Shown: one piece after another, positions 1 to 64,000 of the stretch | How positions within the stretch are numbered: the stretch's first letter is position 1 | Layout of the letters: each line of letters opens with the position of its first letter | Notes under the pieces: generated by a model | Seen by the model: the letters and a program-made list of their open reading frames with translations, nothing else | Database searches by the model: none | What the model was told of the DNA's origin: nothing | Program-made: the position numbers and the translations under genes | Source of the DNA: Octopus bimaculoides | Lineage: Eukaryota | NCBI RefSeq assembly: GCF_001194135.2 | Contig: NC_068985.1 | Span: 32,621,445 to 32,685,444, forward strand | DNA length: 64,000 nucleotides | Direction of reading: 5' to 3'

Positions 1-1553
1 TTCTGTTGAAGTTAATAAGCTATGCTACATATATAATTTTCACTTGTGTTACTTCAATAATTATAAAATTAAGCATAGTGCATTGATATTTATGTATTTT
101 TACATACATTTCAAATTTTACCTCATTCTGTTTCTCTAATTGCTTCTCTTATAGTGATAAATATCCTCAGTGATTTACATTTCAACAATGAACTGAAATA
201 GTTATATCCATTTGCTATGGACACTTATCATAATAATCACTTTAATAGGGAGTTGCAATTGTGCGTGTGTTCCCCTATTCATACATGTTAGTAATTAGAA
301 TGTATGTCACTGAATTGTTACTGTTAGTCCAGGTAGAATAATTGAATTGCTTGAATTTATATTGAGAAAAGTAAAGTGGTTGTTATCATGAAGTACATCA
401 ACTTATGAAATATACAAATGTCTAAAAATGTGTACACCTATCCAAGCCTTATAAACTGTGATAAAAATGTTGCTCTATATAATCATCTCAATTTTACATA
501 TTACTATTGTGATCAATAGCCTTAAAAGTAGTACAACCTTTACTAGAAGCATTTATTTACCCTTTTATTATTTCAGAAAAGTTACAAGCTCTTTGTAACC
601 TGTAGGATCTGGGGAATCCTCTAGGGTTGGAATTATTTGCTTTTTAGCACTTTGGGTTGGTTTTGGAGGGGTTTTTTTTTTTTTTTTTCTGCTACAAAAT
701 CTTTAATGACAAAACCATAAGGGTAGTATGATCTCCAAATAATGACATTTTGTTTCTGATTCAAATTTTGGTTAAAAAAATACAGTAAGGTTATTAAAAT
801 CACAACTGAGCACAAAAATAATTGTTTTGGGAGCTTGATTGTAACAATTATCATTGTGGGTTCAAGTTATAGTGCTTCCTTATTTAGTCATTGCAGTAAT
901 AAAATAAATTGGTTTAATAAGTTTGCAGTATTGTCTTTATCCGCATAAATATTACATACACTTATAGTTGATTTTCACATTAAATGTAGTTACACATGCA
1001 ACATTTTGGCTCTTTGAAAATAAATTTGTAAATAATGTCAAAATACCATAGGATTTAAGAAAATGTAGCCATAGTAATTGAGAAAATGTTGATTCTTTCA
1101 CCAAGCTGTTTTGTTTCATTAATAGACAAGGAATGTGAAGAAAAAAGTCCATGTCAGTTTATTTTTTCTTAGTCAATATTTGAATTTTTTGCAAATTCTT
1201 TAATCTTTTGAAGAAAATGTAATCCAGTTTTTTTTTTTTAATTAGTCAAAGAAATGAAAGAAAGAATAGAAGCAGTGCTTGAAATGAATATTAACATGTT
1301 ATTTAAAGCAATTTGTTGTTACTGTTGTAATGGCGCAGTAATTATATTTGCAGAAAAAAACATTTTGATGAGCATCCAGGAAATTGAATGAAAATAGTTT
1401 TTAATTGTCAGCATCATTTTAGTTATTCAGAAATTATAAGGAATGGTTCATTTTCACTAGTCATTAAATTGCTACCTTTATGTCATCATCATCATCATCA
1501 TCATATTTTATCTATATAGATAACTCAATTATTGATTTATATTTTTTCTTCAG

Positions 1554-1834
1554 ATACAAAGGAAAAAGAATTATACCAACTACACCAAATCAGCCAAGTG
1601 AGGCTTCTGCTCATTTTATGTTTGAGTTGGCAAAGAATGTTTTGTTTAAAGCTGGGGGTAATAGCTCAACCTCACTTTTTACACGACCCCCAAATAACAA
1701 CAATCCTACTGGACCACATCGCAACTTACATCTATGTGCTTTCCAAATTGGTCTCTATGCTCTTGGATTACACAATTGTGTATCACCCAACTGGCTGTCT
1801 CGTACCTACTCTTCTCATGTTTCTTGGATAACAG
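1554..1834 (+). CDS. ZSWIM8: ZSWIM8 internal coding exon (first seen in window)
   Basis: Acceptor ttttcttcag|1554, donor ACAG|gtaata. Encodes YKGKR..PNQPSEASAHFMFELAKNVLFKAGGNSSTSLF..GPHRNLHLCAFQIGLYALGLHNCVSPNWLSRTYSSHVSWITG, matching the recalled conserved ZSWIM8 C-terminal region. Phase 2 in, phase 1 out. Confidence 0.93.
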
Positions 1835-2059
1835 GTAATATCTTAGTCTCTACTGCTAATGATTACATGTATTGAGCATTTATGTTAAATGTCTATTGTC
1901 ATACAATAGTTCCAAAACAAACAAAGCAACAATGGTTTTAAATATCATTAAAAACATTTTAAATACTAGCTGATAACCAGAAATGTCTGTCCATAAAATG
2001 CCTACCTGGAAAGTTTATAGCTTCTAAATCAGTGTGAGGTTGGTATCAAAGTATTGAAT

Positions 2060-3412
2060 CATTCACACACTAACATATATGAATAATATTCTTAAGGTCA
2101 ACATTTACTCACTTGCGACCACTTCTAGGCTTTGTCACTAATTCAGTTTTTAACCAAATTAGATGATGTTTACATTTTTAGACTGGTTACATCCTAAGCT
2201 ACATTTTCAGCTGCGAAATTTGAAAATTGCTTTGGTAGAAAAAAAAAGTTTCAGTAAAATATGTAAGGTCAAAAACAGGAGAGTAACACCTGAAATCTAC
2301 TTTCAGTCCAAATTTTTTTTTTCTTTTTTAAGAAATCTATATTTTATTTTAGCTTATATGATAGATCTCGGTGAGAGGAATCTATTCATGTTACTTATAT
2401 GCAAAAATATTCGGTAGAAAAAAAGTACTGAAGTAAAAACCAGCGCAAAAAAAAAAAATTAACGCCTGAAATCAAATTTGACTCCAAATATCATTTTTAT
2501 TTCAAAAGGAAACTATATTTAAATTCAACTTTTCTGATAGATCTCCATTAGAGGAATCTGATGATGCCAATTATATAAAAAAAAAATTTTTAATTAAAAA
2601 CTACTGGGGCCAAATGTGCCAAAAAAGTGGTAACACCTAAAATGAAATTCAGACCCTAAAAATTTTTCTTTTTACCTCATAAGATAGAACTCATCAAGAC
2701 AAGTGCTGTGGTGCTAATCTTTTCAAAATGTATCATTCACGCATAGTGTGTGAATAATATTCTTAAGGTCAGCATTTACTTACTCATGACCACTTCTAGG
2801 CTTTGTCACTAACTCAGCTTTTAACCAAATTAGACGACGTTTACATTTTTAGATTGGTTACATCATAAGCTATATTTCGAGCTAAAAACTTTGAAAATTG
2901 GTTCAGTAGCAAAAACGTTTGAGTCAAATATGTGAGGTCACAAACGAGAGAATAACACCTGAAATCAACTTTGAGTTTTTTGTTTGTTTTTTTTTAAATA
3001 AATCTATATTTTATTTTAGCTTATATGATAGATCCCGACAACAGGAATATATCCATGTTAGTTATATGCAAAAATATTCAGTAGAAAATAAAGTACTGAG
3101 GTAAAAACCAGTGAAAAAAAAAAGAGAGATTAATACCTGAAATTACCTTTGACTCCAAATATTCTCCTTTCAAAAGAAAACTATATTTAAATTTAACTTT
3201 TCTCATAGATCTCGCCTTCAGGAATCTCATGATGCTAATTATATATAAAAAAAAATTTTATAAAAAACTACTGGGACCAAATGTGCTGAATGCAGTGGTA
3301 ATGCCTAAAAGCAAATTCAAGACCTAAACTTTTTCTGTTAAAATTTCGTTTTTGTTTAGCTCATATGATAGAATTCATCAAGACAAGTGCTGTGGTGCTA
3401 ATCTTTTCAAAT
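2060..3412. repeat. Two tandem ~675-bp diverged copies of an unclassified interspersed element (third truncated copy at 4419-4665)
   Basis: Copies start cattcac at 2060, 2734 and 4419; they share gaataatattcttaaggtc..ccacttctaggctttgtcac and copies 1-2 end in ctcatcaagacaagtgctgtggtgctaatcttttcaaa. Internal tgatagatct..aggaatct sub-repeats. Confidence 0.85.
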
Positions 3413-3457
3413 ATTCAAAATGAAAAACGTTATTATATAAGCTAAATGTGCCAAAAG

Positions 3458-4061
3458 TACTCTTTTACTCTTTTACTTGTTTCAGTCATTTGACTGTGGC
3501 CATGCTGGAGCATCACCTTTAGTCGAGCAAGTCGACCCCAGGACTTATTCTTTTTGGAAGCCTAGTACTTATTCTATCGGTCTCTTTTGCTGAACCGCTA
3601 AGTTACGGGGACATAAACACCACCATCGGTTGTCAAGCGATGCTGGAGGGACAAACACAGACACACAAACATATACACACACATACATCTATATATNNNN
3701 NNNNNNNNNNNNNNNNNNNNNNNNNNNNNNNNNNNNNNNNNNNNNNNNNNNNNNNNNNNNNNNNNNNNNNNNNNNNNNNNNNNNNNNNNNNNNNNNNNNN
3801 NNNNNNNNNNNNNNNNNNNNNNNNNNNNNNNNNNNNNNNNNNNNNNNNNNNNNNNNNNNNNNNNNNNNNATATATATATATATATATATATACATACATA
3901 CGACGGGCTTATTTCAGTTTCCGTCTACCAAATCCACTCACAAGGCTTTGGTCGGCCTGGGGCTATAGTAGAAGACACTTGCCCAAGGTGCCACGCAGTG
4001 GGTATGAACCCGGAACCATGTGGTTGGTAAGCTAGCTACCTAGCACACAGCCACTCCTGCG
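3458..4061 (-). mobile_element. SINE family A (tRNA-like head, central microsatellite), full length with N gap
   Basis: Reverse complement begins gcaggagtggctgtgtg (A-box-like) ..gggttcataccc (B-box-like) and ends cagtcaaatgactgaaacaagtaaaagagta; same sequence recurs many times in the window. Confidence 0.85.
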
Positions 4062-4091
4062 TCAATTTTCAAGTAATATTATTACTTATTA

Positions 4092-4325
4092 CGAGCTGGC
4101 AGAGTTGTTAACATGCAGCATTTCGTCTGTCTCTACATTCTGAGTTCAAATTCCACCAAGGTTCTCTTTGCCTTTTATCTTTTTGTTACTCAATAAAATG
4201 AGTATCAGCTGAGCACTGAGGTACTCAATAAAATTAGTATCAGCTGAGCACTGAGGTGATGTAATCAACTTCCCTCCGAATTTGATGTCCTTCTGCCAAA
4301 ATTGGAAACCAATATTGCAAAATGT
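4092..4325 (+). mobile_element. SINE family B copy with a short internal tandem duplication
   Basis: gagctggcag..ctgagttcaaattccacc (B box); tcaataaaat(g/t)agtatcagctgagcactgagg occurs twice. Confidence 0.7.
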
Positions 4326-4857
4326 TTGATTCAATCCAGTATTTAGGTATCTCGCAAAAATCTATTGCATATTCATAGAATACACTATATTGTAATAAAT
4401 ATATATTGTAATAAATATCATTCACTCACAGCAGTGTGTGAGTAATATTCTTACGGTCAACATTCACTCACTCACGACTACTTCTAGGTTTTGTCACTAA
4501 TTCAGTTTTTTACCAAATTTGATGATGTTTATACATTTTTAGATTGGTCACCTCCCAAGCTACATTTTGAGCTACAAAATTTAAAATTTGGTTCAGTAGA
4601 AAAAAAGTTGAGATTTCAAATATGTGAGGTCAAAAAAGAGAGATTAACACTTGAAATCAACTTCAGGGATATACATGCAACACTACATACATACTTTCAT
4701 AAACACACACACACACACATGCACATACACACAAGTATCTTTTAAAACACCCATGAAGGGAAACAAAGTGTGATGAATGCGTAGCTTTAAGGAGAGAGGG
4801 GATAAGTTGACAACAGTTATAACAAGTAAACTGTTTTCTGTTGTCCATCGTAAATAG

Positions 4858-4888
<31 letters not shown>

Positions 4889-4899
4889 CATGATGGCCA

Positions 4900-5484
4900 T
4901 CCACTCGTGACTGAGGAAGACCATTGCTGACCTTCAGGGACATTGTGCGCTCTAGGACTAACTTATAATTTGCATTTGTGGCTCCGTTGGTGGCTAATGG
5001 GCCCTGCTCTTGACAAGCATACACAACTGCAAACATTGCAGACCAAGCTTTCCCCATTCACTATACGAGCCGTGCGCTTTCGCGCAGCTTGCTTAAGTTC
5101 TTCATGCTGGATACGTGCTTTCTCAAAAGTGTTGATCCCCTCCTTTACCTGCTTCCTCCATCTGTGGTGATGACAGGCATTGTTCTCCCAGTCAGTGTCC
5201 TGCATATCACAGGTCTTTAATAAGGACTTGACACAGTCTTTAAATCGCAGCCTTGGTTTCTGCTGGAGTCTCCTTCCATTCACAAGTTCTCCATATAGCA
5301 TCTGCTTAGGAATCCTGCTATCCTTCATTCTAATAAGGTTTCCAGTCCAACGTAACTGGTGCTTGTGCACCATTGCCTCAATACTCAAGATGTCAGCTGT
5401 CCTCAGGACCTGTGTGTCTGGAATTTTTGTGGTCCAGCCAACATTGAGAATGTGTCTGGGACATCTCTGATGAAAGCATTCAAG
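4900..5484 (-). mobile_element. RTE-clade LINE 3' fragment (RT C-terminus plus terminal zinc finger)
   Basis: ORF 4963-5388 has LRWTGNLIRMKDSRIPKQMLYGEL..RLRFKDCVK..CNVCSCVC..HQRSH, typical of an RTE ORF end. Confidence 0.85.
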
Positions 5485-5861
5485 NNNNNNNNNNNNNNNN
5501 NNNNNNNNNNNNNNNNNNNNNNNNNNNNNNNNNNNNNNNNNNNNNNNNNNNNNNNNNNNNNNNNNNNNNNNNNNNNNNNNNNNNNNNNNNNNNNNNNNNN
5601 NNNNNNNNNNNNNNNNNNNNNNNNNNNNNNNNNNNNNNNNNNNNNNNNNNNNNNNNNNNNNNNNNNNNNNNNNNNNNNNNNNNNNNNNNNNNNNNNNNNN
5701 NNNNNNNNNNNNNNNNNNNNNNNNNNNNNNNNNNNNNNNNNNNNNNNNNNNNNNNNNNNNNNNNNNNNNNNNNNNNNNNNNNNNNNNNNNNNNNNNNNNN
5801 NNNNNNNNNNNNNNNNNNNNNNNNNNNNNNNNNNNNNNNNNNNNNNNNNNNNNNNNNNNNN

Positions 5862-7275
5862 TAACGTCCGCTTTCTATGCTAGCATGGGTTGGACGATTT
5901 AACTGAGGACTGGCAAACCAGAAGGCTGCACCAGGCTCCAATCTGATCTGGCAGAGTTTCTACAGCTGGATGCCCTTGATAACGCCAACCACTCCAAGAG
6001 TGTAGTGGGTACTTTTACATGCCACCAGCATGAAGGCCAGTCACACGGTACTGGCAACGGCCACACTCAAAAAGGTGGTTTTTACATGCTACCTGCATGG
6101 GAGCCAGTTCAGCGGCTCTGGCAACAACCTCGCTCAAATGATTTTCTAATGTGCCACCAGCACAAGTGCTGGAAGGCGACACTGGTAATGATTACGCTCA
6201 AATGGTGCTATTTATGGGCCACTAGCACGGAAGCCAGACGGCTGCTCTGGCAATGAACACGCACGGACAGTGCTGTTAGTGCTCCACTGGCGCGGGTGCC
6301 AGTCATCGAGTATGGTTCAATTTCGATTTCACTTGCCCCAACAGTTCTTCGCAAGCAGAGTTTAGTGTCCAATGAAGGAGAGGTTGGTATGGGTGCCAGG
6401 CGTCGGGTTCAGTTCGATTTCGATTTCAGATTTCAAATTCCAAATTAACTTACCTCAACAGGTCTTCACAAGCAGAGTTTTTAGTGTCCAATGCAGTAAA
6501 GATACAAATAAGTGAGCTGGCTACACTTCTGGCAGAGATCACAGATTATGCTCTCACTTGCCTTGCCGGGTCTTCTCACATACTGCATATTTCCAAAGGT
6601 CCCGGTCACTGGTCATTGCTTCGGTGAGGCCTAAAGTTCGAAGGTCGTGCTTCACCACCTCATCCCAGGTCTTCCAGGGTCTACCTCTTCCACAGGTTCC
6701 CTCAACCGCTAGAGTGTGACACTTTTTCACACAGCTATCCTCATCCATTCTTGTCACATGTCCATACCAGCACAATCGTCNNNNNNNNNNNNNNNNNNNN
6801 NNNNNNNNNNNNNNNNNNNNNNNNNNNNNNNNNNNNNNNNNNNNNNNNNNNNNNNNNNNNNNNNNNNNNCACATGCGTCATACAGTCTGCCTTTTACTCT
6901 GAGTGAGAGGCACTTTGTCACCAACAGAGGTAAGAGCTCTCTAAACTTTGCTCAGGCTATTCTTATTCTAGCAGCTACACTTTCAGTGCACCCTCCCCCA
7001 ATACAAACTTGGTCACCTAGGTAGCGGAAGCTATCAACTACTAGTTTTTCTCTCTGGAGTGTGGCAAAGGTTTTCTGCACATTTTCAGTGTTTATTGCTC
7101 CTGAGCATCTGCCACATACAAAAACTATTTTGCTAGTTAGCCTTCCTTTGATATTGCTGCACCTCTTATGTGTCCATAGCTTGCACTGGGTACATCTTAT
7201 GGAGTTTCTACCTACGCCTTTTATACAGATTGAGCAGGGCCATCTACCTGAAGGGGTTTGTGTTTTGTGTACCTT
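5862..7275 (-). mobile_element. RTE-clade LINE (dominant family) 3' part: RT C-terminus and repeat-rich 3' UTR
   Basis: RLCWYGHVTRM..GRGRPWKTWDEVVKHDL and GRWPCSIC..LVVDSFRYLGDQ; 3' UTR matches copies at 13340-13875 and 61660-61948. Confidence 0.88.
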
Positions 7276-7813
7276 CCTACTGACAGAATTTAAACTCAGA
7301 ACATTAAGAGCCAAAAAAAAATACCACAAATTACTTCTTTTTCCTACATTTTTCAGTATATATTCCAACTCTTTACATTCTGAGTTCAAATCCTTTTGGG
7401 GTCAACTTTGTCTCTCATCCTTTTAGGGTCAGTAATAAGGGCATTAACTTTTAAAAACCTAACATTAAACGCATTAATTAGACATACATTTATCTCTTCA
7501 ACTCAGTACAGAAGAAAAGTTACTTTTCAAATGTGTGTACATAAATCAAATTTGTATGTTTTTATGGTCACCTAACATTAGTAGATTATAAATTTTACAA
7601 CTTAGTTCATCTTATGTTTGTTGAGTGGTACCATTGACCACGTTCCATATTTTCCCAATTTGATTGTCTTCCCTATTTTGAATTAAGAGAACATCTCTAC
7701 TGAAGATGTATAGAATTTGAAATCTTCTGTGAATTTCTGGTGTTATGTGTGTGTGTTTATATCATAATGAAATATTTTGTTTTGAATATATTTTTCTGTT
7801 TTTCTTTCAACAG

Positions 7814-8188
7814 GTCAAGCAATGGAGATTGGGAGTGCTGCAATCAATATTCTTATTGATACTTGGGAAGGTCACCTTACTCCACCTGAAGTTGCATCTC
7901 TTGCTGACCGTGCTTCAAGAGGTCGAGATCCCAACATGGTGAAGGCAGCATCTGAACTGTCTCTCTCTTCTTTACCCCATGCTCATGCTTTAAATCCCAT
8001 TGAAGTGCAACGTGCCTTGCTTCAATGCAAGGAGCATAGCAAAGAGATGCTGGAGAAAGCTTGTCTTGCTGTTGAAAGTGCTGCTAAAGGCGGTGGTGTT
8101 TACCCTGAAGTTTTGTTTGAAGTGGCACGACATTGGGACAAGATGGCTGAAGAGTCTGCTCACCTTAGTAATAATGGAGGTGCACAAG
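7814..8188 (+). CDS. ZSWIM8: ZSWIM8 coding exon
   Basis: Acceptor ctttcaacag|, donor CAAG|gtagat. G|GT completes Gly; encodes GQAMEIGSAAINILIDTWEGHLTPPEVASLADRASRGRD..AAKGGGVYPEVLFEVARHW, a hallmark ZSWIM8 segment. 375 nt, phase 1 to 1. Confidence 0.95.
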
Positions 8189-8862
8189 GTAGATATGCTA
8201 ATTGCTTTTGTTTTTTTTTAAATTTTTCTAATGCTTTTTTTTTTTTTTTTAAATTTTACTTACAATGTGATTAATTACTAGCTACAACAATATAGTTGGA
8301 AATAAATAAGAAAAACAATGTATACCTTTATCTTATTTATTTCATTATTTTGACCATGACAAACCCAAGACCTGTGTAAGGAAAGTGGAACAGTGTTCTG
8401 ATATGTGCAGTTAGTTAGAGTAGAGGAACATTGTAACATTTACAGATCAATAGTTAGATCAACCAGTGAGCATCATGCAAATCTTGTCAGTTGTTGAATG
8501 AAGGTGACCTTTCTGATTTTGATTATAATGTTCTGTAATAATGTGAACCACTTAATGTACAGTTAGGGACCTTAAATGGGTTTTTTTTTAATAACTTTTA
8601 GCTAGTCCTCTTCATGTTGTTTACATAATCTGCACTAGGTATCATGAAGTCATTTTTATTCTACTGCAATAAAAGACTGTATAGTTTTGTTGGAATACTT
8701 TTTAAGTTCAAAGAAAATAAACAACTAAGTGACTCTAATTCTCATAGTTTTTAGTCTGTGTTATAAATGTTCAGTTGCCTTTGATGTTTTTATAGTTAAT
8801 TATATTTTAGTATTAACTTATGTATGTTAAATTTTTATTGAAATGTATATTTCTTTCTTCAG

Positions 8863-9455
8863 ATTTGTCTGTGGCTTTGGAAGCTTCCCATTCTCAAGAT
8901 GAAGATAGCAACCGGCCATTAATGGTGGATTGTGTTGGAGACCAGATAAATCCTTCATCTAACACCTCTTCTGCTCTTCCTATGATTACTTACAACCAAC
9001 AGCCTTCTCACACATCTACTAATTCACAGGTCTCCACCCAAGGAACTCCTCCACCACCACCGCAAATTATCTTGCATTCCTCTAACCATATGAACCATCC
9101 TGGACCAATGGTGATTCCATACACACTTCCTGGGCCTGCCCAAAATGGCCAGATGCCCCACCACCCAACCACCTATGTGCCAACATACAGTATCTTCAAT
9201 CACCACCACCATCATCAGTACCCTCCACCACCACCACCTCCCCCACAGACTACTCACATTCCACTCCATAACAATTTGCACCACCCTGGAGCCTATATTA
9301 CAACTTATTCTTATCAGAATCAGTCACCATTTCCTGTTGGTAACCTTCAGAACATTCAGAATGTTCATCAAAATACTGCACAGATCTTCTCCAATGGAAC
9401 TAATATCCGACATCTAGGTCCCACCATGCAAATCTATCCTAACCCAAACTGTCAA
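8863..9455 (+). CDS. ZSWIM8: ZSWIM8 coding exon, low-complexity Pro/His/Gln/Thr-rich region
   Basis: Acceptor ttctttcttcag|, donor CAA|gtaagt. Open frame compatible with both flanking exons (phase 1 to 0); contains HHHHHQYPPPPPPPPQ. Confidence 0.85.
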
Positions 9456-10492
9456 GTAAGTATGATAGATTCTACAGTCATATTAATATATAACTAAATG
9501 TTGTTTATTTTTTAATAATTAGCTTAATTAAACTTATGGCAAAGATGCAAGAAACAATCTATAGACAATAAAAATTTTGGTTAAACTTATGGCAAAGATG
9601 CAAGAAANNNNNNNNNNTCTATAGACAATAAAAATTTTGGTTAAACTTATGGCAAAGATGCAAGAAACAATCTATAGACAATAAAAATTTTGGTTAAGTG
9701 TCATTATAAGTTATACTGTACACATCATTGTACAATGCTTTGTCGAAAGGGAAGGAATAACAATCAAAACATAGTGTCTAATGTGCTGGTAGTTTTTCTT
9801 TTCCTTTATTTTTTCATGCTAGTGATTTTTAACTATATTTAGAAGCCAGCCTAATGATTAATTTTAGAGTAACAGTAATTGCCTTTCAAAATTTTAAAAT
9901 ATTGGAAAAAATAAGAAAATTGCTCACCATTTTATTGTGAGGTCACTGTTAAAAAACCCTCTGCTTTTGACTATTTAAATTATTGAATAAGTGAATAGGG
10001 CTCAAGTTCTTAATTTCAAAGATTAAAAGCCTAACACTGTCACTCCTATTCCCTTCAGTTTTTGAATTAGAAGAGGATATCTAACCTTCTGTAAAAACTT
10101 TTTAAATCTCTTGACTTGAAAAAATAATTGGTTTGATTTTAGCATAGAAAAGACATGAAGTCATCTAAAATGAAACAGAGCTAACTTAGGCTTTATTTAT
10201 CTTTCTTTTGTCTTTTAGATATAAATTAATTTCTCCTTCGAACACATTTTGATTATTATTACTTTGTTGCGGATATTAACAGTTATACTTGTAGTTATAG
10301 CTTATAGTTATAATATGAAAATCTAAAATGTGAACTAACTGTGAATGTGCATAAAAATTTGTTTCTCTAATTATATATATATATATATATATTTATATAT
10401 AATTTCAAACTGTAATTTTACTAAGTTGACTTTGTGATGCACTTTTTATGTGTATTATATTTATGTTGTATTTGAATTTTATTTTATAATAG

Positions 10493-10862
10493 CTTGGGTC
10501 ACTTCAGCCAGTGCATGGTGGCAACACAGCAACAGCAACTGCAGGAAATAATGTTCAACATGTGGACCAACCACCTGTGTTTACACCATGCCAGCCTACC
10601 TCCTCAAACTGTGTTCCTGGCCAGCAGCAAGGCCCACTTTGTGTTGGCCAGCAACAGCAGCAGCCTGTTGGACAGTCCAATATTCAAACCCCTTCTGCTA
10701 TTAATAATCAGACACAAATGAACTACCTGATGGCTGCCTATAGAGTTGGCATGCTAGCTATGGAGACACTTGGTCGGAATGATCGTCCACATATGAAATA
10801 TGCTCGCAACCCTCCCTATGGTGAGGATGTCAAAAGACTCCTTGGAGTTGCCATCAAATTAG
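10493..10862 (+). CDS. ZSWIM8: ZSWIM8 coding exon
   Basis: Acceptor ttttataatag|; encodes LGSLQPVHGG..QQQQQ..MNYLMAAYRVGMLAMETLGR..NPPYGEDVKRLLGVAIKLG. Ends at AG|gcaagt (GC donor), or 4 nt later at AA|gtaaaa. Confidence 0.88.
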
Positions 10863-12323
10863 GCAAGTAAAATTTTTTGTCATTATGAAAGAAAAAAACT
10901 ATTTGGTTTGTTATATTTTCTTCAATATTCTAATTGATATAATTTTGCTTAAATGGAAACTTCAGTAATTTTTCATAGATTCTTAATTCTATTTTTTACT
11001 ACAAAAGTTATCAAAAGTTTGTTTGATACAAACTTTAAAAATGCAAATTAATGTTTTTATCTCCTTTTAAATTTCTGTCAGATATTAAAAATGTGACATA
11101 ACTATTAGATGCGAATTCGTTAATTACTTTTCGAGTGAACCTGATGTATTGAATGATTTCTGTAACTGTTACTTGAATGATAGATATTTTTGAATAGGAG
11201 TATGATGTCCTAATATTTATCCTAGCTTTCATGTTGTTAAGTTGTTGAGAGATGTCTCTTTGTGTAGAAATAGCAATATATGACAAGTTTTGGTCATAAG
11301 AGAAATTTGAACTCAGTACTGCAAGCTATCTATATTTTCAGTTATGTTGTGACTGTTATTTCTCAATGAGAGCTGTATTATCTTGTGGTACCTATTTATA
11401 AAATAGGCGATTAGATTGATTTGGACTTTGCCTGAGATTCATTGTGATACTAGTGATGGGTTATAAACTAGAGATCATTTGATTAAGAGCTTGACATTTT
11501 TTCACTTTGCTAGTTATAATTTACAGTGTAGTGATATATTTATTTTGGTTTTTCTGAAATCGTATGACTAAACCTTTCTGAACAAGAAAACCAAAACAAA
11601 AGCTATTTTATTTAGAGCACAAAAATATTATCTGATATATAAATAGAACATCTAACCAAGAAGCTTATCTGGTTTATTAATGGTATGTGTGTATTTGTAT
11701 GTGCATATATGTCTGTGAATGTTTACAACCTATATTGAGCTATGACTACAAATGGTGACATCACAGTTTGCAGCTCAGTTACTAACAGTGATGTCACTGT
11801 TTGTGGTTGGACTGCAACCAGTGATATCTGTTGACACTTCTTGTCAAGAAACTGGTTGCTAGTTCTGTGCTTTCAGATTCACTTGGTATATAAAAAAATT
11901 TCTACTTAAAATACTGGTTACAGTTAGGGAAAAGAAGATCATCTGGCTGTAAAAATCCTGCCTTAATGTCTAAGTTATTCTTATATGAAATAAGAGACAT
12001 TGAAATGAACAAATGTTACAAGCAAGAAATATTTTAAAATTTATCTTTATAACTTAATATCATTGCTTTGTTGTATTGAAAACTAAAAACAAAGAAAAAA
12101 AAATTAACTTTGTTTTGCTCTGTTTATTTTTAAATGTTTTTAGCAAACATTAATTAGTTGAGAAGACTTAGATGGATAGTTATTTGTTGGAATAACAGTT
12201 TAAGTCACCAAAATAGGATATGATTAAACAGCAATTAACCTTGGTGGCATTAGAGAATTTATATATTTATTATCCTTTGTTTGTAACTAAAATCTATCTG
12301 TAATTGAACATTTTTATTTATAG

Positions 12324-12501
12324 GAAGCAGTTATTTGCAGCAGTTTTGTGCCAGTGCTGTTAACGCTGTAGTCAGTCCATTCGTTCTCTACGACATTGCC
12401 TGGGAAGCTGCGCACTATCTGGCTCATAACAACCAGACTCCAGTGCACAACTGCCTGCGCTCAAACTTCCTCAACCCACTGGTGCAGAAGTGTATACAGA
12501 T
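12324..12501 (+). CDS. ZSWIM8: ZSWIM8 coding exon (not in ORF track)
   Basis: Acceptor tttttatttatag|, donor AT|gtaagt. Hand translation GSSYLQQFCASAVNAVVSPFVLYDIAWEAAHYLAHNNQTPVHNCLRSNFLNPLVQKCIQM parallels the recalled vertebrate NYVHQFC..LSPFVL..LVQRCQQ segment. Confidence 0.88.
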
Positions 12502-13045
12502 GTAAGTATAATAGCTGTATGATCTAATACTTATATGACTTAATGATAGTTTTTAACATTGACCTAGATATATTAAAAGATATGATTAAATTCATTATTA
12601 ACCTAGAGTTTATGCACTTTAGAGAACAGAAGAAATATGTCAAACCTATGCTTATCTAATGTTATTGTTATATTGTTAAACTTTTGTAAAATTCATTGTA
12701 CTTTATATATATTATACATCAAAACAACAAATCCAAGTAAACAATACCTTAGAATATGTAATTTAAAATTATCTTAGAAGAATAAGATATTGAATTATGT
12801 TTCCAGCAAGAGTTTTACAAAAGCATCAAAGGGTTAGTTAGTAAATATATTTTACATCACGACTTTTGAACATTAGTGCTGTTGGTTATAGTTTCCAATG
12901 GACCAGTTACTGGTTCACTGCATTCCTGACAGTGAGAGTAACAAGGGAATATCTATAATTCAATATAGAAGAAATAATTCAAGGAACTTCATTCATAAAG
13001 CATTGGTTTCTAAACGATATTTATATTTTTCACCAAAAGATATAT

Positions 13046-13049
<4 letters not shown>

Positions 13050-13077
<28 letters not shown>

Positions 13078-13200
13078 ACATCTGTTTTCCATGCTGGTTT
13101 GGATTGGACAGTTTGACAGGTGCTGCACCAAACTCTGTTGTCTGCTTTGGCATGGTTTCTATGGCTGGATGCCATTTTTCATGCCAAAACCCATTCATGT
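13050..13200 (-). mobile_element. Diverged RTE 3' terminal fragment
   Basis: (CAT)n tail followed by ctgttttccatgctggtttggattggac..tttctatggctggatgcc. Confidence 0.7.
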
Positions 13201-13339
13201 ATATATAGTGGGCTTTTGTGCAGTTTCTATCTACCAAATTCAACTTGCAGAAATAAGCAACCCTCTTGCCTAAGGTGGTATACAGTGAGATCATACCCAG
13301 TGTCATATGGTTGTGAATGAACTTCTTAAATACAGTCGT

Positions 13340-13875
13340 GTGTGCATGAGAAGACCCGGCAAGCCAAGTGAGACCAAAATCCAAGGCCTCTGCCAGGGAT
13401 GTAGCCAGCCCACTTATGCATACCTTTCCTCCATTGGACACTAAACTCCGCTTGCGAAGACCTGTTGAGGCAAGTGAAATCGAAATCAATTTGACGACTG
13501 GCCCCCATGCCAACGTCTCCTCCATTGGACACTAAACTCTGCTTGTGAAGACCTGTTGGGGCAAGCGAAAGCAAAATCGTGATGGCACCACCGTTCGAGC
13601 GTGATCNNNNNNNNNNCTGGCTCCTGTGCAGGTGGCACGTAAAATACACCATTTTGAGCGTGGCCGTTGCCAGTACTGCCTGACTGGCCTTCGTGCCGGT
13701 GGCACGTAAAAGCACCCACTACACTCTTGGAGTGGTTGGCGTTAGGAAGGGCATCCAGCTGTAGAAACTGCCAAATCAGATTGGAGCCTGGTGTAGCCAT
13801 CTGGTTTCACCAGTCCTCAGTCAAATCGTCCAACCCATGCTAGCATGGAAAGCAGACGTTAAACGATGATGATGA
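13340..13875 (+). mobile_element. RTE LINE 3' UTR/terminus
   Basis: Ends gcatggaaagcagacgttaaacgatgatgatg; reverse complement of the 5862-6560 segment. Confidence 0.85.
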
Positions 13876-14773
13876 TGGTAGAAGACCTGAATTTTAAAAA
13901 TCTAGAGAAACTGCTTTTGAAAGGCTGCAAATCAATTTACAGAAAAATAAAATTTTGGAGTAGGACTGTATTTAGTTAAGAACCAAGATCCAATGGAATG
14001 TAAATCAAACCAAATAACTTCTATGTTTAACTATGGTTTATGCTGTTTCAGAAAAGTGTACTGTTGCTTCTTTTTATCTGCCACTTGTTTCCATGAAACA
14101 TAATTCCCAATCAATATAATGGAGTTTAATTTCAATTATTTTTGTGTTAATATATGTGAATATATGGGATATTATTTGAGATGCTTAAACTTTATTATGC
14201 TGTATTTTTAAAATTTATTACAAAATGGTAACTATTCTCCTATATCACCTGATATTGCCTCTGACTGGGAAAATATAATTTTACCTTTATCACTTTGTGA
14301 TTCATTCAAAGAGAATTTTTTTATCCCCCGATAAGTGACATACTTTCAGCCTTGGTATGGAAGTATGGTTTGCAAATGTGTATTATTACTAATATGGTTA
14401 TCATACTCTTGTTGAGATTCTGTTTAATGTAGTTTTATTTATGTTAAGATTGTGGTTATTAGCAAATATCCTTGAAGCAATAGGGATTTTTACATTTTTT
14501 AAAACTACTTATGAAGATTAAGTAATAGATGAATAATCTTTTTTACTTATTTTGTCTAAATGATATTTCTATTTTACCACTTAAGTATAAAAGTTTGCAA
14601 ACCAACTCAATATGTAAATTAACTCAATTAAGTCAATAAGTACTAATATTTTAGATATTAGTACTTATTTTAAATATTTTAAATTTTTGAATAGTTTAAA
14701 TATATTAAATTAAAAATTTGTTTCACACTATGCATTCTATCCTTGATTTCTTTTTTCCTTTTCTTTTTTATAG

Positions 14774-15017
14774 GTTCATGCATTGTGCGCATCATCGCAT
14801 TCATCATATAACATCACCTGAATATGATGATTTTGTCAGCATCATCTGTACTGCACAGAAAGCATTCTGCATGTCCCCTGGGGGCCCTGTGCAGTTCAAT
14901 GAGCTGCTCCAAAGTCTACGCCGCTCCAAGTCATGCCGCAAAGAACTCTGGCAGAAAATTGTCAATGGACTCACACGGGGAACATGTAATGTCACCAGCT
15001 CTAAAATTTCTCTATAA
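14774..15017 (+). CDS. ZSWIM8: ZSWIM8 terminal coding exon
   Basis: Acceptor ttcttttttatag|; AT|G gives Met, then FMHCAHHRIHHITSPEYDDFVSIICTAQKAFCMSPGGPVQFNELLQSLRRSK..KISL, stop TAA at 15015-15017. Confidence 0.92.
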
Positions 15018-16252
15018 GCAAAAAGATACTCTGGAAATAAATATTAATGCTGGCATTTGTTTGAGATGTCATCTTCTAAATTGCAGGCTGCAGTGTTAAA
15101 TTCACTATAATAAGTAACATCACAACTCATAATTTTTTCTAGTAGACATTAGTGAAAACACTTGCAATTAAAAGTTTACTTATTTGCCTTTAGTCCCAAG
15201 TAGGTAAGCAGATGTCTGTAAATGCAAGCATTGATAGCTTCAATTATTCAGGAATCATGCATTCACTCAATGAAGAAAATGTGATCTGCTGGAAATACAT
15301 ACCTAGGAATGTGTATTGTCACAATTAGTATAGTAAGCTAAATATAAGTCCTTGAATATTATAAAATATTATAAAAGCAGTGGTTTGTTTTTCTTGTTCA
15401 CACCTCCGTTTGTATTGACCCTAATCTTTCTGTTGTTGCTGCTTGTCTAACAAGTAGAAGTTACATGGCTATTATTGGCTTTTTTTCTTTTTTTTTTGGG
15501 GTGGACAATAATGTCTTCCTTGCAAGACAAATTAAAAATATGTGAATTCGAGGAAGAAAATGTTTTTAAAAATTTGGACTAGAAAAATTATTTTATAAAA
15601 TTTTAATTATAATTTCTTTAATTTAACTTTTAAAAAATTTTTAGTTCAAATTTTTCAAATTTTTTTTTAAGATGCATATTTTGCATATTTTATTAATAAT
15701 TTGTCTTACACTTTTGGAAATTTTTCCACTATGATTTTCCTTTTTTAACCTTTACTGTGTTAAATTCATTTTCACAGTTTCTTTGTTTTACTTTATGGAA
15801 GTCTGGAAATCTCAGGAATATATATACATATATTTTTTTTTTTTGTATAGATTTTCTTTCTTTCTGGTAACACTTTTTTGTTTTTGAAAGAACCTGTGGT
15901 TTGACACAGCATAATACCATTGTGGGCCACCATTATAACCTTCTGCTAAAGTTATATTCTTACATTTATCACATCATGTCAGCAATCTTTAATAGATTGG
16001 ACTTTGCTTCTGACTGCGGTAGTAATGCAGCTTGCATATCAGTGCCACAGTTTGAGAAAGCATTAAATTTGATATTATGAGTGAAGGAAAGTGTGAGTGT
16101 ATATTTACCCTGTTTACCTTGAAAATGGTGCTAACTTGAGCTTCCTCCTGCTATATTGTTGTTAGTATCGATCTCTTGGCAAAATACAGGCTTCATTAGA
16201 TTTGAGTGTAGTTATTCTTTTAATTTCTTTCCTCCCCATCAAAATTTTCAGA

Positions 16253-16508
16253 TATATATGTACACACACACACACAAACAGTGTATATATATATATATAC
16301 GTGTGTGTGTACATGTATGTATGTATGTACATATATATGTGTACATATATATATATATATATATGTATACATACATATATGTATATGTATATATATNNNN
16401 NNNNNNNNNNNNNNNNNNNNNNNNNNNNNNNNNNNNNNNNNNNNNNNNNNNNNNNNNNNNNNNNNNNNNNNNNNNNNNNNNNNNNNNNNNNNNNNNTATA
16501 TATATATT

Positions 16509-16541
<33 letters not shown>

Positions 16542-16589
16542 ACACACACACATACACACAGATATATATATACACATAGACACACATAA

Positions 16590-16641
<52 letters not shown>

Positions 16642-16750
16642 TTATATATGTATATATATATATATATACACATACACACAGATATATATATATATATTTA
16701 TATATGTATATATATATATATATATACACATACACACAGATATATATATA

Positions 16751-16796
<46 letters not shown>

Positions 16797-16835
16797 NNNN
16801 NNNNNNNNNNNNNNNNNNNNNNNNNNNNNNNNNNN

Positions 16836-16876
<41 letters not shown>

Positions 16877-16969
16877 TATGCATATATATATATACAGATA
16901 TGCATATATATATGTACAGATATATATACATATGTGTACATATATATACAGATATATATATATGTGTGT

Positions 16970-17064
<95 letters not shown>

Positions 17065-17192
17065 NNNNNNNNNNNNNNNNNNNNNNNNNNNNNNNNNNNN
17101 NNNNNNNNNNNNNNNNNNNNNNNNNNNNNNNNNNNNNNNNNNNNNNNNNNNNNNNNNNNNNNNNNNNNNNNNNNNNNNNNNNNNNNNNNNNN

Positions 17193-17241
<49 letters not shown>

Positions 17242-17370
17242 GTGTATATATATTTATACATATACACCTATATATGGATATATATAGATATATATATACG
17301 TGTATATATATTTATACATATACACCTATATACGTGTATATATATATAAATATATATAGATATACATATA
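16253..17370. repeat. Compound (TA)n/(CA)n microsatellite array with N gaps
   Basis: Direct reading; sub-unit tacacacatacacacagatatatata recurs. Confidence 0.95.
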
Positions 17371-19571
17371 TTGAATCTGGCCTTCATTTTTTCCTTGTTA
17401 TTGATCAATATAACTTCATATTATTGACTAATTTATTTTTATTTATTTCATATATGTGTAGAATAAAATGTGTAATATAAACAAGTGACATATATTCAAC
17501 ATTTGTTATGTATTGTTTGCTGCTGCTCTTGTGTTTCCTTGGAAGATGGTTGGCTGTGAAGCTATTTCAAAATGTCTAGCAGGTTTTAGAGAAATATTAC
17601 TCTTCATTACTTATCTAAGTACCTTAGTGTCTAATAGTTCCTTTTTCTTTTTTTACAGTAACTCTTTCCTTCTAGCAAGTTATGTACAGGAATACTTCAA
17701 GCAACTGCCCTCCAAAAAGCTGGTTGATTAGTTATCAACCTGTAGCAATGCAGTTTTAGTACTGTTCATATCTGCAGTGTCTCTGCTTTCTGCTCCTTCC
17801 TCAGAATCATATTTCACCACACTTCATGTCATACCCTTAAAGATTTCTTAACATACTTACTCCCAGCTTTATTGCCTTTCCATTTTCTTCATTGGCTGCA
17901 GAATATTGGACAGAATAGCTTATTTGTTATTTTTTCATTATTCACGACTACTCTCTACTTCAATTTCTGCTTTGTATCTCTTCTTCTGCTGGTTCTTTTT
18001 CCTACATTTTTTTAATAGCATGAAATTACTTGCATATGTCTGTGTGCATATGCACAAATACAATGGCACATTTGCATGTGCTCATATGTGACTGGCACCC
18101 CTGTCATTTCAAAGGCTGGGTTCTGTTTTTCACCTCTTCTCATTCTCTTATTTCTGCAGCCACTTGTGACATTTGGTTCTTGATCATTGCAAATTACTAT
18201 ATGTGGCTGGTGCAAAGTTTAATAAGTTAATATCTAGATTAAAAAAACTTCTAGTTTACTCTACTCTTGCTTAACCAGTCTGCCTTGAATTTTTATTTCA
18301 TATGGCCCTTTGCCAACTTTTGGCTTTTGACAGTTAGCCAAAGGAGGTGAAAAGAACTGTGAGGTTTCCTCATGAAAATGGTTAAGTCTAAGAATATTAC
18401 GAATATGTTTTTGTTTCTTGAAATGCTGGAAAAACCAGCATATTCCTAAGACCTCTCCTTTCTTTCTCTTTCTTTCATTTCCTCTTTACTCTCTGGCTCA
18501 CTTTCTCTCTTTCCTCTCTCTCTCTCTCTCTCTCAGTATGTTGGAGAAGTGGGATGCCAAGACTTCACATTAGTCCTTCTCTTTCATTCAGTCATCTATT
18601 TATATAAGTCTTTTTTTTTTCAATAATGAAAATAAAATAAAATAACTTTGAAATAAAATCACTATATACCAAACATATTGGGTTTTTTTTTTTTTTTTTT
18701 TTTTTTTTGCATTTAAAAAGAAAATAATTTCTCAGATGAACAGAAGGTAACATATTTATTATAGAGGTGACATAGTTATTTGAGTTCACTTTATTTAGGA
18801 CATGACTGGATCCTATTTTACATATAACAGTGATGGAGGCAAAGTCAACCCAAATGGGATTCAAATTCAGAACACTTTTTGGTTCCTCTCTTTATGCTTT
18901 ATGACTGAAGCCATGCTGACACATTGGATTCAAAGGTTTTAGTTGATCAATATTCACCACAGCTCCTTAGGAAATTATCTGGTATTTCTTTTATTGAATA
19001 GCTAAGTCCATCTTAGCATAAAAGGACATGAATTAAATAATTATAAAATATCTTTTCTTCAAGGTACCACTTCATTGACCTTACTTGCTGTGTAGTTTCT
19101 CTCTGTCAATTTCATTTACAAACTGATAGTAGAAAACACTTGTCCATGGTGTCACCCATGAGATCGAAGACCACATGACTACAAGAGCAAACTTCTTAAC
19201 CACACAACTATACTTGTCTGGGAATAATGTATTTCATTATCTTCTTCAAAAGTAAAATAATAAATGACTGGGGGTTTGGTAATTCTTAATTAGAATAAAT
19301 TAGACTCTAGTGACATACTGTTTTCATAAACACACAAAAGAAAGGCTTACCTCATGATTAATAGCAAGTATAATTTTTTAAATAATAAATAGAGCTATAT
19401 CTTAGTTAAACACAAGAGCATATGCAAAATATACTAAGGAGGGAAAATGACTGAAATGTCAGCATATTTTACTATAAGATGATTGTTGATAAACCAAAGA
19501 TGACATTTGTTTCGTAGTTGTTGATGCACTCATTGAGATTTTGTTTAATGTATCTATCTTTTATCTTTAAC

Positions 19572-19822
19572 CTTTTACTTTCAGTCATTGGACTGTGACC
19601 CTGCTGGGGCACTGTCTTAAAAACTTTCGCTGAACAATTAACCTCATACTTATGTTAAGTCTAGTACTTATTTTGTCAGTCTCCTATGCCAAACCACTAA
19701 GTTACCGGACATAAACCAGCACCAGTTGTCAAGTGGTGGTGGAAGACAAGCACAGGCACTTAAACATGCATGAGTGTGTGTGTGTGTGTATACACACACA
19801 TGTTATGGGCTTCTACACAGTA
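19572..19822 (-). mobile_element. SINE A partial (3' half), diverged
   Basis: ttttactttcagtcattggactgtgacc..ccactaagttaccggacataaacc. Confidence 0.7.
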
Positions 19823-19966
19823 AAGCTCCATTCTTACTTATAAAACACTCAACACCTTAAAAGCAAACACAAATTGCTGCCCAGCAAACTTTTTCTCAGG
19901 GCATCAAGTATATATAATATAAAAAATAACAAATCCAGAATTTGCAATTTCTTGAATGTTTTCAAG

Positions 19967-20346
19967 GCGCAGGAGTGGCTGTGTGGTAAGTAGCGTGCTT
20001 ACCAACCACATGGTTCCCGGTTTCCCACTGCTTGGCACCTTGGGCAAGTGTCTTCTACTATAGCCTTGAGCTGACCAAAGCCTTGTGAGTGGATTTGGTA
20101 AACAGAAACTGAAAGAAGCCCGTCGTGTATATATATATATGTCTGTGTGTCTGTGTTTGTCCCCCAACATCGCTTGACAACCGATGCTGGTGTGTTTACG
20201 TCCCCGTAACTTAGTGGTTCAGCAAAAAGAGACCGATAGAATAAGTACTAGGCTTACAAAGAATAAGTCCTGGGGTCGATTTGCTTGACTAAAGGCGGTG
20301 CTCCAGCATGGCCGCAGTCAAATGACTGAAACAAGTAAAGAGTAAG
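19967..20346 (+). mobile_element. SINE A, complete and little diverged copy
   Basis: gcgcaggagtggctgtgtggtaag head, short (TA)/(TG) core, tail ..gactgaaacaagtaaagagta. Confidence 0.9.
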
Positions 20347-20688
20347 GATCTGTTCTTTTGCTTACCGTTTTAAACCTGTACCCTCATATATTTCCATAAG
20401 GCATAGGCATAGACATAATCCCATATGTACATGACACCACACATCCTCCTAGCATTCACTAGACAGTCGTAATTATGTCAATGACCTAGAAATGTGGCTC
20501 CAAAATGACAAAAAGCAATAACTATAAAATTCATTGTTTCCTTTGTTACCAGCAACATTAGAGAACATCAAGAACGATCAGCACTCAGTGACATAAAACA
20601 TACCACAGACACAAAGGACACAAATGTAGTCAATAGTGCATAGATTAACATTAATCACATTTTGTATTTGCATGTGTGTATTCTGCTA

Positions 20689-20923
20689 TTCTTTTACTTG
20701 TTTCAGTCATTTGACTGCAGCCATGCCGGAACACCATCTTGAAGGGTTTTTAGTCAAACAAATTAACTCCAGGACTTATTTTTGAAAACCTATTATTTTA
20801 TTGGTCTCTTTTGCTAAACTGCTAAGTTACAGGGATGTAAACACACCAACACCAGTTGTCAAGCAGTGATGGGGTAACAAACAAACACAAAGCCACACAC
20901 AGATACATACATACATATATATA
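20689..20923 (-). mobile_element. SINE A 3' half ending in its TA/CA microsatellite
   Basis: ttcttttacttgtttcagtcatttgactgcagcc..aaacacaaagccacacacagatacatac. Confidence 0.8.
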
Positions 20924-21141
20924 CAAAAGTTATGAAGTGGAGTATGGAAAATCCGAGCTACATATGTTTCATAGCAAGTGGAACCTCAAAAGTGGTAAAA
21001 TCCAAGTAAGGTGTATCGCACCAGTTACTCTTCAGTACCAAGTGAGGTATATACCTCACTTGGATTTTACCACTTATGAGGTTCCACTCGCTATGAAATA
21101 TGTGCAGCCTGGTTTTTCCATACTCCATTCCCTAACTCTTG
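20924..21141. mobile_element. 218-bp MITE-like palindrome flanked by TA
   Basis: TA|caaaagttatgaagtggagtatggaaaa...ttttccatactccattccctaactcttg|TA; ~89-bp imperfect arms around a ~40-bp spacer. Confidence 0.75.
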
Positions 21142-21359
21142 TATTCTTATTCACACACTCAGCAACCCTGGTCGCCTACCATAAAAAGAACTCTTTTTAG
21201 CTTATTATTCTTCGATAAAAAAAAAAAAGTCCACAACCTTCCTTCTCAATAAACTACTATTGTTCCTGAAAGTTGTTTTTTATATATTCACTAGGGATTG
21301 CTGGAAGCTAACTTTCTTCCTACACCTCAATCTCTGAATCTAACATTTATATATATTTG

Positions 21360-22336
21360 GATCAAAACAGTGTGGTTCAAATTCGTTGGTGGTCCGAGAG
21401 TTTCAAACATGATGCTAATCTTCAATCATTTTGAATTTGAATGAAAGAAGTTAATTGTTGTTACTGTAAGATTGGCTGCAATTGGTCAAGGAAGATCCCG
21501 TAGTGGTATACTCATATATCAGTGATGACAGTTAATTGGAAAACACTGCATGGTGAACAGGAAATTGACCACGTGGTGGACAGGAAAATAATCAGGTTGT
21601 TGGAGGGGAAGTAGGAAGAGGCGGTATGCGCAAGTATATGGTGACAGAGCACCACCATATTCATCCAGCGCCCCCAACTGCCAGCTCTGCCTCTATGAAA
21701 AACGTATATCCTCCAACAAGCCACGGTATCCATCAAGAAATATGGTTTATTTTATTGCTGTCACCAACGGTATGCCCTTCTGGCAAATTTCAAGCCTCTG
21801 ACAGCCGACGGCCGGGATATACCAGTTGCTACTCTGCACCAAGGTCACTATCAACAACCAACCCCATGAGCAGGACTGCCAATTACCAATTCCCAACACA
21901 TACCAACCCGCAATGCTTGTTACGTGTGGATATGTGTATGCATGAGTGTGTGTGCATGCACACGCATGTCTATATGTATAGGTGTGTGGATGTGGGTGCC
22001 CATGTACAGATGCGCACGCTCGCATCAATACAGACATGCACACAAAACCATATGAGCATGTCCACACACCCACATACAACAATATACTTGTGCACCCTGC
22101 CCCTTCATACTTCCCCTCCAAAGACCTGACCAATTTCCTGTTCACCATGCAGTGTTTTCCAACTAACTGTCGTCATTGATATACAGTTATACCAACATCA
22201 AGCTATGACACCAATTGCAGTCCACCTTATGGTAATAGCAATCATCTCTTTTCATTCAAATTCAAAATGGCTGAAGATTAGCATCATACTTGAAACTCTC
22301 AGAGTACCAACGAATTTGAATCAAACTGTTTTGATC
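21360..22336. mobile_element. ~1-kb non-autonomous foldback element with ~270-290-bp imperfect terminal inverted repeats
   Basis: gatcaaaacagtgtggttcaaattcgttgg..ttggaaaacactgcatggtgaacaggaaatt is mirrored by aatttcctgttcaccatgcagtgttttccaa..ccaacgaatttgaatcaaactgttttgatc. Confidence 0.8.
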
Positions 22337-22394
22337 TATACATGTAACTCCCAATAAATGTGTTGAGTGCCCTTCTTTCGTTTGTCCACTCACT

Positions 22395-22575
22395 CACTCA
22401 TAATATATATATTTATACACACACATACAATGGGCTTCTTTCAGTTTCCGTCTACCATATCCACTCACAAGGCTTGGTTGACATGAAGTTATTAGAAGAC
22501 ACTTGACCAAGGTGCCATGCAATGGGACTAAACCTGGAACCATTTGGTTAGAAAGCAAGCTTGCCACACCTGTGC
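22395..22575 (-). mobile_element. SINE A 5' half
   Basis: gggcttctttcagtttccgtctacc..ggactaaacctggaaccatttggttagaaagcaagcttgccacac. Confidence 0.8.
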
Positions 22576-22591
22576 TTATATATATATATAG

Positions 22592-22965
22592 AGGTACATG
22601 TGTGGTAAGAAGCTTGCTTTCTAACCACATGGTTCCAGGTTAAGTCCAACTGCATGGCATCTTGGGGGCAAGTGTCTTCTACTATAGCCTTGGGCCAACC
22701 AAAGCTTTGTGAATGGATTTGGTACACGGAAACTGGAAGAAGCCTGTCGTGTATATTTGTGTGTGTTTGTACCCCTGCCATTGTTGACGACCAATGCTGG
22801 TGTGTTTACATCCCTGTAATTTAGTAGTTCAGCAAAAGAGACCGATAGAATAAGTACTAGGCTTACAAAGAATAAGTCCTTGGTGTCAATTTCTTCAACT
22901 AACACCCTTTAAGGCAGTGCTCCAACATGGCCGCAGTCAAATGACTGAAACAAGTAAAAGAAGAT
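22592..22965 (+). mobile_element. SINE A full-length copy, head-to-head with the previous one
   Basis: gtgtggtaagaagcttgctttctaaccacatggttcc..cagtcaaatgactgaaacaagtaaaag. Confidence 0.85.
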
Positions 22966-23304
22966 ATATATGCATAAATACACTGTTCTGTTATAGGGAT
23001 CGACAAAAAAATATTCTATCTAGCAAGGGATAAATATTTAATAAACACAGAATTTAAACATGACCTACGATTAAATGCTCTGATAAGTACAATAGTTGAA
23101 TAAGCTAGTATTACCTGCTATTGTGCAATCTTTCAGGCTCAAAATAAAAAATGGCTGGTTTCTGGGAAAAGGTAATTTGTTCTCTCTTGTTTTTTTCTCA
23201 GAGAACAGCTATGTTTATTTTGAGCCTGAAATTATGAAACTTATATCTTACATTCAAATCGTGTTTCTTAAATGAATGAGTGTGTGTGTTTGTATGTATA
23301 TATA

Positions 23305-23527
23305 TACTCTTACTCTTTTACTCTTTTACTTGTTTCAGTCATTTGACTGTGGCCATGCTGGAGCATCGCCTTTAGTCGAGTAAATCAACCCCAGAATTTA
23401 TTCTTTGGATGCCTAGTACTTATTCTATCGGTCTCTTTTGCCGAACCGCTAAGTTACGGGGACATAAACATACCACCACCGGTTGTCAAGCGATGTTGGG
23501 GGTACAAACACAGACACACATACACAG

Positions 23528-23566
<39 letters not shown>

Positions 23567-23729
23567 TACGACAGGCTTCTTTCAGTTTCCGTCTACCAAA
23601 TCCACTCACAAGGCTTTGGTCGGCCCGAGGCTATAGTAGAAGATACTTGCCCAAGGTGCCACGCAGTGGGAATGAACCCGGAACCATGTGGTTGGTAAGC
23701 AAGCTACTTACCACACAGCCACTCCTGCG
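23305..23729 (-). mobile_element. SINE A complete copy
   Basis: Near-exact reverse complement of 19967-20346 with a longer (TA)n core. Confidence 0.9.
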
Positions 23730-24072
23730 ACTATATATACATAAAGTAATAAAAGAAAATAGAGAAGAAATATGGTGGATACTAGGTTAATTTTATTTGT
23801 ATCCTGATAAAAAATAATAATAGATTTAAGATGTAAAGGAACCGAATCAACAAAAGAAATAAACATTAAAGAATCTTACACATGTTTCAATCTAGCCATT
23901 AGGTTTCGATCATGACCATTCAAGCGATATTAGATGTAAAATAACCCTACATTATGTCCGGATATCATCAGGGAGTGATGTTTATTTTCTAGTGGTGAAC
24001 ATCAAAATAACTAAGATGAAGACCGTATTTTCAAATATTCAAATCACGTAAACAAAAATTTATTAGGATAAG

Positions 24073-24270
24073 GCATCGAGCAGGTAGAAACATTAGCACG
24101 CCAGGTGAAATGCTAAGCGGTATTTCATCTGTCTTTACGTTCAGAATTCAAATTCCACCGAGGTCAATTTTGCCTTTCATCCTTTCGGGGTTGCATACTG
24201 GGGTCAATCGAATTGACTGGCCCCCTCCCCAAAAACTTTGGACCTTGTACCTAGAGTACAAAAGAATAAT
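24073..24270 (+). mobile_element. SINE B copy
   Basis: gagcaggtagaaacattagcacgccaggtgaaatgctaagcggtatt..gaattcaaattccaccgagg..cctagagtacaaaagaat. Confidence 0.85.
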
Positions 24271-24989
24271 TTATTAGGATGCCGAGTTCATGTGGGGAGA
24301 TATCATCTAATAAAATCTTGCAAAAGTACTATAATGTACTTGAAAAATAGACTTATGTGTTAAGGGTCAAAAAGTAGTAGTTGTTTAATTATAATATGGG
24401 CTGTTAAGGGTATTGAAGACAAATTGAGAGATGAAATAGATTTTTGAAGGGGAAAAAAACATAAATGATTTGGGAAATAAAAAAGAAAGATAGTTTGATA
24501 TTATATACTAAAATAACTATTAATTATTTAGCATTTCAATGTACTAATGTATACATTCCATTATTCAGAGAAAAATTATTGTTAACATACTTCGGAGATG
24601 GATTTAAATATTTATGCGAAAAAGAAAAAGTAAAGGTATAGAAAGAAAAGTGGGAGAAGAAACACATAATTTTTTATGTGAGGTATATAAAAAATTAGTG
24701 CACTTACTTGAGAGGAATTTACATTTTTATGTGGGGAAAAAAATTAAAATTTTCTTTGAGAACTCACCCAAATTGATGATTTAGTTCTAACAAAACCTGT
24801 AGATTTAGGGAAGAAATTTCAGACAAGCAAAACAGAATTGAAGGGCCTTGAAGTAAATTTCAGCCAAAGATAGACAGTCTTGAATGACTGACTACATTGA
24901 TAAAAATAAAAAAAATTTGTTTCCTTGCAAGAACAAATAGTAAAAGCAAACATTAAAAGTTGAGGTCCATGAATTGTGACAAAAAAATA

Positions 24990-25420
24990 TTCTTTTCTAC
25001 TCTAGGTATAGGGCCCAAAATTTTGGGGGAGGGAGGCGGCGATTAGATCAACCCCAGTACACAACTGGCACGTAATTTATCGACCCCAAAAGGATGAAAG
25101 GCAAAGTCAACCTTGGCAGAATTTGAACTCAGAACATAAAAACAGACGACATACCGCTAAGCATTTCACCCAGCGTGCTAACATTTCTTATTTCTTTATT
25201 GCCCACAAGGGGCTAAACATAGAGGGGACAAACAAAGACAGACAAAAGGATTAAGTCGATTACATTGACCCCAGTGCGTAACTGGTTCTTAATTTATTGA
25301 CCCCGAAAGGATGAAAGGCAAAGTCGACCTCAGCGGAGTTTGAACTCAGAGCATAACAGCAGACGAAATACCGCTAAGCATTTCGCCCGGCGTGCTAATG
25401 TTTCTGCCAGCTTGCCACCT
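24990..25420 (-). mobile_element. Two tandem SINE B copies with different 3' tails
   Basis: Both carry gaccccnaaaggatgaaaggcaaagtc..tttgaactcag..taccgctaagcatttc; tails differ (ttctactctaggtatagggccc versus attgcccacaaggggctaaacatagaggggacaaac). Confidence 0.85.
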
Positions 25421-25639
25421 TTGTAATAAAAAATATTACCAATGGACTGGGAATTCAGGTTTCAAATCTTTGGCTGGGCTTCCTGTTACCTTTCAAGGAG
25501 ATAGCTAAAAATCAATGAACAAAGTAAGAAATAACAAATTTGAAATCTTGTATTTTAATTTAAGAACTGCACATATCTGGCAGGCCAGTGGCACTGGCCA
25601 AATTTACTTGTCACCATTGGAGAAGAAATGGAGGCATCA

Positions 25640-26560
25640 GTGCAAGGATGTGTTGATGTTGAACGGGTCTAGTTAGACAGGTTGGTGTTGTTCTGTCTTC
25701 TAGCTGAGCCTCCAGTTGATCAATGAATGTGTTTGTTTTCTCATTCATATCCAGAAGTTCTTGAGTTTTTACTGAGTATTTTAAATGGGCCTGAATATGA
25801 GCTGTAGTGGAGCTCATAAGGTATCATTGCAAATGAATACATACATTCATTCAGTGTTGAACATAGATGGAATATGAGACATGACATTTTAAGGATTTAG
25901 AGCAATGGATAGCTTTGACATGGTACACAGTATATGATGGAGACACTGTTGGTGAAATCACTCCTGCCTCTTTACATCTCAGGTAAGTAACCCAAGTTTC
26001 AACTTCATGTAACAATGAAGACAAAATATTGCAGACCTTCAGCTTTGTCTTGGTTAAAATTCCATGCTGAGGCCATAAATGTCTATACAATTTTCCAAAT
26101 GCATCACTGGCTTTCTTGTTTCAGAGGGAGATTTCAACTTCAAGAGTATTTGTCCATGTTCACAGTACTGCCAAAATACATGAATCTATCCACACCTGCA
26201 ATTTCTGTCCATATACATGTTTGGCTCAGAGTAAGCTTTACCTGATACAGGTTGGTTCCTTATGACTTCTTTTTTTTTTCAGGCTAATTGTTAGACCTAG
26301 TACACTGCATGCTGTTGAGGAGTCCATAAAATGCTGCATGTCACTGGGAGTGAGTATCAAGGTCAGTCATCAACATACAGGAATTCTCATATTTGTAATG
26401 AGAATAACTTTGTTTTGGCAGCAGCCCATCTTATATTCAACATCCTACTTGTTCAGTATCTGATGTGAACTTTATGTAAGCAATCTTCAAAAGCCATCAA
26501 GAATGGCATAGTAAAGTACAATGCGAACAGAGTTGGTGTTGGTGTATCCCTGCGCTTAAC
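25640..26560 (-). mobile_element. Old RTE-like LINE RT remnant
   Basis: LTKTKLKVCNILSSLLHEVETW resembles the TKLKVY..LLYGCETW motif; many stops and frameshifts. Confidence 0.55.
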
Positions 26561-27345
26561 ACTATTTGTCACTCTACTCTTAGAAAGGGAGGCTTAACTT
26601 TAAGAATTTCATGCATATCTTATTTATGAATATAGTTATGTAAGTTATGGCCATCTTGAAGCAACCGTCAAGGCAAGACATTACATAAAATTATTTTCTT
26701 TATCAAAGTCTAACTTTGTTTATCTGGCTTACAATCTGTGTGTGCGCCTATATATACTTTTATTCTCTTACTTGTTTCAGTCGTGGCCATGCTGCAGCAC
26801 CACCTTAAATGATTTTAGTCAAAGAAATTGACTCCAGGACTTATTTTTTGTAAGCCTAGTGCTTATTCTGTAAGTTACAGGGATGTAAACACACGAACAT
26901 CGACCTGGGAAGGCCTTGAAATCAATGTTACCAACTGGGGACTATGTGTGTCCCAGTGATAATAAAAAGACTCAAAGGAGGTCTGCAACGAAATAATTTT
27001 ACTCAACACTTTGCAAGTGAATCAGTGGAGGCAAAGATGCGTCTCATTTACTTGACAATTTATGCACCACATTGCAGAAATCACAATGTAAGTATATCTG
27101 AAAGGATAGTCTTACACTGTTGTACCGTTGAATTACAAATAATGCTCATCTGTTATGTTCGGGTGACCCTATAGCTTCCAATAGTACAACTGTATTCGTC
27201 TTTGCTTAGGAAAAATGACTAAATTGTGGGTGTGAAGTGCCCATGAAGGGGTCTTTGTAACTTCTAAGAAGAAATTTTACTTTATTTGTGTGTAATGGTT
27301 AAAATTTCATCAACATCAAAAATATATGATTGGTCTGCTTTCTGG

Positions 27346-29260
27346 CATCCTTCTAGCCTGGAATCTAAAGTCACTAATGACTAGCCTATGCCGGGGGATG
27401 CATTCTTCATGCTGTCTGGTGAGAATGTAATTGATCTGGCTAGCATAGGCACCTGATTGGTAGTTTATCAGGTGGCTGGATGGCTTCTTGAAGTTGGGTC
27501 AACATTTGGCAGACTCTCTTCCTCCCATTCAGTAGTCTTTCATAATGGCATTTCCAAGCCTCTTTCTTTACAGAATCATTAAATGCAAATGCACCATTAT
27601 CCATGTGGACACATTTCTCTCCTATGACATCACGATTTTCTCTCACACGTCTTGCAATCCAAAACACTTCAGTTCTTTGGTCCTCACATCACTGAACATA
27701 GGCAAACTTTTCTGCTTCTCTCTTGGCTAGATATACCTGTCTCCTAACTTCCCTTCTGACTATCTGATACAGTTCCCTGCTACCCCCACTCTTCCAGACC
27801 TGTTTCTTTGCTCTAATGGCCTTGTCTACCACACTGTTCCACCACTATGTTACCCTAGGTCTGGACGGGACTTTGCACCAGCCACAGATTTGGTCTGTGG
27901 CACTCAGCAAGCTATGCCGCAGGAATTCCCAGTTGCCCTCTATGTCGCAAGTCTGTAGTTCCTCCTCCCTCTCATCAAATTTCTCAATTAAGATGTCCCT
28001 AAATCTCTGACTATATGAAGGGTCTTTAAACTTCCAAATCCTTCTTTTCCAGATTGGTCTGCTTCTTGACATCCTTCTGGCCTCGAGTTTAAAATCACTA
28101 ATGACTAGTCTATGCTGGTGGGGTACATTCTTCACCAGGGAGTATTTTTGTATTTACGAGCAACCATACATCCCACTGTCTGGTGAGAATGTAATCCATC
28201 TTGCTAGCACAGTCACCCAACTGGCAGGTTATCAGGTAGCTGGCTGGCTTCCTGAAGTTGGTGTTGTACATCAATAGGTTATTGCATAATAGAACTCCAG
28301 TAGCCTTGTTCCCTCTTCGTTTCAGGAACCAATTCCATGGCCCCCATGTACACCATGGAAGATACCAGGCTGCTGTCCGATATACCCGTTGAAATTCCCA
28401 GCCACAAAGATGAGATTGTTGTCACTTGTCTTTGAGGTAGCCTACAGAAGAATATCATAAAAGTGGTCCTTATGTTCATTTGGTAGGCCTGTTTGTGGGG
28501 CATAGGCAGAGATAATTGTCGCTATACTATTCTGCAAGAGTAACCTGAGCTTAAGTACTCTATCACACAATCTGACTACCTCTATGACCTTATCTACCTA
28601 TTTCTCTGCAAGAAGTATTTCCATACCACCTACCCCGTTCCTGTTATCTTCCGAGAAGATTTTATACCTATGTGTCTTGCTTGTGGGGAACCCAGCTGAA
28701 GCTCTGCTCCACCTTATCTCTTGAATGCAACTTACATCAACATGCTTCCATTCAAGCATCTCAACAATCTTGCTAGACCTACCTTTCAATTTGCCTACAT
28801 TGACAGTGCTAACTCTGAAAGGGACATGTGCAGTAACATGGGAAGAAGATATGGTATTCAGCACCTAAAAAGAAGGTTTCAATGATTGTTTGGTAACAGA
28901 CATGTCACATCAGTTGTTCTCACTTTAACCTACATTCAAACATGTTAAAATCGTTGCCCCTATCGGAGGTGAGTGTAATATAAACATTGTAAATGTAAGT
29001 GTTATGAGCATTGTAAATATAACTGTTATTGCTGCAAGCATAAATAGGTCAATGTCTAAATTAAGTAAATGAGCCGCTATTGGTTTGTCCATTATATATA
29101 GAGTGAAAAAGTTGTTAATTTATTAAATAACACATCTCTTTTTGGTGCATGCAGTAGTGTGATAATTGGTGGTGGAGGGAGCCATGCAAGTCTTCTGGTA
29201 CAGAAGCAAGGCAGAGCTATATAGGGATTTCTGGTATAAGAGATTTCCAGTATAGGAGGT
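27346..29260 (-). mobile_element. Decayed RTE LINE 5' portion (5' UTR plus AP endonuclease)
   Basis: FRVSTVNVGKLKGRS..VSCIQEIRW, PQHRLVISDF, PHKQAYQ; 5' UTR resembles 48430-48790. Confidence 0.85.
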
Positions 29261-29269
29261 GGGGGAGGG

Positions 29270-29880
29270 GGCAGGTATAGGTTGTGGGGCCTGGAATTGA
29301 CCATGTTCAAATCGTGCTTTTTACGTGCCACCAACATGGGAGTCAGTCAGGGGGCACTGACCACATCTACGATATTGGATTTACTTGACTCAACAGGTCT
29401 TCTCAAGCATATCATATCACCTGACGCATCTTAGCTGGGCTGGACATGCATGGCTGCGATCTCACTTTAGTTGTCGAGTCTTCTCAATCACAGCATATCT
29501 CCAAAGGTCTCGGTCTCCTGTCATTGCCTCTGTGACACCCAATGTTTGAAGGTCATGCTTCACCTCATCCTATGTCTTCCTGGATCTACCTCTTCCACAG
29601 TTAGGGAGTGGCACTTCCTCACACAGCTGTCGTCATCCATTTATAACACATGACCATACCAGTGCAGTCGTCTCTCTTACACTCTGTTGTGTAAGCACAC
29701 TGACATTACACATCCAGCGAATCATACTAGCTTCATTTCTTTCAAGCCTATGCATGTCCTCAGCAGTTATGGCCCATGTTTCACTGCTACACACAAAAAC
29801 TACTTATTCTATTAATCTTCCTGTGATTCCACTGCATCCCTTATGTGTTCATAGCTTACATATGGAATTTCTGTGTGCAG
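29270..29880 (-). mobile_element. RTE LINE RT C-terminal/3' UTR fragment
   Basis: gaaggtcatgcttcacctcatcc..accataccagtgcagtcgtc, homologous to 6600-6780 and 45520-45660. Confidence 0.7.
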
Positions 29881-30539
29881 GACAACTCAACTTGACTCAA
29901 CACCAGGAAAAGTGATTAATAAATAATTTATTCATTTTATAACATTATCAGGTATTTATAAAAGACTAATTTAATACATGACATAAATTTTAAAATTCAA
30001 ATAAAAGTAATTGAGAAACTATACAGTTTTAATACAAGGCTAAAATTTAAATGAGAAATTTACTGAAAGTTGTATGCAATTCCCTTCAAATATTGTAGGA
30101 GATCATTCTGAAAAAGATGAAACAATATGCAGAATTCTATCATCTGCCTTCATATACTTCTTCAGTTTAGGGGGAAGGGGATGACCTCCAATCAGTTGCT
30201 CAAAAATTGCATCTCAGTTTCTTTGCACCTTATGTAGCCCATTTATGAATCTCCATATTGTGGGGTGCTCCATTCCCAGCTCTGTTTGGAGTCTTTTCTT
30301 TGCTGCTTCAGCATGGTTATTTGTCCAGTCTTCCCCGAGCAACATCCTCTTGTAAAAGATTAATCTTTTTATAAATTTCTGATAATATTTCGAATTTTAA
30401 AAGTTCTGCTTTTTTTTTTTTAATTCAAGCCATGTATTAATCTATAATCTTTTTATAAATTTCTGATAATGTTATAAAACAAATAAATTATTTATTAATC
30501 AATTTTCATGGTGTTGAGTTGTCCCAATTTGGGAATTTC

Positions 30540-31175
30540 TACTTACACCTTTTTTTACCTACTGGGCAGAGCCATTTCCCTGATGGGATTAGTAATTTGT
30601 CTGCTTCCCTGCTTACTAGTACTTTGGTCTTTGCTAAATTAACTATAAGGCCCTTAAATTCCCATCCTTGCTTCCACACCTAAACTTTCTTCTCTAATTC
30701 TAGTAGAGATTCAGTTATAAAAACAAGGTCATCAGCATAAAGGAGCACCCAAAGGTGCTTAAATTCCTTTGTCATGGCCTGGAGGAATATAATGAACAAG
30801 AGGGAGCTAAGAACTGATCCTTGGTGAACACCTACCTGCACACTAAATTCATTGCTATACTCACTGTTGACTTTTACCTTACAGCATTCCTATACAAGGC
30901 TTGGATAGCTCTCACCAACCACTCATCTAGCTTCCACATTGATTAACAGATGAGAGAACGAAGGACCCTGACAAAGGCCTTCTCCATGTCAACAAATGCC
31001 AGTTACAGCAGTTTATTTTTTGCTAAATGCTTCTCCTGCAGTTGCCTTTCTGGGAAGATAGGATCTGTAGTGCTTCACCTTGATACTAAACAAAACTGTA
31101 TCTCATCTGGGTTAACTCTCTTCCTAATTAGTTGAGCTCTGACCCTTTCTGAAACGTTCATAACCATGACGCTTT
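30540..31175 (-). mobile_element. RTE LINE RT core fragment
   Basis: Homologous to 46250-46820 (aaggccttctccatgtcaac; tgatccttggtgaac = VHQGS; tcagcataaagg = LYAD). Confidence 0.75.
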
Positions 31176-31509
31176 CTATTCTAAAAATATTTTAGTCAAA
31201 GATTAGGAGCTACAAATTAAACAATGGTTAGTAACTTTCTCTCATACTTTTTAACAGAAAACCAATTAATCATCATGATGCTAATGACAAAATGAAGAAA
31301 AGTAAGCAAACAATATAACAAATTATTTATGTATCACAGTTTATTTGAAATAATGGCCAAAATATACAATGTTCCTTAATAAAAATGAGATTAAAAACAT
31401 TTAGTGAGATATATATATACATAAAAACACATACATATATACATACATACATACACATATATATATATATATATATACAAACATATACATATATATATAT
31501 GCACATATG

Positions 31510-31910
31510 TGTGTGCATGTGTACATTGAGTCAATGTTGCTGAGGACAGCAGTTGTATGGTGAGCTCACATAACCAAGGGAAGCCTAAACTGAGGTACAA
31601 AGACACTCTGAAAAGAAACTGCAAATGGAGCGGCATTAGTCCACATGAACTTGAAGCCTCTGCTACAGACAGTCAAGTGTGGAGGTCTCTCAACTCATGA
31701 GCAGCAGATACCTTTGAAAATGACCAACGAACACCATCTAAATTCTGCAAAAGAAAGACGCCACAGGGAAGCATCTGCCTCAATCCAATCAACTGACTAT
31801 TGCTGTAACATCTGCAGGTGCTTGTTTGGTTCCAGGTTTGGACTGCGGAGTCACATGTGCTCTCATTGCTGCAAATACAGACTTTGTCATCATTGGACCC
31901 TGAATGACAC
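31510..31910 (+). mobile_element. RTE-like LINE 3' fragment similar to 4900-5484
   Basis: cagttgtatggtgagctc (QLYGEL), aagcctaaactgaggtacaaagac (KPKLRYKD), terminal CCNICRC..HMCSH. Confidence 0.7.
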
Positions 31911-32105
31911 CAACACACACATGTATATATACATATATAATGTAACCACACACATGCTATTGGTGATTTCTTTTCCTTCTTTAGACTTTTCCCTTTCTCA
32001 CAAAGAGTTATGCTCGAAACATCAAACTCTCTCTTTTCAACAACCATCAACCTTGTGCACGTCCGCTTGTTTTCAATTAATTTTATGATTCATTTCTTTT
32101 GAATT

Positions 32106-32107
<2 letters not shown>

Positions 32108-32156
<49 letters not shown>

Positions 32157-33330
32157 TATACATACATACATACACACACACACATATATATGTATATACA
32201 TATATGTATACATCTATATACACATACATACATATATATATATACATACACATATATATATATATACACATACAAATATATATATACATAAATACATATA
32301 TATATATATATACNNNNNNNNNNNNNNNNNNNNNNNNNNNNNNNNNNNNNNNNNNNNNNNNNNNNNNNNNNNNNNNNNNNNNNNNNNNNNNNNNNNNNNN
32401 NNNNNNNNNNNNNNNNNNNNNNNNNNNNNNNNNNNNNNNNNNNNNNNNNNNNNNNNNNNNNNNNNNNNNNNNNNNNNNNNNNNNNNNNNNNNNNNNNNNN
32501 NNNNNNNNNNNNNNNNNNNNNNNNNNNNNNNNNNNNNNNNNNNNNNNNNNNNNNNNNNNNNNNNNNNNNNNNNNNNNNNNNNNNNNNNNNNNNNNNNNNN
32601 NNNNNNNNNNNNNNNNNNNNNNNNNNNNNNNNNNNNNNNNNNNNNNNNNNNNNNNNNNNNNNNNNNNNNNNNNNNNNNNNNNNNNNNNNNNNNNNNNNNN
32701 NNNNNNNNNNNNNNNNNNNNNNNNNNNNNNNNNNNNNNNNNNNNNNNNNNNNNNNNNNNNNNNNNNNNNNNNNNNNNNNNNNNNNNNNNNNNNNNNNNNN
32801 NNNNNNNNNNNNNNNNNNNNNNNNNNNNNNNNNNNNNNNNNNNNNNNNNNNNNNNNNNNNNNNNNNNNNNNNNNNNNNNNNNNNNNNNNNNNNNNNNNNN
32901 NNNNNNNNNNNNNNNNNNNNNNNNNNNNNNNNNNNNNNNNNNNNNNNNNNNNNNNNNNNNNNNNNNNNNNNNNNNNNNNNNNNNNNNNNNNNNNNNNNNN
33001 NNNNNNNNNNNNNNNNNNNNNNNNNNNNNNNNNNNNNNNNNNNNNNNNNNNNNNNNNNNNNNNNNNNNNNNNNNNNNNNNNNNNNNNNNNNNNNNNNNNN
33101 NNNNNNNNNNNNNNNNNNNNNNNNNNNNNNNNNNNNNNNNNNNNNNNNNNNNNNNNNNNNNNNNNNNNNNNNNNNNNNNNNNNNNNNNNNNNNNNNNNNN
33201 NNNNNNNNNNNNNNNNNNNNNNNNNNNNNNNNNNATACATATACATATATATACATATATAAATAGACACACACACACACACACACATATGTACATAAAC
33301 ACATATATATGTGTATATACATATATGTGT
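32108..33330. repeat. (TA)/(CA) microsatellite around a ~920-N gap
   Basis: Direct reading. Confidence 0.9.
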
Positions 33331-34165
33331 CTTGCTATTTCTACCCTTTAGGATTACCCACCAATCATGTCTTTTTGGCCCTGAGGCTATACTTTGCTCA
33401 TCTCTTATTTATTTCATCTTAAATTACATTTATTCACTTTTGTATGTCCACCTCTGTATTGCTTGTTATCCATGTATTGTTTTCTCTTGGCCCTCTATTG
33501 TCTGCAACTTTTGCGGGCACAGTATGGGAAGCCCCTCAGTCTTATAATTAATGTTGCAAAACTGAGTAATACCACCTGTTTGATAACTAATGAACAATAA
33601 GGGACCTTCTTTGTCTGTCTTCCGTCCATTTGTGCACTAAATATACATTATATATTTATACTTGACATTTGTGTATTTACAATACATTTTTTCATTTATA
33701 TATATATATATATAAATAAAACATACAAACAAGCATACAAAGGATTTTCGTCCAATGAAGTAATGTAATACGTATGTACTATAAGTGCTCAGTTTGGTTT
33801 ACCACTAAAACTCCAACTTGAACTGCAACTGAAAACAAGTGAAGCTCACTAACAAATCTGGCCAGAAATGGTTCATCATGGAGCAGGTATAAATATATTA
33901 GAAACAGAAAAGACAGAACATGTATCACTTTAGAAGCTATAATTTATTATTATTATTATTATTACTACTACAACTGAATTATAAATTAAGGTTTCTAAAG
34001 TGATACCGCATGCTTTGCTTGTCTGTTCTGTTTCTAAGATACACACACACACACACATATATACACATAAATAATAGTCATTACATATCTTTCTTTATTG
34101 TAGTAAATTTGACTTACAGCTGTTTCCAGTAGTTATAGGTTCATTGTTGATAGGANNNNNNNNNN

Positions 34166-34249
<84 letters not shown>

Positions 34250-35139
34250 CACATAAATAATAGTCATTACATATCTTTCTTTATTGTAGTAAATTTGACT
34301 TACAGCTGTTTCCAGTAGTTATAGGTTCATTGTTGATAGGATTAGTCAACCGATCAAGTGACTGATTGAATAAACCTACCAATAACGAACCAATAATGAC
34401 TACTGGAAATTACAATAAAGAAAAATATGTGATGACCATTATGTATGCCTAGTCTTGTATACATGCATACATATATACACACATGTATACAAACACATAT
34501 ACATACGCACACACGTGTATATACATACATATACATACATACATGTATATGTACACATATATACTCATATGAATAAAATACAGATTTTTTAAACAAGTTT
34601 TGTAAATAAAAGAATTTGAAAAAAACTGATAAGAATTAACCAAACAAAATAAAATAACCCTCATTAAATTTATAGTATATTTCTGTATAAGCTGTTTATA
34701 AAAAAGAAACACATCACAGTCTATAAATAGACCTGTGATATACACCCTTATGTACTGTAATGCTAATGAGCACATTATTTCACCCATAAATGTAAGAGCT
34801 GCAATGCTTTTTCAACACTTATATATTTCTTAGACAAATTATTTTGAAGACATTCCTATGAAATTTTTACATGCTAAGATTACTTGAAAGACAAATCAAA
34901 GATTTATTTTTTAAGCATTAATGATATACATGTCATCTTTTGATAAAACTTGGTTCTTAGAAATATATGTAATTGTTTTATACTTAAGTGAATAGTTAAT
35001 TTTTATTAGAATTTTAAATTTACTTGTTTTTGCTGATATCTCATAAGTACATGTCTGACTAAGGTTGAAGGCTTGCTAGCAAATATTTTTTTATAAAGCT
35101 TTATGGAATGGTAGCTATAATGTTTTATATATATACATA

Positions 35140-36739
35140 CATACACGTACGCACACACACGTGTATATACATACTCACACACATGTGTACATATACATAC
35201 AAACACATACATATATTTGTCTATACATATGTAAACATACATGCATACATACAATACACGCACATACACACGTATATATATCCATGCATGCATCATTATG
35301 TTCATATACACATCTCTATACGCACATGCACATACATATGCGGATAGATGTATATACAAATAAAAACATGCAAAATCATAAACGGTAAAACATTTGCCGC
35401 AAAACTTGAAGTTATGAGTTATATATGCATGTACACAAATACACCATCGTGTCTATATGAAGGAAGGAGACAAGTACAACAGGTAGAGTTTTACACTCAT
35501 ATATATACAATCATTCGTACACATCTATATATGCACGCACATACACATTTGATATATACTACACGCATATATAGTTACACAATTATAAAGGGTGAAAAAT
35601 AATATACAGAAAAATATATAAAGCAATAAAATATGTATAAGAAATATATAAGAAATGTTAAGACATATGAAAGGCTTGTACGTGAACATAATATAAAAAG
35701 CAGGTTCTATCTGTGATCTGGGGGGGGGGGGTCCAGAAACCTAACAAATGTTTTGCCATATGTGGACATGACCCAAAAAGTTCAGTTCTTGAATTTAGAC
35801 ATGAAGCAGGGTCTAAAGAACTTTTCCAGATGAGCCATCTTTCCATATCGCAAAGACCACACTTTCCACTGCCGTGGAAACAACAAAATGATGCTGGCTG
35901 TTCCTGCAGAGTTAAAAATTTGTGCCCGCTAAATGGAGCTTGTATGACCGAGGCCATCATTTATGAAGCCACCATAGACTCTACAACCACTAAGGACATA
36001 TTTTTGTCAAAGAAATATGTAAGTCTCACAGAGGGAAATTTTAAAGCCAGGTTCAACAATCACACCTTAAGCTTCAGACACGGGGATGAAAGGAAAACAA
36101 CCAAATTATCCAGTTATATATGGTCCTTAAAAGAAAAAGGTGTAAGCCTTACACCAATGGCAGTGGAAAGTGCAGTCTTTGCGATATGAAAAGATGGCTC
36201 ATCTGGAAAAGTTCTTTAGATCCTGCTACATGTCTAAATTCAAGAACTGAACTTTTTGGGTCATGTCCACAAATGGCAAAACATTTGTTAAGNNNNNNNN
36301 NNNNNNNNNNNNNNNNNNNNNNNNNNNNNNNNNNNNNNNNNNNNNNNNNNNNNNNNNNNNNNNNNNNNNNNNNNNNNNNNNNNNNNNNNNNNNNNNNNNN
36401 NNNNNNNNNNNNNNNNNNNNNNNNNNNNNNNNNNNNNNNNNNNNNNNNNNNNNNNNNNNNNNNNNNNNNNNNNNNNNNNNNNNNNNNNNNNNNNNNNNNN
36501 NNNNNNNNNNAAGTTTTGCAGTGAATGTGAATGTTTTACGGTTTATGTTTTTGAGTAGGTGTTTTTATTTGTATATACATCTATCCGTGTATGTGCATGT
36601 GCATATAGAGATGTATATATGAACATAATGATGCATGCATAGATATATATACGTGTGTATGTGCGTGTATTGTATGTATGTTTACATATGTATAGACATA
36701 TGTGTTTTTTATGTATATGTACATGCGTGTAAGCATGTG

Positions 36740-36770
<31 letters not shown>

Positions 36771-36780
36771 GTGTGTGCGC

Positions 36781-36813
<33 letters not shown>

Positions 36814-36830
36814 TACGTATATGTGTACAT
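35140..36830 (+). mobile_element. Penelope-like element 3' end (GIY-YIG endonuclease) with an inverted copy of its own 3' end upstream
   Basis: CSCRVKNLCPLNGAC..IIYEAT..KYVSLTEGNFKARFNNHTLSFRH..LSSYIWSLK, then KCSLCDMK..LNSRTELFGSCPQ. 35140-35873 is the reverse complement of 36159-36790. Confidence 0.85.
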
Positions 36831-36917
36831 ATACAGATTCTATGAACAAAGTTTTACTTTCCCTATGCCTATTGGAGTAATTTTCCTTTATTCAACGGTT
36901 TTTCATAGCGTTTTAGT

Positions 36918-36992
36918 TTGTCTTAATAACTGATAAGATGCCGGAGCAGACTGCAGCCCCAGCGTCTGAAACTCTGAGTTTTATTAAGACAA
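36918..36992 (+). ncRNA. Degenerate type I hammerhead ribozyme-like motif
   Basis: 12-bp stem I ttgtcttaataa/ttattaagacaa, core CTGATA(A), stem II agatgc/gcgtct, GAAA, stem III actc-t-gagt. Core is one nt from CUGAUGA. Confidence 0.5.
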
Positions 36993-37086
36993 CCAACTAA
37001 TTGTGACATATTATACTTATAGATAAATTCCTCTATTTATATAATATCGAGGTCTCATTCATTCTTTTCTTGTCATATTATCGTTA

Positions 37087-37131
<45 letters not shown>

Positions 37132-38831
37132 AAGTTTATATATATATATATATATATATTTATTACACAGTTAATTTTGTATTTAAATAGAACATTAAAA
37201 AAAGAAAGGGAATGCTTTCAGAAATGTAGAAACCAATATCCAGATTTCAAAATAATGGAGTTTAACAAATATAATACAGATGCACACACGTGTGTGTACA
37301 TATATAATAAGCAGCACTTGTATAAAACCCTTGAAGCTTATAGTGCCTCAAGGAAACATGTATTAGATCAGAACTAAAGACAATCATATTCTTAAAAACT
37401 GCCATATGTAAAATATGTATAAAAAAAAAAAAAAGAATCGTTTTACATTATATTTTACGATTTTCTAGAAAGTGCAAAGTAATGACTCTCTATTATGAAA
37501 TAAATGTAACAGAAAAAGAACAAATGCATAGCTTAAAATTAATTTACCTTCAAATCTATCCTACACCTTTGCAAAACATGAAAATCCTAAACTATATGAA
37601 TAGGATTATTAAAAAAATAAAGTATACAATAATATCAACAAACCTTTGCATTCTGAGAGATTAATTCAATTAAAAGAATATAAATAAACTTTAAGTAGAG
37701 TTTTTATAAGTATAATGGTAAAATTTCAATGTTTGCAACATTCAAGTATCTGATAATGGTCATTTATGTACATAAAATATATGAATTTTGTATAAAAGTT
37801 TTCTTTAGATATTGGAGTTCTTCATGTGTGCATGAATGTGCAGTTAAGTAATTTAAAACAAGTATAAGCCTAGCTGTCAGGACCAATGTCTCATACAGCA
37901 GAGAACAATGTGTCAATTTAAGATTGTTCTGTTAGTAAAAAAAAAAAAAAATACTTTGGATAGAAACAAACATATTTCAAAGTGTGATATGAAATTGAAA
38001 ACATGAATGATAAAAAGGCATACATAATAGTACAAACAAAAGTATTTATAGCGTGTGTGTGTGTGTGTGTGTGTGTCTGAGTGCATGTGCACCTTTACGT
38101 AACAAACTGATGTATTAAGACTTAAAGTCAGCACTCCTAGAGGAGGTATTACTTGGCAGGCTTCATTTCAGTGTCAGTATAATTTGGAAAAAACTGCAGA
38201 ATTCATGACAATGCAATAAGGAGTTAAAAATGAAAAGTGAGGTGATGAAAGGAAAGTAAAATTTAGGAAAAAAAAATGTAATAAGGTGAGAAAACGCCAA
38301 AAGTTTTAATTTTGAATTAATACCTTACCTTTTTTCTCCGAAATTGTGAAAGATTATTTTTGTTAGTACAAAATTAGTAGTAACTTTTAAGGCTTTTTGA
38401 CTAATACAGTTCACAACACTTTTCCTTAACCACCAAGTTACATTAAATTCTCAAATTTTTTTTTATCAAAATATAATTAATGTCATCAATTGCCATAACA
38501 GAATTAGTAAAAAGTAAGGTAAAAATATATATAGGTTAACACTCATCTGCTGCTGGTTGTATGATTTATTAAAGGCTATTGTAAGAACTGGTGAGATAGA
38601 TACACAAGTGTACAATAGATATAACAAACTCTAAAAAAATGCAATGTAATAAATAAAGTTAATTTAATCTTTTTCAAAAACTTAATATCAGTAATAGTTA
38701 AGTTCTGACATGTTAACTTTTATCATCTCTTTAGCCTGAATGTCCATTCAACAGAAGTTTTCTAGTAAGAAATTTAAATAATTTTCTTCACTTAAACATA
38801 AATAATTTTAGCTTAAATTGAGATATATTAT

Positions 38832-38869
<38 letters not shown>

Positions 38870-38932
38870 ACTCACTCACTCATTCATTCACACACAAATA
38901 TAGTTTTACATTATTTTCCTTTACTCTAGATA

Positions 38933-39099
38933 GGCACAGGAGTGGCTGTGTGGTAAGTAGCTTGTTTCCCAACCACATGGTTCTGGGTTCAGTCCCACTG
39001 CGTGGCACCTTGGGCAAGTGTCTCCTACTACAGCCTCGAGCCGACCAAAGCCCTGTGAGTGGATTTGGAAGACGGAAACTGAAAGAAGCCTGTCATGTG

Positions 39100-39142
<43 letters not shown>
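38933..39142 (+). mobile_element. SINE A 5' half running into an N gap
   Basis: ggcacaggagtggctgtgtggtaag..gggttcagtcccactgcgtggcacc. Confidence 0.85.
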
Positions 39143-40363
39143 NNNNNNNNNNNNNNNNNNNNNNNNNNNNNNNNNNNNNNNNNNNNNNNNNNNNNNNNNN
39201 NNNNNNNNNNNNNNNNNNNNNNNNNNNNNNNNNNNNNNNNNNNNNNNNNNNNNNNNNNNNNNNNNNNNNNNNNNNNNNNNNNNNNNNNNNNNNNNNNNNN
39301 NNNNNNNNNNNNNNNNNNNNNNNNNNNNNNNNNNNNNNNNNNNNNNNNNNNNNNNNNNNNNNNNNNNNNNNNNNNNNNNNNNNNNNNNNNNNNNNNNNNN
39401 NNNNNNNNNNNNNNNNNNNNNNNNNNNNNNNNNNNNNNNNNNNNNNNNNNNNNNNNNNNNNNNNNNNNNNNNNNNNNNNNNNNNNNNNNNNNNNNNNNNN
39501 NNNNNNNNNNNNNNNNNNNNNNNNNNNNNNNNNNNNNNNNNNNNNNNNNNNNNNNNNNNNNNNNNNNNNNNNNNNNNNNNNNNNNNNNNNNNNNNNNNNN
39601 NNNNNNNNNNNNNNNNNNNNNNNNNNNNNNNNNNNNNNNNNNNNNNNNNNNNNNNNNNNNNNNNNNNNNNNNNNNNNNNNNNNNNNNNNNNNNNNNNNNN
39701 NNNNNNNNNNNNNNNNNNNNNNNNNNNNNNNNNNNNNNNNNNNNNNNNNNNNNNNNNNNNNNNNNNNNNNNNNNNNNNNNNNNNNNNNNNNNNNNNNNNN
39801 NNNNNNNNNNNNNNNNNNNNNNNNNNNNNNNNNNNNNNNNNNNNNNNNNNNNNNNNNNNNNNNNNNNNNNNNNNNNNNNNNNNNNNNNNNNNNNNNNNNN
39901 NNNNNNNNNNNNNNNNNNNNNNNNNNNNNNNNNNNNNNNNNNNNNNNNNNNNNNNNNNNNNNNNNNNNNNNNNNNNNNNNNNNNNNNNNNNNNNNTAATT
40001 ATAATAAAATTGTTTGGAAACAGAAATAGGAATCCAAATGAAAAGCCACAAATAATTTATTTGTATACTTCACAATGTATTTGAAATTTAATTCAACTAA
40101 AACAGGAAAGAGAATAGATTTAGAGTACTTGTTAACTCTTGTAAAACTGAAATGAAACTCAAACAAGTTTTAAAAAGGTGGTAATAGTTTCAGGAAAAAG
40201 AAAAATGTTAGTTTTTACACAGTATGAGAACAAAAAATCTGGTGAATGGATTAGTGGTGAATTGGATTTAAAAAAAAAAAAAAAAAAAAAATGTTGAAAA
40301 TTGTCAGTATGAAAAAAAATATATATATATACCAAATTACTCAATATATAAAAAAAATTAATT

Positions 40364-40507
40364 TTAATATATATAATTCTGTGCAGTTGTTGACTTATCT
40401 AAAGAAACCATTACATCATCAACATTAGTTTGCAGTTTCTTATATTCATTAGCATTTGGCCGCCGACCACGTTTCTGGTTTCGCCCTTCTATGATGAACG
40501 CAATGAT
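40364..40507 (-). CDS. TGN38/TGOLN2-C5orf15 family protein, terminal exon (cytoplasmic tail); not in ORF track
   Basis: Acceptor ttatctttttctag|; hand translation IIAFIIEGRNQKRGRRPNANEYKKLQTNVDDVMVSLDKSTTAQNYIY*. Resembles recalled TGN46 [25 protein letters not shown] and C5orf15 EYHRLDQNVNEAM..DYIF tails. Confidence 0.88.
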   Translation of the reverse strand: MIAFIIEGRNQKRGRRPNANEYKKLQTNVDDVMVSLDKSTTAQNYIY

Positions 40508-40554
40508 CTAGAAAAAGATAATAATTTTGTTGGTAATAGCTACAAGTATAATAA

Positions 40555-40942
40555 TAATGGTTTCAAATTTTGCCAAAAGGGTAGCAGTTTTGGGGAAAGG
40601 GATGAGTCGATTACATTGACCCCAGTGTTTAACTCGTACTTATTTTATCAACCCCAAAAAGATGAAAGGCAAAGTTGGCCTCAGCGGAATTTGAACTCAA
40701 AATGTAGCGACGGGTGAAATACTGCTAAGCATTTCATCTGGCATGCAAACAGTTCTGCCATCTATAATGATAATATTAACGGTTTCAAATTTTGGCACAA
40801 AGTCAGGAATTATTTTATCGGCACCAAAAGGATGAAAGGCAAAGTTGACCAAAATGGAATTTAAACTCATATTGTAAAGACAGACGAAATGTCGCTAAGC
40901 ATTTTTCCTGGCATGCTAACGATTCTGCCAGCTCACTACCTT
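40555..40942 (-). mobile_element. Two tandem SINE B copies
   Basis: Repeated tttcaaattt..aaaaggatgaaaggcaaagtt..tttgaactc..gctaagcattt. Confidence 0.8.
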
Positions 40943-41570
40943 AATAATAATAACAAAAAAGAGATTATGAGTGCTCACAATTTTTTTTTTTAATTTCTTT
41001 TAGCAATAAACATCTCCTTTTACAGAAGAGACCATTTAATCATAAGCAAAACATAAGACAAAAGGTATGGGTTGGATGGTTTGAGAGGAGCTGGCAAGCC
41101 TGATGATTGCACCGAGCTTCACTGTCTGCTTTGACATAGTTTTTACAGCTGGATGTGCTTCCAAGACAATGATATATCATCATCATCATTTTAACATTCA
41201 ATTTTCCAGTGCTTACATAAACTGGATGGAGTTTGAGGTTATTGATCCCTTCCTGTCACCAGCCCTCACCAGTTTTCAAACAAAGTAATATTTCTCCTTG
41301 GCTAGACATGTTCTTACAGTAAATTGGAAATATATGAGATTGCCTGCATGACAGTGACACTCATTTACAATTATCACACAATGTCAAGACAAGGAGACAC
41401 AAACACATATGCATACACATTTTGTCTGTCTGTATGTATGCATGTATATATATATATATATATATATATANNNNNNNNNNNNNNNNNNNNNNNNNNNNNN
41501 NNNNNNNNNNNNNNNNNNNNNNNNNNNNNNNNNNNNNNNNNNNNNNNNNNNNNNNNNNNNNNNNNNNNNN

Positions 41571-42793
41571 AAAAATGAAAATAATACTGACATCTCATTT
41601 TAACAAATATATTTACCAAAATTACATAATGATATCTTGGAATACTAAAGAGTAAATTTATTCAATAAAATTGCCATTGGCTTCAACCACGACCTCCAGA
41701 CGACTTTGGAATCTCCTGCAACTCTTCTGGATGATCTCCTTGTTTAAGTTAGTGAATGCTGCTATAATCTTTGCCTTCAGTTCATCTTTGGTGCTACAAA
41801 GAGTTTTGTTGGTCTCTTGCTCAACTGCACCCCACATATAATAATCAAGGGGTTTGCAGTCTGGGGAGTTAGATGGCCAGTTGTTAAGGGTGATGTGGTC
41901 CTAGAAATTGTCTGACAACCATGACTGGGTTCTCCTGCATGTGTGGCATGGTGCAGAGTCCTGTTGCCAGACACAGGGTCTTCCAGCAGCCACCCTCTTG
42001 ACCCAGGGTAGCACTACCTCCTCCAGATACTTGATGTAGGCCTCCATGTTGAATCTGAGACTGTGTGGGAAGATGAATGGAAGCATAATGTTGCCATCAC
42101 TAGTGATCACTCCAATCACTGTAATGTTGACTGGATGTTTGATTTTTATCACTCTCGGAACATGTTTTTGGGACATGGCAAGCCAACGGTTGTTCTGTGT
42201 GTTAACCATCTGATCCAGGCAGAAATATTTCTCATCTGAGAAAAACCAAAACATGTTCGGTTGGAGGGGATGCTTGAGTTTATTCAAAAGCTTTGATGCA
42301 TGGTCTTTCCTCTTGTCCTTGATGGCTTGGGATAAAAATTTGTCCTTTCACATCTTGCATGAGGAATACAGAATGTCTTCATGCACCTGGCGATGGACCT
42401 GATTGACTTGGAGGGCTCGTTGTCAATCATGGCCTGGATCTCAACAACAAATTCAGGAGTTCTTTTCTTGTCAGAACAATCGGAATGCGTTTTACGAGCT
42501 GCCGTACCTTCATAATCACCATCAGACTCATTCAATACTCTCAGAATCCTCTGCACTGTCCTCAGATTGACACCCAAACACTTTGAAATGTTCAATTTGG
42601 AGCTTCTGACATGAATGCCAAGCAGCACAGCATGTTGTTTCTAAATTTCTGGCAGAGTGAATTGCATCATGATACTAATTTTCTCACATATAGTGCCCAA
42701 CTGACCCTACTTTACAGTGTAGTTGACAAAATCAAAAACAAACAATGCACATGTACAAAATGAAAATGACAACGATATACCCATTGCACCCTG
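41571..42793 (-). mobile_element. Tc1/mariner superfamily DD37D (maT-type) transposon, inactivated
   Basis: HTH region, FFSDEKYF, WQQDSAPCH..WPSNSPDCKPLDY with 37 residues between the 2nd and 3rd Asp; in-frame TAG and frameshift. Terminus cagggtgcaatgg with TA at 42794-42795; the other end probably lies in the N gap. Confidence 0.88.
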
Positions 42794-42795
42794 TA

Positions 42796-43135
42796 TATAT
42801 ATGTATGTATTTGTCCCCCCACCATCACTTGACAACTGATGCTGGTGTGTTTACATCCCTGTAACTTATCAGTTCAGGCTTACAAAAAATAAGTCCTGGG
42901 GTTGATTTGTTTGACTAAAAGTGGTGCTCTAGCATGGCTGCAGTCAAATGACTGAAACAAGTAAAAGAATATGTGTGTGTGTGTACATACAATGAGCTTC
43001 CTCCAGTTTCCATCTACCAAATCCACTCACAAGGCTTCAGTTAGCTAGAGGCCATAGTAAAAGATACTTGTCCAAGACACCACACAGTAAGACTGAACAA
43101 GAAGTGATGTCTTTGTGAAGCAAACTTAAGCACAC
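42796..43135. mobile_element. SINE A 3' half (+) abutting a SINE A 5' half (-)
   Basis: ttgtccccccaccatcacttgacaac..aacaagtaaaagaa followed by aatgagcttcctccagtttccatctaccaaatccactcacaagg. Confidence 0.75.
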
Positions 43136-44423
43136 AGACTGGTAAACAACGCAGTCAAAAGTAAAAGTTGCAATGTACAGCCAAATGGGTATCAAATTAT
43201 GCATAACCTGTTTACTGGATAAGTGTATTAACCTTTTCATTATAAAAAATTATTTTTAAACTTTTTTTTACCAATTTGTTTCTTTACACATTTTGAAAAA
43301 AATTGTGAAAACAATTATTTTCACAGTTATATGTCCTGTTTTTTAATAACTTATTTAATCTTTTAGCATTTAGACTGGCCATATCTGATCCAAATATTCT
43401 ACTTGCTTTTATATATAAACTGGCCAGATCCTGCCTCTCATACTTACCATGCAATGTTATTGTAAAAAATAAATAATCACATCTTTAAAATTACAAAGTT
43501 ATGAGGCAATGCATCATTAATTCAAAACATTGTGGATAAATAAGTATTACATTTGACAGAATAATTCAAATACTAATGGGCTAAAGGAGATGGATAAAAG
43601 CTTCCCAATCAATAATGATGGCTGACTTCCACCTGTTTTACTTTTTGGAGGGGGCAGTGTTCTTTGCCTGTACAACTGCAGGTTGTGGGGGTGGGGAGGC
43701 ATTGAAGTTATGGTCTTTAATTGCATGAGGCATATGAAGTGAATTGTCTAGAAGGATGGTTTCGATAAATGGCTCAGCTGTCAGAAATGAAACAATTGCA
43801 GCCAAAAGATAGCTGAGCTTCAGCCAATTAGCTAACTCAAAAGGGCTGTAAAGTATGTTACATTAAGTAGGCAGTCTTCACTCAACGGATCTAATGGATG
43901 AAGAGACTATGATGATTGGTTAATGGTTAACTTCAGAGGTAAGGAACAGGTCAAGGATATAGACAGGAGTGGATACTAATGGGTCAGACAGTTGATGGTG
44001 GCAAAGGGTTTGCTCTCTGCACCAACAATACTGTTGTTTAGCCTTGACAGAACAGATCTATAATCAAAGGCATTTCAGCCATGATCATCACATCATTTCC
44101 TTAGGTATTACATATCTTTGACAACATTATCCAATGTGTTCACCTTTTTTTAAGAATGCAGGTTGTGATTTGAATGCTGTTCTTGCCTGTGGAAGGATTA
44201 CACAGAGACCCCTTTATTTGCTACAGGCTTTAGTGTGCAAGGATTGTGACAGCCAAGAGCTGTGTAGATTGAAGTCACCAAGAATGGTGGCAACAAAGAG
44301 AAGGAAACAACTGAACCACGGAATGTACTCAAAAAAAGATTAATATATCATCATTAAGTGGAAATGAATTTGCTTCCAGTTATTAATAAATTTATTCATA
44401 AGCAACAAAAATAAATGTTTTAC

Positions 44424-44557
44424 CTTTTGTTTGTTGTGGAAAACAATATATCCAGCAATACAAAGAACAATAGCTGTTAAGAAATAGCCCATGAAATGTG
44501 CAGATGAGGGTGCTTCATTGTAAGCTGTGCTCACTGGAGTTTTCTTTGGAACAGTAT
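44424..44557 (-). CDS. TGN38/TGOLN2-C5orf15 family protein, transmembrane exon (alternative in-frame acceptor at 44599)
   Basis: Acceptor ttcctattcag|, donor AAG|gtaaaa. DTVPKKTPVSTAYNEAPSSAHFMGYFLTAIVLCIAGYIVFHNKQK matches the family SSHF..TM..HNKRK signature. Phase 1 to 0 joins both neighbours in frame. Confidence 0.88.
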
Positions 44558-44959
44558 CTGAATAGGAATATTTTACAGAATTCATCGTTATTTTCAAAAC
44601 TGTGTTTCAATAGAAAAATGGTAACAAAATAGTTAAGTATATTTTTAATTAACTACGTTTTACAATTTACATGAAATAGTAGGAATTACAAATAATCAAT
44701 TAACTTTAGTTTGTAGGTAGGCAAAAACTGAAAAAAAAAAAAAAAAAAGAAATCTCCATTTCATGAATTTTGTAAGCCTTACCTGAAAAAACTAAGAATC
44801 CAACAAAATTTTTTTAACTGAATTATCATAGTGGTATGAGAGAATCTTTTAAACTATTGCTTAATCATCAATATATTGATGTTGATGGAAAATATTTTCA
44901 AGAATCAGACCCAATTATTTCATTTGAAATATTTTATAATACATTCAGAATTTATCATC

Positions 44960-47900
44960 ATCATTATCCTCATTATCACCATCATTTAACATCTGTTTTC
45001 CATGCTGGTATGAGTTGGATGGTTTGACTGAAAACTGTTAAGCTGGGGAGCTGCACAAGGTTTCACTCTGATTTGGCATGGTTTCTACAGCTGAATGCCC
45101 TTCCTAATGTCAACCACTCCAAGAGTGTAGTGGGTGGTTTTTACATGGCACCTGCATGGGTGCCAGTAACAAAACACTGGCATCGGTCACGATTACAATC
45201 TCACTTGGCTTCACAGGTCTTCTCTAGTACGGTATATTACCAAAGTTCTTGTTCATTTGTCACTGCCTCTGCGAGGCCCAAAGTTCAAAGGGTGCTTTTT
45301 ATGCACCACCAGCAACAACTATGATTTCACTTGGCTTGATAGGTCTTCTCAAGCACAGCATATCACCCAACATTTGAAGGGTACTTTATACATGCCACTG
45401 GCATGAGTGCCAGTTACACAATGCTAGTATCAGCCATGACTGTGATGGGTCTTCTCAAGCACAGCATAACACCAAAGGTCTTGGTCACTTGTCATTGCCT
45501 CCATGAGGACCAACATTCAATGATCATGCTTCATCACTTCGTCCCATGTCTTCTTGGGGTCTATCTCTACCGCAGGATCCCTCCATCATTAGATATCAGT
45601 ACTTCTTCACACAGCTGTCCTCATCCATACGCATTACATGACCATACCAGTGCAGTCATGTCTCTTGCACATCACATCTGATGCCGCTTATGCGCAACTT
45701 TTCTCTCAGGATGCTTGCACTCTATTGTGCATGCACACTGATATTACACATCCAGCGAAGTATACTAGCTTCATTTCTTTCAAGCCTTCACATGTCCTTG
45801 GCTGTTACAGCCTGTGTTTCATTGCTGTGTAGCATGGCTGTTCACACATAAACATCATACAATCTGACTTTCATTCTGAGGGAGAGGCCCTTTTGTTACC
45901 AACAGAGGTAGGAGCTCTCTGAACTTTGCCTAGCCTATTCTTATTTTAGTAGCTACACTCTCAAAGCATCCACCTCTACTACTGACTTGGTCACCTAGGT
46001 AACAGAAGCTGTCAACTACTTCTAGTTTTCCCTGCTGGCATTTGATGGAGTCTATTTTCTGTACATTTTTGGTGTTTATTGTATTTGTGCATCTTCCACA
46101 CACAAAAGCTATTTTCTCTGTTAACAATCCTCTGATATTGATGCACTTTTTATGTGTCCGTATCTTACAGTAGACACATCTTATAGAATTACTACCTATG
46201 CCTACAAATAGAGCAGGGCCATCTGCCTGAAGGGATTTGCAATTTGTTTGCTCTCTTACTAACTAAGACTTTGGTATTTGCTAAATTAACTTTAAGGCCC
46301 TTTGATTCTAGACCTTGCTTCCATACCTGAAATTTCTTCTCTAGTCCTGGTAGTGATTCAGCTATAAGAACAAAGTCATCAGTATAGAGGAGCTCCCAGA
46401 GGCAGCCTGTCTTAATTCCTGTTATAACTGGAGAACTATGATGAACAAGACGGGGCTGAGGACTGATCCTTGGTGAACCCCTACTTGTACCCTGAATTCC
46501 TTGCTATACTTGTTGCTAACCTTCACCTTACTGACAGTGTCTCTGTCCATGGCTTGTACAGCTCTCACCAACCACTCATCTATTCCTAGCTTCCACATCG
46601 ACCACTAGATAAGGGAGTGGGGGACCCTGTCAAAGGCCTTCTCCATATTGACAAAAGACAGGTACAGGGGTTTATTTTTGGCTAGATATTTCTCCTGCAG
46701 CTGCCTAATCAGGAATATAGCTTCAGTTGTGCTCCTGCCTGGCACAAATCTAAACTGCACCTCATCTACACAAACTCTTTTTCTAATTAATTGAGCTATG
46801 GCCCTTTCTGTGACTTTCATCATCTGGTCCAGCAGTTTGATGCCTCTGTAATTATCCCTGTTTAAGGCATCACCTTTGCCTTTCTAGCAGTTGACTATGA
46901 TGCTGCTATACTAATCATCGCATATGACTACCTTGTGGACAACCTGATTAACTATATGAGCGACTAGGCCTACTCCACCAGAGATTTTAAGCATCTCATT
47001 AGAGATTCCTGATGGGCTAAGGACTTTCCTGGTCTTCATGTCCTTAATTGCTTTGTATAAGCACCTGTTGATTCAAATAGCTTGTCCCTCATTTGGGTCA
47101 ACATTTGGCAGACTCTCCTTCTCCCATTCATTCTCCATGTTTAGCAGCCTTTCATAATGGCATTTCCAAGCCTCTTTCTTTGCAGAATCATTAAATCAAG
47201 TGAAGTATCATCAATGTGGACACATTTCTCTCCTATGACATCACACTATCTGAAATGCTTCAAGTCTCTAGTCCTCACATTGCAGAACATAGGCAAACTT
47301 CTTTTCTTCTTCTTCCCTGGATAAATATACCGGTCTTCTAGCTTCCCTTCTGGTTATCTGATACAGTTCCCTGTTACTCCTCACACTTCTAGGCCTGTTT
47401 CTTTGCTCTAATGGCTTGTCTGTAGCATCGTTCTGCCACCACATCACCCTAGGTCTGAATGGAACTTTGCACCAGCTGCAGATTTGGTCTGTGGCACTCG
47501 GCAAGCTGTCCTGCAAGAATTCCCAGTTGTCCTCTATGCTACAAGTCTGTAGTTCCTCCTTTTTCTCATCAAATTTCTTGATTAGGGTGTCCCTAAATCT
47601 CTGACCATATAAAGGGTCCTTAAGCTTCCAAATCCTTCTTTTCCAGATTGGTCCGCTTCTTGGTATCCTTCCAGGCTGGGAGTCTAAAGTTACTAATGAC
47701 TAGTATATGCTGGTGGAGTACATTCTTCACCAGGTAAGGTCTTTGTATTTATGAGCAACCACATATCCCACTGTCAGGTGAGAATGTAATTGATCTGGCT
47801 AGAGTGGTCACCCAATTGGTAGGTTATCAGGTGACTGGTTGGCTTCCTGAAGCTGGTGTTGCTGATCAATAAGTTATTCACATCACAGAACTCCAGCAGC

Positions 47901-48800
47901 CTTGTCCCTTCTTTGTTTTAGGAACCAATTCTACAGCCCCCATGTACACTATGGAAGATACTGGGCTGCTGTCCAACAATGCGCATTGAAATCTCCAACC
48001 ATGAAGAAAGATGAGATCATTGTCGTTCATCTTTGAGGTAGCCTGCAGAAGAATATCATAAAAGCAGTCCTTTTGTTCATTTGGTAGACCTGCTTGCGGG
48101 GTATAGGCAGAGATAATTGTCACTGTATTATTCTTCAAAACTAGCCTGAGCTAGTATAACATACTCTGACTACTTCTATGACATTATCTTCCCATTTCTC
48201 TACAAGAAGTATGCCCACACCACCTACTCCAGCACTGTTACCTTTCCAGAAGATTTTATACTTGTATGTCATATCAGTGAGGAACCTGGCTGAAGCTCTC
48301 CTCCACCTTACCTCTTGAATGCAACACGCATCAACATGCCTCCTTTCAAGCGGCTCAACAATCACACCAGACTTACCTTTCAATATGCCTACATTTACAA
48401 TGCTAACTCTGAAAACTGGGAAAGGGGCGTGGGAGGGAACATGCGAAGAAGGTATTCAGTACTTGAAAAGAATGTTCCATTAAGCATTTGATAAGACATA
48501 TCACATCAGTTGTTCTTGTTTTAATCTACCATCATTCAATCATATTAAAATTACTGCTCCTATTGGGAGTGAGCATAATATAAGCATTGCAAATATCAGC
48601 ATTATTGCTGCTAACTTAAATGGGTCAACGTTTAAATTAAGTAGATAAACAGCTCTATGTTAATCCATTGTATGTAGAGAGAAAGGAGTAAGTGGTTTGT
48701 TAATTTACTAAGTAATGCATCTCCTTTTGGTGCATGCAGTAATGTGGATGAGATTGCTGGTGGTGCACAGATAAGTAAAACAGCCAGCTTCATTGCATAT
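44960..48800 (-). mobile_element. Near-full-length decayed RTE LINE (5' UTR, APE, RT with PHD-like insert, 3' UTR, CAT tail)
   Basis: Ordered fragments: VDACCIQEVRW, IISAYTPQAGL, VQFRFVPGRSTTEAIFLIRQLQEKY..EKAFDRVP, LEVVDSFCYLG, then (CAT)n terminus; ~3.8 kb. Confidence 0.9.
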
Positions 48801-50280
48801 AAGAGAGAGACTTGAAAGACTTGATCACCAGAGAAATCATGGCAAATATGAAAATACATGGATTATGAAACGGGGAGAGAATATTGTAAAAATTAAAGTA
48901 AGTGAGCATCAAGAATTACGAATTTTGAAAGTTGGTTTAAATCAGATTATGGCATGTTAGTATTATGAGTTAGATGAATGATGTGCAATTAAGATGAGAG
49001 AAATTTTCTTAGCTTAGCTGGACATTATGTGTGGAATGATAATAACAGCAGTAAATGAAAATAAATTGCATAGATAAATTATCATATAAGCAGGTTAAAC
49101 TTTCATTGTCCAACCAAGTTATCCAGACAGTAAATAGATTCAATGACTCACATGGGTTTTGCTGTTTACAACTATTTCCATGGGTTAAGGAATTTTAATT
49201 AGCGTAATTCTTGGCTCAATACCATGCTTTTGGTCTCAAATGTATTAATTTATAACTCTTTAATTCTCTTCCATGTAGAGAATCTCTGGAACAACTTTAG
49301 GATGTCATTGCAGGCAACTTGCAAAGAATGTGTATGAACTCTTATAAATGTACCAATTTTCAGTTCAATTTTCCCACAAAAATGCATAAGTATGCATTTA
49401 TATACATTGCTTGTATAGTTTTTAATCCATTCTTCTACACCCAATCTTCTCATAGTCCACCAGAGCAGTTTAATGCCTTCTCAAAGATATCAAGGACTTA
49501 ATATGAATTTAGCTATTTGCAATGATGTTTTACATACAGTTGGCAAGGAATAAAATGAAAAGTCTATTATACCATGGTATAATACTCGTATAAAACAAAC
49601 TGCATTTCACTGTACAAAACCTAAGATGGAATCATGTCCCAAACAGGCTCTATTATCTGTAGCACATGAACTAGCAACTTGAGATTGCTACAGATACCAA
49701 ATAGTAGACCACTCCCCTTTTCCTTTAAAAGTTTACAAAGTAGATCAAAGTGTAATTAATGGGAGTTTTTCCTTCAGAAATATGTATAGTGAGTTGGTTA
49801 GTAAAGGGAGCAGTAGTTCATCATCTCAACAACTATGGTAGAAGGAACAATAAATTACTTTATACACATGATAGAGAGTCCTCTGTGATGTTCAGCAAAG
49901 GACTTAGTAATGTTGAGCAACAAGAGATGTTATATTAAACAACTCCAATATGGATTCCCCTTGTCAATAACAATCAATATTCAGGTTTCATTTTTTGTGA
50001 AAGCTTGAGGATGAAATTTTTTTCATTATATAGCATGAAAAGTTCCCATTTCTTTGTTACAATACCATAGATTTGACTCATATCTTAGTTTCAAGTATTT
50101 CATGTTGTTTCTCTTCTGCCACATTTTGCAGGGTTTCTTTCACTTTGCAGCTTTTTCCTTTATTGTAAAAACACCAGATTTCCTTGTCTCAACAAGTTTG
50201 TTTTAGCCTAAACAAAACTATTTGACAAGCATACAGCATTGTGGTCAACATATATTTCCAAAGCCTCAGAATCTTGAAAA

Positions 50281-52140
50281 TCATCATCATCATTTAACAT
50301 ATGTGCTCCATGCTGGCATAGGTTGGACTATTTAACAGTATCCATTGTGTCCAAGGATTGCATCATGCTCCAATGTCTATTATGGCATGGTTTCTATGAC
50401 TGGATGCACTTCCTAATGCCAACCACTTTACAGCATGGACTAAGTACTTTTTCATGCTACCTACACTACTGAGTTTGCTGTGCAGCTTGCAGAACGACAA
50501 ACCTTGATGGGGTGAGGGTAGAGGGAAACTCCAAGCCAGGGTACAAGGGAATGGAACTATAAGAAGTGTAAGAGGGTGACTGTGGTTCTTGCAGAGGATC
50601 TGCATGGCTACTCACACCTAGTAGAAGGATGAACAATAGGCATTACAATGGCATCACTACAACTATCCCCAATGAGACCTACAGCTTCCCGACTCTTCTT
50701 ATCCTTGATTACTTTACTACACAACTGTCAGCTTGAACAACGGTCCCCCTGTTGGGTCAGCAAGGAGTAATCCTTTTTCATCATTATCATAATCATCACT
50801 TAATATCTGTTGTCCATGCTGGCATGGGTTGGATGGTTTTGCAGGAGCTGCACTAGATACCATTGTCTGATTTAGCATGGTTTGGATGCCCTTCGAAATA
50901 CCAACCACTTTACAGAGTATGCTGATTGCTTTTTATGTGGCACTAACATTGGCAGGGTCACCAAGTAACTTGCATGACAAAGACCTCTGACTGAGAGGAA
51001 GAGTAGTATTGAGGAAGGTGGCTTTGTGTCATGTGAGAGGCTAAAGTGTACTAGAGGGGCACATTGACATTACACAATCAGCAGGGCATACTAGCTTTAT
51101 TTCTTTCAAACCTATGCATGCCTGTTTGCACACATGTGTCATATAGTTTACCTTTCATTCTGAGCAGAAGTAAGAGCTCTGAACTTTGCCCAAGTTATTC
51201 TTATTCTAGCAGTTACACTCTCAGAGCATCCACCCTGGCTACTGACTTGGTTCACCTAGGTAACGGAAGCTATCAACTACTTCTAGTTTTTCCCACTGGC
51301 ATGTGATGGAAGCGGTGCATTTGCTACACACACAAACTATCTTCCCAGTTAACCTTCCTTTGGTATTGCTGCACCTCTTATGTGTCCATAGCTTACACTG
51401 GGTACATCTTATGGAGTTTTTACCTATACCTTTTCTACAGATTGAGCAGGGCCATCTACCTGAAAGGATTTGTGATTTGTTCGTGCTCCTACTTACTAAG
51501 ACATTGGTTTTTGTTAGATTTACTCTAAGGCCCTTCGATTCTGGACCTTGCTTCCACACCTGAAACTTTTCCTCCAGTTCTGGTAGTGACTCAGCTATTA
51601 GAGCAAGGAGCTCCCTGGGGCAGCCTGTCTTGAATTCCTCTGTTATTGATTGGAGGACTATGATGAATAAGAGGGGGCTGAGGACTGATCCTACCCGGAA
51701 TTCTTCACTATACTCATCGCCAACCCTCAACTTACTGATTTAATTGCTTCATCTACCAAGGTACTGTCAATTCGGATAGCTGGTCCCTCTGTTGGGTCAA
51801 CATTTGGCAGACTCTTTCTCCCATTCATTCTCTTCATTTAACAACCTTTCATAGTGGCGTCTCCAAGTCTCTCTCTTTGCAGCCTTATTAAATGCAAGTG
51901 AGACATCATCCATGCAGACACATTTCTCTCCTATGACATCATGATTCTCTCTCACACACTGTCTTGCAACATGAAACACTTCAAGTATTTGGTCCTCACG
52001 TTGTAGAACACTGGCTAATTTTTTCTTATCTGCTTCCCCTCTGACTAAGTAAACCAGTCTTCTAGCTTCCCTTCTGGCGATCTAATACAGTTCCCTGCTA
52101 CCACCACTCTTCCAGTCCTTCTATGCCTGCTTCTATCAAA
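50281..52140 (-). mobile_element. Cluster of RTE LINE fragments (two 3' ends, RT and pre-RT pieces)
   Basis: GSVLSPLLFIIV..GLRVNLTKTNV..GRWPCSICRKG..LEVVDSFRYLG; CAT tails at 50281 and ~50780. Confidence 0.85.
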
Positions 52141-53312
52141 GTCCACATCTATCAAGAGTATTTACACGTTTCTCAAAACAAACTGCTGTTATTACTTCCC
52201 TCCCTCATATTATGCTTCTATTGCAGATGGGTATATTTGCTAGTAGTCTAAGTGGTGTAAAAGCAGAAAATGAATACAGTATAAATGCCAGTTTTAAATA
52301 GGACCCAGTATACATTTTTATTCACATTTTAATCTTTCCTGATGTTTTATTCTCAGTTACTGTTAGAAAGTTTCCATCAGTTTTCAAAGGTTAGTAAAAA
52401 CAATTTCATTCTTAACATCTAATCTTTGGCTCAGGACAGTTAATATTTTGTCAGAAGTCACAGGACAACACGTGTATTGGATATAAATTAGTCACTGCAT
52501 TACTAAATAATAGCAATGAAATAATCATTTATTTCATTTATATCAATTGAATCAACTCTCTATTTTTTATTTTTTTATTAAGCCTAGTAAGAAAAAGGAC
52601 ATATAGCAAAGTCAACCTACATATATAAGGCACTAACCTTAATACAATAAGGGAGCCTTGACATGGTTGCTCAACCTACTAGAAATAGCCATATGTCCTG
52701 GATATCAGAGCTGACAAGGGGTTAAGCAAAAACAACAGGAGCTAAACTTAATACTTTCATGCATCTTGTTCAACACTTCATCATCATCATTGTTCTCATG
52801 TCCACTTTTCCATGCTTGCATGGATTAAACAATCCACTGTGACAAATTTTTTTATGGCTCGATGTCCTTTCCATCGCCAATCCTCACCTATTTCTAAGAT
52901 TTCCAACAAATGCACTCTAATATGTCCAAATAAAAAAAATTAAAATTTACATTAAATATTTTCAATTAAATTTCTAATTATAGAACTAATTTACTTAAAA
53001 ACTGTATAAATTTTCATACTTTTCATGATACACAGGAGTAGCACTAAATTTGTTTTAAACATTTCTAGTACTTTAAATTTAAATTAAACATTTTTAGCTT
53101 TCTGAAGCCTATAAATAATGTGATATTTCCTTAAGATAAGAAAAATATTTTATATTCACACAACCTAAGGACAGGAGTTATACTATGAAAATTTGAATGC
53201 ATGTTACATGCCAAATCAACAGTAATACAAACAAAAACAAAAGTACCAAACATTCCAAAGAAAATTTTAAAATTTAATAAATGACAAGTTAAAAAAAGAG
53301 AAATTAATTTAC

Positions 53313-55850
53313 CAGGCTGTATTTGGTTACCAATAGAAATTTTGGCTTTCTGTTGTGAATCTTTTGAAGGTGAAATATTTGCCCTTGTATCAGAGGTTTT
53401 TGATGCATCAATACCTGCTTCCTGTCCATTATTAGGTGAATTTTGAAAACCAGGAGATTGAATATCAGCGTTAGTTCCTTCAGCATGGCCTTTTTTAGAA
53501 CTAACTGGGTTTTGAAAATCAGATGGATTCCTAGAATTAGCAGAGATACCTCCAGCATTAGAGGGCTTTACAGAACCACCAGATGGTGTCTCAGAATTAA
53601 GTCCAATTCTAGGATTAGATAGGTTTTGAGAATCAGATGATAACATTTCAGAATTAGGTCTACTTCCAGTATTAAGTGGGGTTTGAGAACCAGGAGATTG
53701 GATACCAGTCTTAGCTCCTTCAACAGGGGCGTTTCCACGATTAAGTGGGTTTTGAAAATCAGATGGATTCTTAGAATTGAGTTTATCTCCAGTGCCTTTT
53801 CTAGAACTAACTGGGTTTTGTAAATCAGATGGATTCCTAGAATTAGCAGAGATATCTCCAGTATTAGCAGAGATACTCTTAGAAGTTGCTCCACTTCCAG
53901 CATTAGATGAGTTTATAGAACCACCAGATAGTGTCTTAGAATTAAGTCCAATTCTAGGATTAGATAGGTTTTGAGAACCAGATGATAACATTTCAGGATT
54001 AGGTCTACTTCCAGTATTAAGTGGGGTTTGAGAACCAGGAGATTGGATACCAGTCTTAGCTCCTTCAACAGGGGTGTTTCCACGATTAAGTGGGTTTTGA
54101 AAATCAGATGGATTCTTAGANNNNNNNNNNCCAGTGCCTTTTCTAGAACTAACTGGGCTTTGTAAATCAGATGGATTCCTAGAATTAGCAGGGATATCTC
54201 CAGTATTAGCAGAGATACTCTTAGAAGTTGCTCCACTTCCAGTATTAGAAGAGTTTAGAGAACCACCAGATGGTGTCTCAGAATTAAGTCCATTTCTAGC
54301 ATTAGATGGGTTTTGAGAACCAGATGATAACATTTCAGGATTAGGTCTACTTCCAGTATTAAGTGGGGTTTGAGAACCAGAAGATTGGTTACCAGTCTTA
54401 GCTCCTTCAACAGGGGTGTTTCCACGATTAAGTGAGTTTTGAAAATCAGATGGATTCTTAGAATTGAGTTTATCTCCAGTATTAGCAGAGATACTCTTAG
54501 AAGTTGCTCCACTTCCAGTATTAGATNNNNNNNNNNNNNNNNNNNNNNNNNNNNNNNNNNNNNNNNNNNNNNNNNNNNNNNNNNNNNNNNNNNNNNNNNN
54601 NNNNNNNNNNNNNNNNNNNNNNNNNNNNNNNNNNNNNNNNNNNNNNNNNNNNNNNNNNNNNNNNNNNNNNNNNNNNNNNNNNNNNNNNNNNNNNNNNNNN
54701 NNNNNNNNNNNNNNNNNNNNNNNNNNNNNNNNNNNNNNNNNNNNNNNNNNNNNNNNNNNNNNNNNNNNNNNNNNNNNNNNNNNNNNNNNNNNNNNNNNNN
54801 NNNNNNNNNNNNNNNNNNNNNNNNNNNNNNNNNNNNNNNNNNNNNNNNNNNNNNNNNNNNNNNNNNNNNNNNNNNNNNNNNNNNNNNNNNNNNNNNNNNN
54901 NNNNNNNNNNNNNNNNNNNNNNNNNNNNNNNNNNNNNNNNNNNNNNNNNNNNNNNNNNNNNNNNNNNNNNNNNNNNNNNNNNNNNNNNNNNNNNNNNNNN
55001 NNNNNNNNNNNNNNNNNNNNNNNNNNNNNNNNNNNNNNNNNNNNNNNNNNNNNNNNNNNNNNNNNNNNNNNNNNNNNNNNNNNNNNNNNNNNNNNNNNNN
55101 NNNNNNNNNNNNNNNNNNNNNNNNNNNNNNNNNNNNNNNNNNNNNNNNNNNNNNNNNNNNNNNNNNNNNNNNNNNNNNNNNNNNNNNNNNNNNNNNNNNN
55201 NNNNNNNNNNNNNNNNNNNNNNNNNNNNNNNNNNNNNNNNNNNNNNNNNNNNNNNNNNNNNNNNNNNNNNNNNNNNNNNNNNNNNNNNNNNNNNNNNNNN
55301 NNNNNNNNNNNNNNNNNNNNNNNNNNNNNNNNNNNNNNNNNNNNNNNNNNNNNNNNNNNNNNNNNNNNNNNNNNNNNNNNNNNNNNNNNNNNNNNNNNNN
55401 NNNNNNNNNNNNNNNNNNNNNNNNNNNNNNNNNNNNNNNNNNNNNNNNNNNNNNNNNNNNNNNNNNNNNNNNNNNNNNNNNNNNNNNNNNNAGGAGATTG
55501 GTTACTAGTCTTAGCTCCTTCAACAGGGGCGTTTCCACGATTAAGTAAGTTTTGAAAATCAGATGGATTCTTAGAATTGAGTTTATCTCCAGTATTAGCA
55601 GAGATACTCTTAGAAGTTGCTCCACTTCCAGTATTAGATGAGTTTATAGAACCACCAGATAGTGTCTCAGAATTATGTCCATTTCTAGGATTAGATGGAT
55701 TTTGAGAATCAGATGATAGAATTACAGGATTAGGTCCACTTCCAGTACTGACTATACCTGGAATTTTAACTACACCTCTACCAGAGAACATAAAACTGGA
55801 TCCAATAGTATTGTTATTAGATGCTTCAACTCCGAGATGTTTACCTGTAA
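53313..55850 (-). CDS. Large lumenal-domain exon of the TGN38/TGOLN2-like protein, built of 92/115-aa Ser/Asn/Gly/Pro-rich tandem repeats
   Basis: Acceptor ttttctttttcag|55850 (alternative at 55844), donor CCTG|gtaaat. No stop in the sequenced parts of this frame on either side of the gaps; phase 1 to 1 matches the TM exon. Repeat period 345 nt (gataccagtc at 53701 and 54046). Confidence 0.78.
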
Positions 55851-55964
55851 CTGAAAAAGAAAACAAATATTAGTCATAAATGTACATAATTATAATTTTT
55901 GATATATAACAAAATTAGGTGAATAATATATATACAATTTCAAATACATGAATGTGTATTATGG

Positions 55965-57688
55965 TATTTCAGTGTGCTTTAGGAATACTTGGTGAGGTCC
56001 ATCTCTTCTGCAAGAGTTCAGTCCCTCAATAAGTTTAGCCTGCCAGAAGAAACAGTTGCCAGAGTGTGGCTGAAAATGATATCGGAGACAAAAGTGAAAG
56101 TCAAGAGAGAACCATTGTACTTGTCCATCCCTAAGGATGGCAACCAAGGTATTCTATCAACTTGAACAAAACAGACCTGGAGGCATATGACTTGGATAGT
56201 GGGATGATTCAGGATGAGAGAAACCAATGATTGTGGACTGCTACTCCTAAAATTTGCTAGCACTCACAAGCTGACCATAGCCAACACACTGTTCCCAAAC
56301 AAGACGCCTGTCAAAATAACATGGCATGCACCCAACACAGGACACACAACCAAATTAATTTAATCCTCATATCTCAAAAGTTCAAGGCTAGGACAAAGAT
56401 TTTCCTTGATGCAGATGTTAACAGTGATCATGATTTGGTTCTGATGACAATGAGACTCAAACTGAAAAGATCCATAAGAAAAGAGTAACACATTAAGTTT
56501 GACATAGACAAACTGAAAGATCCCAGGGTTGTACTGGTGTTTAAGGTGAAAGTGGGTGGCAGGTTTGCTGCCCTTAACATTCTAAAAGATAACAAATTCC
56601 CTGACTGACCACATTGGGGAAGTATTTCAGGAAATGTCTCTAGAAGTGCTAAGGAGAAGTAGAAGAAAGAAGAAATTATGGGACACTGATGATAACTTGG
56701 ACTTATGTGACTTAAGGCAGGACCTGAAGAAGACCAAGCTAACAGGTCAGGAGACATGTCAGAAATACAATGCTGCAAATAAAAAGGTTAAGAAGAAAAT
56801 GAGGGAAAAATGGATAGCAGACCAGTGCAAAATCATCAAAGTTGAGATAAAGACAGACAAAAGCAAGGTTGCTTTTGAAACCCTCAAAATCCTACCAGAA
56901 ACAAAGATACACACCACCACTCCGATTCTCTAGGAGGAAATCAAAGAGGTAGTGTGCATACTCAAAAATGGAAAATCCCCAGGAATGGATAATATCCCGT
57001 TAGAATTCCTGAAACAAGAAGGACCAAAGCTTATCAAGGCACTAACAACCTATTAGAAGATATGAGAGAAGAAGCAGTGACCAATCACTGATGATATCCA
57101 TGCCCAAGAAAGTTAACTTGAGACTCTGCCTGAATTAAAGAACAACCAGCAACAACAAAGTATTGCTAAAATTCCTGCTAAACAGATTCAAGAAGCATGC
57201 AGGAGAACAGGTAGGACTTAGGCCCCAAAGGTGTACTGTGGGGTAAATATTTAACATTAGACTGTTCACTGAGAAACATCTGCAATGCCAGTCTGACCTC
57301 TGTCATAACTTCATCAACTTTGAAAAGGCCTTTGGCTGCTTGGCACAATGGGTTATGGCAAGTGATGGAGAATTACAACTTCAACACCCTCATCAAAGTA
57401 ATCCAAGAACTGTATATAAACTCAAATAGTGTAGTTCTTTCTCATGAACAACAACATTGAAGAATTATTCAGGACAACAGTAGATGTTTGACAAGGATGT
57501 CAACTTTCTCCAGTGCTTTTCAGCATCTTCCTGGAGAGCAACATACAGGAGACATGCCAAGATTTCCACCCCTCTGCTTCCAATGGAAGACAGCCCATTT
57601 CCAGCGTGCCCTTTGCTAATAATACTGACCTGTTAGGAAGCAATGAAGAACTACAAAAGCTCATCATCAGGCTGGAAAAAGTATCAAG
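55965..57688 (+). mobile_element. Decayed LINE (RTE-like, second family): APE end and RT, interrupted at 57689
   Basis: THKLTIANTLF, ADVNSDHDLV, KSPGMDNIP, FINFEKAF, QGCQLSPVLFSIFLE, PFANNTDLL..LIIRLEKVS. Confidence 0.85.
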
Positions 57689-57879
57689 TGTGGTGCTATC
57701 TCCTTTTCATTAGTCACCTACCATAACACGAAGTCTCTAATTTAAAAAGAACACATTTGGGTCCCTAATAGTGGGAGGCCATTACTATGTATGCTTTGCT
57801 AATAAACGGACATAGCTTATCTCACGCTGAATTGTCTTTCTATTTATTAACCAATATTGTCAAGCTTCATTATACTACA
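57689..57879 (+). mobile_element. Putative 5' LTR (191 bp)
   Basis: Begins TGTGGTG, ends TACTACA, contains AATAAA at 57801, and directly precedes the PBS. Confidence 0.7.
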
Positions 57880-57897
57880 TGGTGTCAGAAATGGGAT
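57880..57897 (+). promoter_or_regulatory. Primer-binding site complementary to the tRNA-Leu 3' end
   Basis: TGGTGTCAGAAATGGGAT, one mismatch to TGGTGTCAGAAGTGGGAT. Confidence 0.8.
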
Positions 57898-57985
57898 CCC
57901 AAAGGATTTGAAGTATCTCAAAAAAAAAAAAAAAAAATGAGAATTCTTCACAGAATTGTAAGTTTATTTTTTCATTTGATTTGGA

Positions 57986-59427
57986 GAATGTCTGCAAGGC
58001 CTTTTTCTGCAAGTTTCCCATCTCCAGAGCGAATGTCTTTATCAGGAAATGTGGCTAGCAAGTGGAGAAGATTTAAACAAAACTTTTTGAATTATTCAAT
58101 TGCCAGTCGACTCTCAAATGAATTTGATACTGGATATCAAACTTCTGTATTTCTGGCGACTATTAGAGAAGAATGTTTTGATATAAATGAAGAACTACAA
58201 TTTGACGATGAAGAACAGAAAAATGATCTATCTGAAGTGATTAACAAATTCAAGGAATTTTTCATTGGTGAGACACACGAAGCTTATGAGTCTTATCAAT
58301 TCCACCTTTGTAAACAAGAGAATTTCGAGAACATAGAAATCTACATAGCTGTCTTGCACCAACTTGCAAAAAACTGAAACTTTGAAGAATTAAAGGACAA
58401 ACTTATTAGGAGTCAAGTTGTTGTTGGTGTTAAAGACAATCTTTTGAAAGAAAAACTTTTAGCAGACAAAAAGCTAACCCTTGACAAATACCTACAGATA
58501 GAGCACATGAGACATCAAAATAACAAACAAAAGCTACTTCCTCAACTGTCAATGCAGCAGATCCACAATTAAACCATGTCACAGGACCAAATAATAAAAA
58601 AGGGTATCAACATATAAAAAGAAGATGCCTGAGAGAAAGTGCATGTGGTGTGGAATGTTCACATTTCACAATAGAAATGACTGCCCTGCCTCAGCAACAA
58701 GATGCAGACGGTGTTCAAAAATAGGACACTACGCAACTGTTTTCAAGAATTTTTCAATGGTTAGGAGAATTGAAGAGGAAGAACATCATTTCTTAGGTTA
58801 TGTTTCTTCGGAAAATATAAATGCAGTTTGTGAAGACAATAAAATAGAATGGCAAGCAAAAATAGAAGTCACCACCAAAGTCTGCAGCACAATTGTCGAA
58901 TTTAGATTGGATACTGGTGAAGATGTGATAGTAGTACCTAACTGGTTCTTCAGGAAGAATTCTCCAATAATAAAACCTACAAACAAAAGGTTATATGGAC
59001 TAGGTCAACACAAAATAAAAGTACTTGGACGTGTAGATGCCACATTGAGTTATGGGAAAGCAATGTTGCAACAGGAACTGTATGTTGTGCAAGACTTAGC
59101 TGAACCATTATTGGGTGGACCAGCAATCAAAGGTCTCAATCTATTAAGTAAAATCAATGCGATAAAAAGTGAAGCTGTCCAATATAAAAAAGACTTCTCC
59201 AGTGTGTTTACAGGCCTATGGAAATTGAGGCATGTATACAAAATTCACTTGGATGAAACAGCTCAACCTTTCTCAATCGCCGTCCCCAGACAACTACCAC
59301 TTTCTATGAAGAAGAAAGTCCAGCAAGAATTAAAGTGATTGGAAAAAGAGAAAATTATCCATCCAGTGAAGTCCCCAACAGACTGGTGTGCTCCCATTGT
59401 AGTGGTCCTGAAAAACGATGAAAAAGT
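57986..59427 (+). mobile_element. Ty3/Gypsy (Mag-like) gag-protease-RT N-terminus, decayed and truncated
   Basis: GNVASKWRRFKQNF gag start; tandem knuckles CMWCG..H..C and CRRCSKIGHY; protease RLDTG; RT start PRQLPL..SPTDWCAPIVVV. Confidence 0.88.
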
Positions 59428-59970
59428 CTCTGCTGCCATGATGAAGCTGAACATCATATAGAAAACTCCATTAGTTTCCCAAGACTCAAAGTGTGTAAGT
59501 CCCTGGTGACTTTGGTCCTTCTGTATGGGTCTGAGAGCTGGACTCTAACAGTTAACATGGAACAAAGAATCCAGACATTTGAGCACAAGTACTTCAGAGG
59601 CTGCTACACATCCCAAACACAGAGCACAAAATGAACAGCTTTGTAAGGCAGTGAGTCAACAAATACAATAGTAGACAGGAACCACTCTTTGTGCAGATAA
59701 GAAGGTGAAAGCTTGCGTGGTATGGTCATGTATCCAGCCACAACTCCCTGTCCAAAACCATCCTTTAGGGCACAGTTGGGTAAGGGAGAAAGAGAGGCAG
59801 AGAAAATCCTAGTCTGACAACATTAAGGAATGGTCAAGTCACAAACCATGACCCTGCTATGCATGACAGAGAACAAAGACCAGTGGTGACGGCCGACTGC
59901 AAAAGTGTCTAGAGTGACACACCAATGACTGCATCAGTTAAGGGAAATTGATGATAATGAAATAATATGA
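59428..59970 (+). mobile_element. Resumption of the interrupted LINE (RT C-terminus and 3' end)
   Basis: AMMKLNII..KSLVTLVLLYGSESWTLT..LAWYGHV..SKTIL.GTVG..SDNIKEW. Confidence 0.8.
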
Positions 59971-60857
59971 AAATTTAAATGACTGCTAAAATTCATTTTT
60001 AATATGAGTTAAAAAAAAAATTCTTCATTCAGAGATCATCTGTATAGAAACAAAGGGTTATTTTACTTTTAAAATGGATTGCAAAACATTCCCAAAACAT
60101 TTAAACCAATTTGTTATTGGTGATTCTAGATTCACACAATTTCTTCCTTAATAAGACTAACTTTTGAGAATTTTTGACAAAACACATTTGTTTTTATTAA
60201 GAGGAACAACATGATGTTAACATAGATCATACACTATTAACCCATATGGAAAAATCTAACCATCACCTGTCAAATCTAACAAAGCAAATAATAAACATGT
60301 TCAAGGTTAGCTAGTGCTGCAGTTACTATTTGATCTTGATAATGATAAAGACTGCCAGTCTTGTTTTGCCAACATTCTGTTCACTAGCTGTAATATAATG
60401 CTGTCTGGTCATTTAACATGCTTTCCCCCACCCCCCTTTTTAAACTTAATTGGCAACTATAAAAGGTAGATTGGTGAATTCTCATGTTTTTAATGTCAGA
60501 AATAATAACAGTTAGGTTAAATGCAATGATTAAGAAAGAATATTAGGATTATCATTATTCTTGCTGAAGCAAGAGAGAAAACTTTGAGTTATATTTCATC
60601 AGCAGAAGCATTTCGCTTGCTTGTACTGTAACAACTGACTTGCTTTTTAAAATGTTCATATAAGAAAAATAAAATCAAGAGGCATATAAACTGTTACAAA
60701 AGGTTTGCCTCCATGGCATGGCCAGTTTAATCAAGAAAGTATTAGATAGTTGAAAAGAACCGATAGCATGGTACCATAGGCTACAGGCAGCAATCCTGCT
60801 AAATATGCAGGACTCCAGGAGTTACAACAAAACTTGAGATAAAAAAAATAATAATAA

Positions 60858-61013
60858 TCCTTACTGTTATAGGCACAAGGCCTGAAATTTTGGGTGAGAG
60901 GTACCATCAATTACATCAACCCCAGTGCTTAACTGGTACTTATTTTACTGAACCCAAAAGGATAAAAGGCAAAGTTAACCTCAGCGGAATTACTACTGCT
61001 GCTGCTGCTACTG

Positions 61014-61052
<39 letters not shown>

Positions 61053-61460
61053 ATAATAATAATAATAATAATAATAATAGCAATAATAATTTCAAATTTT
61101 GGGAGATGGCCAGCAATTTTGGAAGAGTGGATAAGTCAATTCAACTGGTACTTATTTTATCAACCCTGAAAGGATGAAAGCAAAGTCAACTTTGGCAGAA
61201 TCTGAACTCAGAACATAAAGACAGGCGAAATGGTGCTAAGCATTTTGCCCGATGTGCTAATGATTCTATCAGCTCACGGCCTTCATGATAATTCTTTCTA
61301 CTGTAGGCACAAGAACTAAAATTTTGGGGGAGGGGGCACTTAATTTATCAACTCCATAAGAATGAAAGGCAAAACTGACTTTGATGGAATTTGAACTCAG
61401 AATGTAAAAATGCTGTTAAACATTTTGCCTAGTGTACTAATGATTCTGCCAGCTCACAGC
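60858..61460 (-). mobile_element. Three tandem SINE B copies with an (ACT)n(AAT)n tract
   Basis: Repeated ataggcacaagg..aaattttggg..aaaggcaaagt..gaactcagaa; trinucleotide runs at 60990-61090. Confidence 0.8.
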
Positions 61461-61659
61461 ATTAATAATAATACTAAAGTTCAAAGATGGACTTGGAGAT
61501 TGAAAATCAACAGGATGTGGAAAATGAAGGAGAGAAAGTTCACCAACCATATCCCAAATAACATCAATATCTATATAGTTCAGATGTCCAACTGGGAACA
61601 GCCCACAAACTTGGCAGTTAATATCTTGCCTTTAATGCCTTAGACTAACAGTTTGGATC

Positions 61660-61948
61660 TGGACTTAAGGATACAAAACAGGAAATACAGATAGGAACAA
61701 TGGCACATAAAATACACCATTTTGAGCGTGGCCGTTGCCAGTACCGCCTGACTGGCCTTCGTGCGGGTGACACGTAAAAGCACCCACTACACTCTCAGAG
61801 TGGTTGGCGTTAGGAAGGGCATCCAGTTGTAGAAACTCTACCAAATCAGATTGGAGCCTGGTGTTGCCATCCGGTTTCACCAGTCCTCAGTCAAATCGTC
61901 CAACCCATACTAGCACAGAAAGCGGACGTTAAACGATGATGATGATGT
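61660..61948 (+). mobile_element. RTE LINE 3' terminus, young copy
   Basis: Closely matches 13635-13875; ends ttaaacgatgatgatgatg. Confidence 0.85.
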
Positions 61949-62461
61949 CTCTAACATGAATAATCTAGCCTTTTATATATCACACCTAGAAAAACAAGTA
62001 ACAGCCATGACTAAAATGTCTTCAATTGTTGGTAAGAGTAGACATGAGGTTCAATAAAAATAAGCAGAGTTAAGGCAACTAATGAATCCTATAAAAAGTT
62101 GAGAAGCTATTGACAGTTACAAAAACCTGCATTATATATACTGTAGTGCAATATGATAGATAGATAGATAGATGCATGCATACATACATACATACCTACG
62201 TACATAGTATGCACAAGTTCAGGTTCATACCTGTAATTATTGGGTCACTGAGATATGTAATACACTGCCTAAATACCAATCTTAAAAAATTAGGCTTCTC
62301 AAAACGAGAAAGGTGATTCAAAGACTACAGATCCAATCCATTACTGGAACTAAAAATCTGTAAAACTTTCCAGGAGTTTATCATTTAAGTATATATGAGC
62401 ATGTCTAGATATGCAAGTATATACATGGGAATACATACATAAAACAAAACATACAAATCTG

Positions 62462-62527
<66 letters not shown>

Positions 62528-62639
62528 AATAAAAATACCCCACTGATGTTGAAATTCCAGTGAAGGAGTCTTGGATCTAGGTTAGAAACTAACTCTTTCT
62601 CTATTCACAAGAAATCTTGAAATAAAACAAAATAGCAAT

Positions 62640-62948
62640 ATACATACATACATATATCTGATGTACTCTCCCATGTAAGACAACATATAAGTGTCCAGCT
62701 TCTGCTGAATGACCTACAGATATGATTTGTTTCTAGTGATCAAATGTATGTGCCACATATTAGTTCACTGCCTCGATCAAATTGATGATGCCTGAACAGG
62801 TACAGTGTACCACGTGTCAGCTGTTGAAGTGATTGCAGAGAAATGTGAGATGAAGTGTTTTGCTCAAGAACAAAACGCACCACTCTGTCTAGGAATTGAA
62901 ACCACGCGATCATGAGTCCAACACCTTAACCACTAGGCCATGCACCTT
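62640..62948 (-). mobile_element. SINE family C (tRNA-like head)
   Basis: Reverse complement: gcatggcctagtggttaaggtgttggactcatgatcgcgtggtttcaattcc (A and B boxes), then ttcttgagcaaaacacttcatctc. Confidence 0.7.
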
Positions 62949-63180
62949 CTTCATGGCTATATATATATATAGTTGTCAAAAAATACAGAGTAGAGAAAAA
63001 CTGAAAACGCAAATTGCAGGCAGTCAAACAGATTCCCGAATGCATAAATGAAAACATTCGAAGTAGTTGAATCATGTATATTTATAACATCAACATAAAT
63101 CATGCATATAGTTGTCTAAGAATCCATGTCAGAAGAAAAGAGGTGCATGTGTATGATTATCAGTATTATAGATCCCTCAC

Positions 63181-63354
63181 CAATCAGTTTCACACTAGGT
63201 ACTAAAACTGGATGTTATAAAACAGCACAGTTAAGTAATACTGTGAAAGACCACCATATTTGTTTTTCCATACCTGCTATCTCTGAAGAGCACATGGTAT
63301 TACTTAACTGTGTTACCTAACATCCAGTTTTAGTACCTAGTGCAAAACCTATTG
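63181..63354. repeat. Long hairpin / MITE-like inverted repeat
   Basis: Perfect 25-bp (63193-63217 / 63318-63342) and 16-bp (63226-63241 / 63297-63312) pairings; ~45-nt spacer. Confidence 0.85.
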
Positions 63355-63786
63355 ATAAGGTATGCTGAAATGGCTCCATCACCACTCAGTGTCATTTTCC
63401 ACACTATCCCTTAAAGTAGCAAACATTCCCTAGCTACACACAAGAGAGAAAACGTGTTAAAAAGATAGGTCGGTTCCTCTCCAATTTTTTTGTAAATTCT
63501 TAAATGTATCTCCTTCTGTGTATATATATATATATCTACCAAACAAAGACGATTTTTTATTGAACTCCTAATACCTATTGTTGAATATTCTCCTTTAAAC
63601 TGTTTTTAACATTTCCTTCTTCTTATCAAAGAATGTATATAAGTATTTTAATACCTTTGTGACAACCCGTACTTAACACAACAAAGCTTATAAAAAGCTT
63701 TACATTTTACTTTTGACAATCTTTTCCTAAAAAAGTGAAACCGGTCAAGTGAATAAACATCTTTAAAATTGCATTTTCAAACCTTC

Positions 63787-63830
<44 letters not shown>

Positions 63831-63944
63831 ACTTGGGGATGGTCATATTGCCAGTTTAGCCAATAAAAACACACGCACTGTATATTTGGTGTTAATTTGC
63901 TTCAGCTTTATATTACATTACATTACATTACATTACATTAATCC

Positions 63945-64000
63945 CATTTTGGCCAGAGTTCTTTCGTCACACTTCTGTGACCTCATCAGTAGTCCTTTGC
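63945..64000 (-). ncRNA. Minimal hammerhead ribozyme-like motif with intact core
   Basis: Minus strand: ggacta CUGAUGA g gucac-agaagu-gugac GAAA g-aa-cu C uggcc. Stem I is weak and the window edge truncates the context. Confidence 0.5.

What the first reader, a model, noticed from the sequence alone, without database searches (positions are those of the whole stretch)
53313..55850. Giant tandem-repeat exon: ~850-aa mucin-like lumenal domain on a TGN38-type protein
Seen: a 92-aa unit (TGDKLNSKNPSDFQN..SKSISAN, 276 nt) and a 115-aa variant adding TGDISANSRNPSDLQNPVSSRKG (345 nt). Units are near-identical at DNA level, and a ~960-N gap has room for about three more. Known: human TGN46 has short lumenal repeats. 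Inference: an independent, much larger and recent coding-VNTR expansion that could lengthen a glycosylated stalk and vary between individuals. This is the strongest novelty candidate in the window.
Basis: partly seen in the sequence, partly recalled or inferred. Interest (0 to 1): 0.75.

Follow-up and report, generated by a model that had tools for sequence, protein, structure and literature searches.

The report
Octopus TGN38-like gene: repeat stalk exon
This is the large, repeat-built exon for the probably sugar-coated stalk of the octopus version of the Golgi-recycling membrane protein TGN38/TGN46; the gene is already annotated and such repeats are usual in the family, though the stalk changes unusually fast between two octopus species.

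Summary
Window 53313-55850 (minus strand) is one exon. It is open in a single frame in all three sequenced pieces and is built of 92-aa (276-nt) units, 94-96% identical, some followed by a 23-aa insert. Both N gaps keep the frame as written. Repeat register needs 13 nt at the 10-N gap and 128 nt plus whole units at the 965-N gap (965 = 128 + 3x276 + 9). The exon therefore has 568 codons at minimum and 846 as scaffolded. It splices in phase to a transmembrane exon (44424-44557) and a tail exon (40364-40507). Together these are 48% identical to rat TGN38 and pass Pfam PF17818. The window is Octopus bimaculoides, and the gene is already annotated as XP_014783128.1, "TGOLN2-like". That model skips 159 sequenced residues and lacks the true tail. 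The O. sinensis orthologue has the same four-exon structure and its own 42/85-aa repeat array. About a fifth of the family proteins I fetched carry lineage-specific lumenal repeats, so the architecture is ordinary. One result is less ordinary: between the two octopuses the repeat exon diverges four to five times faster than the introns, mostly at non-synonymous sites (pN/pS about 2.2), while the tail exon is 141/141 nt identical.

The parts
53313..55850 (-). Exon 2 of the TGOLN2-like gene: the lumenal repeat exon. Intron phase is 1 at both ends. It is 2538 nt as scaffolded, of which 1563 nt are sequenced.
   Evidence: A single open frame runs through all sequenced pieces. The acceptor ttttcag|TT and donor CCTG|gtaaat are identical to those of the O. 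sinensis orthologue. The exon is contained in the annotated protein P0016.
55747..55850 (-). Non-repeated 5' part of the exon (L)TGKHLGVEASNNNTIGSSFMFSGRGVVKIPGIVS
   Evidence: It differs strongly from O. sinensis, which has about 40 extra residues here.
55594..55746 (-). First, partial unit copy (U0). It covers unit codons 42-92.
   Evidence: 92.8% nt identity to units b and c.
55492..55593 (-). Unit a, codons 1-34, cut off by the 965-N gap.
   Evidence: 96.1% nt identity to unit b.
54527..55491 (.). Assembly gap of 965 N. Repeat register requires 128 nt plus whole units.
   Evidence: Arithmetic on the unit register: 965 = 128 + 3x276 + 9. The frame is kept as written.
54481..54526 (-). Last 15 codons of a unit, lying just downstream of the gap in gene orientation.
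   Evidence: 45/45 nt identical to the end of unit b.
54205..54480 (-). Unit b. This is the only complete 92-codon unit read without interruption.
54136..54204 (-). 23-codon insert b (TGDIPANSRNPSDLQSPVSSRKG). It is a duplicated, diverged copy of the head of the unit.
54121..54130 (.). Assembly gap of 10 N. Repeat register requires 13 nt, or 13 nt plus whole units.
   Evidence: The flanks read, compared with the intact copy at 53793-53776. Both lengths give the same frame.
53863..54120 (-). Unit c, codons 7-92.
   Evidence: 95.7% nt identity to unit b.
53794..53862 (-). 23-codon insert c (TGDISANSRNPSDLQNPVSSRKG).
53551..53793 (-). Unit d, 81 codons. Its 3' end is truncated.
   Evidence: 94.2% nt identity to unit b.
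53488..53550 (-). Degenerate insert d (GISANSRNPSDFQNPVSSKKG).
53313..53487 (-). Degenerate half-unit plus the unique 3' part of the exon (HAEGTNADIQSP...GIDASKTSDTRANIS...ISIGNQIQP).
   Evidence: The last 32 alignable codons (GIDASKTSDT...ISIGNQIQP) are 91.7% nt identical to O. sinensis, with pN/pS 0.92.
44424..44557 (-). Exon 3: the juxtamembrane segment and the transmembrane helix (D)TVPKKTPVSTAYNEAPSSAHFMGYFLTAIVLCIAGYIVFHNKQK.
   Evidence: Acceptor and donor were read. The exon is 98% aa identical to O. sinensis. It is conserved in L001, L002 and L004 at 76-83% aa.
40364..40507 (-). Exon 4: the cytosolic tail IIAFIIEGRNQKRGRRPNANEYKKLQTNVDDVMVSLDKSTTAQNYIY plus the stop codon. It carries a Y-x-x-hydrophobic motif, YKKL.
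   Evidence: Acceptor ctag|ATC. It is 141/141 nt identical to O. sinensis. With exon 3 it is 48% identical to rat TGN38 residues 304-357. It matches PF17818 at 31.2 bits against a gathering cut-off of 26.2.

Best explanation
The region is exon 2 of the Octopus bimaculoides orthologue of TGN38/TGN46 (TGOLN2).

Protein architecture. This is a type I membrane protein. Exon 1 lies outside the window, roughly 25 kb upstream by analogy with O. sinensis. It supplies a signal peptide and a small cysteine-rich domain. Exon 2, the finding, supplies a long, low-complexity, Ser/Asn/Gly/Pro/Thr-rich lumenal stalk. The stalk is built from at least five, and as scaffolded about eight, tandem 92-aa units. Each unit has two N-glycosylation sequons, and some units carry a 23-aa insert that is a duplicated unit head. 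Exons 3 and 4 supply the membrane anchor and a 52-residue cytosolic tail. The tail has the family's HNKxKIIAFxxEGR box and a YKKL sorting signal.

Inferred from TGN38/TGN46 biology, not shown here. The tail tyrosine motif drives AP-2-dependent endocytosis and return to the trans-Golgi network. The disordered, glycosylated stalk does the lumenal work, such as cargo sorting or self-association.

Shown here: how the array evolves. Units are gained, lost and homogenised within each species, so the copies are near-identical within a species. On top of this, amino-acid substitution runs faster than the neutral intron rate. The anchor and tail are almost frozen.
For: Coding status and gene model:
- The frame is open across unique and repeated parts, and the splice phases match.
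- Third codon positions are 85% A/T, against 58% and 41% at positions 1 and 2.
- The annotated proteins P0016 (O. bimaculoides XP_014783128.1, 'TGOLN2-like') and P0004 (O. sinensis XP_029636731.1) contain this exon and the same exon 2-exon 3 junction.
- The O. sinensis locus L005 has four exons with identical splice sites and is colinear with the window through its introns.

Family membership:
- The spliced C-terminus matches PF17818 at 31.2 bits, above the 26.2 cut-off.
- Rat TGN38 residues 304-357 (sequence taken from PMC10359807) hit the same profile region at 34 bits and are 48% identical over 54 aa without gaps, E = 3e-19.
- phmmer with the 92-aa C-terminus finds 695 proteins. They include mollusc, nemertean, annelid, hemichordate and mammalian proteins, many of them named TGOLN2.
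- 140 of 141 tails carry Y-x-x-hydrophobic at the same place.

Repeats are typical of the family: 36 of 157 fetched proteins have lumenal tandem repeats.

Evolutionary pattern:
- Intron substitution divergence is 6.2% over 19,427 sites.
- Unit against unit between species gives pS 0.13, pN 0.28-0.30 and pN/pS 2.1-2.3. Fisher p = 0.019, or 0.0004 when the three alignable blocks are pooled.
- Neutral simulations never reach the observed pN at one or two times the intron rate. At four to five times that rate they reach the observed ratio in only about 0.5% of runs.
- BLASTN alignments made without any protein guidance show differences by codon position of 17/25/11, 13/20/7 and similar.
- The TM exon is 98% aa identical and the tail exon 141/141 nt identical, p = 1e-4 under neutrality.

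Function of the stalk in TGN46: it is heavily glycosylated, disordered, poorly conserved, and necessary and sufficient for cargo sorting into CARTS carriers (PMC10928510).
Against: - No transcript of O. bimaculoides was available. Inclusion of the exon rests on two automated gene models and on conservation.
- Exon 1 and its signal peptide are not in the window.
- The number of units is unknown because of the gaps.
- Short-read assembly of units that are about 95% identical can create chimeric copies, so the differences within the array may be partly artefact.
- The excess of non-synonymous change rests on small synonymous counts (7 of 53 sites), on low-complexity alignments, and on a choice of which units to compare.
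- Synonymous divergence (0.13) is itself about twice the intron rate, so the units compared may not be strict orthologues.
- Localisation, glycosylation and recycling are all inferred by homology.
Confidence: 0.85

Rival explanations
1. The 'giant' size is a scaffolding artefact. The real exon has about 568 codons, with five units, much like the 576 codons in O. sinensis. The 965-N gap over-estimates the missing sequence.
For: Only 1563 nt are sequenced. Repeat register allows closure with 128 nt and 13 nt, giving 1704 nt or 568 codons. The gap-free O. sinensis exon has 576 full codons. Gap sizes in short-read scaffolds across repeats are unreliable.
Against: 965 N is a specific estimate rather than a placeholder. 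It matches 128 + 3x276 to within 9 nt and is in frame. The two flanks of the gap differ from each other and from units b to d, as expected for separate copies.
Confidence: 0.35
2. The stalk is simply an unconstrained spacer. The apparent excess of amino-acid change comes from three sources: comparing non-orthologous units of an old array, composition-dependent mutation, and alignment or assembly noise. It does not come from positive selection.
For: Synonymous divergence between the compared units (0.13) is twice the intron rate, which hints at paralogy. G and C sites mutate faster (7-9%) than A and T sites (5%), and codon positions 1 and 2 are richer in G+C. The unique 3' part of the exon gives pN/pS 0.92, which is neutral-like. 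Disordered regions generally evolve fast.
Against: Neutral simulations that use the intron-derived, base-specific substitution matrix give a median pN/pS of 0.83-0.88 at every rate tried. They reach 2.25 in about 0.5% of runs at four to five times the intron rate. Second codon positions differ at about 30%, third positions at 11-17%, in alignments made on DNA alone. The same direction is seen within the array (variable columns 10/6/2). The non-repeated exon 1 domain also fits: 57% aa identity against 87% expected neutrally.
Confidence: 0.4
3. The repeat is a non-coding minisatellite in an intron that happens to be open in one frame, or it is an exon of some other gene.
For: A 276-nt repeat only has to be open once for the whole array to look open. 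No transcript was examined here.
Against: - The unique flanks of about 35 and 58 codons are open in the same frame.
- Splice sites with matching phase bound the exon, and they are identical in O. sinensis.
- All length differences between copies are multiples of 3.
- Base composition shows strong codon periodicity.
- Two independent gene models include it.
- The homologous O. sinensis array uses the same frame even though its DNA is about 25% different.
- No ORF longer than 72 aa lies on the other strand.
Confidence: 0.03

Closest known systems
TGN38 / TGN46 (TGOLN2), the vertebrate trans-Golgi network integral membrane protein
   Same: Type I layout. The TM helix and tail are 48% identical to rat TGN38 residues 304-357. 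They share the HNK(R/Q)KIIAFxxEG(K/R) box, the RRP motif and the tyrosine signal (SDYQRL versus NEYKKL) at the same spacing. The Pfam hit is the same. The lumenal domain is low-complexity, rich in sequons, poorly conserved and made of tandem repeats. For example, peccary TGOLN2 (P0142) has a 28-aa period in 6 copies.
   Different: The unit is 92/115 aa, against 14 aa (28-aa dimers) in the mammalian example seen here. The stalk has no sequence similarity to the vertebrate one. The octopus proteins have an N-terminal cysteine-rich domain encoded by a separate exon. The tail continues about 24 residues beyond the tyrosine motif to a conserved ...NYIY end that rat TGN38 lacks. Localisation and recycling have not been tested in any cephalopod.
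Octopus sinensis XP_029636731.1 (labelled 'dentin sialophosphoprotein'), the orthologue at the syntenic locus L005
   Same: Four exons with the same splice sites. Introns are colinear, with 6.2% substitution divergence. The TM exon is 98% aa identical and the tail is identical. Exon 2 is also one repeat exon. Its 85-aa long unit is homologous to the 92-aa unit here.
   Different: The array has a different organisation: two 85-aa units and six 42-aa sub-units. Units are only 48-55% aa identical to those here. The 5' part of exon 2 carries about 40 extra residues. The public name is misleading and reflects composition only.
KCT2 (keratinocyte-associated transmembrane protein 2), namesake of Pfam PF17818
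   Same: The only Pfam model that matches is named after it. The match covers profile positions 117-180, which are the TM helix and tail.
   Different: Profile positions 1-116 (the KCT2 lumenal part) are not matched. Rat TGN38 hits the same C-terminal positions equally well. Public names of the nearest relatives are TGOLN1/2-like, not KCT2.
Mucin-type coding VNTRs (for example the MUC1 tandem-repeat exon)
   Same: A single large exon made of near-identical tandem units encodes an extracellular or lumenal, probably glycosylated, disordered stalk. Copies are homogenised within a species.
   Different: The composition is Ser/Asn/Gly-rich (T 7%, P 8%, S+T+P 35%) rather than Pro/Thr/Ser-rich. The unit is long (92 aa) and copies are few (5-8). 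Length polymorphism and O-glycosylation are untested.

Membership tests
TGN38/TGOLN2 family | A curated family model is matched above its gathering threshold. | tested here: met
   The spliced exons 3 and 4 score 31.2 bits against PF17818, above the 26.2 cut-off. Rat TGN38 residues 304-357 score 34 bits on the same profile positions.
TGN38/TGOLN2 family | A single C-terminal TM helix is followed by the juxtamembrane box HNK(R/Q)KIIAFxxEG(K/R). | tested here: met
   The sequence reads HFMGYFLTAIVLCIAGYIVF-HNKQKIIAFIIEGR. The alignment to rat TGN38 is gap-free at 48% identity, E = 3e-19. 141 of 157 fetched relatives have the box.
TGN38/TGOLN2 family | A cytosolic tyrosine sorting signal Y-x-x-hydrophobic (SDYQRL in TGN38) lies at the conserved distance from the membrane. 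| tested here: met
   NEYKKL aligns with SDYQRL. 140 of 141 family tails have Y-x-x-[LIVMF] there, and YKKL occurs in 17 of them. The function of the motif is taken from PMC2156176.
TGN38/TGOLN2 family | Type I topology with an N-terminal signal peptide. | tested here: inconclusive
   Exon 1 is not in the window. The annotated model P0016 starts MASFGQTVAGFLLFCLCCFYQPCLS, which looks like a signal peptide and is conserved in O. sinensis. No signal-peptide predictor was run.
TGN38/TGOLN2 family | A poorly conserved, low-complexity, sequon-rich lumenal domain, often made of tandem repeats. | tested here: met
   S+N+G+P+T+Q make up 65% of the domain. There are 9 sequons in the 519 sequenced residues. 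Repeats are present. 36 of 157 relatives also have repeats.
TGN38/TGOLN2 family | Steady-state localisation at the trans-Golgi network, with cycling through the plasma membrane. | not testable with these tools
   This needs imaging of a tagged or antibody-labelled protein in cephalopod or heterologous cells.
KCT2 proper | The KCT2 lumenal region (PF17818 profile positions 1-116) is matched. | tested here: not met
   Matches in the window protein, P0004, P0005 and P0006 all start at profile position 112-117.
Mucin-type domain | Pro/Thr/Ser-dominated composition (typically above 40%) with dense O-glycosylation. | tested here: not met
   S+T+P is 34.9%, with T 6.7% and P 8.3%. Asn (13.7%) and Gly (11.9%) are as prominent. 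Glycosylation itself cannot be tested here.
Coding VNTR (array length polymorphic between individuals) | Copy number differs between individuals. | not testable with these tools
   Only one assembly of the species was available. The repeat found no match in the large protein collection.

The most novel reading that the evidence does not exclude
The whole lumenal part of the octopus TGN38-like protein, meaning the cysteine-rich head and the repeat stalk, may be under diversifying selection, with repeat turnover as a second source of variation. That would point to an arms-race type of interaction at a protein that visits the cell surface, for example with a pathogen or toxin that exploits the recycling route, or with a fast-changing secreted cargo. 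The sorting tail stays frozen even at synonymous sites.
Probability: 0.3. Interest if true: 0.5.

Novelty: new member of a known kind. Interest (0 to 1): 0.3.

Why it matters
For the genome scan this closes the finding. It is a real exon of an already annotated, correctly named gene, and its repeat architecture is normal for the family.

Two practical points follow:
- The public O. bimaculoides model XP_014783128.1 is wrong at both ends of this region. It skips 159 sequenced residues and everything in the gaps. It reads into an intron instead of using the conserved tail exon, so it lacks the very motif that defines the family.
- The O. sinensis orthologue carries a misleading name.

Biologically, the lumenal domain of TGN46 has recently been shown to be the part that sorts secretory cargo (PMC10928510). 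A pair of closely related species in which that domain differs by about half its residues and in repeat layout, while the anchor and tail are identical, is a natural swap experiment for asking what the stalk sequence is for.

Tried and rejected
- Word-indexed protein search with the 270-aa repeat piece: 340 candidates, none significant. The same tool with the C-terminus found only three genomic ORF fragments. That index evidently lacks the annotated cephalopod proteins. The exhaustive representative search was what worked.
- Search for a signal-peptide exon on the minus strand at 55851-64000: nothing convincing. tblastn with P0016 confirmed that residues 1-114 are not in the window.
- Related genomic loci L001, L002/L003 and L004 are probably more distant cephalopods, with the TM exon 76-83% aa identical. 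They hold the TM and tail exons, but no repeat exon lies in the 0.5-4.4 kb available upstream. They could not be used to compare the repeat.
- Look-up of the contig encoding P0016, to obtain O. bimaculoides exon 1: not on record.
- Pfam scan of the repeat piece and of the cysteine-rich N-terminal domain: no family.
- Literature searches for KCT2/TGOLN2/PF17818 and for TGOLN2 with positive selection returned nothing specific. Two old JCB papers are indexed with the TGN38 tail sequence, but it is not in their held text.
- Reading the array as a transposon or satellite was rejected. The unit occurs only in this exon, both in the window and in L005.
- Structure prediction was not run. A single-sequence model of a low-complexity stalk would not discriminate between the explanations.
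Full report
**1. The observation**

The coding strand is the minus strand. Reading 55850 down to 53313, one frame has no stop in any of the three sequenced pieces: 119, 131 and 269 residues. The other frames and the plus strand are broken at least once per unit; the longest plus-strand ORF is 72 aa.

- a 92-residue unit, TGDKLNSKNPSDFQN...SKSISAN (276 nt);
- a 23-residue insert, TGDISANSRNPSDLQNPVSSRKG, that follows two of the copies. It is a diverged duplicate of the head of the unit.

TRF reports a period of 342 with 91% matches, and a 57-nt sub-period inside the unit. The unit is thus itself built from older modules of about 19 residues. The main units (a-d) are 94.0-96.1% identical in DNA; the first partial copy is 87.5-92.8% identical to them. 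The unit occurs nowhere else in the window.

**2. The gaps**

In all three pieces the first base of every codon has a coordinate divisible by three, so both N runs preserve the frame as written. That could be chance, about 1 in 9. Repeat register gives a stronger test.

- At the 10-N gap the flanks are ...GGC ACT GG and TCT AAG AAT.... The intact copy at 53793 shows that exactly 13 nt (A GAT AAA CTC AAT) belong between them. 13 and 10 leave the same frame.
- At the 965-N gap the upstream flank ends after unit codon 34 and the downstream flank starts at the third base of codon 76. So 128 nt plus whole units are missing, and 965 - 128 = 837 = 3 x 276 + 9.

The scaffold is therefore consistent with three more 92-residue units. 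Only 1563 nt are actually read. The exon is 1704 nt (568 codons) at minimum and 2538 nt (846 codons) as scaffolded.

**3. Gene model**

- The exon begins at an acceptor ttttcag|TT (55850) and ends CCT G|gtaaat (53313). Both flanking introns are phase 1.
- The next exon begins ...ttcag|AT ACT GTT at 44557, so G+AT gives Asp and the frame continues into DTVPKKTPVSTAYNEAPSSAHFMGYFLTAIVLCIAGYIVFHNKQK|gtaaaa (44424).
- A fourth exon begins ctag|ATC ATT GCG at 40507. It encodes IIAFIIEGRNQKRGRRPNANEYKKLQTNVDDVMVSLDKSTTAQNYIY and a stop codon.
- No signal-peptide exon lies in the 8 kb of window upstream of the repeat exon.

**4. Identity**

The spliced C-terminus passes Pfam PF17818 at 31.2 bits, above the cut-off of 26.2. 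That model is named KCT2. The rat TGN38 targeting segment, residues 304-357 as printed in PMC10359807, hits the same profile positions at 34 bits. It aligns to the octopus sequence without gaps at 48% identity, E = 3e-19, and NEYKKL lies opposite SDYQRL.

An exhaustive phmmer search with the 92 residues found 695 proteins.
- One is P0016, which is XP_014783128.1, [quoted passage not shown]. It is the existing gene model of this very locus.
- The top hit, P0004, is XP_029636731.1 from O. sinensis.
- Further hits include proteins named TGOLN1/2 or TGOLN2-like from Lottia, Pinctada, Potamilus, Mercenaria, Haliotis, a nemertean and mammals, plus unnamed annelid and hemichordate proteins.
- 141 of the 157 fetched proteins have the HNKxKIIA box, and 140 of those have a Y-x-x-hydrophobic motif at the conserved place.

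So the window is O. bimaculoides, the gene is a TGN38/TGOLN2 family member, and it is already annotated.

**5. Errors in the public model**

P0016 consists of exon 1 (114 residues, not in the window), then residues 1-100 of the first sequenced piece, then residues 10-269 of the third piece. It thereby jumps over both gaps, the whole 131-residue middle piece and 28 further residues. It then runs through the donor of the TM exon into the intron (...HNKQKVKHLFLLLMNKF...). It therefore lacks the tail and does not hit Pfam.

The tail exon proposed here is supported by three lines of evidence:
- its identity with O. sinensis;
- its conservation in three other cephalopod-like genomic contigs, L001, L002 and L004;
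- a spliced 1260-nt transcript contig, L006/P0005.

**6. The orthologous locus**

L005 (O. sinensis, gap-free) has four exons: 3001-3358, 28801-30531, 38938-39071 and 42801-42941. The acceptor and donor of exon 2 are the same as here. Intron 1 is about 25 kb, which explains why exon 1 is outside this window.

The introns are colinear with the window at 84-93% BLAST identity. Counting substitutions only, they differ at 6.2% of 19,427 sites.

Exon 2 of O. sinensis is also one repeat exon (TRF period 126), but it is organised differently: two 85-residue units and six 42-residue sub-units. The 85-residue unit is homologous to the 92-residue unit here, at 48-55% amino-acid identity. Within a species, units are 89-96% identical in protein. 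The unit therefore predates the split of the two species, and each lineage has since amplified and homogenised its own version. It does not support the idea that the repeat is unique to one species.

**7. How ordinary is it?**

A simple periodicity scan of the 157 fetched family proteins found clear lumenal tandem repeats in 36. Periods run from 7 to 118 residues and copy numbers reach 26. Examples:
- Mercenaria: 14 aa x 26
- Lottia: 62 aa x 3.3
- Haliotis: 17 aa x 11
- peccary TGOLN2: 28 aa x 6

The sequences of these repeats are unrelated between lineages. A squid-like transcript, P0005, gave no tandem-repeat signal in the same scan. Lineage-specific repeat stalks are thus a family habit. 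The octopus unit is at the long end of the range.

The composition is S 19.8%, N 13.7%, G 11.9%, P 8.3% and T 6.7%, with two N-X-S/T sequons per unit. "Mucin-like" holds only in a loose sense.

**8. A less ordinary result**

The repeat exon is far more diverged between the two octopuses than the introns around it. It is 74-77% identical in DNA, against about 94% for the introns.
- In a 73-codon unit-to-unit alignment, pS is 0.13, pN is 0.28-0.30 and pN/pS is 2.1-2.3. Fisher p = 0.019, or 0.0004 when pooled with the two unique blocks.
- BLASTN alignments made without protein guidance show the same thing. Differences at codon positions 1/2/3 are 17/25/11, 13/20/7 and so on.
- I ran simulations with the intron-derived, base-specific substitution matrix. 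At the intron rate they give 87% amino-acid identity and pN 0.057. They never reach pN 0.29 at one or two times that rate. At four to five times that rate the median pN/pS is 0.86, and only about 0.5% of runs reach 2.25.
- Within the O. bimaculoides array the variable columns fall 10/6/2 by codon position, and pN/pS is 2.7-4.3. The counts are small (p = 0.07).
- The non-repeated exon 1 domain is only 57% identical in protein between the two species, with the cysteines and the signal peptide conserved.
- By contrast the TM exon is 98% identical in protein, and the tail exon is 141/141 nt identical (p = 1e-4 under the intron rate).

Caveats:
- Synonymous counts are small.
- The sequence is low-complexity.
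- The compared units may be paralogous, since pS is twice the intron rate.
- The short-read assembly may be noisy.

I read this as suggestive of positive selection on the lumenal part, not as proof.

**9. Mechanism**

Shown here: the exon structure, the family membership, the repeat anatomy and the evolutionary pattern.

Inferred from work on TGN38/TGN46:
- The tail tyrosine motif mediates endocytosis and return to the trans-Golgi network (PMC2156176).
- The disordered, glycosylated lumenal domain carries the sorting function. It tolerates, or even favours, rapid sequence change (PMC10928510).
- Array change by unequal exchange or slippage between 276-nt units is the standard explanation for within-species homogeneity. 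I did not test it directly.

**10. Verdict**

This is a real feature, correctly located and largely correctly interpreted. It is neither a new kind of thing nor an unannotated gene. Its value lies in the annotation corrections and in the contrast between a fast-evolving stalk and a frozen tail in two closely related octopuses.

Noticed in passing
window 40364-40507 and 44343-44423 (minus strand): The public model XP_014783128.1 (P0016) reads through the donor of the TM exon into the intron (...HNKQKVKHLFLLLMNKF...). It misses the conserved tail exon with the YKKL signal. It also skips the sequenced piece 54131-54525 entirely.
   Followed up: yes
window 40367-40507 versus L005 42801-42941: The tail exon is 141/141 nt identical between O. 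bimaculoides and O. sinensis, although the introns differ at 6.2% of sites. This suggests constraint on synonymous sites as well, perhaps from RNA structure, editing or regulatory elements.
   Followed up: partly
tails of P0004-P0053 (family members) and window 40367-40440: Many non-mammalian family members extend the tail beyond the tyrosine motif. The extension is conserved, ...NV(E/D)EV(M/L)PSL(E/D)KS...(N/K)(Y/F)(I/V)(Y/F), and ends the protein. Rat TGN38 stops shortly after YQRL. This looks like a second conserved C-terminal motif, and I do not know its function.
   Followed up: no
L005 (O. sinensis CM016863.1:41746975-41792918): The orthologue XP_029636731.1 is publicly named 'dentin sialophosphoprotein'. 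The name comes from its Ser/Asp/Asn-rich repeats. By its C-terminus (25.4 bits on PF17818, just under the 26.2 cut-off) and its synteny it is the TGOLN2-like gene.
   Followed up: yes
P0016 residues 1-114 and P0004 residues 1-119 (exon 1, outside the window): The octopus proteins carry an N-terminal cysteine-rich domain with no Pfam match. Its cysteines are conserved, but the rest is only about half identical between two species whose introns differ by 6%.
   Followed up: partly
window 1468-15100 (plus strand): Exons of a ZSWIM8-like gene lie here. The ORF at 10493-10867 hits Pfam ZSWIM4-8_C at 33 bits. Other long open stretches at 1468-1872, 7786-8271 and 8817-9494 look like further exons.
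   Followed up: partly
window 45336-49549 (minus strand): A LINE-like element with reverse-transcriptase ORFs (RVT_1 at 46608-46883) sits in the intron between the repeat exon and the TM exon. The region aligns colinearly with O. sinensis at 90%, so the insertion predates the split of the two species. More diverged copies lie at about 51.2-52.1 kb, 27.5-31 kb and 6.5-7.4 kb.
   Followed up: partly
window 41661-42640 (minus strand): Broken open reading frames here resemble a mariner/Tc1-type transposase. The fragment I scanned against Pfam gave no hit at E <= 0.001.
   Followed up: no
window 16135-17480: A long, degenerate, TA-rich microsatellite tract (translating as YIYIYI...) is interrupted by four assembly gaps.
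   Followed up: no
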